Shown here: positions 1 to 64,000 of the stretch, one piece after another
Layout of the letters: the number at the start of each line of letters is the position of its first letter
Numbering within the stretch: position 1 is the stretch's first letter
Source of the DNA: Candidatus Helarchaeota archaeon
GTDB taxonomy: Archaea; Asgardarchaeota; Lokiarchaeia; Helarchaeales; RDOG01
Reading direction: 5' to 3'
DNA length: 64,000 bases
NCBI GenBank assembly: GCA_019058315.1
Contig: JAHPZH010000002.1
Location: 128,001 to 192,000 of the forward strand
Translations under genes and position numbers: made by a program
The notes under the pieces: generated by a model
What the model saw: the letters and a program-made list of their open reading frames with translations, nothing else
Told to the model about the DNA's origin: nothing
Databases searched by the model: none

Positions 1-1
1 C

Positions 2-244
2 ATTCCAACACCAAACAATATAGATTTTGAAACATGGTTAAAAGCATATCCTGGATATGGGGTAATATTTACAGCCAAGAAGGAAAATGTAGAGAAAATT
101 AAAAAATTATATTCTGATACTTCAATAATAACAAAGGAAATTGGCATAGTAGATAATTCAAAAAAGTTAATTGTTGAAGATGATAATACCAGTAGTGAAC
201 TTTTTGACTTTAGAAAAATTAATTTATCGGGTAAAAGTCGTTAA
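2..244 (+). CDS. Partial (C-terminus only) AIR-synthase/PurM-like protein, methanogenesis marker 2 / sll0787 family
   Basis: Frame 2 is open from the window edge to TAA 242-244: IPTPNNIDFETWLKAYPGYGVIFTA...KEIGIVDNSKKL...LFDF, which resembles the family's IPxPxxxDxxxWLxxYPgxG motif. Not in the ORF track. Confidence 0.65.
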   Translation: MPTPNNIDFETWLKAYPGYGVIFTAKKENVEKIKKLYSDTSIITKEIGIVDNSKKLIVEDDNTSSELFDFRKINLSGKSR

Positions 245-1176
245 ATAATAGAAAGTCTCAAAGCATTCTCAGGACATCTCTCGACACATTTCAGACAATA
301 AGTACATTTTCTATGTTGAATTTTATCGTAGGGTAATTTTAAAATAGGAATATTCATAGGACAAACTTCTACACAGATTTTACAATCTTCTTTTAAACAT
401 CTAATCGGGTCTCTTCTCAAACCAAACCAAGAATATTCATTAAAATGTCCTAAAATAATACCCGTAGGACATATATATCGGCAAAAAACTAGAGGAATCC
501 ATATATTCATCATTAAAATTATTAATAGAAAAAAGATTTGTATCCATAAGAAAGCATCATTTGCGAAATATGCCACTATATCTCCTTCATAAACAGGAAA
601 GGATCCATTTATAATTCTCCATGGAATAACCGAGATTAAGGTGACATAAGGATCCAGTTGAGTATAAGTACCTTCACTAAATGGTCCAAGTGGTGAAGCT
701 TGAGGAGATGATAATCGATTGAATCCAACTAATACACAGAGACCCAAAGAGATTAGAATTATTACGTATGGAATGTTAGATAATAAATCCTCAGTATCTT
801 GTACTGGTTTTATTTTATTTTGAGGAAAATAACCTATCATTTCTTGAATAAATCCAAAAGGACAAACCCATGAACAAGTAGATCTTCCAAAGATGAAGCC
901 AATTAAAATAAGTAATCCTAAAATAAGATATGGAATAATTGCATTAGCAATATAATATTCTAGCATATTATAAGAAGCTGAAATGTTTGAGAAAGGTCCA
1001 GAAAAACTTTGTTCGATAGGAAGCACGATACCACTAACGGAAGAAAACAGAAATATCCCATATGTGCCAGTAAATAATCCAATATTTAATAAAATAAAGA
1101 AAAAGATTTGAGAGGCAAGCCTAATAAATCTAAATTTATTTTTTCTCCAAAATGATCCAATTTCTTTTTTTACCAC
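241..1176 (-). CDS. Membrane 4Fe-4S binding protein (NapH/MauN/YccM-like polyferredoxin)
   Basis: Several TM segments, two CxxxCP motifs (CSWVCPFG, CRYICPTG) and C-terminal ferredoxin motifs (CKICVEVCP, CTYCLKCVERCP). Confidence 0.85.
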   Translation of the reverse strand: MVKKEIGSFWRKNKFRFIRLASQIFFFILLNIGLFTGTYGIFLFSSVSGIVLPIEQSFSGPFSNISASYNMLEYYIANAIIPYLILGLLILIGFIFGRSTCSWVCPFGFIQEMIGYFPQNKIKPVQDTEDLLSNIPYVIILISLGLCVLVGFNRLSSPQASPLGPFSEGTYTQLDPYVTLISVIPWRIINGSFPVYEGDIVAYFANDAFLWIQIFFLLIILMMNIWIPLVFCRYICPTGIILGHFNEYSWFGLRRDPIRCLKEDCKICVEVCPMNIPILKLPYDKIQHRKCTYCLKCVERCPENALRLSII

Positions 1177-1213
1177 TTATATTCCTTCCAATATAAAAAA
1201 TAAAAACAAAAAA

Positions 1214-1354
1214 TTAACGAAAAGTAATAGATCTCGGCCATTTTAAAAAGAATACTAATACTTCGTATTCCAAATCTTGGTCTAGAGTATATCCGAATGC
1301 TATTAAGCAGAGAGCTATAAGTAGAAGACTCAGCGAAATAATAATTTTTCTCAA
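1214..1354 (-). CDS. Small single-TM protein (46 aa), unannotated
   Basis: TTG start at 1354 preceded by AGGCG (similar SD-like motif before the 4553 gene). Translation MRKIIISLSLLLIALCLIAFGYTLDQDLEYEVLVFFLKWPRSITFR*. Co-oriented just upstream of the polyferredoxin. Confidence 0.55.
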   Translation of the reverse strand: MRKIIISLSLLLIALCLIAFGYTLDQDLEYEVLVFFLKWPRSITFR

Positions 1355-1438
1355 GTCATTACGCCTAATTTTTTATTTTTTAAAAGAATCATTATGATAA
1401 TTTTTTATATTTTGCATTTTAATATTTTTATTATAGTA

Positions 1439-1510
1439 TAAAACCCAATGATGAGACTTGGACACCTGAAGATTAAAGATGATGACCCCATGCAGGTCTG
1501 GAGGGTTTTA
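1439..1510 (+). ncRNA. Archaeal C/D-box 2'-O-methylation guide sRNA
   Basis: C box ATGATGA 1448-1454, 11-nt guide, D' CTGA 1466-1469, C' ATGATGA 1479-1485, 12-nt guide, variant D box CTGGA 1498-1502, 8-bp terminal stem TAAAACCC/GGGTTTTA. A GC-richer island in an AT-rich spacer. Confidence 0.8.
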
Positions 1511-1513
1511 AAC

Positions 1514-1879
1514 TTAAAAATCATCGTAGTCCTGCATTTTTTTCAAAATCTTATTCTTAAATTTTAATGATTTTATGGGTTTTACTTTTAAATCTTTATC
1601 AAGTTCTTCTTCTTCTTCTTTAATCTTTTTCTGCTGAAAAGAACTAAGCATACATCTTCCATTTGTAGCCATTTTATATTTTACACAAAAAGAGTATTTA
1701 CACTTATAACCTTCACAAATTTCTCCAGGGGCAAAGTTACAAGCTACAACTAAATCAGACCCTTTTCTGAATCTGCGCCCTAAAGCTTTTTGTTGACATC
1801 TTAAGAATTTACAACTAGGAGTACAGTATTTTATATCTTGGCCTTTACTGTTAGGCACCATTATTTTGCTCCTTTTCAT
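1514..1879 (-). CDS. Cys-rich hypothetical protein (probable metal binding)
   Basis: CTPSCKFLRC...C...CEGYKCKYSFC...C pattern followed by a charged tail. Confidence 0.6.
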   Translation of the reverse strand: MKRSKIMVPNSKGQDIKYCTPSCKFLRCQQKALGRRFRKGSDLVVACNFAPGEICEGYKCKYSFCVKYKMATNGRCMLSSFQQKKIKEEEEELDKDLKVKPIKSLKFKNKILKKMQDYDDF

Positions 1880-2025
1880 TGCCTATATTTTTTTCAATCA
1901 CTTCAATTATATAAAAACTTTTTTAGATTAAAATCTTTGTTCAAAATTGATTTATTAAAAATTTTATTTTGTTAAAATTATTGAGTATATGAAATAAGTT
2001 TCTAAAATCCATTTATTATATTTAT

Positions 2026-2832
2026 TTATAACTTTAATTCTTCTAAAAGTAAGGATAATTTTTCGATTTTTTTATTAATCTCATTTTTTTTATTCTCATA
2101 ACTCTTCTTTGTTAATTCACCTACTTTCAATCTCCCTTCTAAAATCCTTAGTTGCTCTTCTTGTTTCTCAATATCTCTCGTTAATAATTTTTGCCAATTT
2201 TCTTCAAAATAATATTTATCTTGAAGTTTGTCATTGAGTTTTTTTAATTTATCATCATATTCCTTTTTTAATTTCTCATATACATGGGGCTCAATTTCCT
2301 TTAAATGAAATTGGTTCTTTAAATTAGAGATCTGCTTTCTTAGTCTTTTCCTCTTTTCTAACAAGTCTTCTTGTGGTAATGGTTTTTTATCAGCCAATAA
2401 TTCCTTACGTTTTTGTTTTAATTTATCAATAGCTTCTTTCAATTTGGGGATTTCATCTTTGATTTCCTCTAATTCTTGTTCATTTAATTCTGAAAGAAAC
2501 GAATCAATTTTTTCTTTATGTTCTTTTAACTTCTTATCATATTGTTTAATTTTGACACGGATATAATATTGTTCAATTATTTCCTCGGGGATTTTTTCTG
2601 GTTTTTTTTCTTCTTTGGGGGCTACTTCGGGTTTTATTTCTTTTGGTTTTTTTTCTTGTTCAGGTTTTAAAGGAACAGGGGCTTGTTTAGTTTCTGGTTG
2701 GGGTTGGGTAACTTTCTCCTCTGATATCTTAATGGGCTTCTCTTCTTCCTCCTTTATTTTAAATCCACAATAAGGACAATAGTTATCTTCAATACTGATA
2801 GTTTTCTTACAAAATGAACATTTTATTTCCAA
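2026..2832 (-). CDS. Zinc-ribbon + CdvA-like coiled-coil protein
   Basis: N-terminal CSFC/CPYC ribbon, Pro/Glu/Lys linker, and a coiled coil with two (G/K)E(I/L)xxxxYExxKxE helical-hairpin motifs like those of CdvA/SHOCT. Confidence 0.6.
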   Translation of the reverse strand: MEIKCSFCKKTISIEDNYCPYCGFKIKEEEEKPIKISEEKVTQPQPETKQAPVPLKPEQEKKPKEIKPEVAPKEEKKPEKIPEEIIEQYYIRVKIKQYDKKLKEHKEKIDSFLSELNEQELEEIKDEIPKLKEAIDKLKQKRKELLADKKPLPQEDLLEKRKRLRKQISNLKNQFHLKEIEPHVYEKLKKEYDDKLKKLNDKLQDKYYFEENWQKLLTRDIEKQEEQLRILEGRLKVGELTKKSYENKKNEINKKIEKLSLLLEELKL

Positions 2833-3020
2833 ATTATCAGAACCTTCAGAATTTTAGTAGCTAGTCGAAATATTATTCTATAAAAAGTTAAGTAACTAAT
2901 TTTATTTAAATTTATATTTTAAGACATAGCAAATATTTTATCTTAAGATTTACAACATTTTAATTAATAATTGGTAATAATTCTAATTAATTTTCATAAA
3001 TTATAAAATAGGTTGAAAGA

Positions 3021-3419
3021 ATGGCACAATTGACAAAGGAATTAGTTGATCGTTTAAACGAAATATCTCAGAAATTAGATAGTTTTACTAAAGGTTTAGG
3101 AGGCTTAGTGGAAGCCATTAATAAACTTGGAGAAAATACAAATTCAATATTAAGTGAATTGAGTAATAAAATTGGAAGTTATGCAGATATTGTATCTACA
3201 AAGAGTCAAGAAGATTTTGAGGTATCAAAAAGTCAATTAATTTCAATAAATACACAAATTGACAAAATTAGAAAAGGCGTAGGAATGGAGCAGATGTTAA
3301 AGATAAGTGATTCGTTAAGTGGACTTCTAGATACATTAGGGGGAGCAGATTTCGATCCAATGGATTTAAAAAATAAATTATCAGAAATTAAAAATTATAT
3401 AGAATCCAAAAAAGAATAA
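3021..3419 (+). CDS. Short coiled-coil protein, type A1 (paralog of 6485..6841)
   Basis: All-helical heptads; EISQKL matches EISTKL of the 6485 gene. Confidence 0.7.
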   Translation: MAQLTKELVDRLNEISQKLDSFTKGLGGLVEAINKLGENTNSILSELSNKIGSYADIVSTKSQEDFEVSKSQLISINTQIDKIRKGVGMEQMLKISDSLSGLLDTLGGADFDPMDLKNKLSEIKNYIESKKE

Positions 3420-3436
3420 AATATGAGGCAAATTTA

Positions 3437-4111
3437 ATGAGCAATAGTGCGGATAAAGTTTTACCATTTATAACAACTGTTGTAAATGACATTTATGAAA
3501 AAGTGGGAAATCTTTCTGATTCTTTTAATAAACTTAATGAAATAATTGGTAATATAACTAAGAATTTTGAAGATAGTATAAATAAGCTTTCAAAAGATGT
3601 TGATGAAATTCTTGAAGAGACTCGAATGAATCGAGATCTAACATTAGAAGCATTTTCAGATTCAATGAATGCCTTTCTTGCAAAAATAAAAGAAATTCAA
3701 GATGAAAGTAACAAAACTTATGAAGGAAGTGAAATGGGGACAATATTATCCAGACTTGACAGAATTTCAAATAAAATTTTCGATAAATACTGGGATATTC
3801 AAATGTCTTGTACTGTATCAAATCTACACGTATTAGTTGATCTCTTAAAAGGAAACCCTAATATTATCAGAGTTCAAGTTCCAGTTGTTCAACAAGTTCA
3901 ACCAATTACTCCAAGAGTGCAAGCTGCAGCGCCTCTGTCAGCACCAGTACCATCAATAGCACCGCCTCCGACTAAACCAGAGGCCCAACCTGAGGGAAAA
4001 GTTGATGTGTTTGCAAAAAGTCCAAAATTTAAAGGCGGAAGAAAATTAAAAACCCATGAAGATCGCATGGAAGAAATGAAGAAAAAGAAGAAACTGTTTG
4101 GCCGTTATTGA
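3437..4111 (+). CDS. Coiled-coil protein with Pro-rich tail, type B1 (paralog of 6150..6476)
   Basis: DKVLPFITTVVNDIYEKV matches RSLLPFVASSLNDVYSKL; conserved Trp; Pro-rich linker ending KKKKKLFGRY. Confidence 0.75.
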   Translation: MSNSADKVLPFITTVVNDIYEKVGNLSDSFNKLNEIIGNITKNFEDSINKLSKDVDEILEETRMNRDLTLEAFSDSMNAFLAKIKEIQDESNKTYEGSEMGTILSRLDRISNKIFDKYWDIQMSCTVSNLHVLVDLLKGNPNIIRVQVPVVQQVQPITPRVQAAAPLSAPVPSIAPPPTKPEAQPEGKVDVFAKSPKFKGGRKLKTHEDRMEEMKKKKKLFGRY

Positions 4112-4115
4112 ATTT

Positions 4116-4553
4116 TTATCCGAAAAGGTCTGAGGGTTTTAAAAGACTATCATCTTCATCTTTACCAGATGATGGTGCAGGTTCAGTGGGAGTTCCAACT
4201 TGAGGAGGGGGTGGCAATGAGCTTGATTTACTAGGTTGAGCAGATTGTGTTTGGCTTTTTGGAGCTGATTTTACTGTGCTTGTAGATACCATACCCATCA
4301 TTTGTCTAACATCTTGAAGTACGCGATGTAATTCTAAAATTTGTACTCCCTTCTGCAGACTTTCTACCGAATCTTTTATTGTTTCAGTAACATTACCTAA
4401 ATTTCCAGAACCAGCTTTCTCTATGGCTTGATGAATTAAATTCTGATTTTGTATTAACAAATCATTATTTTGTTTAACCATTTGAGATAAATCGTTTACG
4501 CTGCTAACTAATGCTTTTAAAAGCCTTATTATTTCTACACCTAATTGATCCAT
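4116..4553 (-). CDS. Coiled-coil protein with Pro-rich tail, type C1 (paralog of 6865..7431)
   Basis: LQKGVQILEL matches LQKSIQLLSI; acidic patch followed by terminal LLKPSDLFG. Confidence 0.75.
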   Translation of the reverse strand: MDQLGVEIIRLLKALVSSVNDLSQMVKQNNDLLIQNQNLIHQAIEKAGSGNLGNVTETIKDSVESLQKGVQILELHRVLQDVRQMMGMVSTSTVKSAPKSQTQSAQPSKSSSLPPPPQVGTPTEPAPSSGKDEDDSLLKPSDLFG

Positions 4554-4644
4554 TGTATCGCCTCTTAATTATAGACCATTTATTATATTTTTTATAATAA
4601 TACCTTTTATAATCTTGTTTTTTTTCTAATATATTAATAATTTT

Positions 4645-6128
4645 TTAAGGATTAATGTCTTTCCACATTTTTTTAATGAATAATAATCTTTTCATTCTAT
4701 CTTTGTGAGAAACTCCATCAAAAGTTTCATATGTCCAAGCATTTAATTCGGGTGGGCCTAAAGCTATAGGTTTAATTAAATTAAAGTTAAAAATTGGTGA
4801 TGATTTCATTAAACTAAATACACTAACTATTATATTTTCGATATATTCCACATTTTCTTTTAAAAAATTAATTGTTTTTTCAAAATCATCTTCATTTTCG
4901 TTTGGGAAACCTGTCATTATATATAAATAGGTCCTAACGTTTGCATTTGATAATATTTTTAGCAATTTGGAAAAATTATTAATATTTATTTTTTTACCAA
5001 TAATATCCAGAATTTTGGGGCTAGCTGATTCTAATCCAAAAAAACAATGACTCAAACCCCTTTTAATATAATTTAAGATTTGTTTTTCATTAATATTTGA
5101 TATTTCACAATTGCCCCCCCATTTAATTTCTATATTTGAATTATATAACAAATCGAGAGCTTTTCTAAAACCATTAGATAAGTTAAATGCATTATCAACA
5201 ATTTCAAAATTATGAATACCATAATTACTTGTATAATATTTTATCTCTTCAAATATAATTTGAGGGTTTTTTCTTCTGAAATCACCCCAAATTGAATTTT
5301 CATTACAAAAAACACACTTATTTGGACAACCTTTTGCTGTAAGAATATCTAAAGTTTTAAAATTTTCAAGTTTTAGATCTTCTAAAAAATCATATCTAGG
5401 AATAGGTAAATCATTTAAATTCAGTTTATTAGGTGGTTTAGTAAAATGTATTTTATTATTTTTTTTAAATCCGATACCTGGGGAGTTATAAATACTAATT
5501 TTATCTTTAATTTTAGATAATATTTTTAATAATGGAATTTCACCCTCTGGATGATATACTACTAAGTCTATAAATGGTAATTGTAAATAAAGGTTCGCTC
5601 TATAATTTAAAAAAGCCTCAGGTCCACCAAATATAATTAATGAGTCTGGTTTTTCCTCTTTTATTCTCTGAGCAGCATAAATTGAACTGATTGCATTTCC
5701 AGTAGTTACTGAAAATCCATAAATTCTTGATTCAGATTTAATTAATTTCTTAATATACGTCTCTAAAATCTTTTCTGTAACTTTTTTATGTTTTAAAAAT
5801 TGATAAAAGAAAGGTTTGTATAATTTAGAACATACAGAACATAAAGACTGGATTAGATTTTCTCCAATTTTTTCATAGTTAAAAAAAATATGACCCCATA
5901 TTAACCAATTTGCAGCCCCCCAAATTGCAAATTCGGGGATTTTAAAATCATAATAGTTTTTGATATGAAAATCCTGAGAAATTTTTTTTTATAGAAATCT
6001 AGACTAAAATCAAAGCCTGAAACATTAAATCCTTTATTTTTTAAAAAAGTTATAAGACTTACTATTCCAAGAGATGGAATTTGGGTTGTATATGCCGGTA
6101 AAGAGGTTAAAATACAGTCAAACTGCAT
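4645..6128 (-). pseudogene. B12-binding radical SAM enzyme, split by a single-base frameshift (about 494 aa if restored)
   Basis: The 4645..5151 frame stays open upstream to about 5990 and encodes IIFGGPE, EGE and GCPNKCVFC (CxxxCxxC). The N-terminus (PSLGIVSL, ORF 5901..6128) joins it at an A9 run (T9 at 5982-5990 on +) that is one A short. Confidence 0.85.
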
Positions 6129-6149
6129 TTATTCACCAAAAAAATAGTA

Positions 6150-6476
6150 TCAAGACTCAAATTGTTGCACAACATTCAAGATCCGTTTTAAAGCTAGTAA
6201 AAAGTCAACATACCATATTCCTTCATTGATCTGGTCCAAAGTTTGATTGAATAATTTTGTGGTTGATTTGAATTCGTTTGAAATTTGAACTTTTTCCAGA
6301 GTATTGTGCATAACCCGAATTTTACCAATCGCTTCACTAATTTGTTGATTTAATTCTCCTAAAAACTTAGTGAATTCATTTCCAAACAGTTTTAATTGGT
6401 TTGAAAGTTCATCAAGTTTGCTATAAACATCATTTAAAGATGAAGCTACGAATGGTAAAAGGCTTCTATCAGACAA
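6150..6476 (-). CDS. Short coiled-coil protein, type B2
   Basis: Paralog of the N-terminal helical part of 3437..4111 (LPF...ND(I/V)YxK, conserved W); lacks the tail. Confidence 0.7.
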   Translation of the reverse strand: MSDRSLLPFVASSLNDVYSKLDELSNQLKLFGNEFTKFLGELNQQISEAIGKIRVMHNTLEKVQISNEFKSTTKLFNQTLDQINEGIWYVDFLLALKRILNVVQQFES

Positions 6477-6484
6477 ATTTATCT

Positions 6485-6841
6485 TTACTCCATAGAGGTT
6501 TGTTTAGAAACTTTTAATAAAGCTCTTATTAGTTCAGAAACCATATCCGAAACATTTTTTTTATCTAATTCTTGTTTTATAGTAGCAGTTAAAGTTAAAA
6601 GGTTTTGTTTAGCTTCCTCAATTTCAGATAATTTAAAAACTGTTTCAAAGGTTCTGGTTAATCGATCAACATTGACATTTAAACTAGCTATCGCTGATGC
6701 TATGCCATTTTTCACATTTACAAGAGTTTTGGAAAGGTTATTAATGTTATTATTTGTTTGAATTAATTTTGTAGAAATTTCTTCAAACATTTTTTTTATT
6801 TGAACTGCAGTATCTGAAACTTTACCTTCTGATGTAGCCAA
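6485..6841 (-). CDS. Short coiled-coil protein, type A2
   Basis: Helical heptads similar to 3021..3419; 8-bp gap to the next gene. Confidence 0.7.
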   Translation of the reverse strand: MATSEGKVSDTAVQIKKMFEEISTKLIQTNNNINNLSKTLVNVKNGIASAIASLNVNVDRLTRTFETVFKLSEIEEAKQNLLTLTATIKQELDKKNVSDMVSELIRALLKVSKQTSME

Positions 6842-6864
6842 ATATTATACACCTAAGTATCAAA

Positions 6865-7431
6865 TTAACTTCCAAAAAATGTAGATGGCTTAATTAATCC
6901 TTCCTCAGATTCTTCTTCTTTCTCTTTCTTTTCTTTTTTAGCTGTTTTTGTTGGAGGAGGTGAAAGTTGAGCTTCAACTTTTGCAGGAGGAGGTTTTATT
7001 CCAACAACAGGTTTTGCTTCTTTTGGTTCTTTCTTTTGAGACTCCTTCACTGTCATTGGAGTCGGTACGCTTCGCACATTAGTTAAATTCTCGATCCTAC
7101 TTACTAAATTTTGGATTGATAAAAGTTGTATACTTTTTTGAAGCTTCATAATTGTATGATCTAGAGTCTGATCTATTTGATCAAGACTCTGAATCCCTAA
7201 ATCGTCAATTTTTTGAGAAATATTCTTTTCTAAAGATGGGATTTCTTTTTGTGCAATAGTTGAAAGGCTAGTATTTACTATTGATTCAATTTTTCCTATT
7301 TTCTCTGTAAATTCATTAAATAACTTGCTTTGATCTCCTATCTTTTTCTCTATTCGCTGCAGTGCTCTTACAGCATCTTCTAGAATACCTGCCAATACTT
7401 TCATCAATGCACCTGAATCCGGTGTCGCCAT
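6865..7431 (-). CDS. Coiled-coil protein with Pro-rich tail, type C2
   Basis: Helical N-terminal region, PPP-containing linker, acidic patch and terminal LIKPSTFFGS. Confidence 0.75.
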   Translation of the reverse strand: MATPDSGALMKVLAGILEDAVRALQRIEKKIGDQSKLFNEFTEKIGKIESIVNTSLSTIAQKEIPSLEKNISQKIDDLGIQSLDQIDQTLDHTIMKLQKSIQLLSIQNLVSRIENLTNVRSVPTPMTVKESQKKEPKEAKPVVGIKPPPAKVEAQLSPPPTKTAKKEKKEKEEESEEGLIKPSTFFGS

Positions 7432-7590
7432 CTTGATTCACTAAATTTATTTTATACAAATTTTAATTAATTTATTAAATAGTCTTGGCAAAAAAATACA
7501 ATTTTAATTCAACAATTTATTAAATTTTTCATATTATTTATTATTTTGTTATTTTTTTTGGTGTTTTTTTAAATCAAGTATAAATATTAA

Positions 7591-8598
7591 TTATAAGGGT
7601 TTCCCAGAAATCCAAGCTTCACTTAACAGAGTTGAGAAAAATTCAATATGTTTTGGATTGTTTGACATCATACCCATAGGTCCTGGTGTTTTATCAGAAT
7701 GAGCAGCCAAGATAATTTCTTCTCTATCATGTTCTAGCCCCCATCTATCTTGTTTATCAAAATTTCGAAAAGTTATATTTGGAAATCCAGAAAATGTATC
7801 CATAATCTCTTTATGGTTTTCAATATTAAGATCTATAAATGTAGCAATCCGAATATTGATTTTTTTATTAAGATTTTGTAGTTCAATTTGTTCAATATCT
7901 TCAATTGTAGGTGTACATATTAATAATCTAATTTTTACATTATCTAACATATTATTCATTATACTAATAATATTCTCTTTCCCTTGAATCAAGCCCGTTT
8001 TTTGTTCTTTAATATTTTGATACTCCACATTTAATTTTTCAAAATCATTCTCAAGATCAGATATCGTTTTCTTTAATTCATTTATTTTTTCTTGTTTCCC
8101 AGTAATTTCCTTTGTTTTTTCTTTAGTATCATTTTTTAAATCTTCAATCTTAGAAACTAGTTTCTCATCAGCTTGTAATGCTGTTTCTAATTTTTTTTCT
8201 TTATCTTCAATCTCTTTGTTTTGTTTTTCGATATTTTCTTTTAAATTTTTAATAACTTTAACTTGACGTGAATTTTGTTCTTCATAATTTTGGATTTTTT
8301 CCTGAACCCCGCCAAATTCACTCTTAAGTTCTTCAAATGTTTTCTGCATATCTTGCTCTTTTTCTAAATAATTTTTTTCTAATTGTTGTATCTTTAATTC
8401 ATGTTCCTTTTTTAAATCAGCAATTAATTTTTCTTGCATTTGTTGATTTTCGACTAATCTTTTTTCAAGATTTTCGCAAGTTTCTTCTTTTTCCTTAAGA
8501 TTTTCTAGTAGTTCTTTTTCCATAGTAAGTATTATTTGTTCTTGTTCTTCTATACTAACTTGAGCATCAATTTTTTTTTCTATAATTTCATCATTCAT
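7591..8598 (-). CDS. Long coiled coil + C-terminal TrmB/PLD-fold domain (no HKD)
   Basis: Likely start ATG 8598 after GGAGA (track start 8652 overlaps the upstream gene). About 200 aa coiled coil; C-terminal domain aligns by eye with that of 29313..32459 (xP..D...R...D.EE(I/V)(I/L)xA). Confidence 0.7.
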   Translation of the reverse strand: MNDEIIEKKIDAQVSIEEQEQIILTMEKELLENLKEKEETCENLEKRLVENQQMQEKLIADLKKEHELKIQQLEKNYLEKEQDMQKTFEELKSEFGGVQEKIQNYEEQNSRQVKVIKNLKENIEKQNKEIEDKEKKLETALQADEKLVSKIEDLKNDTKEKTKEITGKQEKINELKKTISDLENDFEKLNVEYQNIKEQKTGLIQGKENIISIMNNMLDNVKIRLLICTPTIEDIEQIELQNLNKKINIRIATFIDLNIENHKEIMDTFSGFPNITFRNFDKQDRWGLEHDREEIILAAHSDKTPGPMGMMSNNPKHIEFFSTLLSEAWISGKPL

Positions 8599-8611
8599 AT
8601 AAATCTCTCCC

Positions 8612-10261
8612 TTATTTTGAAAGAGAATCGGACCAGTTTTTTCGAATTTCATTTATATGGATTTCATCTATTAAATTTTTTCTTAATAACTCATTAAAAC
8701 CTCTAGAAATCTTTCTATCAATATCAGGATTAGAAAAAAGATTTTCTTTTGAACAATTAAATTCAAAATTACTTCTTAGTTCCAAATTTATTTCTAAAGC
8801 GTTTTCTAATCGTTCTTGTAACATGACTTTAAATGAACTGTGTAAAAAATCAAAGGGAACCCATCTTTCTGATGTATTAAATTGGTTTGGGAGGAGGGAT
8901 GGTGGAGAAACGATAATTTTTTCATCACCATCGATTGTTTCAATCTCTGAAATATATAAAGGAATCCAAACTTTATTAATTGGCATAACTATTCCAAGGG
9001 AATTTCCTGAAACCGACCAAGATCCTAAATAACTCTTTTCATTTTCACAGACTTTTATAATTTTATCGATTTTTTCAAGAAGTATTTGAGCTTTATTATC
9101 AATTCTTTCCTTAATTTGTGTAAGTTGAGATAATTCTTTCTCTCTTTGTTCTTTAATTTTAGGAATTTTTTTATCCCCTTCTTCAACTAACTTTTGAAAT
9201 TTATTTTCAATATCGGATTCTTGGGTTCTGATTTCTGAAGCAAGTGCATCTATATCTTTTTGACTATTTTCTATTTCAATTTTAGTTTTAGTTATTAGCT
9301 CCTTAAAATTTGGAATATCCTTATCCAAGTTTTTTATTAATTTCAACGCTAAAGATAAGATTTCTTCAGGATCCTTTTCTTCAGCAAAAGAAGTTTTAAT
9401 TACTTGTGAATCTTTTAAAATTTTTTCAAGATTTTGTATAATTAACATAAATTTTTCAAAAATATTTTTTGAAATTGCATTATTCCGTTTTTCTTTCCAT
9501 TCCTGTAATTCATAATATTCATTAGATTTTTTAACTTCATAATCTCCTTTTATATTCTGTAATTCTGAATCAAGTTTGCTTAAAGTATATTTAGTTCTTT
9601 TTTCTTTTTCAGTATATTCTCTATTTATTTCAATTATCCAATCATCTGTAGTTGACGATACTAAGCCTTGAATCTGCTTCCAGCTCGTAATATTATCATC
9701 AACTTTTTTTATTGCACTCTTGAAAGATTCTGCAATATCAATCACGTTATCAGTGGTAAAGGCTTCCTCTAATTTCGCCATATAAGTCGATGGCTGAGTA
9801 TCTGTAAGTTTTATTAAAGTAGTTAATCCTCTTAAAACATCAGGGTCTATCATTCCCTTTATTTGAATCTCCTCTTGACCCTTTTCTTCAACTGTAGCTA
9901 AGACTTCATCTAAAACGTCAGGTAATCTATTTCTATCAGGACTTGCGTCTCTTAATAATCTTCCGATTTTAGCTCTATTTGGTGAACTACTTATTTTAAA
10001 ACTGAACGAAAAATAATCCAAATTATCAATTGCTATGTAATTTTGAGCATCGGCTTGAATTAAAGTGATTGGCCATAAAGCTTTCGAAAAAAAGATATAT
10101 TTTGATTTTAAAAATTCACTTTTTTTTCGTGAATATTCAATTAAAGCAAATTTTGATGCTAGTTCAAGATCAAATGGGAATGGAATAGAATTCTTTTCAT
10201 AAATTATACAAGGAGTAATGGAAAGAGATTCCTTTGCTGGTCCAATATTTTGACTTGCCAA
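8612..10261 (-). CDS. Hypothetical protein: globular N- and C-terminal regions flanking a long coiled coil
   Basis: 549 aa; beta-strand-like segments LWPITLI and VWIPLYI bracket about 250 aa of heptads; no Walker motifs. Confidence 0.6.
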   Translation of the reverse strand: MASQNIGPAKESLSITPCIIYEKNSIPFPFDLELASKFALIEYSRKKSEFLKSKYIFFSKALWPITLIQADAQNYIAIDNLDYFSFSFKISSSPNRAKIGRLLRDASPDRNRLPDVLDEVLATVEEKGQEEIQIKGMIDPDVLRGLTTLIKLTDTQPSTYMAKLEEAFTTDNVIDIAESFKSAIKKVDDNITSWKQIQGLVSSTTDDWIIEINREYTEKEKRTKYTLSKLDSELQNIKGDYEVKKSNEYYELQEWKEKRNNAISKNIFEKFMLIIQNLEKILKDSQVIKTSFAEEKDPEEILSLALKLIKNLDKDIPNFKELITKTKIEIENSQKDIDALASEIRTQESDIENKFQKLVEEGDKKIPKIKEQREKELSQLTQIKERIDNKAQILLEKIDKIIKVCENEKSYLGSWSVSGNSLGIVMPINKVWIPLYISEIETIDGDEKIIVSPPSLLPNQFNTSERWVPFDFLHSSFKVMLQERLENALEINLELRSNFEFNCSKENLFSNPDIDRKISRGFNELLRKNLIDEIHINEIRKNWSDSLSK

Positions 10262-10411
10262 TGAAATTTACCCCATTTTTAAAATTTAGCCATTTAATAT
10301 TAGTATATTAATGATTTTAAATTTAAAGGTAATAAAATAATAATAAATGTTTAAACTTATATTTTTGATTATTCTATTTTTTAAATAATTAAAAACAAAT
10401 GAGGTAATAAT

Positions 10412-12820
10412 GTGATATCTGGAGTTAGAAGGCGTGAGACCGCTGCTGAAGGAGCTAAATTATTTATTACTTCTGAAACATTATGCCAAAGATTAAGAAG
10501 AGAAATAGACAGGAAAAAAATTATTGAAATCACTGGAAAGAAGAGTAAATTTTTAGATTTTCTCTTAGGTTCTGTCACAATTCAATTATTTCATTATGTA
10601 GGTTTAAGAATAGATAAAATCACCTCCCAAACTCAATTATCTACTGAAACTGAGAAAGAATTCGAATTAAGCCAGAAAAAAACCTTATTTTCTGAGTTAA
10701 AAGACTTTTCCAGTGATTTTTTCTTAAAAGAAATTGAAATTTTTGAAAAAGAAGTGTTACTAGAACAAGAGATTATAAAGAATGCTATTAATCAAAGAAA
10801 AGAAAAAATAGATAAGGATGTAATTTTTACTCAAAACTTGAAATTCTTACGGTCTCAGTTAATATCCCTTTTTAGAAATTATCCAAATCAATGTTTTTAT
10901 GATTATCTAGGAAAAATTTTAGGTATTTCAGAAACAACAAGAAAAGAAATTCTCCAAAATGCCGCAGAATTTAAACCTACTCAAATTGAAATTGAAAAAG
11001 AAATGAAAAGGGAATATGAAGATGAATTTATAGAATTAGCCGTTTTTAATAGAATAAAAAAAATAATTAATGATAAATGGGAAATTATGGTTCCAAAACA
11101 ATTAGAAATGCAAAGTGTTATTTTAAAAAGATTAGAATCGGATATAATTAAATTTCTTATTGATAAGATCCCTTTTTCAGAAAAAGCTCTTAATTCCCAC
11201 CTTGAGAGTGGAATATTAAAATTAAAAATAATTGAAATAATAAAAGATTCTTGTAAAAATGATCATTTTTATGAAGAAATAGAATCTTCGATAATAAATT
11301 TACTAAATATAGAACTACACAAGCAAGCTTCAAAAGGTTCGAATTCGTTTTTGGATTTTATGTCAAATTTATTGCAAATATCATTAGATGAAGTTATGAG
11401 ATTCTTGGAAGTTCATGAAATAAAAAATGTTACAAATTTCTGTCAAGCCTTAACTTTAGAAATAGGAGAAATAGAAGAGAAATTAGAATCGAAATTAATA
11501 AGTGATTCTGATCTATTCCGTTTAGGTGATAGAGGACCATTAGTTCAAGCACAAAAAACTTTGGAGAGCTTAAAAGTTGAAGAAAGAGTTCCAGAAACAC
11601 TTTATGAAATGACACTGGAAGATCTATTTTCTGGAAAAACCCCTATATTTGGAAAACTCCTCAATGAAGTTTGTAAAAGAGTTAATATTTCCCCAGAAAC
11701 TCTAAAATCATTAATTGAAAAAGATAAATTGTTAAAACAGATTTTTAAGGATTCAGAGATTAGAGATATTGAACAAATAAGATTATCATTAAAAATGGAT
11801 AATATTTTAAAAGAAATTTCCCGTGAAATCTTTTATACCTTAATAACTAACTTTTTACGCTCGATTTCACGAATAGTCGAACAATATCAAAAAATCAAGA
11901 GGGATAAAGAAATATTTCTAATCGCAATCAACAGAATTTTTGATTTAAAGAGTTCAGAAAACTGGATTAAGGTTAAAGTTGAAGATCTAATAATTAATAA
12001 GATAATGGATAGACAAAAAGAGATCGTAGATCTAGTAGAAAATAAAGACCCATTTTTTATTAATGGATTTATATGGGCAAGATTATCTGATAAAACTATT
12101 AAAAAGGCACTAGAAGAATTGAAAAAAACAAATAGTCCAGTATATGAAGATATAAAACCTCTCTCACTATCCTTTGATAATATCCCTCCTATCTCATATG
12201 CGACTGCTTATGATATGTGTATCAGGATAGAAAAGGGTTTACAAACAAAGCGTTTAGAATCTAAAAAAAGAAAAGCAAAGGAAGAAGTAATGAAAACTGC
12301 TGAGACAAAACAAGTATTTAAGGATGCTGATACTTATGGCTGGTTGGAAAAGCGGATTAATATGTCTCTAATGAGAATCGGGAAAATTCAACCCAGTCAA
12401 CTCTATTGGAAAGAAGAAGATTCCAATAAGTTATCTAAAATTATATTGTTACATACTCAAGTTAAAAGAGGGCAGGAAATTTGTCCTGAATGCGGTGAAA
12501 ATGTAAATTTAGAAAAATGTGATATACATGGTCCATGTATACCAAAAAAAGCTTCATTAATAGATACTTTGGCTAAATTTTATTCCTTTTCTGTAGATAA
12601 ATTAAAAAAAGTCGATTTTAGTTCAGCTACAAATTTTGTTTTACAAACTGCGAGTCCAATTTTAAAAAAGAGACTTGGTCATGAACCAAAAATTGAAGAG
12701 TACGAGAAATTGCTCGAGGGTGAAATCTTAGAATTAGGTAAAGTATTAGGAGAAGATATAGGAAAAAAATTGAACAAGGCTTTATATAAAACTTGGCGTA
12801 AAAAAGAATTAGGGCGTTAA
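10412..12820 (+). CDS. Large helical hypothetical protein with a C-terminal Zn-finger-like insert
   Basis: 802 aa, mostly helical; CPECG...CDIHGPC near the C-terminus. Confidence 0.6.
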   Translation: MISGVRRRETAAEGAKLFITSETLCQRLRREIDRKKIIEITGKKSKFLDFLLGSVTIQLFHYVGLRIDKITSQTQLSTETEKEFELSQKKTLFSELKDFSSDFFLKEIEIFEKEVLLEQEIIKNAINQRKEKIDKDVIFTQNLKFLRSQLISLFRNYPNQCFYDYLGKILGISETTRKEILQNAAEFKPTQIEIEKEMKREYEDEFIELAVFNRIKKIINDKWEIMVPKQLEMQSVILKRLESDIIKFLIDKIPFSEKALNSHLESGILKLKIIEIIKDSCKNDHFYEEIESSIINLLNIELHKQASKGSNSFLDFMSNLLQISLDEVMRFLEVHEIKNVTNFCQALTLEIGEIEEKLESKLISDSDLFRLGDRGPLVQAQKTLESLKVEERVPETLYEMTLEDLFSGKTPIFGKLLNEVCKRVNISPETLKSLIEKDKLLKQIFKDSEIRDIEQIRLSLKMDNILKEISREIFYTLITNFLRSISRIVEQYQKIKRDKEIFLIAINRIFDLKSSENWIKVKVEDLIINKIMDRQKEIVDLVENKDPFFINGFIWARLSDKTIKKALEELKKTNSPVYEDIKPLSLSFDNIPPISYATAYDMCIRIEKGLQTKRLESKKRKAKEEVMKTAETKQVFKDADTYGWLEKRINMSLMRIGKIQPSQLYWKEEDSNKLSKIILLHTQVKRGQEICPECGENVNLEKCDIHGPCIPKKASLIDTLAKFYSFSVDKLKKVDFSSATNFVLQTASPILKKRLGHEPKIEEYEKLLEGEILELGKVLGEDIGKKLNKALYKTWRKKELGR

Positions 12821-12831
12821 CAAATATTCTA

Positions 12832-13452
12832 TTAGGGTTTTTTTAGACTCAAATAATATTTCAAAACAGCGTCCCGAGCTACCTGTTGAAATGATCTTTT
12901 GATATTTTTACCCTGAATTGCAATCGTATCGTAGATCTGGGTCGACATTTCTATTCCGTGAGGATTAACTATAGTTCCTAGTCCTTTTTCCTTTAAATAT
13001 TCTTCAACTTTTGTTTTTGAAATCAAGTTAGGTAGATCAACTTTATTCAGTTGGACCAAAAAAGGGATCTTCTTTCCTAGAGCTCCACTTAAATGACCAA
13101 TCAATTCATCGAGACTCCAAAGATTTTCTTCCGTTTGGTCCTCTTGTGCGTCCCATACGAAGATTACCGCGTCTACGCCATTTAGAATCGTTTTACGCTG
13201 AAATTTATGGCGTTTTTGACCAGCAACTGTATAGACTTGTAGAGAAACGCCTCCAACACCCGCAGTCATACGATCAAAGAATAGGGTTCGCCCAGTGGGA
13301 TCCACTATTGACTGCATCTTACCCTTAGCCATCCCCTCTTTCTCGAACATCCACTTTACGGCTGTTGTTTTTCCCGATAAAGATGCTCCCCAGTACACAA
13401 TTTTGAATACTAACTTACCATCAGAACCTCGACTGGGGCACACAAATTTCAC
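12832..13452 (-). CDS. mglA: MglA-family small GTPase
   Basis: KIVYWGASLSGKTT (G1), RTLFFD (MglA switch I with Arg), TVAGQ (MglA-type G3), NKVD (G4), TIA (G5). Confidence 0.85.
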   Translation of the reverse strand: MKFVCPSRGSDGKLVFKIVYWGASLSGKTTAVKWMFEKEGMAKGKMQSIVDPTGRTLFFDRMTAGVGGVSLQVYTVAGQKRHKFQRKTILNGVDAVIFVWDAQEDQTEENLWSLDELIGHLSGALGKKIPFLVQLNKVDLPNLISKTKVEEYLKEKGLGTIVNPHGIEMSTQIYDTIAIQGKNIKRSFQQVARDAVLKYYLSLKKP

Positions 13453-13631
13453 CTTTTGTTTTGTAGATTGCGTAATTCATTTAGAAAGGGGATAATAAAA
13501 ATTTAATTGTTTAAACTACTTTTTTATTTTTCCTTTTAAAATATTGCGAAGTAATTGATTTTATTAATTTGAATAAATGATATTTTATCTGGATAGAAAT
13601 TAAACCATTAAATATCTCACTATTTTTTTCC

Positions 13632-14720
13632 TTAAAACCCCGCTTGTTCTAGGGGTGGAAGCCAAGCTTTTTTTACTTCTTTCAAAGACTCATAAATTTG
13701 GATAAAATCTTTGGAAATTGGAAGAATCATTTCAAGATCCGCTTTTTTAATTGAAAAATACCCATTTTCCTTTAAAAGCCTCGTAAGATGAAAATGGTTA
13801 TCATGTACAAAAGCCATCATAACTGGAGATTCCATAGCAGCTATAGCTTCTAATTTATTGAGAAGGGAATATCCAATATCATATATTCTAGACTCTAGGT
13901 CAATAAAGAAGTCTGCAAGAACATATGAACTTAGATAATATTTTAATATTAAAGTATAGGATTTTAAGATAGATCCTCCACCAATCAACTGTCGACCTCT
14001 TTTTATTGCTAAATTTATACTCTTATCCCTTTTAGGTCTATTTACTTTAAACCAATGCCAGTAATTTTTATCGTATACATTGCCACCAATGAAATTTTTA
14101 TTATGCTCATTTATTTTTTTAATAAATTCCAATTGTTCTCCTTTTTGAATTTCAAATTGTATATTTTTCGCTCTTTTTCTTCTTTTTGCTTTTAATTTCA
14201 ATAAATAGAATAATGGGAAAAAGGGGAATAGGGGAAAAATTTCCTTTCTAAATTTCAGAGGATTGATAATTTTCATAAAAAGAGAATAATATATTTTATA
14301 AATATAGCCAAGTCTTTTGTAAAGTTTCCTTGCATGCCCTCCTGGATCTGCCATAAGGACTGAACCATCTGCACCATAATTCTTAGTAAACTCTATTGCA
14401 CGTTCCATTAGATTTCTAGCAATTCCTCTTTTTTCTAAAATTGGACATGTAGCCACATCATCAATTCCTCCAAACAAAAATTCTTGATCCCCAAATCTCA
14501 TTTTATGAAAAGTAACAATAACGCTTCCAACTATTATACCATTCTTTTCTGCAATCATAATTCCTTCAGGAATAAACCTTGGAGGTCTTTTTTTATATTT
14601 CCAATCCCAAAATTCTAATGTCCTAGGTTGACAGAATCTTGTTTTACAAAAAGCACTATGGAATAGTTTATCAATTCCTGATTCATCACCATCTTGGAAA
14701 ATTCGGTATTTAATTGGCAT
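13632..14720 (-). CDS. GNAT family N-acetyltransferase (two-domain)
   Basis: IDDVATCPILEKRGIARNLM acetyl-CoA-binding motif and ARKLYKRLGY. Confidence 0.85.
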   Translation of the reverse strand: MPIKYRIFQDGDESGIDKLFHSAFCKTRFCQPRTLEFWDWKYKKRPPRFIPEGIMIAEKNGIIVGSVIVTFHKMRFGDQEFLFGGIDDVATCPILEKRGIARNLMERAIEFTKNYGADGSVLMADPGGHARKLYKRLGYIYKIYYSLFMKIINPLKFRKEIFPLFPFFPLFYLLKLKAKRRKRAKNIQFEIQKGEQLEFIKKINEHNKNFIGGNVYDKNYWHWFKVNRPKRDKSINLAIKRGRQLIGGGSILKSYTLILKYYLSSYVLADFFIDLESRIYDIGYSLLNKLEAIAAMESPVMMAFVHDNHFHLTRLLKENGYFSIKKADLEMILPISKDFIQIYESLKEVKKAWLPPLEQAGF

Positions 14721-14744
14721 TTCGTATCAATGAATAAAAAATAG

Positions 14745-16094
14745 TTAAGTTAAAAGCTCTAACTTTGTCCTATCTTCCAAAACGGCTTTTGTGCAAGCTA
14801 ATGCTGATGTATGGGCTATTTCACCTCCAGTGCCTGGAACACCATAAGAATCACCTGCAAAATAAAGCCCCTCAATTTCACTTTTCACTTTAGGGCGTAA
14901 ATTACGATGTTGAGTAATAAATGGTACTGCCCCATCAACAATTCCTGCACTAGTTCTATGCCAAATAATTTTATTAGAAAAATCATGATACATTTCGTTT
15001 AAAATATTCATAAGATTATCTTTTACTTGTTTAATTTTATCTTTATCGGAGATAACATCTAATTCAGTTGGTTGGAAAATTGTATAAATTTGTTCTCCTT
15101 CTGGCACAATACTTTCGTCCAGATTTGATGCAAAGAAAGACATAGTAAAAGGATCTTTTGTTAAGATAGTTCCATCATGATCCGATATTTTTTCTTTAAG
15201 CCCAAAATCCATGAACACACCAACGGTAGGTATAATGTTTTTAGCCATTTTAATAAAATCTGGTGAAAAATTCGATTCAGAAATTAGATCAAATATTGAT
15301 TTAGAAGGTATTGCCAATATAACAGTATTTGCTTCTATAAATTCTCCACCTAGATTTACACCCACAATTGATTTATTATCAATCTTCACACTATCAACCT
15401 TTGATTTCGTTCTTATTTCTCCATGCTCTTTAATAATTGAAGTTAATTTTTCAATTATTGATTTCCAACCTCCACGAGGATAACAAGTTCCTGATGGTGC
15501 TTTTGATCCAGTTTTAATACCATCAACAAATTCTCCTGATGACAACATTTCAGTTTTTGTTGATACACACATTAGATTTGCTACTACGACAAGAAAATCC
15601 TTAATAGGTTCTGATAATTTACCATGTTTATCTTCAAGCTCTTTAATATAATCAGGTACAGATATATCTAAGTAATCATCAACTTTTAATTTTAAAATAT
15701 CCACTAAAACCGGTCCAAATGTCTTCTTCTCTTCATCATTAAAGATATCGGTCGAAGCTAGACCACGCATAGAGAGTGGAAAATCATGAAATGCGCCATC
15801 TTGGAATAATTTAATATCGCCACAATTAATTATATCTAATTTTTCGCCAAGTTGTTTCTTAAATATCTTATACATTGAACTTTTTGTTGAATATCTTATT
15901 AAATGAATCCCAAAGTCGACAATATAACCTTTTTTGTATTCAATTGAATTAGATCTGCCACCTAGCATGGAAGTTTTTTCTAAAAGTAAAATTTTTTGTC
16001 CATTTTTTGCTAAAATCGCTCCAGTGAGTAATCCTGCTATTCCACCACCAACAATTATGGTATCAAACGTCAAAAAAATAAACCTCTTTAACAC
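14745..16094 (-). CDS. FAD-dependent oxidoreductase, phytoene dehydrogenase-like
   Basis: IVGGGIAG, LLEK...LGGR, VDFGIH, YPRGG and GLYFAGD. Confidence 0.85.
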   Translation of the reverse strand: MLKRFIFLTFDTIIVGGGIAGLLTGAILAKNGQKILLLEKTSMLGGRSNSIEYKKGYIVDFGIHLIRYSTKSSMYKIFKKQLGEKLDIINCGDIKLFQDGAFHDFPLSMRGLASTDIFNDEEKKTFGPVLVDILKLKVDDYLDISVPDYIKELEDKHGKLSEPIKDFLVVVANLMCVSTKTEMLSSGEFVDGIKTGSKAPSGTCYPRGGWKSIIEKLTSIIKEHGEIRTKSKVDSVKIDNKSIVGVNLGGEFIEANTVILAIPSKSIFDLISESNFSPDFIKMAKNIIPTVGVFMDFGLKEKISDHDGTILTKDPFTMSFFASNLDESIVPEGEQIYTIFQPTELDVISDKDKIKQVKDNLMNILNEMYHDFSNKIIWHRTSAGIVDGAVPFITQHRNLRPKVKSEIEGLYFAGDSYGVPGTGGEIAHTSALACTKAVLEDRTKLELLT

Positions 16095-16266
16095 TCTTTT
16101 TAGATAAATATTTGTTCCTCAAATGAAATTATTTTAAATTAGTATTAATTTAATTTTAAATGAAACGATTTTAAATTAATATTGATAGATTTGAAAATAA
16201 GTATCAAAAATATATTCAAAATTTAAATTAAAAATAATTAATATCAAAAGATGGGCGAATTTAAAA

Positions 16267-16914
16267 ATGTCAGATCGATTTTGGGATAAGCAAGGGCGTC
16301 CTTTTGTATTAGAAGGAGAAACCATTCAACATAGTGTTCCCGAAGTGCATATCTCAGGCAGTGCTGCTTCTAAAGGTCTTATGGAAATTGGGGATTTAAA
16401 AATGGGGGATCTATACGTTACAAATACTCGATTAATCTTTATTGGGGAAGTTAGAAAATCAAAGGATCCAAGACAAAAATTTGATGGTTTAAGTATTTTT
16501 TATGATGATATAAGTGAATTAGGGAAAGTTCAAAAAGATAAGTTTTCAGTATTATGTGTTTTCAAAAAAGGCCGTTGGAGATCACAAAAAGCTAGGGTCT
16601 ATTTTAAAAAGTTACCAAAAGATCAAATTGAAAAAGTGACTGATTATATACGAAATGCCTTGCAAGAAATAGAATATGCTGAAACTGGTGAACGACCAGA
16701 ACCAAGAGAAAAAATTGAGAAAAAAAACAAGGAGAAAATTGAAGAAGAGAAAAAAGTTGATCCCGATCTACTAAAAGCTCAAGCAATGTTTAGCGAGATA
16801 AAAGAAGATTCCGTTGAATTAATGTGCCCTGCATGTGGTGGTTATGTATTATACAAACCTGGGATGAAAACTTGCCCAATATGTGGAAAAGAAGTGAATT
16901 TTTTACCAGAATAA
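16267..16914 (+). CDS. GRAM/GLUE-type PH-fold domain + C-terminal zinc ribbon
   Basis: LEGETI...GDLYVTNTRLIF is the GRAM/GLUE signature; CPACG...CPICG at the C-terminus. Confidence 0.7.
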   Translation: MSDRFWDKQGRPFVLEGETIQHSVPEVHISGSAASKGLMEIGDLKMGDLYVTNTRLIFIGEVRKSKDPRQKFDGLSIFYDDISELGKVQKDKFSVLCVFKKGRWRSQKARVYFKKLPKDQIEKVTDYIRNALQEIEYAETGERPEPREKIEKKNKEKIEEEKKVDPDLLKAQAMFSEIKEDSVELMCPACGGYVLYKPGMKTCPICGKEVNFLPE

Positions 16915-16965
16915 TCTAAAAAAAAGAGAAGTCGAATTTCAAACTTAAAAAAATCATTTTTTAAT

Positions 16966-17556
16966 TTATTTTTTAATATAACAAGACAGAATTTTTTTTG
17001 CACATAAAGTAAATGCATTCTTTACATTCTTTCCGTCAATTGCTACCGTTTCTATAAAATCTACATTTCTTAATTTTGCTTTTTTAAATATTTCTTCCGC
17101 ATCTTTTCTAGTTACTCTTTTACCACGAGCAAGATCAATTTTATTGAACATACAGATCATAGGTAAATCTAATAATTTTCTTTTAAGAATTTCAATTAAT
17201 AAATTAATTGCAGCTAGATTATCCTTCCAAGCTTCTTTTGAGGCGTCCCAGACGAAAATTATTCCATCAACACCCCCTAAAATAGCCTTTTGGAGTGACT
17301 CAAAACTTTTTTTTCCGACTACACTCCACACTTGAAAAGAAACATTTGATTTACCAATTTTTGCCATCATTCGATCGAAAAATGACGCATCACGACCAGC
17401 TCTAACTTGAGTTAATTTTCCAGTTTGGATTCCCTTCTCCTTATCATGTATCCATCTAATGGATGTCCCTTTACCTGCTAATTCTGGTCCAAAATATACC
17501 ATTTTAAATACCAATGAACCATCAGGCAATTTTTGGGGCATCTTATTCCAACTCAT
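16966..17556 (-). CDS. MglA-like small GTPase with degenerate motifs
   Basis: DGSLVFKMVYFGPELAGKGT, ASFFDRM, SVVGK, NKID, ETVA; a clear paralog of 12832..13452. Confidence 0.8.
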   Translation of the reverse strand: MSWNKMPQKLPDGSLVFKMVYFGPELAGKGTSIRWIHDKEKGIQTGKLTQVRAGRDASFFDRMMAKIGKSNVSFQVWSVVGKKSFESLQKAILGGVDGIIFVWDASKEAWKDNLAAINLLIEILKRKLLDLPMICMFNKIDLARGKRVTRKDAEEIFKKAKLRNVDFIETVAIDGKNVKNAFTLCAKKILSCYIKK

Positions 17557-17776
17557 AAAGGAATTTCAATCTTAAACTATTTTTTTAGTATAATTTATGT
17601 ACTATTATTTTTAAAAATTTTGAAGTATGCGTTCGATCTCTTTAATGTTAGAAAATTAAATATAAATGTTTATGTATAAAAAGAAAAATCTAAAAGTCAT
17701 AGTTTACTAAATGAAGACATTGATTCGATTGATCATAAATTGTAAATTTTTAGATTATTAAATATGAAAATTAGGT

Positions 17777-19453
17777 TTGAAAAAAATGGGAAAGTTAAGA
17801 GAAATTACAATCGACCTAGAATCTCTTTCTGAAGAAGTAATTTATAAATATGGCGACTACCATGCAGGCTTCCGAGAATTATTACAAAATGCAAGCGATG
17901 CAATTAAAGATTATGAAGATATAAACAAACATAAGGATAAAAAATTTAGTGGATTTATTTCAGTATCATTATTTCCCCGTCATATTGTTATTAAAGACAA
18001 TGGGATAGGTCTAGCGAGTAAAGAAATAGATGAGTATTTGTTAAGGTTATATGGAACAGATAAAAAAGAAAAAGAAAGAGCAGGTATATTTGGAAGGGGT
18101 TTTTTTGCCATTTTTAAAGAATCTAAGGAAATTTATGTAATAACTCAAAGACCAGGAGAAAAAAAAGTATATTTAAAAGTCTATCCTAAAGATAATTGGT
18201 TTGTTTGTGAAGAATTGGCGTTAAAGGAGATTCCAAATAAATTTCTTGATTATACTTTATTAATTGAGCATGGTCATGGTACCAATTTAGTAGTAATTCC
18301 TAATCAAATTACGTTTAACATAGACGAAATACATAAATATTTAATTCAAACTTGCCAATTTTTTGAAATCCCATTGGTGATAAACGGTCATTCGATAAAT
18401 AAAACTTTTTTAGACGCTGTAAAGGAAGAATTAAATAATAAAGCTATTGTTGATTTTAATGAATTTGATAAAAATGACCCAAATAAGAGAATTAGTGGTT
18501 GTCTTGCGTATCAAACCGCGAATAATATGATTCAAGCATTTGTATATCGAATTAAAGTATTAAATTTAATTTCTCCCGTTGATTCAGTCTGTGGATATAT
18601 AAATTATGATCAATTAAAGGTCGTTCCTAGCCGTGATGCTCTTGTCCAAGATGAAAATTATCATTTTTTTATTAGAGTATTATCAGAACAATGTGATAAA
18701 GTAATGAAGAAGCTTTCTGAGAATCCACAAAAAGATGATTATCAAGCATTATTAAATTATGGTATTTTAAAGAAAGATCCTAGCTATATTTTAAAAGTTC
18801 CACTTTATAATATTGTTGGGGAAAGAGAAAAATATTCAATGAATGATATTTTAAATGCTATTACCACTAAAATGCTATTTCACACAAAAAAAAGAAACTT
18901 GGTAGCAGATAGATTGCGTAAACGAGGATTTATTGTTATAACAGATTTTTCAGAAAAAGAATTTGAGATGTTACAGCTCATTATAGATCAACAACGAAAT
19001 ATCACTCTATTAAGTGTAGAAAGTCCAGTTGCAAGTAAATTTGCAGGTTTAGGGAAACGGTATATTGTTCCAGAAGATGATCTATCTTCGTTAGAAAAAA
19101 AAATATTAAATATGACAAGAGAAATGGTTGATGAATTCTCTGGAGAGAAGGGTAAAATTAAAGTGTTCATTATAAAAGGTGACTTAATAGATGAAGCTGA
19201 ACATATTCCCGGTCAAATTTGGATACAAAGAGAGGGTAAAATATTAAATTTAGCTAAAAAAATTACAAAATATCCGACTTTGGTAAAAATGCTCCTAACT
19301 CCGCTTATAGCTCATGAAATTACACATGAGACTGACAAAGAAATCCATGATGAGACGTTTTACGAAATGCTAGAAACAAATTTAAAGAAAATGCAGGAAA
19401 AAATAATCCAAAAATTCTTGAATTTAGAGAAAAAAGCGTTATTAAAATTATGA
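17777..19453 (+). CDS. GHKL (Hsp90/MORC-like) ATPase with a C-terminal HExxH zincin-like domain
   Basis: RELLQNASDA (N box), DNGIG (G1), GIFGRGF (G2), GT; C-terminal AHEITHE...HDETF. Confidence 0.8.
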   Translation: MKKMGKLREITIDLESLSEEVIYKYGDYHAGFRELLQNASDAIKDYEDINKHKDKKFSGFISVSLFPRHIVIKDNGIGLASKEIDEYLLRLYGTDKKEKERAGIFGRGFFAIFKESKEIYVITQRPGEKKVYLKVYPKDNWFVCEELALKEIPNKFLDYTLLIEHGHGTNLVVIPNQITFNIDEIHKYLIQTCQFFEIPLVINGHSINKTFLDAVKEELNNKAIVDFNEFDKNDPNKRISGCLAYQTANNMIQAFVYRIKVLNLISPVDSVCGYINYDQLKVVPSRDALVQDENYHFFIRVLSEQCDKVMKKLSENPQKDDYQALLNYGILKKDPSYILKVPLYNIVGEREKYSMNDILNAITTKMLFHTKKRNLVADRLRKRGFIVITDFSEKEFEMLQLIIDQQRNITLLSVESPVASKFAGLGKRYIVPEDDLSSLEKKILNMTREMVDEFSGEKGKIKVFIIKGDLIDEAEHIPGQIWIQREGKILNLAKKITKYPTLVKMLLTPLIAHEITHETDKEIHDETFYEMLETNLKKMQEKIIQKFLNLEKKALLKL

Positions 19454-19457
19454 AATA

Positions 19458-19691
19458 TTAGGTTCCAAAACCAACAAACTTCTTTTCACGTAGTTTCTTA
19501 TGATGTTCGCGTTCTTTTTCTGCATTGACATTACTTAAATGAGAGAATGACTCCTTGGACTTTTCCTCAAGCCCCATCTGTTTAATCTTTTCCCTCTCTT
19601 CTTTAACACGCTGAATCTCCACTTTTTCGTCTTCTTCATTTGTTTCATTTAATTCTTCTTCGCTCAATTGATCAACCCTTAGCTCATTCAA
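19458..19691 (-). CDS. Small charged hypothetical protein
   Basis: 77 aa, E/K-rich, directly downstream of the actin-like gene. Confidence 0.45.
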   Translation of the reverse strand: MNELRVDQLSEEELNETNEEDEKVEIQRVKEEREKIKQMGLEEKSKESFSHLSNVNAEKEREHHKKLREKKFVGFGT

Positions 19692-19754
19692 TTATTTGTT
19701 AATAATGTTAGCATTTTATTCCTTTTAAATAAACATCAATGTAAATATAATATC

Positions 19755-21467
19755 TTAAAAAGGAGTAGCTTTTTTAAATTTAATTTGAATATCGCGATAT
19801 AGATTATGCCAATATTTAAGATATTCCCTTGTTTCATCAGAAGATATAGGTATTGGAGATTTTTTTATTAATAAATTCATTTTCTCATTAGAAGAAGATA
19901 ATTTCTTACTAAATTCGTCAGCTCTTGCCCTAAAAGTTTTTAAATTCTTTATTTCCTTGAGATTATTTAGACGCTGAATGAAATGCTTATGAAGTACTTC
20001 AGATGATTGTTGGACCGTGATTTTGAGTGATTTTTTTAATTTTTCAATTTCTTGAGGATTATTAGTAATCCAGTATTTAAATTGATCATTTTCAAGCAAT
20101 TCCCCCTTTAACTGATCCTTATTTATTAATGATACCAGCGTTTTTTTCATTTCCTCTTTATCTACACTAAATATTTCTGATAATATCTTTAAATCGACAG
20201 TAACATATTGTTTTAAAAATTGAATTAGCTTATTTACAGAATCTGGGGATTCTTCTAACCTAATAGTCTTAAAAACGGGAAGAAGTTTAATTTCTTTTAA
20301 ATTTAAATTAACATTATGTTTTTCAAATCTAATTCTATCCATAACTTGAAGTCCCTCTTCAAAAAATTCAGTGGGACTAACCATGAAATTAATAAAATCG
20401 GGATGAGCACTTAATTTAGATGCACCGCTCCATTCGATAATATTTGAATAATCTGGATGAAAACGTTTAACATTAATTTCAATGTTTATTGAGTTTCTTA
20501 AAACGTTAAGTATTCTCTCATCCATTCCTTGAAAACAAGCTCTGCCTCCTAAAATGATAGAAAGATAAAAGTCTCTTCTAATATTCCTATCAAAATTCTC
20601 CAAAATGGAACTTAGAAATTCTGGGAGAGGAAGAATGTCCTTTCCAATGAGGACAGGGTTAAAAAACATTTCTGTGACGGCGTATCGTTCAAGATCTATT
20701 AATACTCTTTTTTCATTAAAGTGAAATTCTCTTTCTAATTTCGAAATGTGGTCAAGATTTCCTTTTGTCAGATTTTCAAATTCATCACGGCTGGATGCTA
20801 CAAGACAATATCTTGAGATTTGTTCTAAAGCATAATCAGATAATACAACTCCATTTCTTGATGAAACTAGCACATCAAGGCTTTCTTTTAAATCTAACAA
20901 CGAGATATCATAGATATTTGCTTGCTGTTCAAGAATAGTTCCTTTCCACACGGGTAAAACTTGGGTAGTTGTATCGAGATAAACAATTAATCCCGTCTCT
21001 CGGTTTGTCGCTAAATAAGTTGAATAAGGTTCACTTAATAGAATTAAACCTGATGGATTAAATGTTTCAAAAATAATTTTTGCTAAGTCTTGGATGAATT
21101 GATTTGGTACAAATAAGGGGTGAGTAACGACATAATACTGCCGTCCCTTAATATCTAATAAATTAAAAATAATATTTGCCAAAAGTTTTGACAATAATTC
21201 TCTATTAATATTATAATCTAAATCAATAGGTCGAATTAATTTTAAATTAAAACGATTATCAATTGCTTCTTTCCCAAAATAAATTTCTTTAGTCAATTTA
21301 ACGTCTTTAAAATAAAGCTGCTTCATTACTTCATCTAAATGGCTCTGTGATGGGATTCCAACTATATTTGGCATAATTAGCCTGGGTTTTTCTTCCCCTG
21401 AAAAACCAACTTTGATATACTCTAAATTAATATCTAAAATGATAACCTTTGACACTAGTTTCACCAT
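19755..21467 (-). CDS. Divergent actin-related protein with C-terminal PCI/winged-helix-like extension
   Basis: IKVGFSGEEKPRLIMPNIVGIP, TGLIV...QVLPV, ERYAVTEMFFNP, IRRDFYLSIILGG and EWSGASKL parallel actin motifs; about 190 aa extra C-terminal region. Confidence 0.85.
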   Translation of the reverse strand: MVKLVSKVIILDINLEYIKVGFSGEEKPRLIMPNIVGIPSQSHLDEVMKQLYFKDVKLTKEIYFGKEAIDNRFNLKLIRPIDLDYNINRELLSKLLANIIFNLLDIKGRQYYVVTHPLFVPNQFIQDLAKIIFETFNPSGLILLSEPYSTYLATNRETGLIVYLDTTTQVLPVWKGTILEQQANIYDISLLDLKESLDVLVSSRNGVVLSDYALEQISRYCLVASSRDEFENLTKGNLDHISKLEREFHFNEKRVLIDLERYAVTEMFFNPVLIGKDILPLPEFLSSILENFDRNIRRDFYLSIILGGRACFQGMDERILNVLRNSINIEINVKRFHPDYSNIIEWSGASKLSAHPDFINFMVSPTEFFEEGLQVMDRIRFEKHNVNLNLKEIKLLPVFKTIRLEESPDSVNKLIQFLKQYVTVDLKILSEIFSVDKEEMKKTLVSLINKDQLKGELLENDQFKYWITNNPQEIEKLKKSLKITVQQSSEVLHKHFIQRLNNLKEIKNLKTFRARADEFSKKLSSSNEKMNLLIKKSPIPISSDETREYLKYWHNLYRDIQIKFKKATPF

Positions 21468-21594
21468 AATTATGAAATCAAATCATTAATGAGTATTTTT
21501 ATCTTTTTATATTGTCCTTGTTTATGTACAACTCCTTTAATTATTCTGATTTCGATTGAATTTAAAAAAAATTTGAAAAAAAATAAAAAAAAAT

Positions 21595-22740
21595 TTAGCG
21601 TTTTAGAATATGCACACAAGAAACGGAACCAGTTGCTCCTCTACCAAGCCCGATATTATGTTGTAATCCTACATCTACGTCTGAAATTTGAACTTTACCC
21701 GCAGTCCCTCGTAATTGTTCGTAAATTTCAGCTATTTGAGCAACTCCTGAAGCGCCAATTGGATGTCCTTTAGCAATCAACCCTCCGCTTGGATTCATAG
21801 GTAAGGATCCACTTAATTCAACTATACCTTCTTCTAAAAGTAAATGACCTTCACCTTTCTTTGCAAAACCAAGATCTTCGTAGTCTAATATCTCGGTTAT
21901 AGTAAAACAATCATGGATTTCTGCTACTTTAATGTCTTTGGGTTCTAAACCTGCCATTTTATAAGCTTGTTTTCCGGCAATTACACTTGCAGGAAAGCCC
22001 GACAAATTTTCATCATTATGACGCATCCAACTATCGACGCTCAAACCCGAACCTGCTACGTAAACAGGTGTGTCAGTATATTTTTTTGCTTTTTCTGCAC
22101 TAGTAATTAGGACACAACATGCACCATCGGTTACTGGACAGCAATCATACAATCCTAAAGGCCAAGATACGATTGGGGCTTTTAAAACTTTATCGATTGT
22201 TGTTTCAAATCTGTAATGTGCATATGGATAGAGAGAACCATTATGATGGTTTTTTACACTAACCATTGCTAAATGCTCTCGTGTTGAACCATAAAGATGC
22301 ATGTGCCTTGTACCTCGTAAGGCGAAAAATGCTGGCATAGTTCGAGCTCTTGCTCTCCAAATATCTGCCATAGCGGCTATTGCAATAAGTCCACCTGATG
22401 CATCTCTCATTTTTTCAACTCCGCATACCAATGCGACATCAATTACACCCGATGCAACTGCAAAACAAGCATTTCTAAAAGCATCGCTTCCAGTAGCGCA
22501 TCCATTTTCATTTCGAGATATTCCTATGTCCCATAAGGAGGTGGGCATACTCAAGGCGGCTCCCGACATTCCTCTTGCAGATCCTAACCATCCTGCTTCA
22601 ATTTCTTTTGGGTCAATTCCATTATCGACAGATTTCAAACAATTCAAATACGCTTCTTCAATCATATCATCAAAACTTTTTTCAAATAGTTCGCCAAATT
22701 TAATCATTCCAGCACCAATAACAGCTACTTTTCCTTTCAT
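21595..22740 (-). CDS. Thiolase (SCP2/archaeal acetyl-CoA acetyltransferase type)
   Basis: ENGCATGS catalytic Cys, EIHDCF, NPSGGL..KGHPIGASG. Confidence 0.92.
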   Translation of the reverse strand: MKGKVAVIGAGMIKFGELFEKSFDDMIEEAYLNCLKSVDNGIDPKEIEAGWLGSARGMSGAALSMPTSLWDIGISRNENGCATGSDAFRNACFAVASGVIDVALVCGVEKMRDASGGLIAIAAMADIWRARARTMPAFFALRGTRHMHLYGSTREHLAMVSVKNHHNGSLYPYAHYRFETTIDKVLKAPIVSWPLGLYDCCPVTDGACCVLITSAEKAKKYTDTPVYVAGSGLSVDSWMRHNDENLSGFPASVIAGKQAYKMAGLEPKDIKVAEIHDCFTITEILDYEDLGFAKKGEGHLLLEEGIVELSGSLPMNPSGGLIAKGHPIGASGVAQIAEIYEQLRGTAGKVQISDVDVGLQHNIGLGRGATGSVSCVHILKR

Positions 22741-22744
22741 TTTA

Positions 22745-23137
22745 TCACTCCCTTATTGGTTTAAATTTAATAGAATGAATTCCAAGACCTCTATCATAAT
22801 ATATTTCACGAAAATCTACCTCTACTCGAAGCCCTACTTTCATTTCTTCCGGTTTTGTTTCAGTAAGCATACCATACACTCTGCCTCCTGGTGGGTCTAA
22901 ATCAACTATTGCTAAAGGAAGCGGAGTTTCAAATGCTGCAGGTAAATAATGTTGAATTATGTAAGTCATTACGGAACCAGTTTTCGCTAATTTAACAGTT
23001 TCCCATTGGTCTACTGTTCCACATTTTACACAAATTTTGTGGTATTCTGGATAAGAAACATATCCACATGATTTACACTTTTTGCCTTCTAGTTTCAGAT
23101 TTATGTTGGTTTCACGCCAAAGAGGAGGTGTACTCAT
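22745..23137 (-). CDS. DUF35 Zn-ribbon/OB-fold protein
   Basis: CKSCG...CVKCG followed by an OB fold; lies between HMGS-like and thiolase genes. Confidence 0.9.
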   Translation of the reverse strand: MSTPPLWRETNINLKLEGKKCKSCGYVSYPEYHKICVKCGTVDQWETVKLAKTGSVMTYIIQHYLPAAFETPLPLAIVDLDPPGGRVYGMLTETKPEEMKVGLRVEVDFREIYYDRGLGIHSIKFKPIRE

Positions 23138-23157
23138 TTACATCATATCTCCTATTA

Positions 23158-24204
23158 TTATTCATATTTTTCTATTACTCCATTATATTTTAAATGTGTA
23201 CTATAATTAACATATTCTTTCTTTTTGGAAAAGGATTTTACAGGTGTAATTTTATCGCGTTTAGAATCGATTTTATCAGTTACCTTTATACTTAAAGCAT
23301 CGCTTCCTCCAGAACCATATGATATCGTTAATATAGTATCATTTGCTCCTGCTTGATCGAGAATATCCGCCAAACCAACAGGTATACATCCACAACCTAT
23401 GTCCCCAAATTTTCCGATAATAGAACCTGGAGCCATTAATTTTTTCATTAAATCTTGTTTTGGGACTCCAAGCTTCCCTAAGGTCCTTTGAACCCATTGG
23501 GCATGAGGTTGCTGTAATAATATATGTGTATAGTCCTTTCGATTCATTTGTTCCATTAATTTTAGTCCAATTTTACTGATATTAGCAATATAACCATAAT
23601 CTCTAATGAAACGACCATCTCCTAATCGTGGATAACGATCTTGGAGGCTTCGCCATCTAGACTTAACCGAAGAATTAATCGAGGCTACACCTTCAATATC
23701 TGCTATGGTATCATTTTCACCTATAATCAGGGCACCAGCTCCTGCAGCAGATATGTATTCGGATCCAGCTGAAGTAATGGGAGATCCTGGACCTCCAACA
23801 AGAATATCTGATCCAACAATTAATCCATTTTTAATTCGTCCAGATTTTATTGCATCCATGCATAAAATTATTGCAGAGGTTACTGATCTAGGAGAACCAT
23901 TTAAATCACCAATCGTAATGTCTGCTTTGGTGTCAATTCCTATAGCTATGTCCTGAGCTAAGGATGATTCGATCATTCCAGAAATTGAACAAAAAAACAC
24001 TGCACCAATTTCTTCTGGATTTATATTTGCATGATTCATAGCGTTCATAGTAGCATTATAACCCAAACTTAGCGTAGTTTCATCATGGGAAGGTACTGTT
24101 TTTTCTCCTGGAACTTTGATATCTAAATTCCAAGCTTTCGCAATATCAACAAATTTTATTCTGTAATACGGAAGATAAACACCGTATCCAACTATTCCAA
24201 CCAT
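23158..24204 (-). CDS. HMG-CoA synthase-like protein lacking catalytic residues (PhlA-like)
   Basis: GIVGYGVYLPYYRI, AAGAGA and SYGSG are present, but the nucleophile region reads DLNGSPRS (no Cys) and HQP is QQP. Confidence 0.8.
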   Translation of the reverse strand: MVGIVGYGVYLPYYRIKFVDIAKAWNLDIKVPGEKTVPSHDETTLSLGYNATMNAMNHANINPEEIGAVFFCSISGMIESSLAQDIAIGIDTKADITIGDLNGSPRSVTSAIILCMDAIKSGRIKNGLIVGSDILVGGPGSPITSAGSEYISAAGAGALIIGENDTIADIEGVASINSSVKSRWRSLQDRYPRLGDGRFIRDYGYIANISKIGLKLMEQMNRKDYTHILLQQPHAQWVQRTLGKLGVPKQDLMKKLMAPGSIIGKFGDIGCGCIPVGLADILDQAGANDTILTISYGSGGSDALSIKVTDKIDSKRDKITPVKSFSKKKEYVNYSTHLKYNGVIEKYE

Positions 24205-24342
24205 ATTTAAACCTCATTTTATTAGTTTTTTTTAATTTAAAAGAAATTAAAAGATAAATGTATAAAAGAAATTTTAAAGTTTTTCTAATTTTTTTAAACG
24301 ATAATTTATATTTTTTTAAAAATAATTCTTAGTAAAATTGTC

Positions 24343-25197
24343 TTATTTCTTTGTTTTTCTAATTTTAGTTTTTCTTTTTCGTTTGGTTTTACTTTTCTTT
24401 CCTTTAGAAATACTTTTTTTCAGCTTGACTCGTTTTTTTTTTGTTTTTTGAGTTTTTGGAATTATTTTTGTCACATTATATTTTTGTTTAAAATCATCAC
24501 TTGAATCCTTTGCTTTTTTTTCGATTGTTTTAGGCGTTTCTTGGATTTTTTCCTGTCTTTTTTTGACTTTTTCAAGCTTCTTTTCTTTTTTATCTTCAAC
24601 TACTTTTCCTTCAACAGCTTTTAGATGTTGATTCTTAGTTAAAAATTCAACTGCTTCAACTTTACCATGTTTTACAAATAACCTAGAAACATAATTTTCA
24701 GGAAGAAATATTACCCCTTCTGGTAAAAATTCGGATGGTTCGAATTTATGAGTTTTTGTATCCATAACTTTAACTTCAACTGAAACATAAAATCTGTCAT
24801 TAATTATTACTGCCTCTCTCTTGCAATCTGCGGGAATATCTTTATTTTGTAAAACTTTTTGTTGAATCTTGATATGCTCTAAGGTAGGTGCATCAGGTCT
24901 ATATGTTTTTCTAATAGGCTCAGACAAAATCTCTTTGAAATTTTTTGGTTCATCACCAGAATCGACAGTCTTGACGCTATATGCTAATTGTCGATCGCTT
25001 AAAATACTGCGTGAGCTTCTAGCTCCTGCGAACTTCTTTCTCACATTACTACATTTATTCCCTATCCAGATCCAGCATATTTTCCAGTCATGGCTCAATA
25101 TAATATAAACATTTTCTTCCTTTAACGCTTCTTTTAAGGTATTCCCCTCAGTTACTAGCTCATAATCACCAGTATCTTGGATATCAAAAACTTCCAT
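24343..25197 (-). CDS. Asgard gelsolin-domain protein (1DGelX-like) with a Lys-rich tail
   Basis: VYIIL...CWIWIG...RKKFAGAR...VDSGDEPKNF gelsolin domain, then an 'X'-like domain (LPEG...RLFVKHGKVEAVEFL) and a basic tail. Confidence 0.8.
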   Translation of the reverse strand: MEVFDIQDTGDYELVTEGNTLKEALKEENVYIILSHDWKICWIWIGNKCSNVRKKFAGARSSRSILSDRQLAYSVKTVDSGDEPKNFKEILSEPIRKTYRPDAPTLEHIKIQQKVLQNKDIPADCKREAVIINDRFYVSVEVKVMDTKTHKFEPSEFLPEGVIFLPENYVSRLFVKHGKVEAVEFLTKNQHLKAVEGKVVEDKKEKKLEKVKKRQEKIQETPKTIEKKAKDSSDDFKQKYNVTKIIPKTQKTKKKRVKLKKSISKGKKSKTKRKRKTKIRKTKK

Positions 25198-25419
25198 AAA
25201 TAATCATCTAAGTATTTTTTTGATATTTGTAAATTTGAAAATTATTATGATAAATAATCATCTCTGTTTTTTTAAGATTTTTACAATTTGTCATGAATTT
25301 CATGATGATATTCTTAATAAAAAAATACAATTTTTAAGAGGTTTGTAATCTTTACATTTTATCATTGTAAATTCATAATAAATTATTCACAAATACAATA
25401 TTTTAAAGTAAAAAAAAGG

Positions 25420-25516
25420 GTGGATTTAGCTTCATTCAGTTAGATATTATCTGAATATTTTTGAGGGAAGAAATATGGCAAAGCACTCAAATAATAATAA
25501 ACGAAGCTAAATCTAT
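25420..25516. ncRNA. Candidate structured small RNA (three-way junction)
   Basis: Closing stem GTGGATTTAGCTTC/GAAGCTAAATCTAT encloses hairpins ATTCAG/CTGAAT and TTTGAG/CTCAAA. On the minus strand there is a TATA-like box upstream and a T8 run downstream. Confidence 0.45.
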
Positions 25517-25641
25517 ACAACATATATAAAATCGAATTATTAAATATTTTTGAGTAAGTAAAAAAAATTTGTAATGAAATTATAAATGATGAAATAGATC
25601 TTAGGCTCGTCAATTTAAGGAAAAATCAAGAGGAAATTAAC

Positions 25642-26043
25642 GTGAAAAATCAAATTTTGGGCATCTTGAAGCAATTAAGAGCGAAATCAGGTATTAGGGT
25701 AAGTATGCTAGTAGGTTTTGATGGGAAAATTATAAGTATACATGAAGATGCGGTTTATGTACCTAAAAGTTTAAGAATTTCAAAAACTGAAATAGACAAA
25801 GAATATTTTACAAAGTGGTCTATCAGTTTGATACGAACACTTGAGTTTGTCTCTGAAAAGCTATTCAAAGATGGAATTAATAACATAATTCTTGAAGGTT
25901 ATAATAATACACGAGCCATATTATTCAATATAAAAGGTAAGGCAATTTTAATCGGAATATTAACAGAAAATGGAAGTTTGGGTCTCGCATATCAAGCTAT
26001 GGCGGAATGTGTCGAAAAAATAACACCAATCTTAGGAAAATAG
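25642..26043 (+). CDS. Roadblock/LC7 (MglB-like) domain protein
   Basis: SMLVGFDGKII...IILEG...SLGL roadblock pattern. Confidence 0.8.
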   Translation: MKNQILGILKQLRAKSGIRVSMLVGFDGKIISIHEDAVYVPKSLRISKTEIDKEYFTKWSISLIRTLEFVSEKLFKDGINNIILEGYNNTRAILFNIKGKAILIGILTENGSLGLAYQAMAECVEKITPILGK

Positions 26044-26129
26044 ATTAATATCCATAAGAATAAAGTTCCTAACAAACTTTATGCAATTTTAAAAGTAGAT
26101 AAAATAAATTTATTGTTATTAAATGATAT

Positions 26130-26531
26130 TTAATCCTTCTTTCTTCTACTAAACAATGCTTTTAATTCGGAATTTATAGCTGATCGTGCGCTCATCGGAC
26201 TTAAAGGTCTTGGTGCTGGTTTCGGAGCTGCTGGTTTAATTATAGGAGCTTGAGGACCCGGGGCAGGGGAAACTATTGGTTTACCGCTTGGAGTCACTCC
26301 TGTAGCTTTTATTTGTTGAATTTCTTGAACAATTCGTGTCTGAGCACCTTGTAAATTTGTAAAGTTATATTCAATATTTGCGATTTTTTGGTTTATATCA
26401 TCTATTGCAGAAACTACAATAGCCATAACTTTTGTGAGTATATCTGAAATTTCATTTATTTGTTCTTCTAATGGTTCTTCTCTTAATTTATCCATGAAGT
26501 CTGCAAATTCCTTACTCAAGTTCAAAACCAA
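26130..26531 (-). CDS. Coiled-coil + Pro-rich + C-terminal amphipathic/basic helix protein
   Basis: Helical N-terminal half, PAPGPQAP...PAPRP linker, terminal ARSAINSELKALFSRRKKD. Confidence 0.7.
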   Translation of the reverse strand: MVLNLSKEFADFMDKLREEPLEEQINEISDILTKVMAIVVSAIDDINQKIANIEYNFTNLQGAQTRIVQEIQQIKATGVTPSGKPIVSPAPGPQAPIIKPAAPKPAPRPLSPMSARSAINSELKALFSRRKKD

Positions 26532-26684
26532 CTTTTATTAATTAGCTTTAGACTTTACTAATATATTTTTATTAACCTTTTTTTAGATAATTTATTTTCA
26601 ATTAAAATATAAAAACCATCATATAATATATTTTTGTTATTGATAGAATAATTTTTAAAGGATGAATTGAGAGTTTTAAAAATC

Positions 26685-27329
26685 TTATTTTTGATCTAGC
26701 ATTTTTTCTAATTCTTTAATTCTATTATCTTTTTCCTTTATTTTTTGTTTCCAGACCTCTTCCATTTTTTTTAATCTGCCTTCCGTTTCTAAAATATATT
26801 CTTGTGATTTTTCCAATTCTTTTAATTTACTAGATTCTTTTTCTAATTTTTCTATATAAATTTCTTTTTCAGCCCATTCCTCTTTTAATTTTTCGACATG
26901 AACACGTACTGCATTTAATTTTTGCTCTTGTTCCTTAATAATTTTCTCTTTTTCATTAACAATTTGTTCCCAGTCTTTCATGCCTGCCTTTTCAATTTGT
27001 CTTTGCAGTTTTTGAATTGCTAAAAATTTATCTTTAATAACTTGTTTCATTTCCTTCTCGTGCTCAATCTCTTGATTTTTCAATTTTTTTTCTAACTCTT
27101 CAATCTGTTTTAATTGAGCTTCATTAGAAAGATTTGTTTCAGTTCCTGATCCTTTAATGGTTTTTTCTATACCCCTAGCTTCAAGATCTCTTTTTAAATC
27201 ATTAATTTGATTTTTTTGTTCAATAATAAGTTCTTGTTGTTTCTCTATTACACCATTTTGATGCAATATTGTTTTTTGCTGTTCAAGAATCATTTTCTGT
27301 TTCTCTTTAATTGTTTGTTCTAAGCTCAA
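26685..27329 (-). CDS. Coiled-coil protein
   Basis: Continuous E/K/Q-rich heptads over 214 aa. Confidence 0.65.
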   Translation of the reverse strand: MSLEQTIKEKQKMILEQQKTILHQNGVIEKQQELIIEQKNQINDLKRDLEARGIEKTIKGSGTETNLSNEAQLKQIEELEKKLKNQEIEHEKEMKQVIKDKFLAIQKLQRQIEKAGMKDWEQIVNEKEKIIKEQEQKLNAVRVHVEKLKEEWAEKEIYIEKLEKESSKLKELEKSQEYILETEGRLKKMEEVWKQKIKEKDNRIKELEKMLDQK

Positions 27330-27485
27330 ATTTATCCCTGATTTGTTTATTCGCTAAAAAATAAAATTTCAAGAAGAATATTTTTTTAATTGCAATTAAA
27401 TATGAAAATAACTATAATTAATAACCTACATTATAAAATAACTTTTGATTAAATTATTCAAATCTATTTAGGAAAGTGAAATCAA

Positions 27486-28373
27486 ATGTCATCTGAAAAA
27501 GAAAGATTAGAAAAAGTGAAGCGTGCTAGTTTTAAGGAATCAAGATTCTTTGAAGGAACTATAAAGGCGTTTGATCATCGATTAATTATTATGGTTAATG
27601 AACAATTTAGTGGATTTTATAATAGTTTAAAAAAATTAGGATTAAAAAATGCTAACGCTATTATAAAAAAATTTGGGTACGATCTTGGTCTTGAGATGTC
27701 AAAACGGATATCTGATAGAATTTTAGACGAAAAAATTGGTTTAGAATATTTTCTTACAATGTTAAATAAAGCCGGTTATGGGAAATTTTGGCATTTAAAC
27801 TTTACAGATGAAAATATATCAGTTGAGTTACATAATTCTCCAGAGGCTTACGAAAATAATTCTCCTTCTTGTTATTATTTCGCAGGGATTTTAGAAGGTG
27901 CAGGAGAGCATTATTTTAAAGAAAAGGTAAAGGTTGTTGAAAAAAGTTGTATTTCAAGAGCGGATCGTTTTTGTGAATTTTTAATTATGAAAAGAAATAA
28001 ATTTGATGAAGAAATTCCTAAAAAAGCAGAACTAGAATTAATCCTAAAAGATTTTGATAAAACCGCGAAATCTAAAGGAAGTTTAATAATGGATTATAGC
28101 GGTAATATACTAGTTCATAGTGTCCAAAAAAAAATTGATATAGATAATTATTCACTTCTTCTCTCAACTATTTTAACGTCAAGTAATGCTACCTCGAGAT
28201 ACTTAACAGGAGAATACATTCAAACAATTATAAATTGTTCTGAAGGAAATATTATGACAATGCCTGCCAAAGATAAAGCTTTTCTTATTGCAATTCTTGA
28301 TAAGCATTCCTCCGCAAACTTAATTGGAATTGCTATGAAACAAGCAGTTGATAAAATTTTAAAAGTATTATAA
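27486..28373 (+). CDS. V4R domain + roadblock/LC7 fusion
   Basis: GYGK...SCYYFAGILEG...EKSC...CEF (V4R) followed by SLIMDYSGNIL...ANLIG (roadblock). Confidence 0.8.
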   Translation: MSSEKERLEKVKRASFKESRFFEGTIKAFDHRLIIMVNEQFSGFYNSLKKLGLKNANAIIKKFGYDLGLEMSKRISDRILDEKIGLEYFLTMLNKAGYGKFWHLNFTDENISVELHNSPEAYENNSPSCYYFAGILEGAGEHYFKEKVKVVEKSCISRADRFCEFLIMKRNKFDEEIPKKAELELILKDFDKTAKSKGSLIMDYSGNILVHSVQKKIDIDNYSLLLSTILTSSNATSRYLTGEYIQTIINCSEGNIMTMPAKDKAFLIAILDKHSSANLIGIAMKQAVDKILKVL

Positions 28374-28496
28374 AAAGTGCATTTCTACAAGAATTCAATT
28401 AAATTACTTTTTTATTTTAAATAAATCTTAATTGTTTTGGATTTTATTATGCTAATTACTCATTAAGAAGACTATTTATGATTAAGAAAGAAATAT

Positions 28497-29255
28497 GTGT
28501 TCATAATGTTTGATAAACCTAAAGAATTTGAGTTAAAGATTTTATTTAAAATAAATTCTATTGAATCAAAATATGTAGAAATTATTTTTCGACTTATGGG
28601 ATATTTCGGACATTTATTTTTTTGGTATATAGTCGTTGGATATTTTGGTTTACTCGGGTTAAATACCCCAAGTATTCTTTTAAGATTTGGTTGGGGACTA
28701 GAGCCTTATATTATAGCTTCACTTATAATTATTGGTTTAGGGATTGACGCACTTTCCTCAAACATATTACAATACATGTTTAAAAGAAAAAGACCTTTTA
28801 AAACTATTGATTTATCAGAAAATAATTTTAAAGTCCGCAGTTATGAACTTACACCCTCTTTTCCTTCTGCACATACTCATAGAGCATTCTTTGCAGTGAC
28901 ATTATTGGTTTGGGGATTATCTGAATTAACTATTCTACTCTATATTTTTTCTTGTATTGTAGGAATAAGTAGGTTGTATTTAGGGGCCCACTATCCTTTA
29001 GATGTTATTTTTGGAGGAATCTTTGGAATATCAGTCGCTACAATTTATTACTTCATTTCAAAACCATTGGTTTATTGGTTAGCTACCGAAATGGCAAGTG
29101 TTAGCACAGAAATAAGTACCTTTGAAATGTTGATTCTTGGTATAATATTTTTTGTGGTTACTTCTATTAGTTTTTATTTCTATATACGATTTCGTAGACG
29201 TTATAAGGAAAAAATGAAGGGCAAATATGAACAGGATATAACAAAATCAAATTAA
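28497..29255 (+). CDS. PAP2 family membrane phosphatase
   Basis: KRKRP, SFPSAH and SRLYLGAHYPLDV motifs with TM helices. Confidence 0.9.
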   Translation: MFIMFDKPKEFELKILFKINSIESKYVEIIFRLMGYFGHLFFWYIVVGYFGLLGLNTPSILLRFGWGLEPYIIASLIIIGLGIDALSSNILQYMFKRKRPFKTIDLSENNFKVRSYELTPSFPSAHTHRAFFAVTLLVWGLSELTILLYIFSCIVGISRLYLGAHYPLDVIFGGIFGISVATIYYFISKPLVYWLATEMASVSTEISTFEMLILGIIFFVVTSISFYFYIRFRRRYKEKMKGKYEQDITKSN

Positions 29256-29312
29256 TTTTAAAAAATAAGTATATTATGCCTTAAAATTAAAAAAAATAAG
29301 TTTAGATAGATT

Positions 29313-32300
29313 TTAAACTCTAGATATTTTTTGACTGCGTGCGATTATTAAGGGCCCAATTATTTCATGAAGGATATTTACTATTCCTGGTTGTTGACTT
29401 ATAATAGCAACTTGAGTTTTAGGACTTCCAGGTGTATATGGAGCAATTAATACTTCTTCTGCATCTCTTGCAGCAGCAAAAAGATCCATCTCTGGACGTT
29501 GTCTAACTTCTACGTTACCTTGTTCTAACAGAGATGCTACGTCTGTACGAGCATCTGCAAGAATTCTAGAAGCTGTTTTAACACGAAGTGCTCTCCTTAT
29601 CGCCTTTATCGCATTTATCGGCAGATCTCTGAAATCTGGAGCTACAACTGTAATAGTACTTTTCGTTCTAGCAACCATATCGCTCATATATTGTTTTATT
29701 GCTTCTTCAGTCACTACAACCCATGTTAATTCGCTTTCCTTAGCAAGAATATCAATAGTCTCGCTCCAAACAGCTCTTAATATTTTTGCACTTTCTAATG
29801 CCCGATCTTCAGCTTCTCTAAATGTAGTAGCCGAAGAATCATTTGCTGTAACCAATCGGTTAGTAATTGTTGAGTCAGTTTCTTCAAGTTTCGCAGCCAG
29901 TTTATCATTTAAAGTGTTCGCATTAAGTTCAAACTCAGATTGATGATTGGTATCTAATTCTAATAATTGCGTTTCCATAGTTGTAGCATCTGCTTGAAAT
30001 TCATTAGCATGTCTTGTAATTATCTCATTGTTTTCTTCTCCCGTAGCTTTTGTAAGATCATCAATTTGCTTCAAGTAATTTTCATCGATTTTATGAACAT
30101 CCGATTTAACACCGGCAAACGTATTGGAAACCGTTTCAGAAACTTTTGCTTGAACATCTTTTGCCATAGTGTCGACTCTATCATTATCATTTGATACAAA
30201 ATTTTGGTTGTCATTTTTCATATTAGCAGTAATTTCGTCTATATTCTTGAATTTATCCTGTTTATTATTTTCTATCTTAGATTTATGGGATGATAATAAA
30301 TCAGATAGATTTGTAACAGAACTTTCTCGAATTGCATGTGATTGGTTCTCCAAATTAGCAATTCTTTCATCTAATCCTTTATAGAAATCTTCCCGCATAG
30401 TATCTATTTCATTTCTATAAGTATCTATCCGTTCGTCTAATGTTTCTGAAAGAGTCTTTTCCAAATTGGCTGTATCACTTCGTAATCTGATTATTTGTTC
30501 ATTAATTTTTTCTAGAAATCTTTCACGTACTTCATCCAAAATATCCTTAAATCTGACTACTAATGAATCAGTACCATCCTTAATATTATCTTTTAACTGA
30601 TAAAAATCAGCCTCAAGTGCCTCAGTCCGCTCAGCAATTTTATCTGCAATACCTTGACCAAATACGGATGCATTTTGATTAAACCAGTCAATATTTGTAC
30701 TTAATGATGCTTCTAAACTCTGTTTTAAAGTATCATTCTTTGTTTGTATCTCACCATTATATTGATTTATTGTGTTTGCTAATGTATCTTTAAAAGTATT
30801 AAACCAGTTTTCCAAAGCATCAATTACGTCTTTCTGATAGTCTTTCATTTCATTTTCAATTGTAGAATCAATTTCATTCAATTTATCTTTTTGAGACTTT
30901 GTGATATCCTTTAATTTTAGAGAATCCTTGAAATCTTTAATTTCTGACACTGAATTAGTGATTTTATCTTTTAAAGAAACTGCTTCTTCTCCTAATCTTG
31001 ATTTGAACGTATTTGCAGAGTCAGTTATTCCTTTAATCCATTTTTGTCCTGTATCTACGTAATCTTTTTCCCATTCCTCTATTTCAGATGTAATATCTTT
31101 TATGTTTTGAGATAAATTCTTTTGCTTATTTTTCACATAATCCTTTGTCTGGTTTTTTAATTCGTCAATTAATTTAGATGTTTCAGAACCAGTTGCTTTT
31201 TCTAGATCTGATAAACTTTTCTGTAAATCTGAAATTTTTTCATCTATACCTGAATTGAATTCATTTTGTAAATTCGAAACTTCTGATTTCATATTTCCAA
31301 GCCGTTCATCAACATTATTTGTTAAAATTTGTTCTAATTCGGTTGTAGTTTTCAATTCCTCAACTTGTGAGACAACTTTACCCGAAAAATTATTCCTTAT
31401 GTCATCAAGCATTTCACGGAATCTTTTAATTAAATCACCAGTGATTCCAGTAATATTATCTTTAAATTGACTGAAGGTATCTTCTTGGTTAATAATTTCG
31501 TCGCCAAATGTATTTGCTGCACGTTCTCTCATCACGGCAGCCCTATCCTTAAACCAATCAAAATTCTTTTCTTGAGAATCCTTTATTTCTCCTTTTAATT
31601 CTGAATCTTTTTCCTTAACTCCATCAATTTCTTTAACACAAGTGTCTTTTAAATTTGTTCCTAAATCTTTTAGCCAATTATCATAGTCTGTGTAAGTAAC
31701 ATTTTGAAATTTGTTTGTAATGTCTTTAACTCCTGAAACATAATCGTCAAATGTCTTATTAACATTATTATTCAGCTCATCTAGTGCCGTTCTATGATTT
31801 GCAGCAGCATTATTATGAATTGTTTTTACTTCTTCGGTTAGAACGTCAAATCTTGTATCAAGTGTATTTGCAAGAGTGTTTTCATATTCATCGACTGAAT
31901 CATGATGTCCTTTAATTTTTTGATTATATGAAGCAGTAATCTCTTCCTTTTTCTTTGCAACTTCTTCTTGTAAGGAAGTTATATGATCAGCTATTGTTTT
32001 CGAAACAGCATCGTTGGTTTTAATTGTTTCTTCATTAAATTTACCAATTTGAGTATTTACAGCTGAGGCAACATCTTCTTTTAATTGTAGAACTTCTTTT
32101 TTCAAAGTTTCTATATGACCTTTAATATTTTTATCTAAATCAGTTCGGTAAGTCGCTATCGTATTTTGAAATGTGTCAAGGTAACCTGTAAATGCACTCC
32201 AAGGTACTACTGGCATATATCTAGGAAGGCCTTTTACTACCTCAGAGACTTCAATAGCAATACCCTTTTCTATAAATCTTTTTAATGTTTTTTCTGCATC

Positions 32301-32459
32301 TTCTAAAGAAATATTTGCAAGACCAGCAATCCTACTAGAAGTAACATATCCGCGTGCATATAACCCAATAAATGCACGTGCTTCATCCTCTGATAAACCT
32401 AAACTGTCTTCAATTATCTTTACCATATTTGGTTTTTCATCTATCGACATTATCGTCAC
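29313..32459 (-). CDS. Giant TrmB-type HTH + apolipoprotein-like coiled coil + PLD-fold domain protein
   Basis: N-terminal LGLSEDEARAFIGL...TLKRFIEKG...Y wHTH, about 800 aa helical repeat with an internal duplication, and a C-terminal TrmB/PLD-like domain. Confidence 0.75.
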   Translation of the reverse strand: MTIMSIDEKPNMVKIIEDSLGLSEDEARAFIGLYARGYVTSSRIAGLANISLEDAEKTLKRFIEKGIAIEVSEVVKGLPRYMPVVPWSAFTGYLDTFQNTIATYRTDLDKNIKGHIETLKKEVLQLKEDVASAVNTQIGKFNEETIKTNDAVSKTIADHITSLQEEVAKKKEEITASYNQKIKGHHDSVDEYENTLANTLDTRFDVLTEEVKTIHNNAAANHRTALDELNNNVNKTFDDYVSGVKDITNKFQNVTYTDYDNWLKDLGTNLKDTCVKEIDGVKEKDSELKGEIKDSQEKNFDWFKDRAAVMRERAANTFGDEIINQEDTFSQFKDNITGITGDLIKRFREMLDDIRNNFSGKVVSQVEELKTTTELEQILTNNVDERLGNMKSEVSNLQNEFNSGIDEKISDLQKSLSDLEKATGSETSKLIDELKNQTKDYVKNKQKNLSQNIKDITSEIEEWEKDYVDTGQKWIKGITDSANTFKSRLGEEAVSLKDKITNSVSEIKDFKDSLKLKDITKSQKDKLNEIDSTIENEMKDYQKDVIDALENWFNTFKDTLANTINQYNGEIQTKNDTLKQSLEASLSTNIDWFNQNASVFGQGIADKIAERTEALEADFYQLKDNIKDGTDSLVVRFKDILDEVRERFLEKINEQIIRLRSDTANLEKTLSETLDERIDTYRNEIDTMREDFYKGLDERIANLENQSHAIRESSVTNLSDLLSSHKSKIENNKQDKFKNIDEITANMKNDNQNFVSNDNDRVDTMAKDVQAKVSETVSNTFAGVKSDVHKIDENYLKQIDDLTKATGEENNEIITRHANEFQADATTMETQLLELDTNHQSEFELNANTLNDKLAAKLEETDSTITNRLVTANDSSATTFREAEDRALESAKILRAVWSETIDILAKESELTWVVVTEEAIKQYMSDMVARTKSTITVVAPDFRDLPINAIKAIRRALRVKTASRILADARTDVASLLEQGNVEVRQRPEMDLFAAARDAEEVLIAPYTPGSPKTQVAIISQQPGIVNILHEIIGPLIIARSQKISRV

Positions 32460-32462
32460 CTA

Positions 32463-34331
32463 TTATCCTAATTTAATTGCAAATGTATCTGTTAATTTTT
32501 CTTGGAATTTATTTTGTTTGGCTGTTTGAAATTTTTTCAAAGATGCATTATAAATACTTGAAGCTTCACTCGCTTGATCTTTTTCAAGAAATATATTGAT
32601 CAAACGCGAATAAAATTGCCAAGCATAATAATATTCACCTTTTTCAAAGAATGCATCTGCAGCTTCATTGAGTAAATCAATTGCTTTCTGTTCTTCTCCT
32701 AATGAGGTATATGTCCGTTCAGCACGAGTGTAATTTGCTCTAGCCAATGGCATGTCTCCCTCGCCTAAACTTTGTTTAGCTTTATTTGCACTATTTTCAG
32801 CTATTTCAAAATTTAATTCATTGACCGTTTCTGTATCGCCAAGTCGTTCGTAAATTTCGACAGCTTTTATTAATAAATTTCTAGAATAATCTCCTTTACC
32901 TTTTTCTTTATAGTTCATTGCTGCTTCATTGAATAGAGAGGCAGCCTTTTCTATTTCATTGACTTTTAAAAAAGAATCACTTGAAAGAACATAAAATTTA
33001 AAAGCCTCTGCATAATAGTCATAATTCAGGGAAGAATTAGCAATTCTCTCGTAACCTCTAGCGATTGATTCCACAGGTTTCACTAAGCCTGCAGAAATAG
33101 AATCCGCTCTTAATTTTTCCAACTCATTAAAAAGGTTTTCGTCTATAACTCGTCCATTTTCTGCATCAAATGCCGCAATGTCAATTAAAGTTCTTGCTTG
33201 GGCTGTTATAGCAATATCTCCAAAACTATCCCTAAGAAATTCCCAAAAAGACGTCATATTAATGAAGTAAGTTTCTCCTTCGTTTGCCACATATCCTTTT
33301 TGTGATAGTCCATTTAAAGTATTAATTAATTCATCTCTTGCGATTTGGGTTGCACGTTCTAACATTCCCAAATCTGAAAAATTCGCGGGTTCCATTGCAA
33401 ATGCATGTAATATCTTCCTTTCATTGTCCGAAAGTTCAGATAATTCACGAGCAAATCCATCTTTAATTGAACCTTCACTATTTTTCCAAGCATCGACGCC
33501 TAATTCACCTTGACCCTGGTTTTCTTCAATAAGGGTGTTTGTATTATATATGATAAATTGTGGAATTCCTTGTGAGTTCTCGAAAATTTTATTCTTAACT
33601 TCATCATCTAATGAAATTCCAGCTATGTTTTCTCTTTTAGTAATCAATTGTGCAGACTGTGCAGAATTTAATTTAGGAAGACCGATTTCTTCAAAATTAT
33701 TTACAGAATATTTGATCTTAGGAGCATATCTCTCTTCCCCAACCAGAACAAACATAATTGGAATTCTAGGTTGCTTGGGGGTTTCTTCTTCAAACTTTTT
33801 ACTAAATAAATTAAATAAATCAAATGCGAAATCGTATCCTTGATAAATAAATCTCTCAGCATTATCAATAAAAACTGCAATTCCTTTTTTAAATTTCTTC
33901 GGAATCTCCTTTCCCATTTTCCCTGCAAATTTCATGAATTTTTTTTCAAATTCTGGTAAATATTTGGGATCTGCACTTATTTCATAAGATCTTTTGATGA
34001 GTGGACAATTTTTACCAAGTTTCTTTTTTCCACCCTTTTTTGGAGGTTTTTTTGGTTTAAAAATATCTTTAATTTCTGGTCCTAATTCATCAAAAAATGC
34101 CTCAGTTTCTATTAATGGAACAGGCTTATCTATTACTAAAAAGCCTTCTTTCTTTGCTCTATCTATCAGAATTTGTTTTAAACTAGTTTTTCCAATACCG
34201 GGTCTTCCATGAATGAATACCGATTTTTTAATATCGCCTTGTAATAACTTTGTAAATTCTTCTATCACACGCTCTCTTCCAACAAAAAGATCTGAAGAGC
34301 ATGGTTCATAAAAGTTAAATCCTTTTACCAT
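32463..34331 (-). CDS. STAND-like P-loop ATPase + wHTH + TPR/alpha-SNAP-like repeats
   Basis: FVGRE, Walker A GRPGIGKT, Walker B VFIDNAE, SQGIP (GxP), wHTH, then TPR-like helices (EKAASLFNEAA...). Confidence 0.8.
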   Translation of the reverse strand: MVKGFNFYEPCSSDLFVGRERVIEEFTKLLQGDIKKSVFIHGRPGIGKTSLKQILIDRAKKEGFLVIDKPVPLIETEAFFDELGPEIKDIFKPKKPPKKGGKKKLGKNCPLIKRSYEISADPKYLPEFEKKFMKFAGKMGKEIPKKFKKGIAVFIDNAERFIYQGYDFAFDLFNLFSKKFEEETPKQPRIPIMFVLVGEERYAPKIKYSVNNFEEIGLPKLNSAQSAQLITKRENIAGISLDDEVKNKIFENSQGIPQFIIYNTNTLIEENQGQGELGVDAWKNSEGSIKDGFARELSELSDNERKILHAFAMEPANFSDLGMLERATQIARDELINTLNGLSQKGYVANEGETYFINMTSFWEFLRDSFGDIAITAQARTLIDIAAFDAENGRVIDENLFNELEKLRADSISAGLVKPVESIARGYERIANSSLNYDYYAEAFKFYVLSSDSFLKVNEIEKAASLFNEAAMNYKEKGKGDYSRNLLIKAVEIYERLGDTETVNELNFEIAENSANKAKQSLGEGDMPLARANYTRAERTYTSLGEEQKAIDLLNEAADAFFEKGEYYYAWQFYSRLINIFLEKDQASEASSIYNASLKKFQTAKQNKFQEKLTDTFAIKLG

Positions 34332-34574
34332 TTTTTTATATCACCTTTTTTCGCCTTTCTTCATAGGTTTTTTTGATCCCCTATCAATCTAATATTAGTA
34401 TTTTATGTTTATTTTTCATTAAAGTTAGTTTAATCTTAATTATTTATAACTCTTTTTATTTTACAACTTCAATCGAAATTGTAATAGGGTTATTTAATTT
34501 CAAGAGGGGTTAGAATTTTTATTTAGAATTAAATTTCATCAAATATATTTTTTGTCCCCATATAGATGAAAATT

Positions 34575-34946
34575 TTATGTTTTCTTCTTTTTCTTGTATT
34601 TTCTTTTCTTTTTATCAGATGTTTGGGGTTTGGCGAGTTTAACCTTTGTAATTTTTTTAGGTAGCTCTTTTCTAATTTCAGATAATATTTCTTCTTTAAA
34701 ATTAGTCTTAAAAAGGGAAAAAACTTCTTTTAATGAGCTTATTTGACTTTTCGAAAAATCGTCCAATTTTGAAATATCAGCTTCAGGATGAAAAATTAAC
34801 CTTAAATATTCGTCAATTTCCGATCTAATGCCTTCGACAGCTTCTGATATTAATTCTTCAACTAAATTACTAGTTACTTGATAAATTTCTTCCTTAGTTT
34901 CCTCTGAAAGTATTCCATTTGTATTTTTTTTACTTTCATCATCCAA
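34575..34946 (-). CDS. Hypothetical helical protein with a basic tail
   Basis: 123 aa; third gene of a tight minus-strand cluster. Confidence 0.5.
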   Translation of the reverse strand: MDDESKKNTNGILSEETKEEIYQVTSNLVEELISEAVEGIRSEIDEYLRLIFHPEADISKLDDFSKSQISSLKEVFSLFKTNFKEEILSEIRKELPKKITKVKLAKPQTSDKKKRKYKKKKKT

Positions 34947-34958
34947 TGCAACTAACCC

Positions 34959-35531
34959 TCAAGCTGTTTTATACATATTGAACTTTAACTTAAATAAGGG
35001 TTCTCCATATAATTGACAACCAATTTCACTTGCTTCAATCTTATAGGGTTGTTTGTGTAGCGTCATAATATAATTTGTGGCACCTTCTAACATTGATAAT
35101 AATATACATGCATAACCATCGTCATGTTTTTTTAATTTATCTAATGGTAAAACATTAAAATAACTTTCTTTATCTAATCCTGAACATAGCGGGCACTTTT
35201 TAATCTTAATAATTATACTTTGTGTATCTTTTACATCATTTTCGATAGTCTCATGCTCAAATTCGATTTGTTGCCCAAAAACAACATACCATATTAAAGT
35301 TATTGTATTAACTAGGTCACCAGGTTTTAGTTTGATTAATTTTAATAATGTTTTGTGCTGTTTACAACTTGTTTCAGCAGCAATGATACCTAATCTTTTT
35401 AAAATTGGGAAAGGATCTTCAAATTCTTGTGTAACTTTTAGTGTTATCTCTCGATAAAGTAACATAAAGAATAAATTTTCAATATTTCGACTAAATTGTT
35501 TTATTAATTTTGCAGTTGTTCCTATAGACAT
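34959..35531 (-). CDS. Bet3/TRAPP-V4R-like fold protein
   Basis: LKRLG...IWYVVFG...CPLC...ACILLSMLEG...E..C. Confidence 0.6.
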   Translation of the reverse strand: MSIGTTAKLIKQFSRNIENLFFMLLYREITLKVTQEFEDPFPILKRLGIIAAETSCKQHKTLLKLIKLKPGDLVNTITLIWYVVFGQQIEFEHETIENDVKDTQSIIIKIKKCPLCSGLDKESYFNVLPLDKLKKHDDGYACILLSMLEGATNYIMTLHKQPYKIEASEIGCQLYGEPLFKLKFNMYKTA

Positions 35532-36035
35532 TTAAGATCCCCTCAAAGTGTATTCATGAACACATTTTTTATCTCCAAATGTTTTACTTGATATTACCTT
35601 CCCATCTAATTTATTTAATTGATTATTTTCGCAATATTTTTCAATTACACCTAGAATTATGTTACAACCTGCAATTCCTACATCAGATCTTTCATATTTG
35701 CAAAATGGACAATTTTTTTGAGTTACTTGGAGGGTATTGGTTTGAAGATTAACCTTTACTTTCTTATAAAAGATAAATTCATAAATCTCCTTTAAAATAA
35801 TGTCTAGTTCCCTACCTTTAGGGTTCCAAAATTTAAAGTAATTATCAGCTATATTGCGACCCATCATTTTTAAAGTAGTTAAAATCAGCTCATTATTATA
35901 ATTTCTTTCATTTTTTAAAACTAATATTAACTCATAAATAGCATTTCTAAATTGATTTATTGCTACACTTCCACCAATAAGGTTTTCATCTCTTGACAAT
36001 AAATGATCCTCATTTATATTTAAAATCTTAAGCAA
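35532..36035 (-). CDS. Bet3/TRAPP-V4R-like fold protein
   Basis: LKMMGRNIA...IYEFIFYKKV...CPFC...GCNIILGVIE...S...GD..C. Confidence 0.6.
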   Translation of the reverse strand: MLKILNINEDHLLSRDENLIGGSVAINQFRNAIYELILVLKNERNYNNELILTTLKMMGRNIADNYFKFWNPKGRELDIILKEIYEFIFYKKVKVNLQTNTLQVTQKNCPFCKYERSDVGIAGCNIILGVIEKYCENNQLNKLDGKVISSKTFGDKKCVHEYTLRGS

Positions 36036-36150
36036 ATATTGTTCTTTAGAATTAAATAATTTACTCTTAAATTATTCTATTTAATAACTTACAAAAAAGA
36101 TAAAATAGAAATTATCAAATGTAAAAATCTTAAATAATTTTCTAAAAATA

Positions 36151-37134
36151 TTGAAGTTATTCAAAATAAAGGTGCTAGAAATGGGTGAATTACGCTGGAA
36201 CCCAGTATTTAAAGAATGGATAATAGTAGCTGCACATCGACAAGCAAGACCTCAACTTCCAGAGGATTTCTGTCCTTTTTGTCCCGGTGCTCCAGAAGTT
36301 CCAACTTCTGATTGGAAAGTCAAATTTTTACCAAATAAATTCGCATCTTTAAGTATGGACCCTCCAAATCCAATATCTAAAAATGAATCTCTATTCCAAG
36401 TAAAACCCGCAAAAGGACAATGTGAGATAATTTTATACACTCCTGAGCACAATACCACTCTTGGAAAACTACCAGTAGAACATATTCATACATTAATTGA
36501 TTTTTGGGCAGAACGATATGAAATAATTGGCTCTCAAGATTTTATTAAATATGTTCTAATATTTGAGAATAGAGGACGAGAAATTGGTGTTTCTTTGGAC
36601 CATCCTCACGGACAAATTTACAGTTTTGGATTTATCCCACCTAATATTCAACAGGAAATAAATAGTGGTAATGAATATTTTCAAGAAACAAATCGTTGTC
36701 TCTTTTGCGATATTGTTGATAGAGAAATAAAAGATGGAAGCAGAACTGTTCTCGAAAATTCTGATATTATTTGTTTTGTTCCCTTTTATGCTACTTGGCC
36801 ATATGGAGTTCATATTTATCCCAAACGGCATGTTCAAAGTTTATTAGATATGAACGAGACAGAACGGAAAAATCTAGCACAAATATTAAAAGAAATTCTT
36901 TTAAAATATGATAAGCTTTTTGATATGCCGCTTCCTTATGAGATGATATTCCATCAACAACCCTCAGATAATAAGAAATATCCTAATTATCATTTCCATA
37001 TTGAATTTTATATTATCCATAGAGCTAGAAATAAGATAAAATATCTTGGGGGCTGTGAACAAGGAGGAGGAGTTTTTGTGAATCCGATAACTCCAGAAGT
37101 AACTGCGGCAGAGTTAAGAGATATTAAAATATAA
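36151..37134 (+). CDS. galT: Galactose-1-phosphate uridylyltransferase
   Basis: ELRWNP, CPFCPG, FENRG...SLDHPHGQ active site. Likely start is ATG 36181. Confidence 0.93.
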   Translation: MKLFKIKVLEMGELRWNPVFKEWIIVAAHRQARPQLPEDFCPFCPGAPEVPTSDWKVKFLPNKFASLSMDPPNPISKNESLFQVKPAKGQCEIILYTPEHNTTLGKLPVEHIHTLIDFWAERYEIIGSQDFIKYVLIFENRGREIGVSLDHPHGQIYSFGFIPPNIQQEINSGNEYFQETNRCLFCDIVDREIKDGSRTVLENSDIICFVPFYATWPYGVHIYPKRHVQSLLDMNETERKNLAQILKEILLKYDKLFDMPLPYEMIFHQQPSDNKKYPNYHFHIEFYIIHRARNKIKYLGGCEQGGGVFVNPITPEVTAAELRDIKI

Positions 37135-37237
37135 TTTTTATCATATTTTATTATAAAACTAAAATTATTACTTTGAAAAGGAACCAAATTCTTAATTAAA
37201 AGAGAAAAAATATATCTTTTTCTACCGCATTATTACT

Positions 37238-38368
37238 CTAGTGTTGATTTTTAAAGTAATTTAGAACCTTAATCATACAATCCTGAGAACTTTTCATCTT
37301 TTCTAATTTAGCTAAATAAGTCACATTACAAAGAATTATATGTTTTAAGCCCAATTTAGCATATTTTTCTATTTGACTAATTATTTCATCAGGAGTTCCT
37401 AAAATGAAAATATCTTCCAGCATTTTTAACGGGACTTTATCAAGTGCACTCAATATAGTTTCTCGATCAAATCTTGTTGGAACGAAATCACGCATACCAA
37501 CGAAATTTTCTCCTAAAGGATGATTAGTTCCGTAAGGCTTGAAATCCTCATCAGTTTTTGGGAAAGCGAAATTTTTGATTAACGGGGTTTGTAGAATTTC
37601 ATGACATTCTTCTGATTCTTCATCCAAAATTGCCATGGCATATAGAGATGGAGTTATTTCATTAGGATCACGTCCAGCCTTTTTAGCTGAATCTCTTATA
37701 ATTTTTAATTTTTCTCTATAAGAATTTGTATCTATTATAACAGGCAGCCAACCATCTCCCAGTTTCCCAGTCATTTCAAGCATTCTCTCTCCATGAGCTC
37801 CCATCCAGATTGGGGGATATTTTTGTTTTTTATATGGTTTTAAAGAGAGTATAGCATCCTTCAATGTCCAAAATTTGCCATTAAAATCAACTTTTTGATC
37901 GTTTTCCCAAAGTAATCTAATTATTTTAATCGCTTCTTCATATCTACTGACTGGTTTATTCCATTCAATACCATAAGGAAGGGTATTTGCTGCTATACCT
38001 GCCCCTATTCCTAGAATAACTCTCCCTCTAGACGCATGATCAAGTGTCAAAAAAGTATGAGCAAGTGTGGCTGGAGGTCTCCTAAAAGGCTCAGTAACAG
38101 CAGTTCCCAAATAAATTTTTTTTGTGTTCCAAGCTGAGATAGCTATATTGATAATTGCATCATAGAGATCATGCGGGCTCTTGACGAGAGAAGCAAGTTT
38201 AGTGATATCTGGGGTCCAGATTGATTCAGGTATCCAGTTCATTATGTGATCGAACCACCATACTGAATCAAAACCTACTGATTCAAATTGTTTTATAGAA
38301 GCAATTCCGGCTTTATAAGGAGGAACAAAAGTTCCCTCTATTCCAATTTTTAACTCACTTATATCCAT
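37238..38368 (-). CDS. LLM-class (probably F420-dependent) oxidoreductase
   Basis: GFDSVWWFDH, TLDHASRGRVILGIGAG, PPIWMGAHG, GDGWLP. Confidence 0.88.
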   Translation of the reverse strand: MDISELKIGIEGTFVPPYKAGIASIKQFESVGFDSVWWFDHIMNWIPESIWTPDITKLASLVKSPHDLYDAIINIAISAWNTKKIYLGTAVTEPFRRPPATLAHTFLTLDHASRGRVILGIGAGIAANTLPYGIEWNKPVSRYEEAIKIIRLLWENDQKVDFNGKFWTLKDAILSLKPYKKQKYPPIWMGAHGERMLEMTGKLGDGWLPVIIDTNSYREKLKIIRDSAKKAGRDPNEITPSLYAMAILDEESEECHEILQTPLIKNFAFPKTDEDFKPYGTNHPLGENFVGMRDFVPTRFDRETILSALDKVPLKMLEDIFILGTPDEIISQIEKYAKLGLKHIILCNVTYLAKLEKMKSSQDCMIKVLNYFKNQH

Positions 38369-38378
38369 TAAATTTCCC

Positions 38379-39731
38379 TCATTTTTTATTATTTAACTTA
38401 TTTTCTATGATATCTGCCATACGATACCCACTTTCAACGGATCCTGTAGTTCCTATAAGTCCAAGTGCCACGCACGCATCCCCTACGTTATACAAATTGG
38501 GTATTGGTGTCTCTAAAGGTAAACCATATCCAAGCCATGTCCATCCCTCAGGACACTGATTTTCACTAAAACATGCTTTAATTTTTAGAATTCGCCCATG
38601 TTTTTTAAAGTCATGAAACATTTCATTCAAGTCTCGCTTTATTTGCTGGATTTCACATTTTGCATCAACAGGATGGATACAAGAAATGGGTTCTACTGAA
38701 GAATAAAGGAGATGCTGGTCACTAGGAGCAAGTTCAGGACAAATATTGCTAATAGGTACAACTGTTCTAATTCTTCGTCCTCCCATCATAATTTCTATTC
38801 CGTCATTTATTCCCTCTAAAACTAAAGGCCTATCGCTAGCAACAAAAACTAAAAGTGACGGGCTTGGTCTTAGTCTAACACGCAAATCCTCAAGATATTT
38901 ATCATCAAAATTTTTTTGACCTGCCAAATCTACTGTCATCTTGGGTCCAGTATCACTTACAACAACTTTGCTTTTTACCTCAATTTCTTTTCCATCCTTT
39001 TCCACGACAACTCCTGTAGCCTTTCCATTTTTAATCGCAATCTTCTTTACAGGACAATTAGCCCACACATCACCATTTTCCTTAACCACTCCAGCCAATT
39101 CATTCGCGACACTTATATTGCCTTTAGATGAGACATAAAATTTCTTAATTTCTTTGAATTTGAAAAATTTTAAAACAGGCAATTCCCAAGAGTGAGCCAT
39201 CATTAAAGCAGCACATAGATTGTCAATTACTTCATGTACTTTTTCATTTTCAGTAAACTGGAGGAGCCAATCATGGACAGTAAAAATTTCTTCTCTTTTT
39301 ATCCCTCTTTTTCCCCTCAAATAACCATTTATAATATTCTTTAAGTTTACTGGTTTTATTTTTCTCCCGTCTTTCTGTTCCTTTTCCTTCTCAAGTTTAT
39401 CAATTAAGTCAAGAACCATTGGCAGTCCTATGTCAACATTTACTTCATAATCCTCACCATTTATTCTATAATATACGCGTGAAACTGGACGTAAATAAGA
39501 CATATCGATTCTTAAATCCTTAAGAAGTTTTATAGTCCAGCTGTCAGGAATGATAATAGCACCAGTTGGTAACTTAAAGCCTTTATATTCAACGGTGGAA
39601 AAACGCCCACCTAAACGTCCTTTCCTTTCCACAACCAATGTTTTGAAACCTTTACGAGATAGGAGAGTTGCTGCCGCTAGTCCACCTAACCCGGATCCGA
39701 TTATTATAATATCATATATTTCATTTTCCAA
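38379..39731 (-). CDS. FAD-dependent oxidoreductase, phytoene dehydrogenase-like
   Basis: IIGSGLGG, ERKGRLGGRF, TPIPNLYNVGD. Confidence 0.85.
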   Translation of the reverse strand: MENEIYDIIIIGSGLGGLAAATLLSRKGFKTLVVERKGRLGGRFSTVEYKGFKLPTGAIIIPDSWTIKLLKDLRIDMSYLRPVSRVYYRINGEDYEVNVDIGLPMVLDLIDKLEKEKEQKDGRKIKPVNLKNIINGYLRGKRGIKREEIFTVHDWLLQFTENEKVHEVIDNLCAALMMAHSWELPVLKFFKFKEIKKFYVSSKGNISVANELAGVVKENGDVWANCPVKKIAIKNGKATGVVVEKDGKEIEVKSKVVVSDTGPKMTVDLAGQKNFDDKYLEDLRVRLRPSPSLLVFVASDRPLVLEGINDGIEIMMGGRRIRTVVPISNICPELAPSDQHLLYSSVEPISCIHPVDAKCEIQQIKRDLNEMFHDFKKHGRILKIKACFSENQCPEGWTWLGYGLPLETPIPNLYNVGDACVALGLIGTTGSVESGYRMADIIENKLNNKK

Positions 39732-39967
39732 GATAGCTACCTCATATAATTACTCTTAATAAAAAAGACTTAAAGGTATTTATATTATTAAAGAATTGAT
39801 TTGGGAGGAAAATAAGATAAATAAAATCTTTATCATATTCCTGCAAATTTCTGTAATTTATCCCTCTAGATTAAAATGTAATATTGAATCAGATATATTA
39901 TTATTCTCATTTCCTTTAGGTTTAAATATAGTTTATGTTCGAAACTGAAAAATAATGGTGCATTCTT

Positions 39968-40813
39968 ATGTGCGAAATCTGTTTAAAACATGGAACGGGT
40001 AAATATTGGTTTAAATGGGCTAGTCGTTACGCTAGAGAAATGTATTTCAGGAAAAGAACAGAAAAAAGAGCAAAAGTTGGTGGCAGTTTAGAAGGTCAAG
40101 TAGCAGCTTTGGCTTTTCAGGCTATGGAAGCCAAAAATTTAAAACCTGCTAAATATCCAGAATTAATTAAGAAAGCAAATCGGTTAACACGTGAAACTCA
40201 CGGCGGGCAAGTACTAACCCTGGAAGATGCTGAGACTTTAATCGATCTAGCACATCCAATTGCATTTATAGCATGTGATTGTCGACGTCAAAAATATGGT
40301 TATATTGAAAAAGATAGATCTCGAATGACCTGTTTAGGTCTAGGGATAGGAATGTATAGATGGGAACAATTTCCTGCCCGATATGTTGCTGGTGCAGAAT
40401 TCGTCTCTGATAAAGAAGCAAAAGAATGGCTTCGTGATTGGAATAAGAAGGGATTAGTTCAAACATTAATGACCTTTGGAATGAGAGAAGGTGCTCCATA
40501 CATCGGTGGACTGTGTAATTGTTCTTATGCAGATTGCTTGTCTATTAGATGGCGATTAGACTATGGATTTAAGCAGTTATTAAAAGGCGAAAGAGTTGCA
40601 ATTCTAGATACATCCAAATGCAAGGGTTGTTTCAAATGCATAACCAGGTGCCAATTTGGAGCTATTACTGCTGATGTTCGTCAAGAAAAAGCTCATATTG
40701 ATTTGATGAAATGCTTCGGTTGTGGACTCTGTGAAAATGCCTGTCCCCAAAATGCAATTCAATTAGTAGATAGACAAAAGTTTGAAGTCTTAAAACACCC
40801 TTCATCATTTTAA
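39968..40813 (+). CDS. Fe-S protein (CxxCxxHG N-terminus, CxCR, CxC, 2x[4Fe-4S]), module copy 1
   Basis: MCEICLKHG, CDCR, LCNC, CKGCFKCITRC, CFGCGLCENACP. Confidence 0.85.
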   Translation: MCEICLKHGTGKYWFKWASRYAREMYFRKRTEKRAKVGGSLEGQVAALAFQAMEAKNLKPAKYPELIKKANRLTRETHGGQVLTLEDAETLIDLAHPIAFIACDCRRQKYGYIEKDRSRMTCLGLGIGMYRWEQFPARYVAGAEFVSDKEAKEWLRDWNKKGLVQTLMTFGMREGAPYIGGLCNCSYADCLSIRWRLDYGFKQLLKGERVAILDTSKCKGCFKCITRCQFGAITADVRQEKAHIDLMKCFGCGLCENACPQNAIQLVDRQKFEVLKHPSSF

Positions 40814-40819
40814 AGATAG

Positions 40820-41146
40820 ATGGTGATAAATATGATGGAAATAGAAGAAATTCCAAAAGTTAGAATAAAAATTTCAGAAAAAAAATGCCCAACACCGTTC
40901 GTTTGTCAAAAATGTCTTAATAGGTGTCCTACAGGAGTGTTTATGGTAATTGCAAATCCAATGAAAACAGGGGCAAAGTTCATCCCAATTGACGAAAATG
41001 AGCCAGGTTCATATATGTTAATGGCTCCAATGGCATCTAAATGTATTGGATGTATGAAATGTGTTGATATTTGCCCCAAACAAGCAATAAAAGTTAAGAT
41101 AAAATATCCAGTAGAAGAATCATCCGAGGAGGAAACTGCAGCATAG
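40820..41146 (+). CDS. Ferredoxin, module copy 1
   Basis: CPTPFVCQKCLNRCP and CIGCMKCVDICP. Confidence 0.85.
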   Translation: MVINMMEIEEIPKVRIKISEKKCPTPFVCQKCLNRCPTGVFMVIANPMKTGAKFIPIDENEPGSYMLMAPMASKCIGCMKCVDICPKQAIKVKIKYPVEESSEEETAA

Positions 41147-41695
41147 GTGATATATATGGTAACGAAGTATAATTATAAATTATCAGAAGATCTATTTGTT
41201 GCAATCGAAAGTGAATTTGATGGGGATGCTATAGCAAAAAAATATATCGAAACAAAAGATAAATCGATTTTTAATGATTTTGGGAAGAATTGGATGAAAA
41301 AATCGCTTGAATTAGGGAATAAAGAAGAATATATCGATCATACTTATGAAATGATAAAGAAAGTAGGAGAAAAAACCGGACAAGGATTATTTCCAAATAG
41401 TCCTCAACGATTTCTCGAAATAGCTTATCTTTCTGTTCATTTAATGAGTAATGTAAATATCCATACATCAAATTTATTCGAACTCAGTTTTAAAGTCTTA
41501 AAGGATCAATGTAAAATCTATAAAAATTTAGAATCGGAACTTCCTACAGAGGAATTAAAGGACCTTCCTTGTAAAGGAGCTTGTATAGAAGCATTAAAAA
41601 CCTTATTCGAAGATTTTAAAATCGCTGTAGACCTCTCAATGCCTCATATGATGCCAGCTGACGGTGAATGTTTCTTTATGATTAAGAAAAAATAA
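41147..41695 (+). CDS. Hypothetical Cys-containing protein (V4R-like C-terminus), module copy 1
   Basis: DHTYE, QRFLEI, C...LPCK..C...DGEC.F; paralog of 43063..43638. Confidence 0.65.
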   Translation: MIYMVTKYNYKLSEDLFVAIESEFDGDAIAKKYIETKDKSIFNDFGKNWMKKSLELGNKEEYIDHTYEMIKKVGEKTGQGLFPNSPQRFLEIAYLSVHLMSNVNIHTSNLFELSFKVLKDQCKIYKNLESELPTEELKDLPCKGACIEALKTLFEDFKIAVDLSMPHMMPADGECFFMIKKK

Positions 41696-41920
41696 AAAAC
41701 TTTACTTAAATTTATACCTTTTTTTATTATTTATTTCATTTTTATCTAATTATATTGAAAAACAAAAGAATACAAATTCTAATTATTTTTGGGGTAAATA
41801 TTTTTATGAAATCACATTCTTAATTTGAATTTGAATCAATATTGAATTTATTTCAAATTATTTGATATTTTTCATTTTTGATAAAAAAATATTAATCAAT
41901 ATGACAGGTGAAAAGAAAAA

Positions 41921-42760
41921 ATGTGTCAATTTTGTGTCCAGCATGGCGAAGGCAAGATATGGTATAAACATGCAAAGAATTATGCAAGACATCAATACAA
42001 AAAACTACGTCAAAAACGTCATGAAGGTCCATCACTAGCAGCACAAGCTAATGCGGCAGTTGCACAAGCGATCATGACCAAAAATTTGAATCCGAAAAAA
42101 TTTCCTGAATTAAAAGCTGCAGCTGAAAGGTTGGCATTAAAACAACATGGAGGTCAAGTACTTCCATTTGAACATGCTGAAATAATTATAGAATTATCTT
42201 CACCAATCGCTTTAATTGACTGTGTATGTAGACGGGCGAACCGAGCTACATTAGAGACCACTTCTGAATTTAAAGATGACGAGCTTACTAGATCGTGTAT
42301 GGGACTTGGAGTAGGAATGCTTAAATGGGAAGAATGGCCAGAACGGTATAAAGGTGGAATCGATATACTAGATCAGAAAGAAGCAAGAGATTGGTTGAAG
42401 GTTTGGAAAAAACGTGGAATGGTTCCGACTTTAATGACATTTGGAACACCTTATATCGGTGGACTGTGCATGTGTGATTATCCTATATGTATGATTATTC
42501 GAAATCGTATGGACTATGATATCAAACAATTACTGAAAGGCGAATTTGTAGCTGTATTGGACCAGGAAAAGTGCAAAGGATGTTTAAGATGTATGCAACG
42601 TTGCCACTTTGGCGCAATCACTCACGAGGTGGTCCGAGGGAAAGCTTATATTAATATGAAGAAGTGTTTTGGGTGTGGGTTGTGTCGAGATGTATGTCCG
42701 GAAAATGCAATAACATTACAACCGAGAATGAATTTTCCATTATTAAAAAATATGTGGTGA
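41921..42760 (+). CDS. Fe-S protein, module copy 2
   Basis: MCQFCVQHG, HGGQVL, CVCR, PYIGGLCMC, two ferredoxin motifs; paralog of 39968..40813. Confidence 0.85.
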   Translation: MCQFCVQHGEGKIWYKHAKNYARHQYKKLRQKRHEGPSLAAQANAAVAQAIMTKNLNPKKFPELKAAAERLALKQHGGQVLPFEHAEIIIELSSPIALIDCVCRRANRATLETTSEFKDDELTRSCMGLGVGMLKWEEWPERYKGGIDILDQKEARDWLKVWKKRGMVPTLMTFGTPYIGGLCMCDYPICMIIRNRMDYDIKQLLKGEFVAVLDQEKCKGCLRCMQRCHFGAITHEVVRGKAYINMKKCFGCGLCRDVCPENAITLQPRMNFPLLKNMW

Positions 42761-42765
42761 GGTTT

Positions 42766-43050
42766 ATGACAATAGTTAAAGTTAAATGGAATCAATCAAA
42801 ATGCCCAACCCCATTTGCCTGTAAGAAATGTTTACAAATATGCCCTCAAGCGGTTTTTAGGGTTGATTGTGTGAAAACGGAGAGATTTAAAGAAACAGAT
42901 CCAAATGAACCGAATGTATATGTTATAATACCATTTTATGTATCCGAATGTGTAGCTTGTAATAAATGTGTCGAAGTTTGTCCTAATGGTGCCTTGAAAA
43001 TAAAAATAAAGGAACCCACTCCAGCACCTGAGGCAACGGCAAAGGCTTAA
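42766..43050 (+). CDS. Ferredoxin, module copy 2
   Basis: Likely start ATG 42766 after GTGAGG; CPTPFACKKCLQICP and CVACNKCVEVCP. Confidence 0.85.
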   Translation: MTIVKVKWNQSKCPTPFACKKCLQICPQAVFRVDCVKTERFKETDPNEPNVYVIIPFYVSECVACNKCVEVCPNGALKIKIKEPTPAPEATAKA

Positions 43051-43062
43051 GGAGGTTTAAAT

Positions 43063-43638
43063 ATGAGTCATTTAGAAATACAAGAACGGTTTGGAAGAAA
43101 AGCTTATTATCTTAATGAGGAAATGCTCAATATTATTGGTCAAGAATTCGAGGCTTCAAAGATAGTTGAAGCTTTTAAATCAGACAAAAAACCAGCTATA
43201 TTTAAGAATTGGGGAAATAAAGCTGCAAAACGAACAATTGAACTAAGCACTGATCCGAAATACACTGACCGTACTTATGAAGTAATGCTTGAAATGTTTA
43301 AAAAGAAAGGAATTTTAAAATTTCCTAATATTATACAGCGATTTTTCGAGATATTATACATGGCTACAAACCCACAAGAGGAATACCAGCACTTGAAATG
43401 CTTGGAAAATAATAGTATGGCATTAAGATACCAATTAAAAAAGGGACAATGCGCAATTTTTGAAAAGTTGATAGAAATTTGTGGAAAAGATGTGGCTTCG
43501 CAATTACCATGTAAAAATTATTGCCTAGAAGTGGCAGAAACAATCTTAAAAGATAATGATATTGCAAATTACATTGTAACCCAGGATTTAGAAATGCCTA
43601 AGGACGGAGTATGCAAGTTTAATATTGTAAAATCTTAA
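43063..43638 (+). CDS. Hypothetical Cys-containing protein, module copy 2
   Basis: DRTYE, QRFFEI, LPCKNYC, MPKDGVCKF. Confidence 0.65.
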   Translation: MSHLEIQERFGRKAYYLNEEMLNIIGQEFEASKIVEAFKSDKKPAIFKNWGNKAAKRTIELSTDPKYTDRTYEVMLEMFKKKGILKFPNIIQRFFEILYMATNPQEEYQHLKCLENNSMALRYQLKKGQCAIFEKLIEICGKDVASQLPCKNYCLEVAETILKDNDIANYIVTQDLEMPKDGVCKFNIVKS

Positions 43639-43664
43639 TCTTTTCCTTTTTCTTTTAAATAAAA

Positions 43665-44906
43665 TTAAGCTTTTTTACGTGACCAATAAAATAAAGCACC
43701 AAAAGCACCGCAAATCGCAGCAATTCCAAAAATAAGGACCCAGGAATATATATTATTATACTCTTCTATATATGCAATTTTTAATACAAGTGCTAAAGTT
43801 ATTGAATAAATTAAGAAGAGAATTAAATATTTAGTTCTATCAAGGAACAGAAATTCCTGGTCTGTCTTTTCATAACCTTTAATCAATAGAATAAAATAAC
43901 CAATAAAAGTAGAAACATTCCAACGCATTAGCGCAATTTCATATTGATGTCCAAAATAAAAAACATGTTGAACAACTATCCAAGCTAAAATAAATATGTT
44001 AATAACTTCTTTTTTGAAATCTAACATTTCTTTAATAATAAAGGGTAAATAAATTAAAATTGGAATTAAAATGGTCACTAAATATAAAAAAATATACCCT
44101 GCTGAACCATAATTAGGTTGAAAGAAACCTATATTCCAAAATATTGTTTGAAGAAGGATGCTTATTGGATTTACACTATTGATAATGGAATAGACTAATA
44201 TTGGAATTAAAGAAATAATCCCAAATAATATAATAACAATAAATTCTTTTATAAATAAATTCAGAGAATCTTTATCTGTAAATTTTTCTCCCTCATAATA
44301 AAAAATTAAAAAAATAACTCCTAATACATAAATTAAACCAAAAGTTATCCTTATACTAAGAGTTATACCCAGTAAACCTGCAATAATTAAATATTTATAC
44401 TTGAAATTTTCAGATTTTTCAGTTTCTAGTAATACTTTTCGAGTATGCGTTGTATTTATATGTTTAAAGAAGAAAGCTAAAATTAAAGGTGCTAAAGGAT
44501 AATAAAGATTTTCCGTAACAATAAAAGAAGAGTAATATAAAGCAAGACAATTGAAATTATATAGAATTGTAGAAACTAAAATAATATTTTCGTTGTTGAT
44601 GAAGTTTTTCATTAAATAATAAACAGTAAATACTCCAAGAGAAGAAATTAAAGCTAGAAAAATTCTTACTCCAAAAATATTAAAAGTATAATAAATCGGT
44701 GCGAGAATGACAGTAAATCCGATGAATTTAGGAACATATCCAGCGTATTTCCATATTAAATCATACCCTAAAATATCAATATTAATGAAACCTTGTTCAT
44801 CGAGAAATATTCTATTTGGCCATATAAAGCAAAGCAAAATACGTATTAATAAAGTAATAGCCCATATTAGAATGATTTTTTGAGTTGTATTATTCATATA
44901 ATTCAA
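43665..44906 (-). CDS. GT-C fold membrane glycosyltransferase (PMT/ArnT-like)
   Basis: Many TM helices, DE in the first loop (IFLDE), and a TE motif. Confidence 0.7.
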   Translation of the reverse strand: MNYMNNTTQKIILIWAITLLIRILLCFIWPNRIFLDEQGFINIDILGYDLIWKYAGYVPKFIGFTVILAPIYYTFNIFGVRIFLALISSLGVFTVYYLMKNFINNENIILVSTILYNFNCLALYYSSFIVTENLYYPLAPLILAFFFKHINTTHTRKVLLETEKSENFKYKYLIIAGLLGITLSIRITFGLIYVLGVIFLIFYYEGEKFTDKDSLNLFIKEFIVIILFGIISLIPILVYSIINSVNPISILLQTIFWNIGFFQPNYGSAGYIFLYLVTILIPILIYLPFIIKEMLDFKKEVINIFILAWIVVQHVFYFGHQYEIALMRWNVSTFIGYFILLIKGYEKTDQEFLFLDRTKYLILFLIYSITLALVLKIAYIEEYNNIYSWVLIFGIAAICGAFGALFYWSRKKA

Positions 44907-45153
44907 CTTCCATTATAAATTTTAGTTAAAAAAACAAAATATATTTTGTAATATTCCTATTTTTTAATTACAATTATGATAATTAGTCAAAAATTTAAAT
45001 TTTCCTAAATAAAAATAGTTTTATAATAATTATCAAATAAAAAGATATAATATCAAATCATTTAGCCAAATTTATTTATCAATTTAATAATATTTAATTG
45101 AATTAATATCTTTATAATAAGAAAATAATAAAGAGCTTATTAACAGAATTAGG

Positions 45154-45759
45154 GTGAAAAATTTGATCCAAAATGTCTACGTTATTCGAAGTGCTAGTGG
45201 TCTTTGTCTTTTATCTAGGAGATATGGCGAAATACAATTTAATGAAGATTTAATATCAGGTTTTCTAACCGCTTTAAGGGACTTCAGTAAAGAAGTTACT
45301 GGTGGAGAAGGAATCATTAGAGTATTAGATATGAAATCTTACAATGTTATTTTAGTATTTAGGGAAAATTTAATGATAGCAGCGGGGGTTGATAAACACG
45401 ATAATAAAAATGTTGCAATGACAGCCCTTGGAAAGGTTTTAAATCAGTTTATGGAAAAATATAATCTCGAAGGATGGGATGGAAATATATCACAGTTTAA
45501 AGGATTTGAATCAGATATTGATGAAATTTTAGAAAGTGGAAAAATTTCAGATATTCCTGTTCCCTATCCAAAATTAAAGAAAAAATTGCCCAAAATGATT
45601 TTAAGAATGGGTGAAATTAATCAATTCGAATATGATGTCGCTCATCTATGTGATGGAAAAAGAATTATTGAAGATATTGCAGAAAAAATGGGGAAGACAG
45701 AAGAAGAAATCTATCACGTGCTTGAGAAGTTAAAGAACTTAGGATTGGTCGATTTTTAG
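45154..45759 (+). CDS. Longin domain + winged-helix protein
   Basis: VYVI..SGLCL...EDLISGFLTAL..FS.E longin signature; CDGKRIIEDIA...LKNLGLV wHTH. Confidence 0.8.
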   Translation: MKNLIQNVYVIRSASGLCLLSRRYGEIQFNEDLISGFLTALRDFSKEVTGGEGIIRVLDMKSYNVILVFRENLMIAAGVDKHDNKNVAMTALGKVLNQFMEKYNLEGWDGNISQFKGFESDIDEILESGKISDIPVPYPKLKKKLPKMILRMGEINQFEYDVAHLCDGKRIIEDIAEKMGKTEEEIYHVLEKLKNLGLVDF

Positions 45760-45772
45760 AATTTAAGATTTT

Positions 45773-46492
45773 TTATCTCGTTGAAAAGGCAAAAATTATC
45801 AATGATAATATTACTAAGCTTGATGCAATTATACTAACTAAATCACCTGGTAGACCTAAAACTGCTTTTGCACCTTTTGAATAAATTCCTCGTCCAATAA
45901 ATAAAATTAAAAATCCAATAGTATTTAATATGCTTTTTTTTCTGATATCCCCTGGAATTTGTAATGCCAAATAAACAAAAAGAGCCATAACTAAAATCCC
46001 ATAGGCAGGAAGTACGATGCCATTGAATAGTATATATAAAAAGCTTCCAGCAGCTAAAGCTTCTGCAGGTATAAATGGATAAATAAATCCTATTATAACT
46101 GGGGGAACGGCAATTATTGTTGCGACCAAATTAGATACTTTATCGTTATCTATTAACATAATACCAGCAATTGCTGCAAGACAAGCCATAGAAAACCAAT
46201 TGATACCCACACCTAACTGATCGTAAAATGAGTTCGGAACATAGAAATCATATATTATATTAGCTACACGACCAATTCCAAGGAATAAAAAGAAAAAAGA
46301 AAATATCAGCCAATAAAAAAGTTTACTTTCCTTTAATAAAAATCTATAAAAGAATATATAAGCAAATAATAGAAAATAATAGCCAACTGCAATAAACCAA
46401 AAACCAATGGCTAATGATTTTAACCAATATCCCTTAAAAAAATCAAATAAAATAACAATGTCAACCCAATTCACAGCCATAATGCTCACCAA
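45773..46492 (-). CDS. Multi-pass (about 7 TM) membrane protein
   Basis: About seven hydrophobic segments; typical of Asgard 7TM sensor-like proteins. Confidence 0.65.
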   Translation of the reverse strand: MVSIMAVNWVDIVILFDFFKGYWLKSLAIGFWFIAVGYYFLLFAYIFFYRFLLKESKLFYWLIFSFFFLFLGIGRVANIIYDFYVPNSFYDQLGVGINWFSMACLAAIAGIMLIDNDKVSNLVATIIAVPPVIIGFIYPFIPAEALAAGSFLYILFNGIVLPAYGILVMALFVYLALQIPGDIRKKSILNTIGFLILFIGRGIYSKGAKAVLGLPGDLVSIIASSLVILSLIIFAFSTR

Positions 46493-46619
46493 TTAATGAA
46501 GATAATATTATTTTAATTTATTATATTTTTTTGATTAATAGTATTTTATTATTTGTAACTGATTTAAAATAATTTTGTTTTTCTTCCAAATAATTAATTT
46601 CAACTAAGAGGTAATATTT

Positions 46620-47633
46620 ATGGAGCCAGAATTTGTTATAGGAGTAGATATAGGGGGTACAAACATTAGAGCAGGGACAGTTGACCAGAATGGAAAAATT
46701 ATGCATAAATCACATATGCCCGTTGAACATGATAAAGGTCAAAAAGGTTTTGAAAAAAATTTAATGGATTGTATTAAAGAAGTAGTTGATAAATTAGATA
46801 TAGACGATATACGAATTGGTATAGGTGCCCCAAGTCCAATGAATCCATTTACTGGTTTTTTAAATTCGCCACAAAATGTTGGATGTGGAGAATATCCATT
46901 AAAAGATAGGGTTATGGAAAAATTTGATACAAAATATGTTGAAGTTCGGAATGATTTAGATGCTATAGCGCTTGGTTATTATCATTTTGGTGAAGATTCT
47001 AGCCAAGGACGTGGAATTCCTTATTTAGCAGTGATTGCACCAGGTACAGGGTTGGGATCTAGTATGTTAATTAAAGGAAAACCTTATTTCGGAAGTTCGA
47101 GATCAGGTTATTTAGCTCTTGAACACCATAAAAGCCCTTATTTTGGGAGCACTTTGGAAGAATTTAAAGCGGGAATTGGAAAAGATTTTGAAGACTTTAC
47201 AGCGGGTAAAGGTGTAATAGCAATTTATTACAAATTATTTGGTAGCTCAAAAAATCCAGAAATAGCTAAAATAATTGAAAATTCTAAATATGAAGAAAAA
47301 GCTTGGATAATTAATAATTTCGCATCAGATTCTAAGGATAAGAAATTTATTCAAAAATATCCAGATTTTATTAATATCACAGATGAAATCTGTAAAAGAA
47401 CATATGAAAATGTAGGTAAACATTTAGGTTTTGCAATTGCATCCTTTGTTACTAATTTTAATCCAGATATTGTAATTTTAGAAGGTTCTATAAGTAATGC
47501 TTATGATATAATGAAAATTGAAATGTTAAAAGCGTATAAAGAATCCGTCTGGCTTGCTCATAAAGATATTCCAATTACAGTGGGCACTCTAAAAGACGCA
47601 GGGATAAAGGGTGCCTCCACTTTAGTTCGATAA
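46620..47633 (+). CDS. ROK family sugar kinase
   Basis: GVDIGGTNIR, ND..A.ALG, GTGLG, E.H; lacks the CxCGxxGC Zn motif. Confidence 0.85.
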   Translation: MEPEFVIGVDIGGTNIRAGTVDQNGKIMHKSHMPVEHDKGQKGFEKNLMDCIKEVVDKLDIDDIRIGIGAPSPMNPFTGFLNSPQNVGCGEYPLKDRVMEKFDTKYVEVRNDLDAIALGYYHFGEDSSQGRGIPYLAVIAPGTGLGSSMLIKGKPYFGSSRSGYLALEHHKSPYFGSTLEEFKAGIGKDFEDFTAGKGVIAIYYKLFGSSKNPEIAKIIENSKYEEKAWIINNFASDSKDKKFIQKYPDFINITDEICKRTYENVGKHLGFAIASFVTNFNPDIVILEGSISNAYDIMKIEMLKAYKESVWLAHKDIPITVGTLKDAGIKGASTLVR

Positions 47634-47698
47634 CATTCAACAATTTAAAATTCTTTATATTTCTTTAATAAGTGAGCTTAAAATTATACTATAATATA

Positions 47699-47884
47699 TG
47701 TAATATTACAAAGAATTAATCCTCAATATTCTTAAATTGGCAAAAAATTGACCCCCATCTAAATTGGCAAAAAATTGACCCCTTTTTATTTATATTAGTA
47801 TACCAGTAAACATAGTAATAAGGTTAAAAAGTAAAGGGTGAAGCCCTTCCTCTTGAAATAAAGGGGGAATGTAGGCTTTTTTTT
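47699..47884 (+). mobile_element. IS21-family-like terminal remnant (no transposase)
   Basis: TG at 47699, a degenerate repeat at 47709-47724, then two perfect 23-bp repeats TAAATTGGCAAAAAATTGACCCC (47733-47755, 47760-47782) and a purine-rich hairpin at 47841-47878. Confidence 0.55.
47841..47884 (+). terminator. Hairpin followed by a T-run (terminator-like or SD-sequestering)
   Basis: AAGCC-CTTCCTCTT/AAGGGGGAA-AGGCTT followed by T8, between convergent genes. Confidence 0.4.
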
Positions 47885-48682
47885 CTATTTTATTATTTTT
47901 TTTAATTCATTTTTATTAATTTCAATAAGGTTGATTATATTGGGGTTAATGAGATGGGTTAAAGAGTGTGGCTCTAATACAAAAAATTTAAAATTTGTTA
48001 ATTTTATCAGCTTTTCAATATATGAGGTATAATTTTTAACAAGACCTATATGACTAGATAATAATTTGTTATTAAAAACCTCAATAATTTTACCGACGTA
48101 TGTTTTACTTCTTAATATTGCGTGATCAATATCTAATGTTAATTTTAAATCTGGTATTTCTTGAAAAATTCTTTCTAGATATTTAATTTTAGATGTCATT
48201 CTCCAATCGCTATATGACATATTTTCAATGGAAAGAGTGATTCCATTATCAGAACATATGTCATAGAAAGATATTAAGGCATCAATAGTACTATTTAAAG
48301 CTATTTTTCCATATTTTCTAGAAAATGAAGAAGCAGTTTTAAAAGAATTCTTTCCTCCATGCGTTACTACATATTTAGCACCAATATTTCTCGCAAATTC
48401 AATTGATTCTTTAATTTGATTTATCGAAAATTGTCTTATTTTTTTGTTATAGGCTGAAATATTCAAATCTTTAATTGGTGTATGGAAAGAAATATTAAAT
48501 CTGTAATTTGATAAAATATCATTAATAAAAGAAACAGCTTTATTTGGGTAAATTTTAAAGATCTCAGGATGTTCTGGTTGTAATTCTATACCATCAAAAC
48601 CCATATTTTCTGCAATTTCACAAATTTTTTTAAATTCTATTTGATAAGTTGAACGATCAATTCCTAAATGAAGTTTTTGCAT
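47885..48682 (-). CDS. Sugar phosphate isomerase/epimerase (AP endonuclease 2 TIM barrel)
   Basis: GFDGIEL, SFHTP, THGG, IENM, LDIDH. Confidence 0.85.
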   Translation of the reverse strand: MQKLHLGIDRSTYQIEFKKICEIAENMGFDGIELQPEHPEIFKIYPNKAVSFINDILSNYRFNISFHTPIKDLNISAYNKKIRQFSINQIKESIEFARNIGAKYVVTHGGKNSFKTASSFSRKYGKIALNSTIDALISFYDICSDNGITLSIENMSYSDWRMTSKIKYLERIFQEIPDLKLTLDIDHAILRSKTYVGKIIEVFNNKLLSSHIGLVKNYTSYIEKLIKLTNFKFFVLEPHSLTHLINPNIINLIEINKNELKKIIK

Positions 48683-48700
48683 ATCTATACCTATATCCTA

Positions 48701-49447
48701 TTACAAACCACCAATTCTATGTTTCCATTCATCTATCTTATCAAATAATAAGGCAATTATATCTGGATCCATTTTCATATTTTGTGGATACTTCTTTAAT
48801 TTCCGTGCAAACGTCCCTAGTTCATAGATTGCGGGATGAAACTTGTAGATTCTAACTATTTCATCCCTTACAAATTCCATATAGTCAGCAAATTTTACTG
48901 CAGGGGTTTCAATCTTAGATTTTAATGAGTCTAAAAGATCTAGAACTTCAACTGGAACTGTTTTACCAACTTTTATTGGAATTGGAGCTCGTCTTGAAGG
49001 AGCAGGAATGTCAACACGAGTAACTATCGGCTTTTTAGAGGGTTCAAGAGGCTTTAAGGGCTTTGGGGTGGGCGTAATAACTTTAGCTAAAGGAACTGTT
49101 TTGGCCGGAGATTTAGTAATAGTTCGGATTGAATCTATTTTAGAATCCATAAAATTTTTAATTCTACTCGCTGTGTTCTTCACACCTTCAGAAATATCAT
49201 CCAATTTAGCTGTTATTGCCCCCGTATTTATGCCAGAACCAGGAACTTGTGTCTGAAATATTTCCTGCAACTCATCTAATTTATTACCCATCATATCACT
49301 AAAGTTAAGAAATCCAGAATTAACATCTTTTTTCAGGATTTCTAAGGCAGATGTGTTTCCTTGTATCAAAGTTCTCAATTCTTCAACTGCTCCCACAAGC
49401 TTTTTCATCTGTTCTTCTAATCTTTCAAAAACGGTTGCCATTATCAA
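48701..49447 (-). CDS. Coiled-coil + Pro-rich linker + C-terminal helical domain protein
   Basis: N-terminus resembles type C1 (KxLVxxVx(D/E)LxxxxxxN; GSG.N.G); C-terminal domain FHPAIYEL...KIDEWK. Confidence 0.65.
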   Translation of the reverse strand: MIMATVFERLEEQMKKLVGAVEELRTLIQGNTSALEILKKDVNSGFLNFSDMMGNKLDELQEIFQTQVPGSGINTGAITAKLDDISEGVKNTASRIKNFMDSKIDSIRTITKSPAKTVPLAKVITPTPKPLKPLEPSKKPIVTRVDIPAPSRRAPIPIKVGKTVPVEVLDLLDSLKSKIETPAVKFADYMEFVRDEIVRIYKFHPAIYELGTFARKLKKYPQNMKMDPDIIALLFDKIDEWKHRIGGL

Positions 49448-49463
49448 TACCCTCCAATTTATT

Positions 49464-49994
49464 TTAAATGAGTTTTTCTAATTTGATTTTTGCAAGTTTT
49501 GAAAAAGCTTTATCTACATTTTTCCCAGTTTTTGCTGAAGTTTTGAAATAAAATTCAATTTTCAATTCTTTCATTAATGTTTCAATATCAGAATCTGAAA
49601 TAACAATACCATCTTTCAAATCCAATTTGTTTGCCAATAAAGCGATTGGAATATCTTTAAGATATTCACGTAAATCTTTATACCAGTTTGAAACGTGTTG
49701 AAACGCTTCTTTATTTGTAAGGTCGAAAACAATAAATCCTGCATGACTACCTTCATAATAATATCTTCGTATTATTTCAAAACGTTCTTGACCACCAATA
49801 TCCCAAACTGTTAAGACTGCATTCTTTTTATCTTCGGGGAATTCTATCACTTTGACATTAAAATCTGCACCAATAGTATGTTTATATTCATCTTCAAATT
49901 TATCATCTGCGAATCTTCTGATTAAAGACGTTTTTCCTACTGCCGGATCCCCAACAACTACAACCTTTAATTGATATTTTTTTCCTTCACTCAA
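49464..49994 (-). CDS. Rab-like small GTPase
   Basis: GDPAVGKTS, TIGADF, WDIGGQERF, YY.G, NKLD, TSAK; no C-terminal prenylation Cys. Confidence 0.92.
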   Translation of the reverse strand: MSEGKKYQLKVVVVGDPAVGKTSLIRRFADDKFEDEYKHTIGADFNVKVIEFPEDKKNAVLTVWDIGGQERFEIIRRYYYEGSHAGFIVFDLTNKEAFQHVSNWYKDLREYLKDIPIALLANKLDLKDGIVISDSDIETLMKELKIEFYFKTSAKTGKNVDKAFSKLAKIKLEKLI

Positions 49995-50120
49995 TTTAAC
50001 TATACCTTCTGTAATTTAATTTAAATAATAAATACTATCCTTAACAATTGAAGAAAAATTTAATTTTAGATTTAATCTCGAATATATTTATATGTAATTG
50101 AAAATAAAAATGAGAATATA

Positions 50121-50837
50121 ATGATAAAACTTTTAGTTTCTCCCATTAATCTCGAAGAAGCTCAAAACGCAATTAATGGTGGGGCCGATATTATTGATGT
50201 TAAAAACCCAGTAGAGGGGAGCTTAGGTGCAAATTTTCCATGGGTTATAACCGAAATTCAAAAATTAGTTAAAAAATATAATGGACTTGAAATTAGTGCT
50301 ACTCTTGGTGACTTTCCTAATCTACCAGGAACAGCATCTCTTGCAGCTTTAGGAATGGCTAATTGTAATGTAGATTACATTAAAGTTGGCTTAAAAGGAC
50401 CAAAAACTAAAAAAGACGCAATATTTTTTATGAAGCAAATTATTAGAGCAGTATCTGAATATAAAGGGCAAGTTAAAATCGTAGTTGCAGGCTATGCCGA
50501 CTATAAACGATTTGGAACCATCGAACCACTCTTAATTCCAGAAATCGCAGCGGAATCAGGAGCAGATGTAGCCATGGTAGACACTGGAATTAAAGATGGA
50601 AAGAACTTATTTGATTTTATGTCAGAAGAACAAATCAAAATATTTGTCGAAAAAACTTTAAAAAATGATATAATTGTTGCTCTTGCAGGGTCTATAAGGA
50701 AAGATCATTTTCCTAAACTCAAAGAAATTAAACCTCATATCATTGGGCTTCGAGGTGCAGCTTGCGAGAAATCCGATAGATTACATGGCAAGATTAGGGT
50801 TGAATTAGTAAAAGAATTAAAATCACTTCTTAAATAG
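50121..50837 (+). CDS. mfnB: (5-formylfuran-3-yl)methyl phosphate synthase (methanofuran biosynthesis)
   Basis: LLVSP..EEA, DIIDVKNP.EGSLGA, DYIKVG, DTGIKDG, ALAGS, GLRGAAC. Confidence 0.92.
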   Translation: MIKLLVSPINLEEAQNAINGGADIIDVKNPVEGSLGANFPWVITEIQKLVKKYNGLEISATLGDFPNLPGTASLAALGMANCNVDYIKVGLKGPKTKKDAIFFMKQIIRAVSEYKGQVKIVVAGYADYKRFGTIEPLLIPEIAAESGADVAMVDTGIKDGKNLFDFMSEEQIKIFVEKTLKNDIIVALAGSIRKDHFPKLKEIKPHIIGLRGAACEKSDRLHGKIRVELVKELKSLLK

Positions 50838-50842
50838 AATAG

Positions 50843-52114
50843 TTATATCCTTTTAGCATATTCTTCTTCAATTTCTTTACCATATAGAATCATTTCATTA
50901 ATTTCGTCTTTTGATAAAGTCTCTGTTTCGAAAATAATATGTTCACAATCCCATAATTCAAAATTATTTTCAATGATTTTTATTCCATAGCTCTTTTGAT
51001 TCTGATGAAGATCTGAACCTGGATATGGAGTTGCTATAAAAAAATTAATTCGATCTATTCCCGGTTCAAGATTTAATGATTTTATAAAATCTTTTGTTTT
51101 TTGAAATGTTTCTTTTGTTTCTCCTGGTAATCCTATTATGAAATAGGCTTGAATACTAAGTTTAGCTTGTTTTGCATTATTAATACCCTTCTTAATCAGC
51201 TCCAAGTCTTGATTCTTATTATTTGTTTGTAACACTTTTTTACTTCCGGATTCAATACCTGTAGCTATCGCTAGGCATCCTGCACTTGTTAGATTTAAAG
51301 CTAGCTCCTTATTTAATAAATCTACTCTCAATTCGCATCCCCAAGGTAGATTTATTTGGTTTTCAATCATTACAGAACAAAGTTTATTTGTAAAAGGTCT
51401 TGAAATGTTAATATTATCATAAAGATTGAAATATTTGTAATTTAAGTCTATAATTTGATGTATTTCTTCAATAATCGATAGAGGATTCCGTATTCTAACA
51501 TTTTGGAATAATTTTTGTCTAACACAAAACGAACATTGATAAGGACAACCTCTATTTACTATAATATCCGCTACTTGATATTTTGGTTTCAATATTTCTC
51601 TTGCAGGAAGGGGAATTTCATCTAAATTTATTTCATTTGACTGATTATTTATAATAAAATCATTTCTTATTTTATATGCAACTCCCGGTGCATCTGAATC
51701 ATAATTATTTTTTAATATTTCTTTAACTAATAAAGGAAGACTCTTTTCACCTTCTCCTATTATCACATAATCTATCTCTTTTTCTGATAATGCTTCTTTT
51801 ACTTGGAAACTAACATGAGGACCTCCAATTACAGTCTTAATCTCAGGATTATTTTTTTTAATCTTCTTCAATATTCGTAAAGCGAGGGGAAAAGTGTTTG
51901 TTAAAGCTGTAATTCCAACAACTTTTGGATCGTTATTAAGAAGTTTTTTTAATTGCACCTCAGTTTCAATGGATAAATCAATGAAATCAACATTATAACC
52001 CAAATTTTTTAAAACTGAGCAAAGAATAAGAATTCCTGAGGGAGGTTCTCTATTAAATTTTCTAGATGATAGCTCTAACTCTGTTCTAGGATTAATTAAA
52101 AGAAATCTTGACAT
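50843..52114 (-). CDS. B12-binding radical SAM protein
   Basis: GGPH, GEGE, RGCPYQCSFC, GIESG, IIGLPGET, PYPGS. Confidence 0.9.
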   Translation of the reverse strand: MSRFLLINPRTELELSSRKFNREPPSGILILCSVLKNLGYNVDFIDLSIETEVQLKKLLNNDPKVVGITALTNTFPLALRILKKIKKNNPEIKTVIGGPHVSFQVKEALSEKEIDYVIIGEGEKSLPLLVKEILKNNYDSDAPGVAYKIRNDFIINNQSNEINLDEIPLPAREILKPKYQVADIIVNRGCPYQCSFCVRQKLFQNVRIRNPLSIIEEIHQIIDLNYKYFNLYDNINISRPFTNKLCSVMIENQINLPWGCELRVDLLNKELALNLTSAGCLAIATGIESGSKKVLQTNNKNQDLELIKKGINNAKQAKLSIQAYFIIGLPGETKETFQKTKDFIKSLNLEPGIDRINFFIATPYPGSDLHQNQKSYGIKIIENNFELWDCEHIIFETETLSKDEINEMILYGKEIEEEYAKRI

Positions 52115-52253
52115 TATTATCCAAAATTAAAGTTAATTTCAAAATATATACATGTTATATAGAGACTTATTTCAAATATAATGGACGTACAGCATCGATT
52201 TAATTGAAATTTACCCAAAAAAAAAATAAAAATAAGAGAAAAAGGATGAAGAT

Positions 52254-52556
52254 TTATTCCTTTATCGCCAGAATTAAATCTTCTTTAGTAATAGTCTTTC
52301 TTTTTGCATTCTCGACTATTTTAAGTGCTTTAGTTGTTAAGTCCTTTGCTAAACCTTGCAGATGCTCCATCAAAATCTCAATTGCTGAAGAAGCAACTAG
52401 TTCGGCATCAGCTTTCTCCTTCATTAATCGTCGTAAAGCTGATTTTGTAATAATTCTAGGTTCACCAGTTGCTTTAGGTTTTGCCTTTGCTGGTTCTTTT
52501 TCTGGTTCTTTTTTTGGTTCTTTTTTTGCTGGTTTTTTAGCTTTTGCCAATTTCAT
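52254..52556 (-). CDS. Archaeal histone with a Lys-rich N-terminal tail
   Basis: Histone fold (ALRRLMK...ELVA...AKRKTITKEDL). Real start is ATG 52556 or TTG 52550 after GAGGGA; the 52706 track start is an AT-rich extension. Confidence 0.88.
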   Translation of the reverse strand: MKLAKAKKPAKKEPKKEPEKEPAKAKPKATGEPRIITKSALRRLMKEKADAELVASSAIEILMEHLQGLAKDLTTKALKIVENAKRKTITKEDLILAIKE

Positions 52557-52914
52557 TCCCTCAAAAATTATCATATAACTTTTTTTATAATTATAATAAT
52601 AATCAGATATAAAAATAATTACTATATTTTTAAAATATATGTTATGACACATGGATCTTTTTTCTAAATTATTTTTTGTCGAAGTTAGAGTTATAAGATT
52701 AATCAACAGACAAATTTATGAAAAATTTGAAATTTTGCTCTACATATAAAAAATACAAAGCTTTTTTTCCATTAGAAATATATTTCATTAATTTTTTTTA
52801 ATTAATAAAAATTTCAAGAGATTTATTTAAAATTTTATGAAATCTAATTGCTTTTTATTATATTTTTTATAATTTCATTAAACTCCTTATCATCTCTATT
52901 ATTTATTTTCTAAA

Positions 52915-52928
52915 TAAACGCGCGTTTA
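52915..52928. promoter_or_regulatory. Perfect 14-bp palindrome TAAACGCGCGTTTA
   Basis: CG-rich palindrome in a very AT-rich spacer of about 640 bp upstream of the histone gene. Confidence 0.35.
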
Positions 52929-53200
52929 ATCACTTTTATTATTTCATTCAAAAAATAATCAAATAAATCATTATTTTTAAAAAAGTGACATGATTTTTTT
53001 TTTTAAAATTTAAAGAATTTAGATTCTATTTTTGAATTAAAACGGTTACATATGAATCCTTATTGGATTTTACGAATATTTTTTTTATGAAAAGTCCTTA
53101 AAAAGGATATTAGGCTTTCAAATTAACCTTAAGATTATAAAATATAAGATTTAAATAAAAAAAATTGTATAAAAAATGAATAATTCATTTTTTCTGTGTT

Positions 53201-54472
53201 TTAGGTTCCTTCATCCCAACTAGTAATATATTTTTCTTGTTCAGGCGTTAAATAATCAATTTCGATGCCCATTGATTTTAGCTTTAAATATGCAACCTTA
53301 TCATCTAATTCTTTTGGGAGCACATAAACATCAGGTTTAAGATTTTTTCCATGTTCTAACATATATTTTGCGCCTAGAGCCTGATCTGAAAAACTCATAT
53401 CCATTACTTCGCTAGGATGCCCTTCTGCAGCAGCCAGATTTACTAATCTTCCTTCAGCTAATAAATAAATTTTTCTACCATCCTTTGTTATATATTCTTC
53501 AACATTAGGTCGGATAATTTTTTTTCCCTTAGACATTGCTTCTAAAGCTGGGATATTAACTTCAACATTAAAATGCCCTGAATTAGCCAATATCGCACCA
53601 GTTTTCATCTTTTTTAAATGTTCTTTATCGATGACATTTTTGTCTCCAGTAGAAGTAACAAATAAATCTCCGACTTCTGATGCTTTTGACATAGGCATTA
53701 CCGAAAAACCATCCATAGCAGCTTGCAGAGCTTTAACTGGATCAACTTCAGTAACAACTACATGTCCACCTAAACCTCTGGCCCTAATAGCAATACCTTT
53801 TGAACAATATCCATAACCCGCAACTACCACTTTTTTACCCGCTATTAATATAGATGTAGCCCTTAAGATTCCATCCATTGTGCTTTGTCCTGTGCCATAT
53901 ACATTATCGAAATTACGTTTTGTTTGAGAATCATTTGCTGCAAGAATTGGATATTTTAATTTTCCATCTTTTGCCATAGCTCTTAGACGAATAACACCAG
54001 TAGTTGTTTCTTCACAACCCGCTACTATATCTTTCAATAATTCAGTTTTTTTTGAATGAATTGTCGAAATTAAATCTGCACCATCATCCAAAGTTATATT
54101 TGGCTTGATTTCCAAAGTTTTGTCTATACAGGAATAATATTCTTCTTTATTTTGACCCCGCCAAGCAAATACTCTCATTCCAGATTTAGCCAAAGCTGCA
54201 GCTACATGATCCTGAGTTGACAATGGATTTGACCCACATAAAGCAATTTCTGCACCACCTGCTTTTAAAGTATTCATCAAACAAGCTGTTTCTTTAGTAA
54301 CATGTAAACAAGCAGCAATTCTCACTCCTTCCAAAGGTTTAGCTGTTTCGAACTCTTTTTTTATTTCTGATAAAACTGGCATATTTTGACTTGACCACTC
54401 AATGGCTAGGTTACCTTCTGTGCTTAAGGAAATATCTTTTACTTCATATTTCGTTGTCATTTTAAAAACCAC
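53201..54472 (-). CDS. ahcY: Adenosylhomocysteinase
   Basis: CLHVT, SNPLSTQD, DDGAD, EETTTG, FDNVYGTG, GRLVNL, GHP..VMDMSF. Confidence 0.97.
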   Translation of the reverse strand: MVFKMTTKYEVKDISLSTEGNLAIEWSSQNMPVLSEIKKEFETAKPLEGVRIAACLHVTKETACLMNTLKAGGAEIALCGSNPLSTQDHVAAALAKSGMRVFAWRGQNKEEYYSCIDKTLEIKPNITLDDGADLISTIHSKKTELLKDIVAGCEETTTGVIRLRAMAKDGKLKYPILAANDSQTKRNFDNVYGTGQSTMDGILRATSILIAGKKVVVAGYGYCSKGIAIRARGLGGHVVVTEVDPVKALQAAMDGFSVMPMSKASEVGDLFVTSTGDKNVIDKEHLKKMKTGAILANSGHFNVEVNIPALEAMSKGKKIIRPNVEEYITKDGRKIYLLAEGRLVNLAAAEGHPSEVMDMSFSDQALGAKYMLEHGKNLKPDVYVLPKELDDKVAYLKLKSMGIEIDYLTPEQEKYITSWDEGT

Positions 54473-54585
54473 TTTTTATTTCTTTTATAATAATTTTATA
54501 AGAATATTTAAATATATTTGTAATAAATTTCTTTTTAAGATTAATATAAATCACACATTTATAACAAAATAAATAGTTTTTTAAT

Positions 54586-55530
54586 ATGAAACCACTTAAT
54601 CAAAAATTAAAAGAACAAGTTCTTAAAGAACTTTTAAAAGATTATAGAATTTCTGTTAATGAATTAGCTAATAAATTAAAAGTTTCTAGAAATAAAGTTT
54701 TAACAATAATAAATTTTTTAAAAAATAATGAATATATTAATGGACATACAATTATAACTGACCCTTTTTTACTCCCACAAAGGACTATTTTCTTTGAAAT
54801 TAAAACAAATCCCAATGAACCATGGTTAATAAATGAATTGAAAAAAATTGAATGTGAAAGTCTGGATGGTATTATTGGTGAATATTCACTAATTTTAAAG
54901 ATTAAAATTAGAAATAATATTGAATTTAATGAGATATTAAGAAAAATAGATAAATTGATGGCAAAGGGATATTTTAAGAAATATCAATTAATTGATGTTT
55001 TAGAGACTTACAAAGAAAACGGAGTAAGTTTTCGAAATCAAGTAAATATTGCTGGCTTAGATGATATAGGATATGAAATTATTAGAATTTTAAAAAATCA
55101 ATCTGTAAATCCATATACAACATCTGAAATCAGTAATATATTAAAATCTAAAAATTTTTCAATTTCACAGCCTGGCACTTGGAAGAGAATCGATAAAATG
55201 GTAAAAGATGGTATTATTACAAATTTTATTCCTACTTTAAATCGAGATAAATTTCAATTTACAAAATTTTATCTAAGAATCAAGGTTGATCCTGCGCAAT
55301 ATGACGAAATTGCTAAAAATTTTCTTTCTCAACAAAAAAATATAGTTAATTTATATAGGACAGGAGAAAATTATGGTCTTCTAGCGGTTGTATTAACAAA
55401 AGGTATTTCTAATTTTAATGAATTTATTATTAGTCTCTATAATTCTGGAATAAATATAATTGATACTAACACAACACTTGTTATTGATGAGCAATTAAAA
55501 AAAATTTTAATTCCTGCTATTTTAATTTAA
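54586..55530 (+). CDS. Tandem (double) Lrp/AsnC family transcriptional regulator
   Basis: Two HTH + RAM units (GEYSL, TGENYGL). Confidence 0.8.
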   Translation: MKPLNQKLKEQVLKELLKDYRISVNELANKLKVSRNKVLTIINFLKNNEYINGHTIITDPFLLPQRTIFFEIKTNPNEPWLINELKKIECESLDGIIGEYSLILKIKIRNNIEFNEILRKIDKLMAKGYFKKYQLIDVLETYKENGVSFRNQVNIAGLDDIGYEIIRILKNQSVNPYTTSEISNILKSKNFSISQPGTWKRIDKMVKDGIITNFIPTLNRDKFQFTKFYLRIKVDPAQYDEIAKNFLSQQKNIVNLYRTGENYGLLAVVLTKGISNFNEFIISLYNSGINIIDTNTTLVIDEQLKKILIPAILI

Positions 55531-55537
55531 AAAATGG

Positions 55538-56731
55538 CTATTTTTTTACTACACAACTTGAAATGATACTTTGTCCTTCTCTTGGTCCAGTAATAATCAA
55601 AATATCATTAGGTAAAATAATTGTTTGTTTTTTAATTTTATAAACCCAATCCCCTTTTCTTTTAACAGCAATCACTTTCATTCCAGATTCCTTGAATTTA
55701 GTATCTAACAAGCTATTATTAGCTAATTCGGATCCTTCTTCTACCTCAACTCTCAAAATTATGTCATCTGACTCAGAAATTATAATATCAACTACAGGAT
55801 GTGGTTTTAACCCTCTTAAAATAATTTCAGCAATCTCAGCAGCTGAATCAGAAATCTCTTCTATTGATTTACTAAATTGTAAAAAACCTAGTAATTTTTC
55901 AGGATCTGGAGCAGTTTTCGCAGTTGACAAAATATGTTGCTCAAATTCGATATGTTTTTTATCTATTTCGTCTTCCATTTCGAGAACATCTTCAGCAATA
56001 TCTTTTGAATTAAAAAGTATCGCAGAAAAACCCAGATCGACCATTAATCCTGATTTATTAATTAATTCTAACATATGATTTTCAATTTTCTCTAAATCTT
56101 CTTTAAAAAACACATCTAAATTATTTTCCTGAATTATTTCTCCTCTAGTACACTTTCCTCCCAATAAATCACAAAGTCTGGTGTTTCCATCTTCAGTTCC
56201 TCTGGCAATAGCGATATCATTTAATTTTAATTTTGTATTTTTACTAGGGTCGAAAATCCATGAATCTCCTCTTCTAATTGCTATTATATCACAACCTGTT
56301 TCTGTTCGAATTTTTAATTGACCTATTTTTTTATTCTTAACTTTTGGATTAGTGACAATAGCACGAATCAAAGGTTCTTCGGATTCCCTTATAGCTTTAA
56401 AAAGATAAGGGTGACTATCATATTTAATAATTTGGCTCATATCAGCAGCTGCATTTGACATACGATCAGTAGCGTTAGCAATTTTTAATATTGGTTCTAG
56501 AGCCTCAGCGTCATCAGCATCCCGAGCTGCAAGCATCGTATTCATTCCAACAAGGTAGGTCAAAGAATCAACATCTTCTTCTAATTTCATTACTTCTTCA
56601 GAAATTTCTTTATTTCTGAATAATACTGCAGAATAAGCTAAGTCTATCATTAATTCTGTTTCGTCTTTCATTTTGGTTAGAAGTTCTCTAAGACTAACAG
56701 GTTTATACTGAATGCGTTTTTTTGTTGGCAA
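55538..56731 (-). CDS. PhoU + TrkA-C tandem-repeat protein (archaeal 'potassium channel family')
   Basis: Two repeats of ELMIDLAYSA/LMVDLGFSA plus TrkA-C (IIAIRRG/VIAVKRKG). Confidence 0.85.
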   Translation of the reverse strand: MPTKKRIQYKPVSLRELLTKMKDETELMIDLAYSAVLFRNKEISEEVMKLEEDVDSLTYLVGMNTMLAARDADDAEALEPILKIANATDRMSNAAADMSQIIKYDSHPYLFKAIRESEEPLIRAIVTNPKVKNKKIGQLKIRTETGCDIIAIRRGDSWIFDPSKNTKLKLNDIAIARGTEDGNTRLCDLLGGKCTRGEIIQENNLDVFFKEDLEKIENHMLELINKSGLMVDLGFSAILFNSKDIAEDVLEMEDEIDKKHIEFEQHILSTAKTAPDPEKLLGFLQFSKSIEEISDSAAEIAEIILRGLKPHPVVDIIISESDDIILRVEVEEGSELANNSLLDTKFKESGMKVIAVKRKGDWVYKIKKQTIILPNDILIITGPREGQSIISSCVVKK

Positions 56732-56888
56732 TAATAAATTAAAACTCCCAGAAGTTTTACGTTAAAATTAATACAACAAATTATAGAAATTCAGTGCATT
56801 TTAAAATTTCGCTTCTCGTGCGCGATTAAATTAAAAATAAAAAATTCAAAGAGTAACTTATAATAAAGTAAATAAATGTTGAGAAATT

Positions 56889-57797
56889 ATGATTTCAGAC
56901 TCTACACAAAAATTTAAAAAGGAAACGGCATATAAACTCTCAATTTCAGATATAGTTAGAGGCAAATTTATTAAAATCGATAATAGATCCTATGTAACTA
57001 CGCCATTTGGTCTTAATATAAATCGTGTCAGAATACTAGGAATTATAATGGATATAAAAATTTTCAAACAAGATCAAAATGAAGAAAACATCGATGTTAC
57101 AAAAAAAGATTATGCCTATCTAGTCATTGATGATGGTACTGAAACTATAAGAATAAAAGCTTGGGGAGTTGATATTAATCAACTCAAAATACCTGATTTG
57201 AATATAGGGGATAATATTGATGTTATTGGAAAGGTTCGTGAGTATAACGAAGAAATTTTTATTATGCCAGAAATTATTCATATGATTAAAGATCCTAACT
57301 GGGAACTTTTAAGAGAATTGGAGAAATTAAAGCTAATAAAATTATTTAAAAATAAAAAAATCGTCAATTTGATAGACCTTCCAAAAATTCAAGGGGAAAA
57401 TTCTGCTATTAGTTCATCAACTGATGAGAAAATATCTAAAAATGTTGATTTTGAAGGATTAGATAAAATTAAAATTAAGAATTTAACTCCAAATAGTAAA
57501 AAAATCAATTTAATTGGAAAAATTATTGAAATGGAGGATATCCGTCAAACTTCAAATAATAATAAAGTTATGGAAGCTCTAATAAGTGATGAAACTGGAT
57601 GTGTGTTCCTTACAGTTTGGAATGAGAATATCGAAAAAGTAAAGATAGGAGAAAGTTATTTAATCATCAATGGGTATGTATCTACATTTCAAAATAAATT
57701 ATACTTGAATATAGGAAAATTTGGAGAATTTAGGATTAGTAACAATAAATTGCAGGATATAAATGCTGATAATAATATATCTTTAAATTTATCTTAG
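56889..57797 (+). CDS. Two-OB-fold ssDNA-binding protein (RPA32-like OB + SSB-like OB)
   Basis: RVRILG...DDGTETI...VIGK..EY...DPNW, then KIKNL.P...DETG....TVW...L.IGKFG. Confidence 0.8.
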   Translation: MISDSTQKFKKETAYKLSISDIVRGKFIKIDNRSYVTTPFGLNINRVRILGIIMDIKIFKQDQNEENIDVTKKDYAYLVIDDGTETIRIKAWGVDINQLKIPDLNIGDNIDVIGKVREYNEEIFIMPEIIHMIKDPNWELLRELEKLKLIKLFKNKKIVNLIDLPKIQGENSAISSSTDEKISKNVDFEGLDKIKIKNLTPNSKKINLIGKIIEMEDIRQTSNNNKVMEALISDETGCVFLTVWNENIEKVKIGESYLIINGYVSTFQNKLYLNIGKFGEFRISNNKLQDINADNNISLNLS

Positions 57798-57931
57798 AAT
57801 TAATAAATAGAAAGTATCTTTGCGCATTTTAGATGTTTTTTACTTATAAAATACCAAAGAAACTTTTAAGAAAAATATATCAATGAACTATTAGTAAAAA
57901 ATAGTAAAAAAAAATTAAATTATATTAAACG

Positions 57932-58360
57932 GTGGTAATAACGGATTTAATGGACTATGAAAAGCTTTTGAAAAGAGCTGTGAAATCTATCCCAAAAAAT
58001 GTATTTGAACACTCTCGATTTACTATTCCCAGTGTAACTATATATCAAGAGGGGAAAAGTACAATAGTTACTAATTTTAAGGAAATCAGTGATAAATTAA
58101 GAAGAAAACCTCAATATATCATAAAATATCTACTAGGCGAATTGGCTACACGTGGTCATTTTAAAGTAAAACAAGGTTCTGCTGCATTTATTGGTAGGTT
58201 TCAAAAGGATACTTTAAATAATTTATTAATAAAATTTACAGAAAAATTTATTCGATGTGCGAATTGTAGACGTCCCGATACTCATATTTTAAAAGAGGGA
58301 CGGTTTACATATTTAATTTGTGAGGCTTGTGGATCTAAACGTTCTATACCTGCACCATAG
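57932..58360 (+). CDS. eif2b: Translation initiation factor aIF2 beta
   Basis: YEKLLKR, RFTIP, NF.EI...L.R, ELAT.G, CANCRRPDT, CEACG. Confidence 0.93.
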   Translation: MVITDLMDYEKLLKRAVKSIPKNVFEHSRFTIPSVTIYQEGKSTIVTNFKEISDKLRRKPQYIIKYLLGELATRGHFKVKQGSAAFIGRFQKDTLNNLLIKFTEKFIRCANCRRPDTHILKEGRFTYLICEACGSKRSIPAP

Positions 58361-58369
58361 GAGAGTCTA

Positions 58370-58666
58370 ATGCAAGTATATATGAAAATAAAAAAAATCC
58401 AGAACGATTTACTCGTTGCAATTAGCGATGCAAACCTATTAGGTAAATGTTTTAAGGATGGCAATCGAAAAATCGAAATAAAACCAAATTTTTATGGAAA
58501 TGAATTAGTAAGTATAGAAAAAGGTATAAAGGAGCTTGAAAGAGCTACAATTGGGAATTTGGTAGGAAAATATATAATAACACACGCTATAAAAGCTGGA
58601 TTCGTTCATAAAGATAGTGTTCTTTGGATTGCGGGTGTTCCCCATGCCCAGATTGTCTCATTTTAA
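58370..58666 (+). CDS. DUF424 family protein
   Basis: D..LLGK.F...FYG...NLVG...GVPHAQ; usual neighbour of aIF2-beta. Confidence 0.88.
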   Translation: MQVYMKIKKIQNDLLVAISDANLLGKCFKDGNRKIEIKPNFYGNELVSIEKGIKELERATIGNLVGKYIITHAIKAGFVHKDSVLWIAGVPHAQIVSF

Positions 58667-58782
58667 TAAATTAATTTAGGATGCATTTTTTACATTTCTA
58701 AAACATCTTAAACCCAAATAATTCTCAAGTACAGTGCAAAAGTGACTTTATTTTAGAAATATATAAATAAGGTTAGTTCTAC

Positions 58783-58827
58783 ATAGTACCATACCATATA
58801 GTACTATACTATATAATACTATACGAT
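58783..58827. repeat. Three imperfect 15-bp tandem repeats (ATARTACYATACNAT), putative operator
   Basis: 58783-58797, 58798-58812, 58813-58827; includes the palindrome TATAGTACTATA; upstream of the PNPOx-MarR pair. Confidence 0.5.
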
Positions 58828-58848
58828 ATAATATAAATTAGTTAAAAG

Positions 58849-59343
58849 GTGAGTATATTTACAATAGAAGATCATAAAGAAAAAAAAATTAAAAATACAT
58901 GCTTGAAAATAATGGAAAATGCAAATGCATGTTATCTCACAACAATAGATGAAGAAGGATTCCCAACAACTAGAGCAATGTTAAATTTAAGAAATAAAAA
59001 ACAATTCCCCAAGCTCATTAATTTATTTAATAACCATAAAGAAGATTTTTTGATCTATTTTTCAACTAATACATCTTCTAGAAAAGTAGCTCAGATCAAA
59101 GCTAATCCAAAAGCATGTGTTTATTTTTGTGATACTAAAGCTCATAAAGGGTTTAGATTGTTAGGAATAATGCAGATCGTGACTGATATGGAAGAGAAAA
59201 AAGCTCTATGGCATGATTGGTGGAAAATTTACCAATTTGATTATAATGATCCGGATTACTCAGTATTGCGGCTTTTTCCAGCATTCTTAGAATATTATTA
59301 TCAATTAGAAAATTATAGATTTGACTTAAAAGATAAAAAATAA
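58849..59343 (+). CDS. Pyridoxamine 5'-phosphate oxidase-like (general stress protein 26) FMN-binding protein
   Basis: LTTIDEEGFPTTR, FSTNTSSRKV.QI..NP, DPDY. Confidence 0.88.
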   Translation: MSIFTIEDHKEKKIKNTCLKIMENANACYLTTIDEEGFPTTRAMLNLRNKKQFPKLINLFNNHKEDFLIYFSTNTSSRKVAQIKANPKACVYFCDTKAHKGFRLLGIMQIVTDMEEKKALWHDWWKIYQFDYNDPDYSVLRLFPAFLEYYYQLENYRFDLKDKK

Positions 59344-59369
59344 TCTCAATTTCAACTTAGAAGAGAAAA

Positions 59370-59819
59370 ATGAAGGATTTACCAGCAGGTGGTTTCCTAA
59401 TTGGAATGATACACCGTTTAGGGGGTCGAATTTTCGCTAAAAAATTAAAAAAATTTAATATTGATATAAATCCCGCCCAAGGAAGAATTTTATTTGTTTT
59501 ATGGAGTAGAGATAAAATATCAATTAACGAATTAGCGAAAAAAACCTCAATGGGTAAATCTACTCTAACAAGCATGCTAGATCGGCTTGAAAAGGCTGGA
59601 CATTTGCTCCGTAGACCTACTGATAAAGATAGACGCAAATATTTGATAGAACTCACTGAAAAGCATAAAAATCTTCAAAATTTATACAAACAAGTCTCAG
59701 ATGAAATGACAGAAATATTCTATAAAGACTTTCAAAAAACTGAAATTAACGAGTTCGAAGATTATTTAAAGCGAATTCTGATCAATCTTAAAGATTATGA
59801 GGAAGCAGATAAAGAATAA
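59370..59819 (+). CDS. MarR family transcriptional regulator
   Basis: QGRIL..LW, KSTLTSMLDRLE..G, DRR....LT. Likely start ATG 59370. Confidence 0.92.
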   Translation: MKDLPAGGFLIGMIHRLGGRIFAKKLKKFNIDINPAQGRILFVLWSRDKISINELAKKTSMGKSTLTSMLDRLEKAGHLLRRPTDKDRRKYLIELTEKHKNLQNLYKQVSDEMTEIFYKDFQKTEINEFEDYLKRILINLKDYEEADKE

Positions 59820-59931
59820 TTCGTTGAAATAAATTTACTCATTTATAAAATCGATTTTAAAAATATTTCAGTTTAATTTAAATTACCTTATTTAAGGAAA
59901 TTCCATCAGAAATTCTTTTAATTTATAATCT

Positions 59932-60792
59932 TTAATTTTTTATTCCCAAGAGTTTAACAGAATTTTTACCTAAAATCTTCTTTTTGAAACTTTTAGAAAT
60001 AGGTAAAGATTCAATAGCAGGTAGAATTTTATTCCAATGGCAAATTGGATGATCAGATGCGAATAATACTTTTTCTTCAGCATCGTATTTTGAAAAAGCA
60101 TCCCAAGGGAACCAAGGATAAAGATCTGGATGTGCTGATATATCAATATAAACATTAGGATGTCTAACTGTCACAGACCAAGCATCCCAGAACCATGGAG
60201 TGCCCATATGTCCCATTATTATTGTCATATCCTCATGACGCAGAGCTAACTCATCGATGAGCATAGGATGCCCATATTTTGCTATGGAACCTCCAGTTGA
60301 AACTTGATGCCCCGTATGAATCCAAAGCGGGATATTAAAATCTTTAATTCGCCGCCATAGCGGATCATATTGCATATCTGATATATCAAACTTCTGAACT
60401 GGTGGCACAAGTTTTACACCTTTAAGTTCTAGAGATGATATTGCATATTCCAGTTGTTCATTTGCATCAGGTGCTGGAACATCGATACATGCAAACCCAA
60501 TTAATTTTTTCGGAAATCTGGCTACAAGATCAGCTACATCATCATTAGTTACTAAGCAAACCCCATAAGCTGTAGTTATATTGAATGAAACGATGACTGC
60601 TTTGTCAATTCCGAATTTCTCCATTAAAGATATATAATCATCGATCGAAGTATTATTTGCTATGGTTTTTAAAAGTGGACTCATTAATCGGTGTTTCTTG
60701 GGGTCACTTCCCCACATCACATCCGCAATTTTATTCAAATCGCTCCAACTTACTTCTTTACAAAAAGGATGCATATGCATATCTATTATCAA
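59932..60792 (-). CDS. Amidohydrolase family protein (Amidohydro_2)
   Basis: IDMHMH, GVKL, IHTG, GHMG, VYIDIS, LFASDHP. Confidence 0.88.
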   Translation of the reverse strand: MIIDMHMHPFCKEVSWSDLNKIADVMWGSDPKKHRLMSPLLKTIANNTSIDDYISLMEKFGIDKAVIVSFNITTAYGVCLVTNDDVADLVARFPKKLIGFACIDVPAPDANEQLEYAISSLELKGVKLVPPVQKFDISDMQYDPLWRRIKDFNIPLWIHTGHQVSTGGSIAKYGHPMLIDELALRHEDMTIIMGHMGTPWFWDAWSVTVRHPNVYIDISAHPDLYPWFPWDAFSKYDAEEKVLFASDHPICHWNKILPAIESLPISKSFKKKILGKNSVKLLGIKN

Positions 60793-60882
60793 TTTTTAAT
60801 CACTTTTTCATTTTTAGAAAACTATACAATAATCAATTGCTAAAAATTAATATAAAAAAATATGAAAAGATAAATCTAATAA

Positions 60883-62646
60883 ATGATTCATGAGTCGATT
60901 AGAATGGGAGAAAAAACTTTTTGTGATGATTGGAATTTTGACCCAAAGGAATTAGCTGATTACCAAAATTTAGGAGATTATAGACCTTATCGGGCATGGA
61001 TTGATAAAGTACCTGATGATATAGCAAAAACAGTTAATTATCCAAATTTAAAGGGTGCACATTGTATCTTAAAAAGAACTGCGAAAAAAAATCCTAATAA
61101 TTTAGCAATATATGATTATGATAATAAAGTAAAATATACATATCATGAATTAAATTACCATGTGGATCAAGTATCAACTGGTCTATTAGAGCTCGGGGTT
61201 CAAAAGCAGGATGGTATTGCATTTTATGGTTCAAATTGTCCTGAATACATGTTTTCACTGTTTGCTGCAAATCAAATTGGTGCTGTATGGGTACCCATTA
61301 ACCCTCTTTTAAAAAAGAAGGAAATATTACATATTTTGAATGATAGTGGAATTGTGAACACAATAATTACTCATGAAAATCAATATACAACTTTAAAACG
61401 TGCATTAAAAGAAAAATCTGTTAAAAATGTTATTGTTGTTCAAAAACAAAAAGAACAAAAGGGCGATTTTATCAATTTTGATGAATATTTTTTAAAATTT
61501 CCTTCAGAAAAACCAGAAATTACAATTAATACCAAAGAAGATTTGTTAGCTCTTATGTATACTGGTGGCACTACGGGACTACCCAAAGGTGTAATGCTAA
61601 CTCATTCAAATATTATAGCAAATACATTTCAAACCGCCTTTTACTTGGATCCAGCTGAAGGAATTATGGATAAATATGGACGATATGTAAACATGGCCGT
61701 TCTTCCTCTAGCTCACATCTTTGGTCTCTATCTAGTTTATGCAACAGTTAATCAAGCATATTCGAATATAATGCTCCAATATGATGCAAAAACAGTTTTG
61801 GAATTAATCCAGAAATATAAGGTCACGATGTTCTCTGGGGTCCCTACTCACTACCAGATTCTTGCAAATTATCCAGATTTTAATAAATATGATATTACAA
61901 GTCTAGAATTAATAACATCTGCAGGTGCAGCATTACCTCAAAAAGTTGCACAAATTTTCAAAGATGTGGGGAAAGTCATTGTTAAACAAGGCTATGGTTT
62001 AACTGAATGTAGCCCAGCAACTCATTTACAACCCGATTGGTTAGAATATAAACCAGATTCGATTGGAGTTCCTATTATCGATACTGATTGTCTGATTATT
62101 GATCCAGAGGACACAGAAAAGGAACAAGAATTTGGCCAAGCTGGAGAATTGATTATTCACGGACCTCAAGTCATGAAAGGGTATTGGAAAAAACCTAAGG
62201 CTACTGAAAAAGTGCTTATAAAACGAAATGATAATAAAACTTGGTTAAGAACGGGTGATATCGTTAAAATGGATGAAAGTGGATATTTCTATGTCGTTGG
62301 GCGAAGCAAGGAAATGATAAAGTATAAAGGCTATCGGATCTTGCCTTTTGAAATTGAAAATACCTTATATGAACACCCTGATATATTAGAGGCGGCAGTG
62401 ATTGGAATTCCTGATGATATTGTAGGAGAAAAAATTAAAGCTTTTGTTAAATTAAAACCAGAAAGTAAAGGAAAGGTGACAGAAGACCAAATTATCGAAT
62501 GGGCTAAAGAAAACATGGCAGGTTATAAATATCCAAGGGAAGTGGAATTTGTCGGTATTATTCCAAAATCACCCGTCGGAAAAGTATTAAGAAGGGCATT
62601 TCGAGAACAAGAGTTAAAAAAACGTGGTATAGATCGAGAGATATAA
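60883..62646 (+). CDS. Long-chain fatty acid--CoA ligase (ANL superfamily)
   Basis: YTGGTTGLPKG, QGYGLTE, RTGD, R.KEMIK..G, PKSPVGK. Confidence 0.93.
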   Translation: MIHESIRMGEKTFCDDWNFDPKELADYQNLGDYRPYRAWIDKVPDDIAKTVNYPNLKGAHCILKRTAKKNPNNLAIYDYDNKVKYTYHELNYHVDQVSTGLLELGVQKQDGIAFYGSNCPEYMFSLFAANQIGAVWVPINPLLKKKEILHILNDSGIVNTIITHENQYTTLKRALKEKSVKNVIVVQKQKEQKGDFINFDEYFLKFPSEKPEITINTKEDLLALMYTGGTTGLPKGVMLTHSNIIANTFQTAFYLDPAEGIMDKYGRYVNMAVLPLAHIFGLYLVYATVNQAYSNIMLQYDAKTVLELIQKYKVTMFSGVPTHYQILANYPDFNKYDITSLELITSAGAALPQKVAQIFKDVGKVIVKQGYGLTECSPATHLQPDWLEYKPDSIGVPIIDTDCLIIDPEDTEKEQEFGQAGELIIHGPQVMKGYWKKPKATEKVLIKRNDNKTWLRTGDIVKMDESGYFYVVGRSKEMIKYKGYRILPFEIENTLYEHPDILEAAVIGIPDDIVGEKIKAFVKLKPESKGKVTEDQIIEWAKENMAGYKYPREVEFVGIIPKSPVGKVLRRAFREQELKKRGIDREI

Positions 62647-62711
62647 AACAATTTTTTATTTTTTTATGTTTAATTAGTTAAATTTGAAATAAATTCTTTT
62701 TTGGTTACTCA

Positions 62712-63842
62712 ATGACAAAAAAATATAAACGATTTTGTATAAATTGTGGTAAAACGGGTTTTTCAAAGGAAGAATTGGTTGAAGGTCTTTGTTTCAATTG
62801 TTATCAAGAGAAAAATCCCTTGATTACTTTAAAAAAACAGCCTATTATTCATTTATGCAAAATTTGTTTAGCTATCAAAATAAAAAAAGATTGGGTAAAA
62901 ACGGATGAATTGAATTTTTATGATAAAGTCGATAAATTACTTAATGACGAGGCTCAAACATATTTTAAAATTGATCCTGATATTACCGTTAAAATAAAGC
63001 TTGATAAGTCTTCTGGAATTCAAGATTTATTACAATATAATATAATAAATTTTGATGTAAACTATAATGGCAAAGTTCGTAATCTCTTCGAGGTAAATGA
63101 GAGCCAAATTCATTCAGCTAAAATTAAACATGATATCTGTGAAAATTGTAAAGGTTATAAATCAAGGGTTTCCAAATCTAAAATTCGAATTATTGCAAAA
63201 AAGAGAAATATTAATGAAACCGAAATTGAAGAAATAATAAAATTATTTAAGGATAGCGCAAATATCTATAAAGATCCAAATCTATATATTTTGAGTCCTA
63301 TTTTATCTAAAACGGAATTAATTTTCAGAGTAAGCTCAATTGATTTTGCTAGAACTATTGCAAATCAATTGAAAAGTAGATTTGGCGCAGTAATAAGAGA
63401 ATCGGTTAAATTTGTAGATCGAGAAAAATCAAAAGCTAAAAAACAAGATTTAAATATTTTAGTTAGATTAATGCCATTTTTTCCGAATGATATTGTTAAA
63501 TATATGAATAATTTGTACTATGTAATCTCAATACATGGAGATAATGTTAATTGTTTTGATTTTAAAGCCAAAGAGATAAAAAAATTTAAATCGAAGCAAA
63601 TAATTAATGGTGAAAGATATTTACCTAGATCAAAATTAGAAAAATTTATTATCACCGCAATTTATAAAGATGTAATTCAAATTATGGATTTAAAAACCTT
63701 TCAAACCTTTGAAATCGAAATAAAAAACCAACCACATTTACATAAAATAAATGAAGGAACAGAAATTAATGGATTTAGAGAAGGTGAAAGCTTATACTTA
63801 ATTCCCTTTATTATTCAAGGATCGGATGTAAAAAATGAGTAA
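62712..63842 (+). CDS. nmd3: NMD3 family ribosome biogenesis protein
   Basis: Four CxxC pairs (CINC, CFNC, CKIC, CENC) and a C-terminal eIF5A-like region (IQIMD..TF). Confidence 0.82.
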   Translation: MTKKYKRFCINCGKTGFSKEELVEGLCFNCYQEKNPLITLKKQPIIHLCKICLAIKIKKDWVKTDELNFYDKVDKLLNDEAQTYFKIDPDITVKIKLDKSSGIQDLLQYNIINFDVNYNGKVRNLFEVNESQIHSAKIKHDICENCKGYKSRVSKSKIRIIAKKRNINETEIEEIIKLFKDSANIYKDPNLYILSPILSKTELIFRVSSIDFARTIANQLKSRFGAVIRESVKFVDREKSKAKKQDLNILVRLMPFFPNDIVKYMNNLYYVISIHGDNVNCFDFKAKEIKKFKSKQIINGERYLPRSKLEKFIITAIYKDVIQIMDLKTFQTFEIEIKNQPHLHKINEGTEINGFREGESLYLIPFIIQGSDVKNE

Positions 63843-64000
63843 AATTTGGGATGTAGCAATTGTTGGTAGTGGGCCTGCAGGATCTACTGCTGCGATGACA
63901 TTAGCTAAAGCCGGATTTAAAACTGTATTAATTGAAAAGGATAAATTACCTAGATATAAGGTCTGTGGAGGAGCTATCCCCCAAGAATTTGTAGAAAAAA
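63835..64000 (+). CDS. Partial geranylgeranyl reductase family FAD oxidoreductase
   Basis: ATG 63835: MSKIWDVAIVGSGPAGSTAA...IEK..LPRYKVCGG, running off the window end. Not in the ORF track. Confidence 0.85.
   Translation, partial: MSKIWDVAIVGSGPAGSTAAMTLAKAGFKTVLIEKDKLPRYKVCGGAIPQEFVEK

Follow-up and report, generated by a model that had tools for sequence, protein, structure and literature searches.

The window, i.e., the whole 64,000-nucleotide stretch of DNA analysed here, contains all twelve genes that the initial annotation had placed between positions 2026 and 13452. Contigs of an independent metagenome study span the junctions 8612/8652, 10261/10412, and 12820/12832, indicating that the arrangement is no assembly artefact. 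The helical proteins of the locus are non-enzymatic, as had been claimed, in that Pfam searches detected no enzymatic domain in any of them. The closest relatives of the window are labelled Candidatus Helarchaeota. The comparison within its order covered 11 contigs from four family-level lineages, and each phylum search covered about 200 genomes (201 in the family counts).

The constant core of the locus, in the order of transcription on the minus strand, comprises the genes for a 549-aa protein, a coiled-coil protein with a PLD-like domain (hereafter, CC-PLD), small helical proteins of types e0, e3, and e1, and a radical SAM enzyme. The AlphaFold2 model of the 549-aa protein (8612..10261, minus strand; pLDDT 88.7) has an alpha/beta domain at its N-terminus, an alpha/beta plus helical one at its C-terminus, and an antiparallel coiled-coil hairpin whose arms measure about 120 residues each, and fold searches with this model returned matches to the coiled coil only. 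The family was found in 101 of the 201 phylum genomes, in other gene contexts outside the order, and short forms without the hairpin are encoded in families f29 and f30.

The CC-PLD gene (7591..8652, minus strand; 353 aa) has an annotated start overlapping the preceding gene by 41 bp, and its ortholog comes next after the 549-aa homolog in all order contigs reaching beyond the latter. Profiles of the C-terminal ~135 aa of this protein and 20 relatives matched the effector domains of the TrmB/TrmBL2 regulators in the PDB (2f5t/3qph) marginally (E 0.0055–0.0062), PF11495 was matched in 6 of the 21 family members, and no HKD motif was visible in the family alignment. The PLD fold assigned to this protein earlier thus finds some backing and is plausible rather than proven, the C-terminus being plausibly, from these profile matches, a non-catalytic PLD-like fold of the TrmB type. 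Unlike TrmB/TrmBL2, CC-PLD has a coiled coil of ~210 aa in place of the N-terminal winged-helix DNA-binding domain, and its family counts 4–11 paralogs per genome (11 in that of the window), ranging from 180 to about 1900 aa.

The core triplet of small helical proteins, all on the minus strand, includes a 108-aa protein of type e1 (6150..6476; e1 HMM 8e-34) and a 118-aa protein of type e3 (6485..6841; e3 HMM 6e-39), each with an ortholog in every order contig spanning its position, and a 188-aa protein of type e0 with a Pro/Lys/Glu linker (6865..7431; e0 HMM 5e-54), whose tail, L[IL][KR]PS[ST]FFGS, is kept in ten order contigs. Three related genes lie on the other side of the radical SAM gene. 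The first encodes a 132-aa protein of the first triplet matching both the e3 and e1 HMMs (3021..3419, plus strand; 1e-7 and 1e-5, respectively), with orthologs in L123 and L125–L128. The second encodes a 224-aa protein of type e1 with a Pro-rich linker (3437..4111, plus strand; e1 HMM 1e-52), ending in KKKLFG[RK]Y, a tail kept in five of six order relatives. The third encodes a 145-aa protein of type e0 (4116..4553, minus strand; e0 HMM 2e-41), with an acidic-LLKPSDLFG tail that is near-invariant in six order relatives and kept also in families f9 and f20. Paralogy among these proteins is evident from BLASTP pairs, namely 3437..4111 with 6150–6476 (108/224 aa pair, 3e-5) and 4116..4553 with 6865–7431 (145/188 aa pair, 4e-7), and from cross-matches of the HMMs.

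The radical SAM gene (4645..6128, minus strand) encodes a class B (B12-binding) enzyme with a CxxxCxxC motif (Radical_SAM in Pfam, 2.7e-10), and lies in two frames, i.e., about 49–75 N-terminal codons and a 447-codon open frame with no start codon in its first ~279 codons. It is split likewise in L123 and L124, the two closest relatives, and intact orthologs of 491–511 aa with B12-binding and Radical_SAM domains are present in L125–L130. Having been described as an insertion, the gene was found in this very place in all relatives from the order, so that this description was rejected and the gene is here counted as a constant member of the cluster.

The genes flanking the core are more variable. 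A 268-aa protein (2026..2832, minus strand) consists of an N-terminal Zn ribbon (Zn_ribbon_3 in Pfam, E 2.5e-5), a Lys/Pro/Glu-rich linker, and a coiled coil. It had been labelled CdvA-like, and it does resemble CdvA of the ESCRT-based Cdv division system of TACK archaea in size, in its coiled coil, and in having other helical-protein genes nearby. CdvA has a PRC-barrel N-terminal domain where this protein has the Zn ribbon, however, and 2026–2832 did not match the model of the CdvA family (PF18822) at E ≤ 0.1, on which ground the CdvA identity was rejected; the sole PF18822 match genome-wide was sub-threshold and on a contig other than that of the locus. Unlike a Cdv locus, this one gave no Pfam match to CdvA, ESCRT-III (Snf7), or Vps4. 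The Zn-ribbon family is scattered over 99 of the 201 phylum genomes, mostly far from other parts of the locus, and within the order its gene borders on the cluster in L123, L125, L126, and L128 and is not adjacent to it in G206. The protein is a facultative cluster member, not CdvA. Downstream of its gene, a 121-aa Cys-rich basic protein with no Pfam family (1514..1879, minus strand) has homologs (phmmer E 6e-52 to 5e-15) in the equivalent place in L123, L125, and L126, and is likely an outer cluster member.

On the other flank, the plus-strand gene at 10412..12820 encodes an 802-aa protein predicted to be all-alpha with a C-terminal Zn ribbon (pLDDT 86), for which structural searches returned no match (best Foldseek E 0.11; VIA Z 6.4; Atlas TM ≤ 0.16). 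The family occurs in 89 of the 201 genomes, and in 20 of 20 loci the gene is preceded by one for a 770–914-aa partner, which lies on other contigs in the genome of the window (C9) and in G206 (C153). The 802-aa gene adjoins the core in two of the four family-level lineages, and searches of f29 and f30 yielded neither it nor its partner gene. The 802-aa protein is most likely a passenger in the cluster, acting instead with the partner that is encoded elsewhere. Its proposed role as an MglA effector or regulator finds no support, the gene being absent from the cluster in f29 and f30 and having elsewhere, as its invariant neighbour, the gene for a large protein and not MglA.

The identification of the last gene as MglA was confirmed. 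The 206-aa protein (12832..13452, minus strand) is a small GTPase by Pfam, and its best solved relatives are MglA proteins (1.8e-24, vs 1e-6 for the next GTPase class). As in MglA of the polarity switches of Myxococcus xanthus and Thermus thermophilus, it has the P-loop GKT, the NKxD motif, and a switch I (RTLFFD) with an intrinsic arginine, with TVAGQ replacing DxxGQ; these four motifs are invariant in 18 MglA orthologs. Orthologs were detected in 198 of 201 genomes, and the gene is a single conserved MglA ortholog found throughout the phylum. In contrast to the MglA–MglB switch, the neighbours of the MglA gene in the window belong to uncharacterised families, and the nearest of the 23 Roadblock/MglB genes in the genome is about 15 kb away, whereas MglA orthologs in other Asgard families do have flanking Roadblock genes or lie in unrelated contexts.

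Within the order, the six-gene core was kept in all four family-level lineages, with the same order and orientation (radical SAM, e1, e3, e0, CC-PLD, 549-aa) in G206, G201–G204, and L123–L126, and the flanks are reshuffled and differ between genera. Gaps between core genes in the window range from −41 to 159 bp, and contig L125 has eleven co-directional genes with gaps of −23 to 106 bp. RNA runs containing the DNA of the window were sought and none was found. To this core are added, facultatively, a second e3-e1-e0 triplet, the Zn-ribbon and 121-aa proteins, SPFH/Band7 and NfeD, the 802-aa protein, and MglA. Outside the order, conservation of the neighbourhood, proposed as a check across Asgard genomes, breaks down: in the other families sampled, orthologs of the 549-aa, 802-aa, MglA, small helical, and Zn-ribbon genes do not share a contig or are separated by tens to hundreds of kb, the dispersal that the initial annotation had named as evidence against its model.

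Given its gene content, its paralogous small proteins, a gene order kept with short gaps or overlaps, rearranged flanks, and kept C-terminal tails, we consider the stretch to be an operon-like cluster, specific to the order, that encodes uncharacterised scaffold-type proteins in Helarchaeota-like Asgards, with a probability of roughly 0.55. It is not a system of the whole phylum, nor is it a CdvA/ESCRT locus. Conservation is known from one order and few genomes, and partly inherited synteny is possible. The genes might even be independent ones of a young order that has undergone too few rearrangements to separate them, with shared function limited to the small-helical triplets; this is rather unlikely, though the dispersal of all parts in other Asgard families agrees with it, and metabolic genes with no relation to the cluster (POR, ferredoxin, AIRS) are likewise syntenic among order members, synteny in closer relatives running left to the ferredoxin and AIRS genes. 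The genome of the window is otherwise heavily rearranged relative to its class-mates, and any given adjacency may be historical. Against such a remnant, rearrangement breakpoints lie at the edges of the cluster: what flanks it in G206 and f29 maps 95–115 kb away or to other contigs in the genome of the window, from which it follows that the core block outlasted rearrangements on both sides. The core also stayed unbroken through an inversion of the first triplet, an SPFH insertion, and the insertion of an 802-aa or 1677-aa gene, and kept its operon-like gaps and overlaps while protein identities fell to about 30–47% across the order.

In the scaffold-type cluster that we favour, the small helical proteins would form a hetero-oligomeric scaffold, in which the e0 subunits would carry a disordered linker ending in the invariant peptide [LIV][LIV][KR]-P-S-x-[LF]-F-G. 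This peptide might dock on a co-encoded adaptor, either the 549-aa head or the PLD-like domain, and the radical SAM enzyme, with peptide and protein C-methyltransferases as its nearest relatives, could modify one of the cluster proteins or a lipid associated with them. In Myxococcus, the effectors of MglA are coiled-coil and scaffold proteins, and here MglA might conceivably control how the scaffold assembles or where it is placed, a tentative proposal. A link between MglA and the cluster is plausible rather than proven. MglA is next to the core in 7 of the 11 order contigs and two of the four lineages despite the rearrangements, and is absent from the cluster in the other two (L125/L126 and f30). 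In f29 (G201, G203), it is the gene immediately upstream of the 549-aa homolog, whose strand it shares. Pyruvate:ferredoxin oxidoreductase (POR) genes adjoin MglA in G206 and f29; in the genome of the window these lie 115 kb away and MglA is kept with the cluster.

The juxtaposition of MglA and the cluster noted in the initial annotation is kept in two lineages only, and the fuller model of that annotation, a GTPase-regulated membrane-remodelling, polarity, or division locus with a CdvA-like recruiter and the 802-aa or 549-aa protein as MglA effector or regulator, appears improbable. Apart from the position of MglA, evidence in favour of this model comes from 549-aa orthologs in f9, f13, f17, and f20, which are longer and begin with a MON1/Fuz-type longin domain (Fuz_longin_1 in 6 of 8 members, best E 6.6e-8; MON1 the best solved match). 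Such longin domains are known small-GTPase platforms, as in the Tri-longin RabGEF subunits MON1, Fuz, and HPS1. In f9 and f20, the e3-e1-e0 module opens with a gene whose product has a Roadblock-like N-terminus, marginal at E 0.049, and the SPFH/Band7 and NfeD genes, inside the cluster in f29 only, hint at a membrane, as they do under the scaffold reading. However, the 549-aa protein of the window, like all Helarchaeota-like orthologs, lacks the longin domain, its N-terminal domain has no profile similarity to longin, and Tri-longin RabGEFs have no counterpart to its head domains and hairpin. The absence of Cdv and ESCRT families, the pairing of the 802-aa protein with a large protein rather than a GTPase, and the inconstancy of MglA likewise count against the model, and none of the analyses gave an indication of membrane remodelling, polarity, or division. 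Proximity to a GTPase is moreover cheap, with 68 small-GTPase-like ORFs in the 5.8-Mb genome and an estimated chance of roughly 1 in 8 that some GTPase lies beside a given 11-kb locus.

A RiPP-like modification cluster centred on the B12 radical SAM enzyme, with the flanking small proteins as substrates and the coiled-coil proteins as accessories, would suit the constant place of its gene between small-protein genes, their invariant C-terminal peptides, and the best NCBIfam models (RiPP maturation C-methyltransferase, with an almost full-length alignment, ApyD, and MCR glutamine C-methyltransferase), but is the least probable reading, as the scores are all far below curated cut-offs (e.g., 129 vs 282 bits), the small proteins are helical and of 108–224 aa rather than leader-core peptides, Pfam searches of the locus revealed neither a protease nor a transporter nor a RiPP recognition element, the e3-e1-e0 module occurs in f9, f20, and f22 without any radical SAM gene, 549-aa protein, or CC-PLD, and the gene is frameshifted in the window. 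The enzyme shares its domains and motif with class B radical SAM peptide and protein C-methyltransferases, and differs from them in its split gene; because of the frameshift, it may be inactive in the window and its closest relatives.

The window corresponds to C5:128001–192000 (contig C5 of a 5.8-Mb genome in 12 contigs, about 28% G+C), and the nearest database relatives of this genome are MAGs labelled Candidatus Helarchaeota. The gene run at 1514–13452 starts with a Cys-rich basic protein of 121 aa (1514–1879), followed by a Zn-ribbon/coiled-coil protein of 268 aa (2026–2832), six small helical proteins (132, 224, 145, 108, 118, and 188 aa; triplets at 3021–4553 and 6150–7431), a radical SAM gene split between two frames (4645–6128, frame junction at about 5901–5988), a 353-aa coiled-coil protein with a putative C-terminal PLD-like domain (hereafter, CC-PLD; 7591–8652), and a 549-aa protein (8612–10261). 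An 802-aa protein (10412–12820) lies between the 549-aa gene and the last gene of the run, which encodes a 206-aa MglA-family GTPase (12832–13452). The radical SAM enzyme and the GTPase were the only enzymatic Pfam/NCBIfam families among these genes, in agreement with the initial annotation, which had called the others non-enzymatic. The gene arrangement is genuine, because independent contigs from a sediment study (about 97–98% identical) bridge the 353/549, 549/802, and 802/GTPase junctions.

The neighborhood, for which conservation across the Asgard phylum had been the check set beforehand, is dispersed at that depth, the outcome named in advance as speaking against a single locus. In roughly 200 species-level genomes per query, all parts were conserved families, yet unlinked to each other, and in complete or near-complete genomes such as G038, G165, G147, and G006 the orthologs were on separate contigs or 45 kb to >1 Mb apart. 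The single exception was f20, a family-level lineage in which the small-helical module lies 8 kb from the 802-aa gene pair (see below). When the window proteins were searched by tblastn against 40 loci centered on 549-aa homologs, the 549-aa protein alone was recovered, and about 90 loci scanned with HMMs gave the same picture of dispersal outside the order.

This phylum-level result is partly reversed by the order-level contigs, i.e., contigs of closer relatives and of six other species of the same order, representing four lineages (families f1, f29, and f30, and contigs L125/L126). The 549-aa homolog, CC-PLD, the three types of small helical protein (e0, e3, and e1), and the radical SAM enzyme (hereafter, the core) are arranged identically, in both order and orientation, across the four lineages; MglA and the 802-aa gene, which had been counted as members of the same locus, accompany the core in two of the four each. 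The core proteins are 30–47% identical to those of the window, and the genes that border the cluster in G206 (a relative in f1) and in f29 map 95–115 kb away or to other contigs in our genome. Changes within the cluster are tolerated: the first triplet is inverted, the 802-aa gene or a 1677-aa HEAT-repeat gene is inserted, and in f29 SPFH/Band7 and NfeD genes are inserted. In L125, eleven co-directional genes, beginning with the 549-aa homolog and ending with the Cys-rich protein, have a spacing of −23 to 106 bp. We conclude that non-enzymatic helical proteins and a class B radical SAM enzyme are encoded here in an operon-like cluster specific to the order.

Because the core order is kept despite divergence, reshuffled flanks, and internal changes, the pattern is as expected of a selected cluster. 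Inherited synteny is still a live explanation, as few genomes were sampled and the unrelated pyruvate:ferredoxin oxidoreductase genes also stay beside MglA. The position of the Cys-rich gene immediately after the Zn-ribbon gene is conserved in L123 (a contig in f1), L125, and L126, and the cluster probably extends to it. The SPFH/Band7 gene of f29 (E 1e-35) is located between the radical SAM and e0 genes (L128:2880–3806 and L130:6029–6955), and in L128 an NfeD gene is also found beside the first triplet (L128:543–1184); these insertions are the sole hint of a membrane connection for the cluster.

The radical SAM gene had been regarded as an insertion; it is instead a constant member of the cluster, present in the cores of all order relatives. 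Its long frame has the Radical_SAM domain and the CxxxCxxC motif, and intact orthologs combine B12-binding and Radical_SAM domains, so that on its domain content the enzyme is assigned to class B (B12-dependent). The best NCBIfam matches were RiPP/protein C-methyltransferases at 103–138 bits, below the curated cut-offs of TIGR03975 (282 bits) and ApyD (750 bits). In the window, a short N-terminal ORF is followed by the frame change into a 447-codon frame that lacks a start codon for ~279 codons. The same split (49 aa plus a long ORF) is called in two relatives, whose neighboring 802-aa proteins are 63% and 88% identical, and across the junction an independent metagenome contig shows no indel; the more distant orthologs are uninterrupted (491–511 aa). 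The split gene reflects either programmed frameshifting or a lineage-wide pseudogene.

The small helical proteins fall into three mutually related types, i.e., e0 (145 and 188 aa), e1 (224 and 108 aa), and e3 (132 and 118 aa). The e0 C-terminal peptide is conserved (LLKPSDLFG and LIKPSTFFGS in the window; RL[IV][KR]PSDLF[GR]RGY in f9 and f20), and the sequences describe paralogous small subunits and invariant C-terminal peptides. To us, these tails loosely recall FtsZ C-terminal peptides. The e3-e1-e0 module is also kept in f9, f20, and f22, but with another leading gene and without the radical SAM gene; that leading gene in f9/f20 has a marginal Roadblock-like match (E 0.049) and no clear homolog in our genome. 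A third, partial small-helical pair was detected at C12:21503–22508, where an e1-like ORF (E 1e-12) is accompanied by a weakly matching e3-like ORF. About 6 kb from the module of f9 are a SepF gene and an e0-related PhoU-domain protein (L072:17496–18062 and neighbors), and in f20 a PhoU-like gene is directly 5′ of e0.

The 549-aa family was detected in 101 of 201 phylum genomes. In the predicted model of the window protein (pLDDT 88.7), an alpha/beta domain at the N-terminus is followed by an antiparallel coiled-coil hairpin, with arms of about 120 residues each, and by a mixed domain at the C-terminus; the hairpin is missing from the f29 and f30 homologs. Fold searches (Foldseek PDB, VIA wide) effectively probed the hairpin alone, and the matches to it were all SMC arms. 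The Walker A/B ATPase head of SMC/Rad50-like proteins was not found: 8612–10261 matched no SMC or AAA family (Pfam, NCBIfam), and its translation has no GxxxxGK[ST]. A Protein Atlas feature search linked the 549-aa protein to "hypothetical protein" clusters only and the 802-aa protein to none, and PDB sequence searches with the three large proteins returned no match.

Of the 549-aa orthologs, only those in f9, f13, f17, and f20 have an N-terminal MON1/Fuz-type longin domain in their first ~150 aa (L029, L031, L033–L035, L037, L038, and L043), with PF19036 found in six of eight members (best E 6.6e-8) and MON1 as the top PDB match. Profile comparison detected no similarity between this longin domain and the N-terminal domain of window-type proteins (hhalign probability 1%). 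The family touches longin-type GTPase regulators only via fusions in other lineages. In f2, a sister family of the same class, the 549-aa homolog lies between a membrane protein gene and GNAT and TPR genes.

For CC-PLD, the suggested PLD fold is plausible for a C-terminal domain that appears non-catalytic: the 21-member family alignment has no conserved His-x-Lys of the HKD motif (HxKxxxxD), P34 being the sole invariant residue and N78, D95, and E97 nearly so. A TrmB-type PLD-like fold for this domain is marginal statistically, given a family-profile match to TrmB in the PDB at E 0.0055 and PF11495 matches in 6 of the 21 members (best E 3.2e-4; window copy unmatched). No winged-helix (PF01978) or HTH match, as expected of the TrmB N-terminal DNA-binding domain, was found in 7591–8652; a 630-aa relative in f13 has a weak HTH match (E 0.004). 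The protein would share at most a domain fold with TrmB.

The 802-aa family occurs in 89 of 201 phylum genomes, and the window protein is predicted to be all-alpha and multi-domain (pLDDT 86), with no structural relative above noise (Foldseek PDB, VIA wide, Atlas). In 20/20 loci examined (L049–L068), spanning families f2, f3, f8, f9, f20, and f27, the 802-aa homolog is preceded by a coiled-coil-containing partner of 770–914 aa. The pair is split in our genome, where the partner is at C9:68201–70402, and in G206. The 802-aa gene lies within the cluster only in f1 and L125/L126, and both it and its partner went undetected in f29 and f30. This distribution fits a functional partnership of the two with each other and not with the cluster. 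They are an apparently obligate Asgard protein pair with neither a structural relative nor a characterized role.

The Zn-ribbon protein, which the initial annotation called CdvA-like, belongs to a family widespread in Asgard (99 of 201 genomes), and none of the tests applied showed it to be CdvA-like. The CdvA model PF18822 gave no match to 2026–2832 at E ≤ 0.1, and genome-wide its single match was on contig C11 at 18.9 bits (cut-off, 30 bits). Neither Snf7 nor Vps4 families, sought as ESCRT-III/CdvB and CdvC partners, were found among the genes of 241–16094. Nothing in the locus points to ESCRT-type division.

In contrast, the MglA label of the GTPase was borne out. The GxxxxGKT P-loop, switch I (RTLFFD, with the intrinsic Arg), switch II (TVAGQ, i.e., T-V-x-G-Q), and NKxD are invariant in an 18-ortholog alignment, and the phmmer alignment to Myxococcus xanthus MglA spans all four motifs. 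MglA chains lead the PDB matches (E 1.8e-24 to 1.6e-22), ahead of Arl and Rab7 (1e-6), thus outscoring other solved relatives by 18 orders of magnitude; by these motifs and rankings, the protein is a true MglA-family member.

MglA orthologs were found in 198 of 201 phylum genomes. In f20, f8, f9, and f14, two to three small genes belonging to a single cluster flank the ortholog (L097:6984–9084 in G038 and equivalents in G075, G006, G128, and G023). The three G038 members tested all match Roadblock/LC7 (E up to 1.6e-23), with an additional match to LAMTOR5 in one and to MAPKK1_Int in one, and these four families carry a conserved MglA-MglB-type operon. By contrast, no Roadblock/LC7 (MglB) gene adjoins mglA in the window, and the locus does not qualify as an MglA-MglB module; the nearest of the 23 Roadblock-domain matches in our genome (Pfam search) is an ORF at about 28032–28289. 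In f2, the immediate neighbors of MglA are the gyrase genes and a methylase of the restriction-modification type, and genes for actin and a CHAT-domain protein follow at a greater distance. Apparent parallels were rejected: the CC-PLD genes recurring near MglA in f2 and f17 are different paralogs, the large gene beside MglA in f2 is an Eco57I/MmeI-type methylase, and the 570-aa actin-family gene of the window is not the best match to the f2 actin.

MglA adjoins the cluster in 7 of 11 order-level contigs, i.e., in f1 (our genome, G206, L123, and L124) and f29 (G201, G202, and G203), and in G201 and G203 it immediately precedes the 549-aa homolog and is co-directional with it. It is not adjacent in f30 or in L125/L126; in the latter, the position is occupied by an Oxidored_FMN gene. 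A complex prediction for MglA and the 549-aa protein with GTP and Mg included (score 0.00, mark 0.32) weighs neither way.

With the tools used, no characterized counterpart of the core cluster was found. The locus may be read as a small GTPase beside coiled-coil scaffold proteins. The small helical proteins would form a hetero-oligomeric scaffold, the e0 tails would dock on either the head of the 549-aa protein or the PLD-like domain, and the radical SAM enzyme, whose model matches are sub-threshold, might modify a cluster protein or an associated lipid. That MglA switches assembly or placement of the scaffold is only a tentative suggestion, because only two of the four lineages show the adjacency and 68 small-GTPase-like ORFs occur in the genome. 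Alternatively, the core is new and MglA incidental. The full scaffold reading is a previously undescribed system of Helarchaeota-like archaea in which small helical subunits, which a dedicated B12 radical SAM enzyme may methylate, use an invariant C-terminal peptide to dock on two coiled-coil adaptors (the 549-aa protein and CC-PLD), with MglA switching assembly or position in the absence of MglB. It is speculative, with a probability of roughly 15%; if true, it would be the first concrete effector set of an Asgard small GTPase. Of the GTPase-regulated membrane-remodelling, polarity, or division locus initially proposed, a real and conserved cluster stands, with a functional claim weaker than first put and no ESCRT-type evidence.

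Asgard genomes encode dozens of small GTPases, and these genes are rarely in operons with their regulators. As published work on Asgard GTPases states, partners are therefore difficult to infer from the layout of the genome (PMC10933270). The cluster is one of few cases in which an Asgard MglA has the same non-enzymatic neighbors across two families, and it offers a short list of candidate partners for GTPases that are otherwise hard to assign (PMC10933270). Quite apart from MglA, the core, the 802-aa pair, and the longin-fused 549-aa relatives are widespread, confidently folding Asgard families without a Pfam family, structural relative, or characterized function. They are candidate components of a lineage-specific cell architecture in the prokaryotes most closely related to eukaryotes.

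The HMM scans of six-frame ORFs that counted the GTPases also detected 95 longin-like ORFs and 11 CC-PLD paralogs in our genome, and the window has a 1047-aa CC-PLD protein (about 29316–32459) and a longin-like ORF (about 45121–45756). The region 3′ of the cluster encodes a PH/GRAM-like and Zn-ribbon protein (16267–16914), a divergent MglA paralog 37% identical to the cluster MglA (16966–17556), an HSP90/HATPase-like protein (17777–19453), and the 570-aa actin-family protein (19755–21467), whose L124 ortholog matches PF00022. These four genes are syntenic in L124, the closest relative, and not in L123.

Follow-up and report, generated by a model that had tools for sequence, protein, structure and literature searches.

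The window analysed here, a 64,000-nucleotide stretch of a Candidatus Helarchaeota contig, carries six small genes arranged in two sets, each with one gene of the types A, B and C (Table 1). All six genes are real and conserved, and they lie where the initial annotation had placed its six ORFs; every sequence motif quoted there is likewise found in the translations. On the plus strand, A1 and B1 are separated by 17 bp and converge on C1, with the stop codons 4 bp apart. The minus-strand set runs in the order C2-A2-B2 with gaps of 23 and 8 bp, so that both layouts, including the two gap lengths, are as originally described. Both A2 and B2 start with TTG, which is kept in the orthologs of A2 and is ATG in those of B2. 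The B1 protein has a helical body some 140 aa long, which bears an N-terminal LPF..NDIYxK motif and a conserved Trp; a Pro-rich arm follows, and then a conserved basic tail that ends in KLFG(R/K)Y. A central insert of about 25 residues and the tail are absent from B2.

Table 1 Genes of the two A-B-C sets and their immediate neighbours in the window.
Feature	Position	Strand	Description	Basis
Zinc-ribbon and coiled-coil protein	2026-2832	-	268 aa; divergent from A1; kept beside module 1 in Helarchaeales	
A1	3021-3419	+	132 aa, all-helical; module 1 (type I)	ORF
B1	3437-4111	+	224 aa	ORF
C1	4116-4553	-	145 aa; helical body, Pro/Ser-rich arm, terminal acidic-LLKPSDLFG peptide	ORF, alignments
B12-binding radical SAM gene	4645-6128	-	between B2 and C1; frame broken at A9 run (5982-5990)	
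B2	6150-6476	-	108 aa; short form	ORF, alignments
A2	6485-6841	-	118 aa	ORF, ortholog comparison
C2	6865-7431	-	188 aa; terminal LIKPSTFFGS peptide	ORF, AF2, alignments
p549 and p350	7591-10261	-	coiled-coil-rich; co-directional with C2-A2-B2; mutual overlap 41 nt	

Kinship, spread and duplication of the module

The six genes had been proposed to form three paralog pairs, and the significance of each pair was assessed with Smith-Waterman z-scores against 300 shuffles and with BLASTP. The proposal holds for B1/B2 (z = 9.1, E = 3e-6) and C1/C2 (z = 12.2, E = 2e-8), which lie well above the shuffled controls and are clearly paralogs at the sequence level. The pairwise comparison of A1 and A2 (z = 1.4, BLASTP E = 0.12) is no better than that of shuffled helical sequence, and their kinship is supported by weaker lines. 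The profiles of the A1 and A2 orthologs align with a probability of 77% and E = 2e-5 over 46 C-terminal columns (hhalign), both A HMMs are matched by A genes from other lineages, and A1 and A2 are each located directly upstream of a B gene. The A1 orthologs share 53-58% identity.

Orthologs of all six genes are found in the same order on three other Helarchaeota-type contigs, at 42-84% identity. Defined as neighbouring genes that match the A, B and C profiles, with B immediately preceded by A, the module is present in both window sets, in a third set on contig C12 of the source genome and at loci of six further lineages. Of 301 Asgard genomes sampled, 81 have a match to the C profile and 70 to the B profile; with these two profiles, the module was not found among the same genomes in Thorarchaeota (f10) or in the large families f8, f17, f25 and f30. 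Either A-B converging on C, which is the commonest arrangement, or C-A-B occurs in Helarchaeales, Freya/Jordarchaeia, f11, Hermodarchaeota, f24 and Odinarchaeia, and in Lokiarchaeia A and B stand in tandem with C located elsewhere. In every lineage examined, A and B are at most 25 nt apart or overlap by 4-8 nt, and such tight spacing is typical of co-translated subunits. Judged by profiles and gene order, which is retained across several Asgard classes, A-B-C is a conserved three-gene module limited to several Asgard lineages.

The source genome contains three A-B-C sets, as does genome G240, and a lone fourth C-like gene on contig C9. The suggestion of two heterotrimers or one heterohexamer is consequently an undercount. 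Although the alignments are short (about 140 columns) and the trees contain many long branches, set 2 groups with Freya/f11 in all three trees (A, B and C), set 1 joins either Lokiarchaeia (A and C trees) or set 3 (B and C trees) with bootstrap values of 81-93, and A1 clusters with the Lokiarchaeia A genes. The three trees split the copies alike, which argues that whole modules were duplicated together, in agreement with the original view of a duplicated module. The three types may themselves share an origin. In hhalign comparisons, B and C align in the same register across their first 62 columns with a probability of 93%, A and B with 71% and A and C with 25%, and both genes of the Lokiarchaeia A-B tandem match the B profile; with the caveat that weak profile similarities are inflated by helical composition, B and C appear to be distant paralogs, with A a weaker candidate.

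Comparison with known families and complexes

Searches of Pfam, NCBIfam and PDB sequences with the module proteins returned sub-threshold coiled-coil noise only. The weak Pfam matches (Mod_r, E = 0.19; DASH_Dam1, E = 0.23; Vps53_N, E = 0.027) are all far below the curated cut-offs and sit among dozens of unrelated coiled-coil matches, and the PDB sequence profiles gave designed or viral coiled coils only. Among 1.84 billion proteins the B-family profile finds 44 clusters, and its matches beyond short family-sized proteins are long proteins matching in several stretches. At the level of folds, a Foldseek search of the PDB gave a single row for the B1 model (E = 4.9) and none for C2. A VIA-align comparison with 48,161 chains produced a flat list of generic long helices (Z 6.6-7.3), among which a Dam1 complex chain, at rank 41, was unremarkable. 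The ESM Atlas feature search matched B1 and C2 to one Asgard cluster only. By these searches the module belongs to no described family, as the initial annotation had supposed, and the literature search found no paper describing it or joining Asgard archaea to BORC or BLOC-1.

The small subunits of BLOC-1/BORC, such as BLOS1, BLOS2, snapin and KXD1 (Pfam GCN5L1, BLOC1_2, Snapin_Pallidin and KxDL), build one elongated complex that in eukaryotes is functionally tied to an Arf-like GTPase. The module resembles them in having several helical subunits that are related to one another and 110-180 aa long; however, none of the four Pfam families is matched by the six proteins at E <= 1 (hmmscan), and the module, unlike BLOC-1/BORC, is a conserved gene cluster without detectable eukaryotic relatives. 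The stalk and headpiece of ESCRT-I (Vps23, Vps37, Mvb12 and Vps28) likewise combine three different helical chains in a rod with Pro-rich linkers, a likeness in which the rod of the module is putative. Of the ESCRT-I profiles Vps23_core, Mod_r and MVB12, the sole match is that of Mod_r to C1 (E = 0.19), with 12.2 bits against a cut-off of 30.1, and the module proteins differ from ESCRT-I in having no UEV or steadiness-box domain. Three Snf7-family (ESCRT-III) genes, the only Snf7 matches genome-wide, are located at G000:C10:108.8-112.5 kb, and the modules and the C-like gene lie away from them on contigs C5, C12 and C9, neither in nor next to the Asgard ESCRT/ubiquitin gene cluster. None of the six proteins matches Snf7 or PspA_IM30 of the ESCRT-III/PspA superfamily (hmmscan), and for DASH/Dam1 the scores of DASH_Dam1 (E = 0.23) and DASH_Dad1 (E = 0.42) are both under half their cut-offs. 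The Qa, Qb, Qc and R proteins of SNARE bundles are also sets of distinct short helical proteins, comparable to module chains that would zipper together, but the helices of the module are roughly twice as long as a SNARE motif and carry no membrane anchor; the C-termini of the six proteins are polar or disordered, and no SNARE or synaptobrevin Pfam match was obtained (hmmscan).

A further system, comparable in architecture and gene context, is arcadin-2, a regulator of crenactin from the crenarchaeal arcade cluster, whose last 17 residues alone bind a hydrophobic groove of crenactin (eLife 2016, PMC5173319). It is likewise a small archaeal protein of a cytoskeleton-type cluster, in which a body and a linker are followed by a short conserved C-terminal peptide with aromatic or hydrophobic residues, and in Hermodarchaeota A-B-C lies directly beside two actin paralogs. 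In contrast to arcadin-2, the module has three subunits instead of one, and the actin adjacency is confined to a single lineage, whose C tail is of a basic type and not KPSxxFG.

Predicted architecture and possible function

The AF2 model of C2 contains helices at residues 5-78 and 80-120, with a block of pLDDT 85-98 over residues 11-110, and a disordered arm at residues 122-176 (pLDDT <50). C2 is thus confidently predicted to consist of a helix of about 115 residues that is followed by a disordered arm with a conserved peptide at its end. Residues 1-150 of B1 are modelled as two long helices (4-94 and 99-137, mean pLDDT 65), and the N-terminal halves show a hydrophobic periodicity of 3.55-3.6 residues. 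A complex prediction of A2, B2 and C2(1-125) with their own alignments gave an ipSAE of 0.00 in both runs, which counts neither way on binding.

The C tail peptide has the consensus acidic-h-(L/I/V)-(K/R)-P-S-x-(L/F)-F-G and is kept from Lokiarchaeia to Freya, with the Pro nearly invariant across 41 sequences. Among the six-frame ORFs of the whole source genome, only C1 and C2 carry the motif near the C-terminus, which speaks against a linear motif common to other proteins. At least two tail classes exist, KPSxxFG and a basic DWRE...KYGLKK type, so that there is possibly no single partner. The B1 tail (KFKGGRKLKTHED) resembles by eye the LKKT region of thymosin-beta/WH2, a likeness left unsupported by a Pfam search of the tails alone, which gave no match to WH2, thymosin or any other motif family; readings of the tail as a PIP-box, HbYX or MIM motif were ruled out on spacing or position by inspection only.

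Module 3 of the source genome is located behind a Ras/Rab-like GTPase, and both Arf-like and Ras/Rab-like GTPases occur near module copies. The Freya/f11 module stands behind a roadblock-like gene (hhalign 80%, E = 1.4e-5), and that of Hermodarchaeota directly behind or beside the two actin paralogs. No actin adjacency was seen at the Freya, f11, Odin or Loki loci examined, and the nearest actin-family gene in the window, at 19755-21467, is about 12 kb from the module. Since the neighbours vary by lineage, and GTPases and roadblock proteins are very numerous (23 roadblock matches in the source genome), adjacency could be due to chance.

The reading favoured here, which we give about an even chance, is a hetero-oligomeric helical rod that is restricted to Asgard archaea and recruits a partner through its arm. 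A, B and C would be three anciently diverged, probably paralogous long-helix proteins inherited as a single module, and one copy of each would pack side by side into an elongated rod of about 15-18 nm. From this rod C, and in Helarchaeales also B1, would extend a 50-70-residue Pro/Lys/Glu-rich arm, and the short conserved peptide at the end of the C arm would dock onto a partner protein, for which gene context alone nominates actin-family proteins or small-GTPase machinery. Helarchaeales would then have three specialised forms of the rod, of which two are encoded in the window, flanking the radical SAM gene. The separation of C from A-B in Lokiarchaeia stands against such a rod, as C need not be an obligate subunit, and so does the convergent orientation, in which C cannot share a transcript with A-B. 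What persists of the proposed novel hetero-oligomer is a duplicated, conserved module of all-helical proteins with disordered tails, outside the described families; such a module is in keeping with a hetero-oligomer, the complex itself being conjectural. A more specific version is rather unlikely: an Asgard-specific heterotrimeric coiled-coil rod that serves as a cytoskeletal or GTPase-linked adaptor, its terminal peptide capturing an actin-family protein in the manner of arcadin-2 or WH2, or a small-GTPase/roadblock switch, with the three Helarchaeales rods serving different partners.

The same genes could instead encode related helical proteins, each working on its own or as a homo-oligomer, such as filament or intermediate-filament-like rods or adaptors, their adjacency reflecting tandem duplication and stable gene order. 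This is possible, if less probable than the hetero-oligomeric rod, and would agree with the apparent distant paralogy of A, B and C, the unlinked C of Lokiarchaeia, the lone C-like gene and the long single helices, which are typical of the homo-dimeric coiled coils that fill the VIA-align list; however, across class-level distances each of the three types has kept its identity, they were duplicated as a set three times with agreeing trees, and translational coupling of A and B is frequent. An unrecognised archaeal forerunner or homolog of a eukaryotic coiled-coil scaffold in membrane trafficking (BLOC-1/BORC, the ESCRT-I stalk, WAVE/WASH or DASH), as originally suggested, is very improbable. 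A set of short, distinct helical subunits whose tails are disordered, nearby GTPases loosely recalling BORC-Arl8 and the Mod_r, DASH_Dam1 and Vps53_N matches would fit such an origin, but the suggestion is unsupported: those matches are at noise level, no Pfam family of the four complexes, WAVE/WASH included, rises above it, PDB profiles and folds yield only designed, viral or generic helices, the B profile has very few clusters, the ESCRT-III genes are on another contig, and searches of Thorarchaeota and the four large families yielded no copy of the module. Least credible of all is that the small proteins are RiPP/proteusin precursor-like substrates of the B12-dependent radical SAM enzyme with the short, conserved C-terminal peptide as the modified core. 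While the enzyme gene lies between B2 and C1 and adjoins B2 in four other Helarchaeales contigs, its association with the module is confined to Helarchaeales, and none of the other six lineages examined showed it next to the module. Its frame is broken in three of four genomes, a protease or exporter is lacking, and the helical bodies show the conservation of structural domains.

No closer relatives of eukaryotes are known than the Asgard archaea, whose cell biology resides to a large extent in proteins of unknown family. The module is compact and deeply conserved from Odinarchaeia to Helarchaeales, with three families that have no relatives detected outside Asgard archaea, and its three small soluble proteins and one short candidate docking peptide make it a tractable target. 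If the rod were linked to actin or GTPase switches, it would constitute an extra lineage-specific layer of the Asgard cytoskeleton and, as an adaptor, an archaeal invention parallel to the eukaryotic multi-subunit coiled-coil adaptors; if not, the module would still be a clean case of a putative hetero-oligomer evolved by gene triplication.

Two further genes were considered as partners. The p803 gene is syntenic with the module in Helarchaeales and Freya, but its phyletic pattern differs, which argues against an obligate partner: 68 of 76 Thorarchaeota encode p803 in spite of lacking the module, and searches of Hermodarchaeota and Odinarchaeia, where the module occurs, did not find p803. The ESM Atlas feature search returned nothing for p803. 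As for p350, it shows no similarity to the gene beside C in Lokiarchaeia and was rejected as a partner of C there; the p549/p350 context beside the module is specific to Helarchaeales, and p350 has seven paralogs in the source genome.

Gene pairs of the two modules in the window

The six ORFs that the initial annotation read as a duplicated set of short coiled-coil proteins are all present with the coordinates and gaps it claimed, and every motif it quoted is found in the six proteins. In module 1, A1 and B1 lie 17 bp apart and converge on C1, the stop codons of B1 and C1 being separated by 4 bp (4111/4116), while in module 2 the genes C2-A2-B2 are separated by gaps of 23 and 8 bp. The minus strand is shared by p549, p350, C2, A2, B2, a radical SAM gene and C1. 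The proposed paralogy is borne out by direct comparison for C1/C2 (Smith-Waterman z = 12.2, 300 shuffles; BLASTP E = 2e-8) and B1/B2 (z = 9.1, 300 shuffles; E = 3e-6), which both exceed the shuffled controls, whereas A1/A2 (z = 1.4, 300 shuffles; E = 0.12) does not and therefore, at the pairwise level, is no better than shuffled sequence. The kinship of A1 and A2 is rescued solely by weaker evidence, namely a match of their ortholog profiles (hhalign probability 77%, E = 2e-5, 46 C-terminal columns), the A genes of other lineages that match both A HMMs, and the position of each gene immediately upstream of a B gene. The duplicated three-gene set is confirmed as an observation, its A pair being the weak one.

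Profile comparisons with hhalign, the scores of which may be inflated by helical composition, relate B to C with a probability of 93% in identical register over columns 1-62 of both, A to B with 71% and A to C with 25%, and both genes of the Lokiarchaeia tandem score higher with the B profile than with that of A; A, B and C thus plausibly represent a single ancient family that was triplicated. The likeness of B1 to C2 covers the helical part together with the Pro-rich arm (z = 9.7, BLASTP E = 2e-5).

Coordinates of the module genes and of neighbouring or related genes (window positions unless a locus or contig is named)
Feature	Position	Strand	Basis or remark
A1	3021-3419	+	ORF list
B1	3437-4111	+	ORF list
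C1	4116-4553	-	ORF list
B12-binding radical SAM gene	4645-6128	-	between modules 1 and 2; poly-A run 5982-5990
B2	6150-6476	-	ORF list
A2	6485-6841	-	ORF list
C2	6865-7431	-	ORF list
p350	7591-8652	-	coiled coil and C-terminal globular domain
p803	10412-12820	+	~800-aa protein
Small GTPase, Arf-like	12832-13452	-	Arf/Ras/RagA-type Pfam matches
Small GTPase, second	16966-17556	-	Arf/Ras/RagA-type Pfam matches
Actin-related protein, 570 aa	19755-21467	-	two Pfam Actin stretches; ~12 kb from module 2
C3	contig C12, ~21.5-22.1 kb	+	B3 and A3 converge on C3
Roadblock-like gene	L034 11721-12407	-	Freya/f11, upstream of A-B
Roadblock-like gene	L035 8101-8766	+	Freya/f11, upstream of A-B
Roadblock-like gene	L036 4943-5677	+	Freya/f11, upstream of A-B

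Distribution and co-duplication of the module

Among 301 sampled Asgard genomes the C profile matches 81 and the B profile 70. In this sample the B family is limited to Helarchaeales, Freya/Jordarchaeia, Hermodarchaeota, Odinarchaeia, Lokiarchaeia and the families f11 and f24, save for two weak B matches (E 2e-4 to 5e-4, ORFs of ~256 aa) in the 76 Thorarchaeota genomes (f10), where the module was otherwise not found; the profile search did not find it in the sampled families f8, f17, f25 and f30 either. The B profile retrieves only 44 clusters (E <= 0.001) from 1.84 billion representative proteins, a number of which are very long proteins matching in many stretches, and the family therefore appears small; wherever the source of a match is named, it is an Asgard archaeon.

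HMM scans of the flanks of these matches revealed A-B-C co-occurrence in several lineages, mostly with A-B converging on C, which is the arrangement in four of the five Freya/Jordarchaeia (f22) loci scanned, in f11, Hermodarchaeota (f15), f24 and Odinarchaeia (f6). The fifth Freya/Jordarchaeia locus (L038) has all three genes on one strand, and in Lokiarchaeia (f4/f5) an A-B tandem lies near SepSecS with the C gene elsewhere. A and B are always spaced by <=25 nt or overlap by 4-8 nt, and the stop codons of B and C are 4-32 nt apart in most lineages and ~195 nt apart in one Freya locus; the A-B and C transcripts probably overlap at their 3′ ends or share a terminator. The convergent arrangement is kept from Odinarchaeia to Helarchaeales, and the module is much older than the Helarchaeales gene order.

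C2 has relatives, 42-84% identical to it, that are labelled Helarchaeota or Promethearchaeota by their sources, and at this divergence the gene order of the window is repeated on three long contigs: Arf-like GTPase, p803 on the opposite strand, p549, p350, C2, A2, B2, B12-radical SAM, C1, B1 and A1 on the opposite strand, and a zinc-ribbon coiled-coil protein. In Helarchaeales, module 1 is of the convergent type and module 2 is a C-A-B operon. A third module lies on contig C12 of this genome at ~21.5-24.8 kb (locus L062 5522-8778), where A3 and B3 share one strand with the gene of a Ras/Rab-like GTPase (Pfam Ras, E = 3e-52), 58 bp upstream of A3, and, upstream of the GTPase gene, with that of a GIFT-domain protein (Pfam IFT52_GIFT, E = 4e-14). 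A solitary C-like gene (261 aa) is found on contig C9, and three modules, each on a separate contig, are likewise present in a second Helarchaeales genome (G240).

The same split appears in the maximum-likelihood trees of all three families. Genes of module 2 cluster with those of Freya and f11, and genes of module 1 with module 3, Lokiarchaeia or both: A1 joins Lokiarchaeia (support 81/80), B1 joins B3 (90/90) and C1 joins C3 and Lokiarchaeia (81/50). Such agreement fits duplication of the whole module followed by co-evolution, as would be predicted, and is moderate evidence in view of the short alignments and several long branches. As a general idea, an undescribed multi-subunit helical module that is conserved and duplicated is supported and extended by synteny, co-duplication and family searches.

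Predicted architecture and a model of assembly

The C2 protein has a helix-arm-peptide architecture. AlphaFold2 with a 41-sequence alignment places helices at residues 5-78 and 80-120, with ten-residue pLDDT blocks of 85-98 across residues 11-110, followed by a disordered arm (residues 122-176, pLDDT <50) and a terminal peptide with pLDDT ~54. A model of B1 residues 1-150 has helices at 4-94 and 99-137 with a mean pLDDT of 65, and the hydrophobic period in the N-terminal halves of the proteins is 3.55-3.6 residues. Conservation of the C tail, acidic-h-(L/I/V)-(K/R)-P-S-x-(L/F)-F-G, extends from Lokiarchaeia to Freya, with a proline that is nearly invariant in the 41 sequences; a KPKSIWEG variant occurs in Odinarchaeia and f24, and a basic DWRE...KYGLKK-type tail in Hermodarchaeota and the solitary C-like genes. 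The KPS..FG motif is found near the C-terminus of only C1 and C2 in this genome, C3 being without it. In Helarchaeales, B1 has gained an arm like that of C, together with a conserved basic tail whose final residues are KLFG(K/R)Y.

The eukaryote-like identities initially suggested (BLOC-1/BORC, ESCRT-I, WAVE/WASH and DASH) find no support. Searches of Pfam and NCBIfam gave nothing above cut-offs for the module proteins; the weak Pfam matches, among them Baculo_PEP_C, DUF948, NPV_P10, Mod_r, DASH subunits and Vps53_N, are the usual coiled-coil background, and the PDB sequence-profile matches are designed or viral coiled coils. Foldseek found no match, and the best structural matches of C2 form a flat list of single extended helices of coiled-coil rods (120-128 residues aligned, Z ~7). 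The ESCRT-III genes of this genome are on contig C10. No description of the A-B-C module, nor any link of Asgard archaea with BORC or BLOC-1, was found in the literature searched.

The module is real, Asgard-restricted and as yet uncharacterised. A, B and C would form a hetero-oligomeric helical rod of inferred stoichiometry, in which the arm of C, and in module 1 likewise that of B1, would present a docking peptide to a partner, a model we hold at roughly even odds. Its closest functional analogy may be arcadin-2, the last 17 residues of which bind a hydrophobic groove of crenactin (PMC5173319).

Genes accompanying the module

Two actin paralogs (Pfam Actin, E ~1e-33 to 1e-35) and a NIF3 gene precede the module in Hermodarchaeota. 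Directly upstream of A in Freya/Jordarchaeia and f11 is a gene of 220-245 aa that probably carries a roadblock/LC7-like N-terminal domain, judging by its match to roadblock proteins of the Helarchaeota genome that holds the window (hhalign 80%, E = 1.4e-5), PDB 7f8m (E = 0.16) and Pfam Robl_LC7 (E = 0.12); its C-terminal domain is also conserved. The Helarchaeota genome has 23 roadblock matches. The window codes for two small GTPases, in the second of which the best Ras-profile stretch begins only at residue 63, and for an actin-related protein that carries an insertion, as it matches Pfam Actin in two stretches. Such clues, with the Ras/Rab-like GTPase gene ahead of module 3, point weakly to a cytoskeleton or GTPase setting, because these genes are abundant in Asgard genomes and the neighbours of the module vary between lineages. 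The two GTPase genes flank a GNAT, an amine oxidase and an uncharacterised gene, and the canonical actin homolog of this genome lies elsewhere on the same contig (C5:296.6 kb).

Judging by its seven paralogs scattered through the genome (E 1e-9 to 1e-23), p350 is a member of an expanded uncharacterised family. The protein p803, for which no Pfam, NCBIfam or Atlas match was found, is widely conserved among Asgard archaea and functionally uncharacterised, nearly single-copy and present in 151 of the 301 genomes (Lokiarchaeia 64/68, Thorarchaeota 68/76, Freya 5/6, f11 5/5); in Helarchaeales and Freya it shares synteny with A-B-C, but its distribution among lineages differs from that of the module. 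Only in Helarchaeales is the module accompanied by the radical SAM gene, whose reading frame is broken by a one-base change within a poly-A run; either programmed slippage or a homopolymer miscall that recurs would account for the break. The run is A9 in the window and in two Helarchaeota contigs (L010 and L011), and contigs from another study have no indel relative to the window across the run; in a further contig (L012) it is A10 and the gene is intact at 492 aa.
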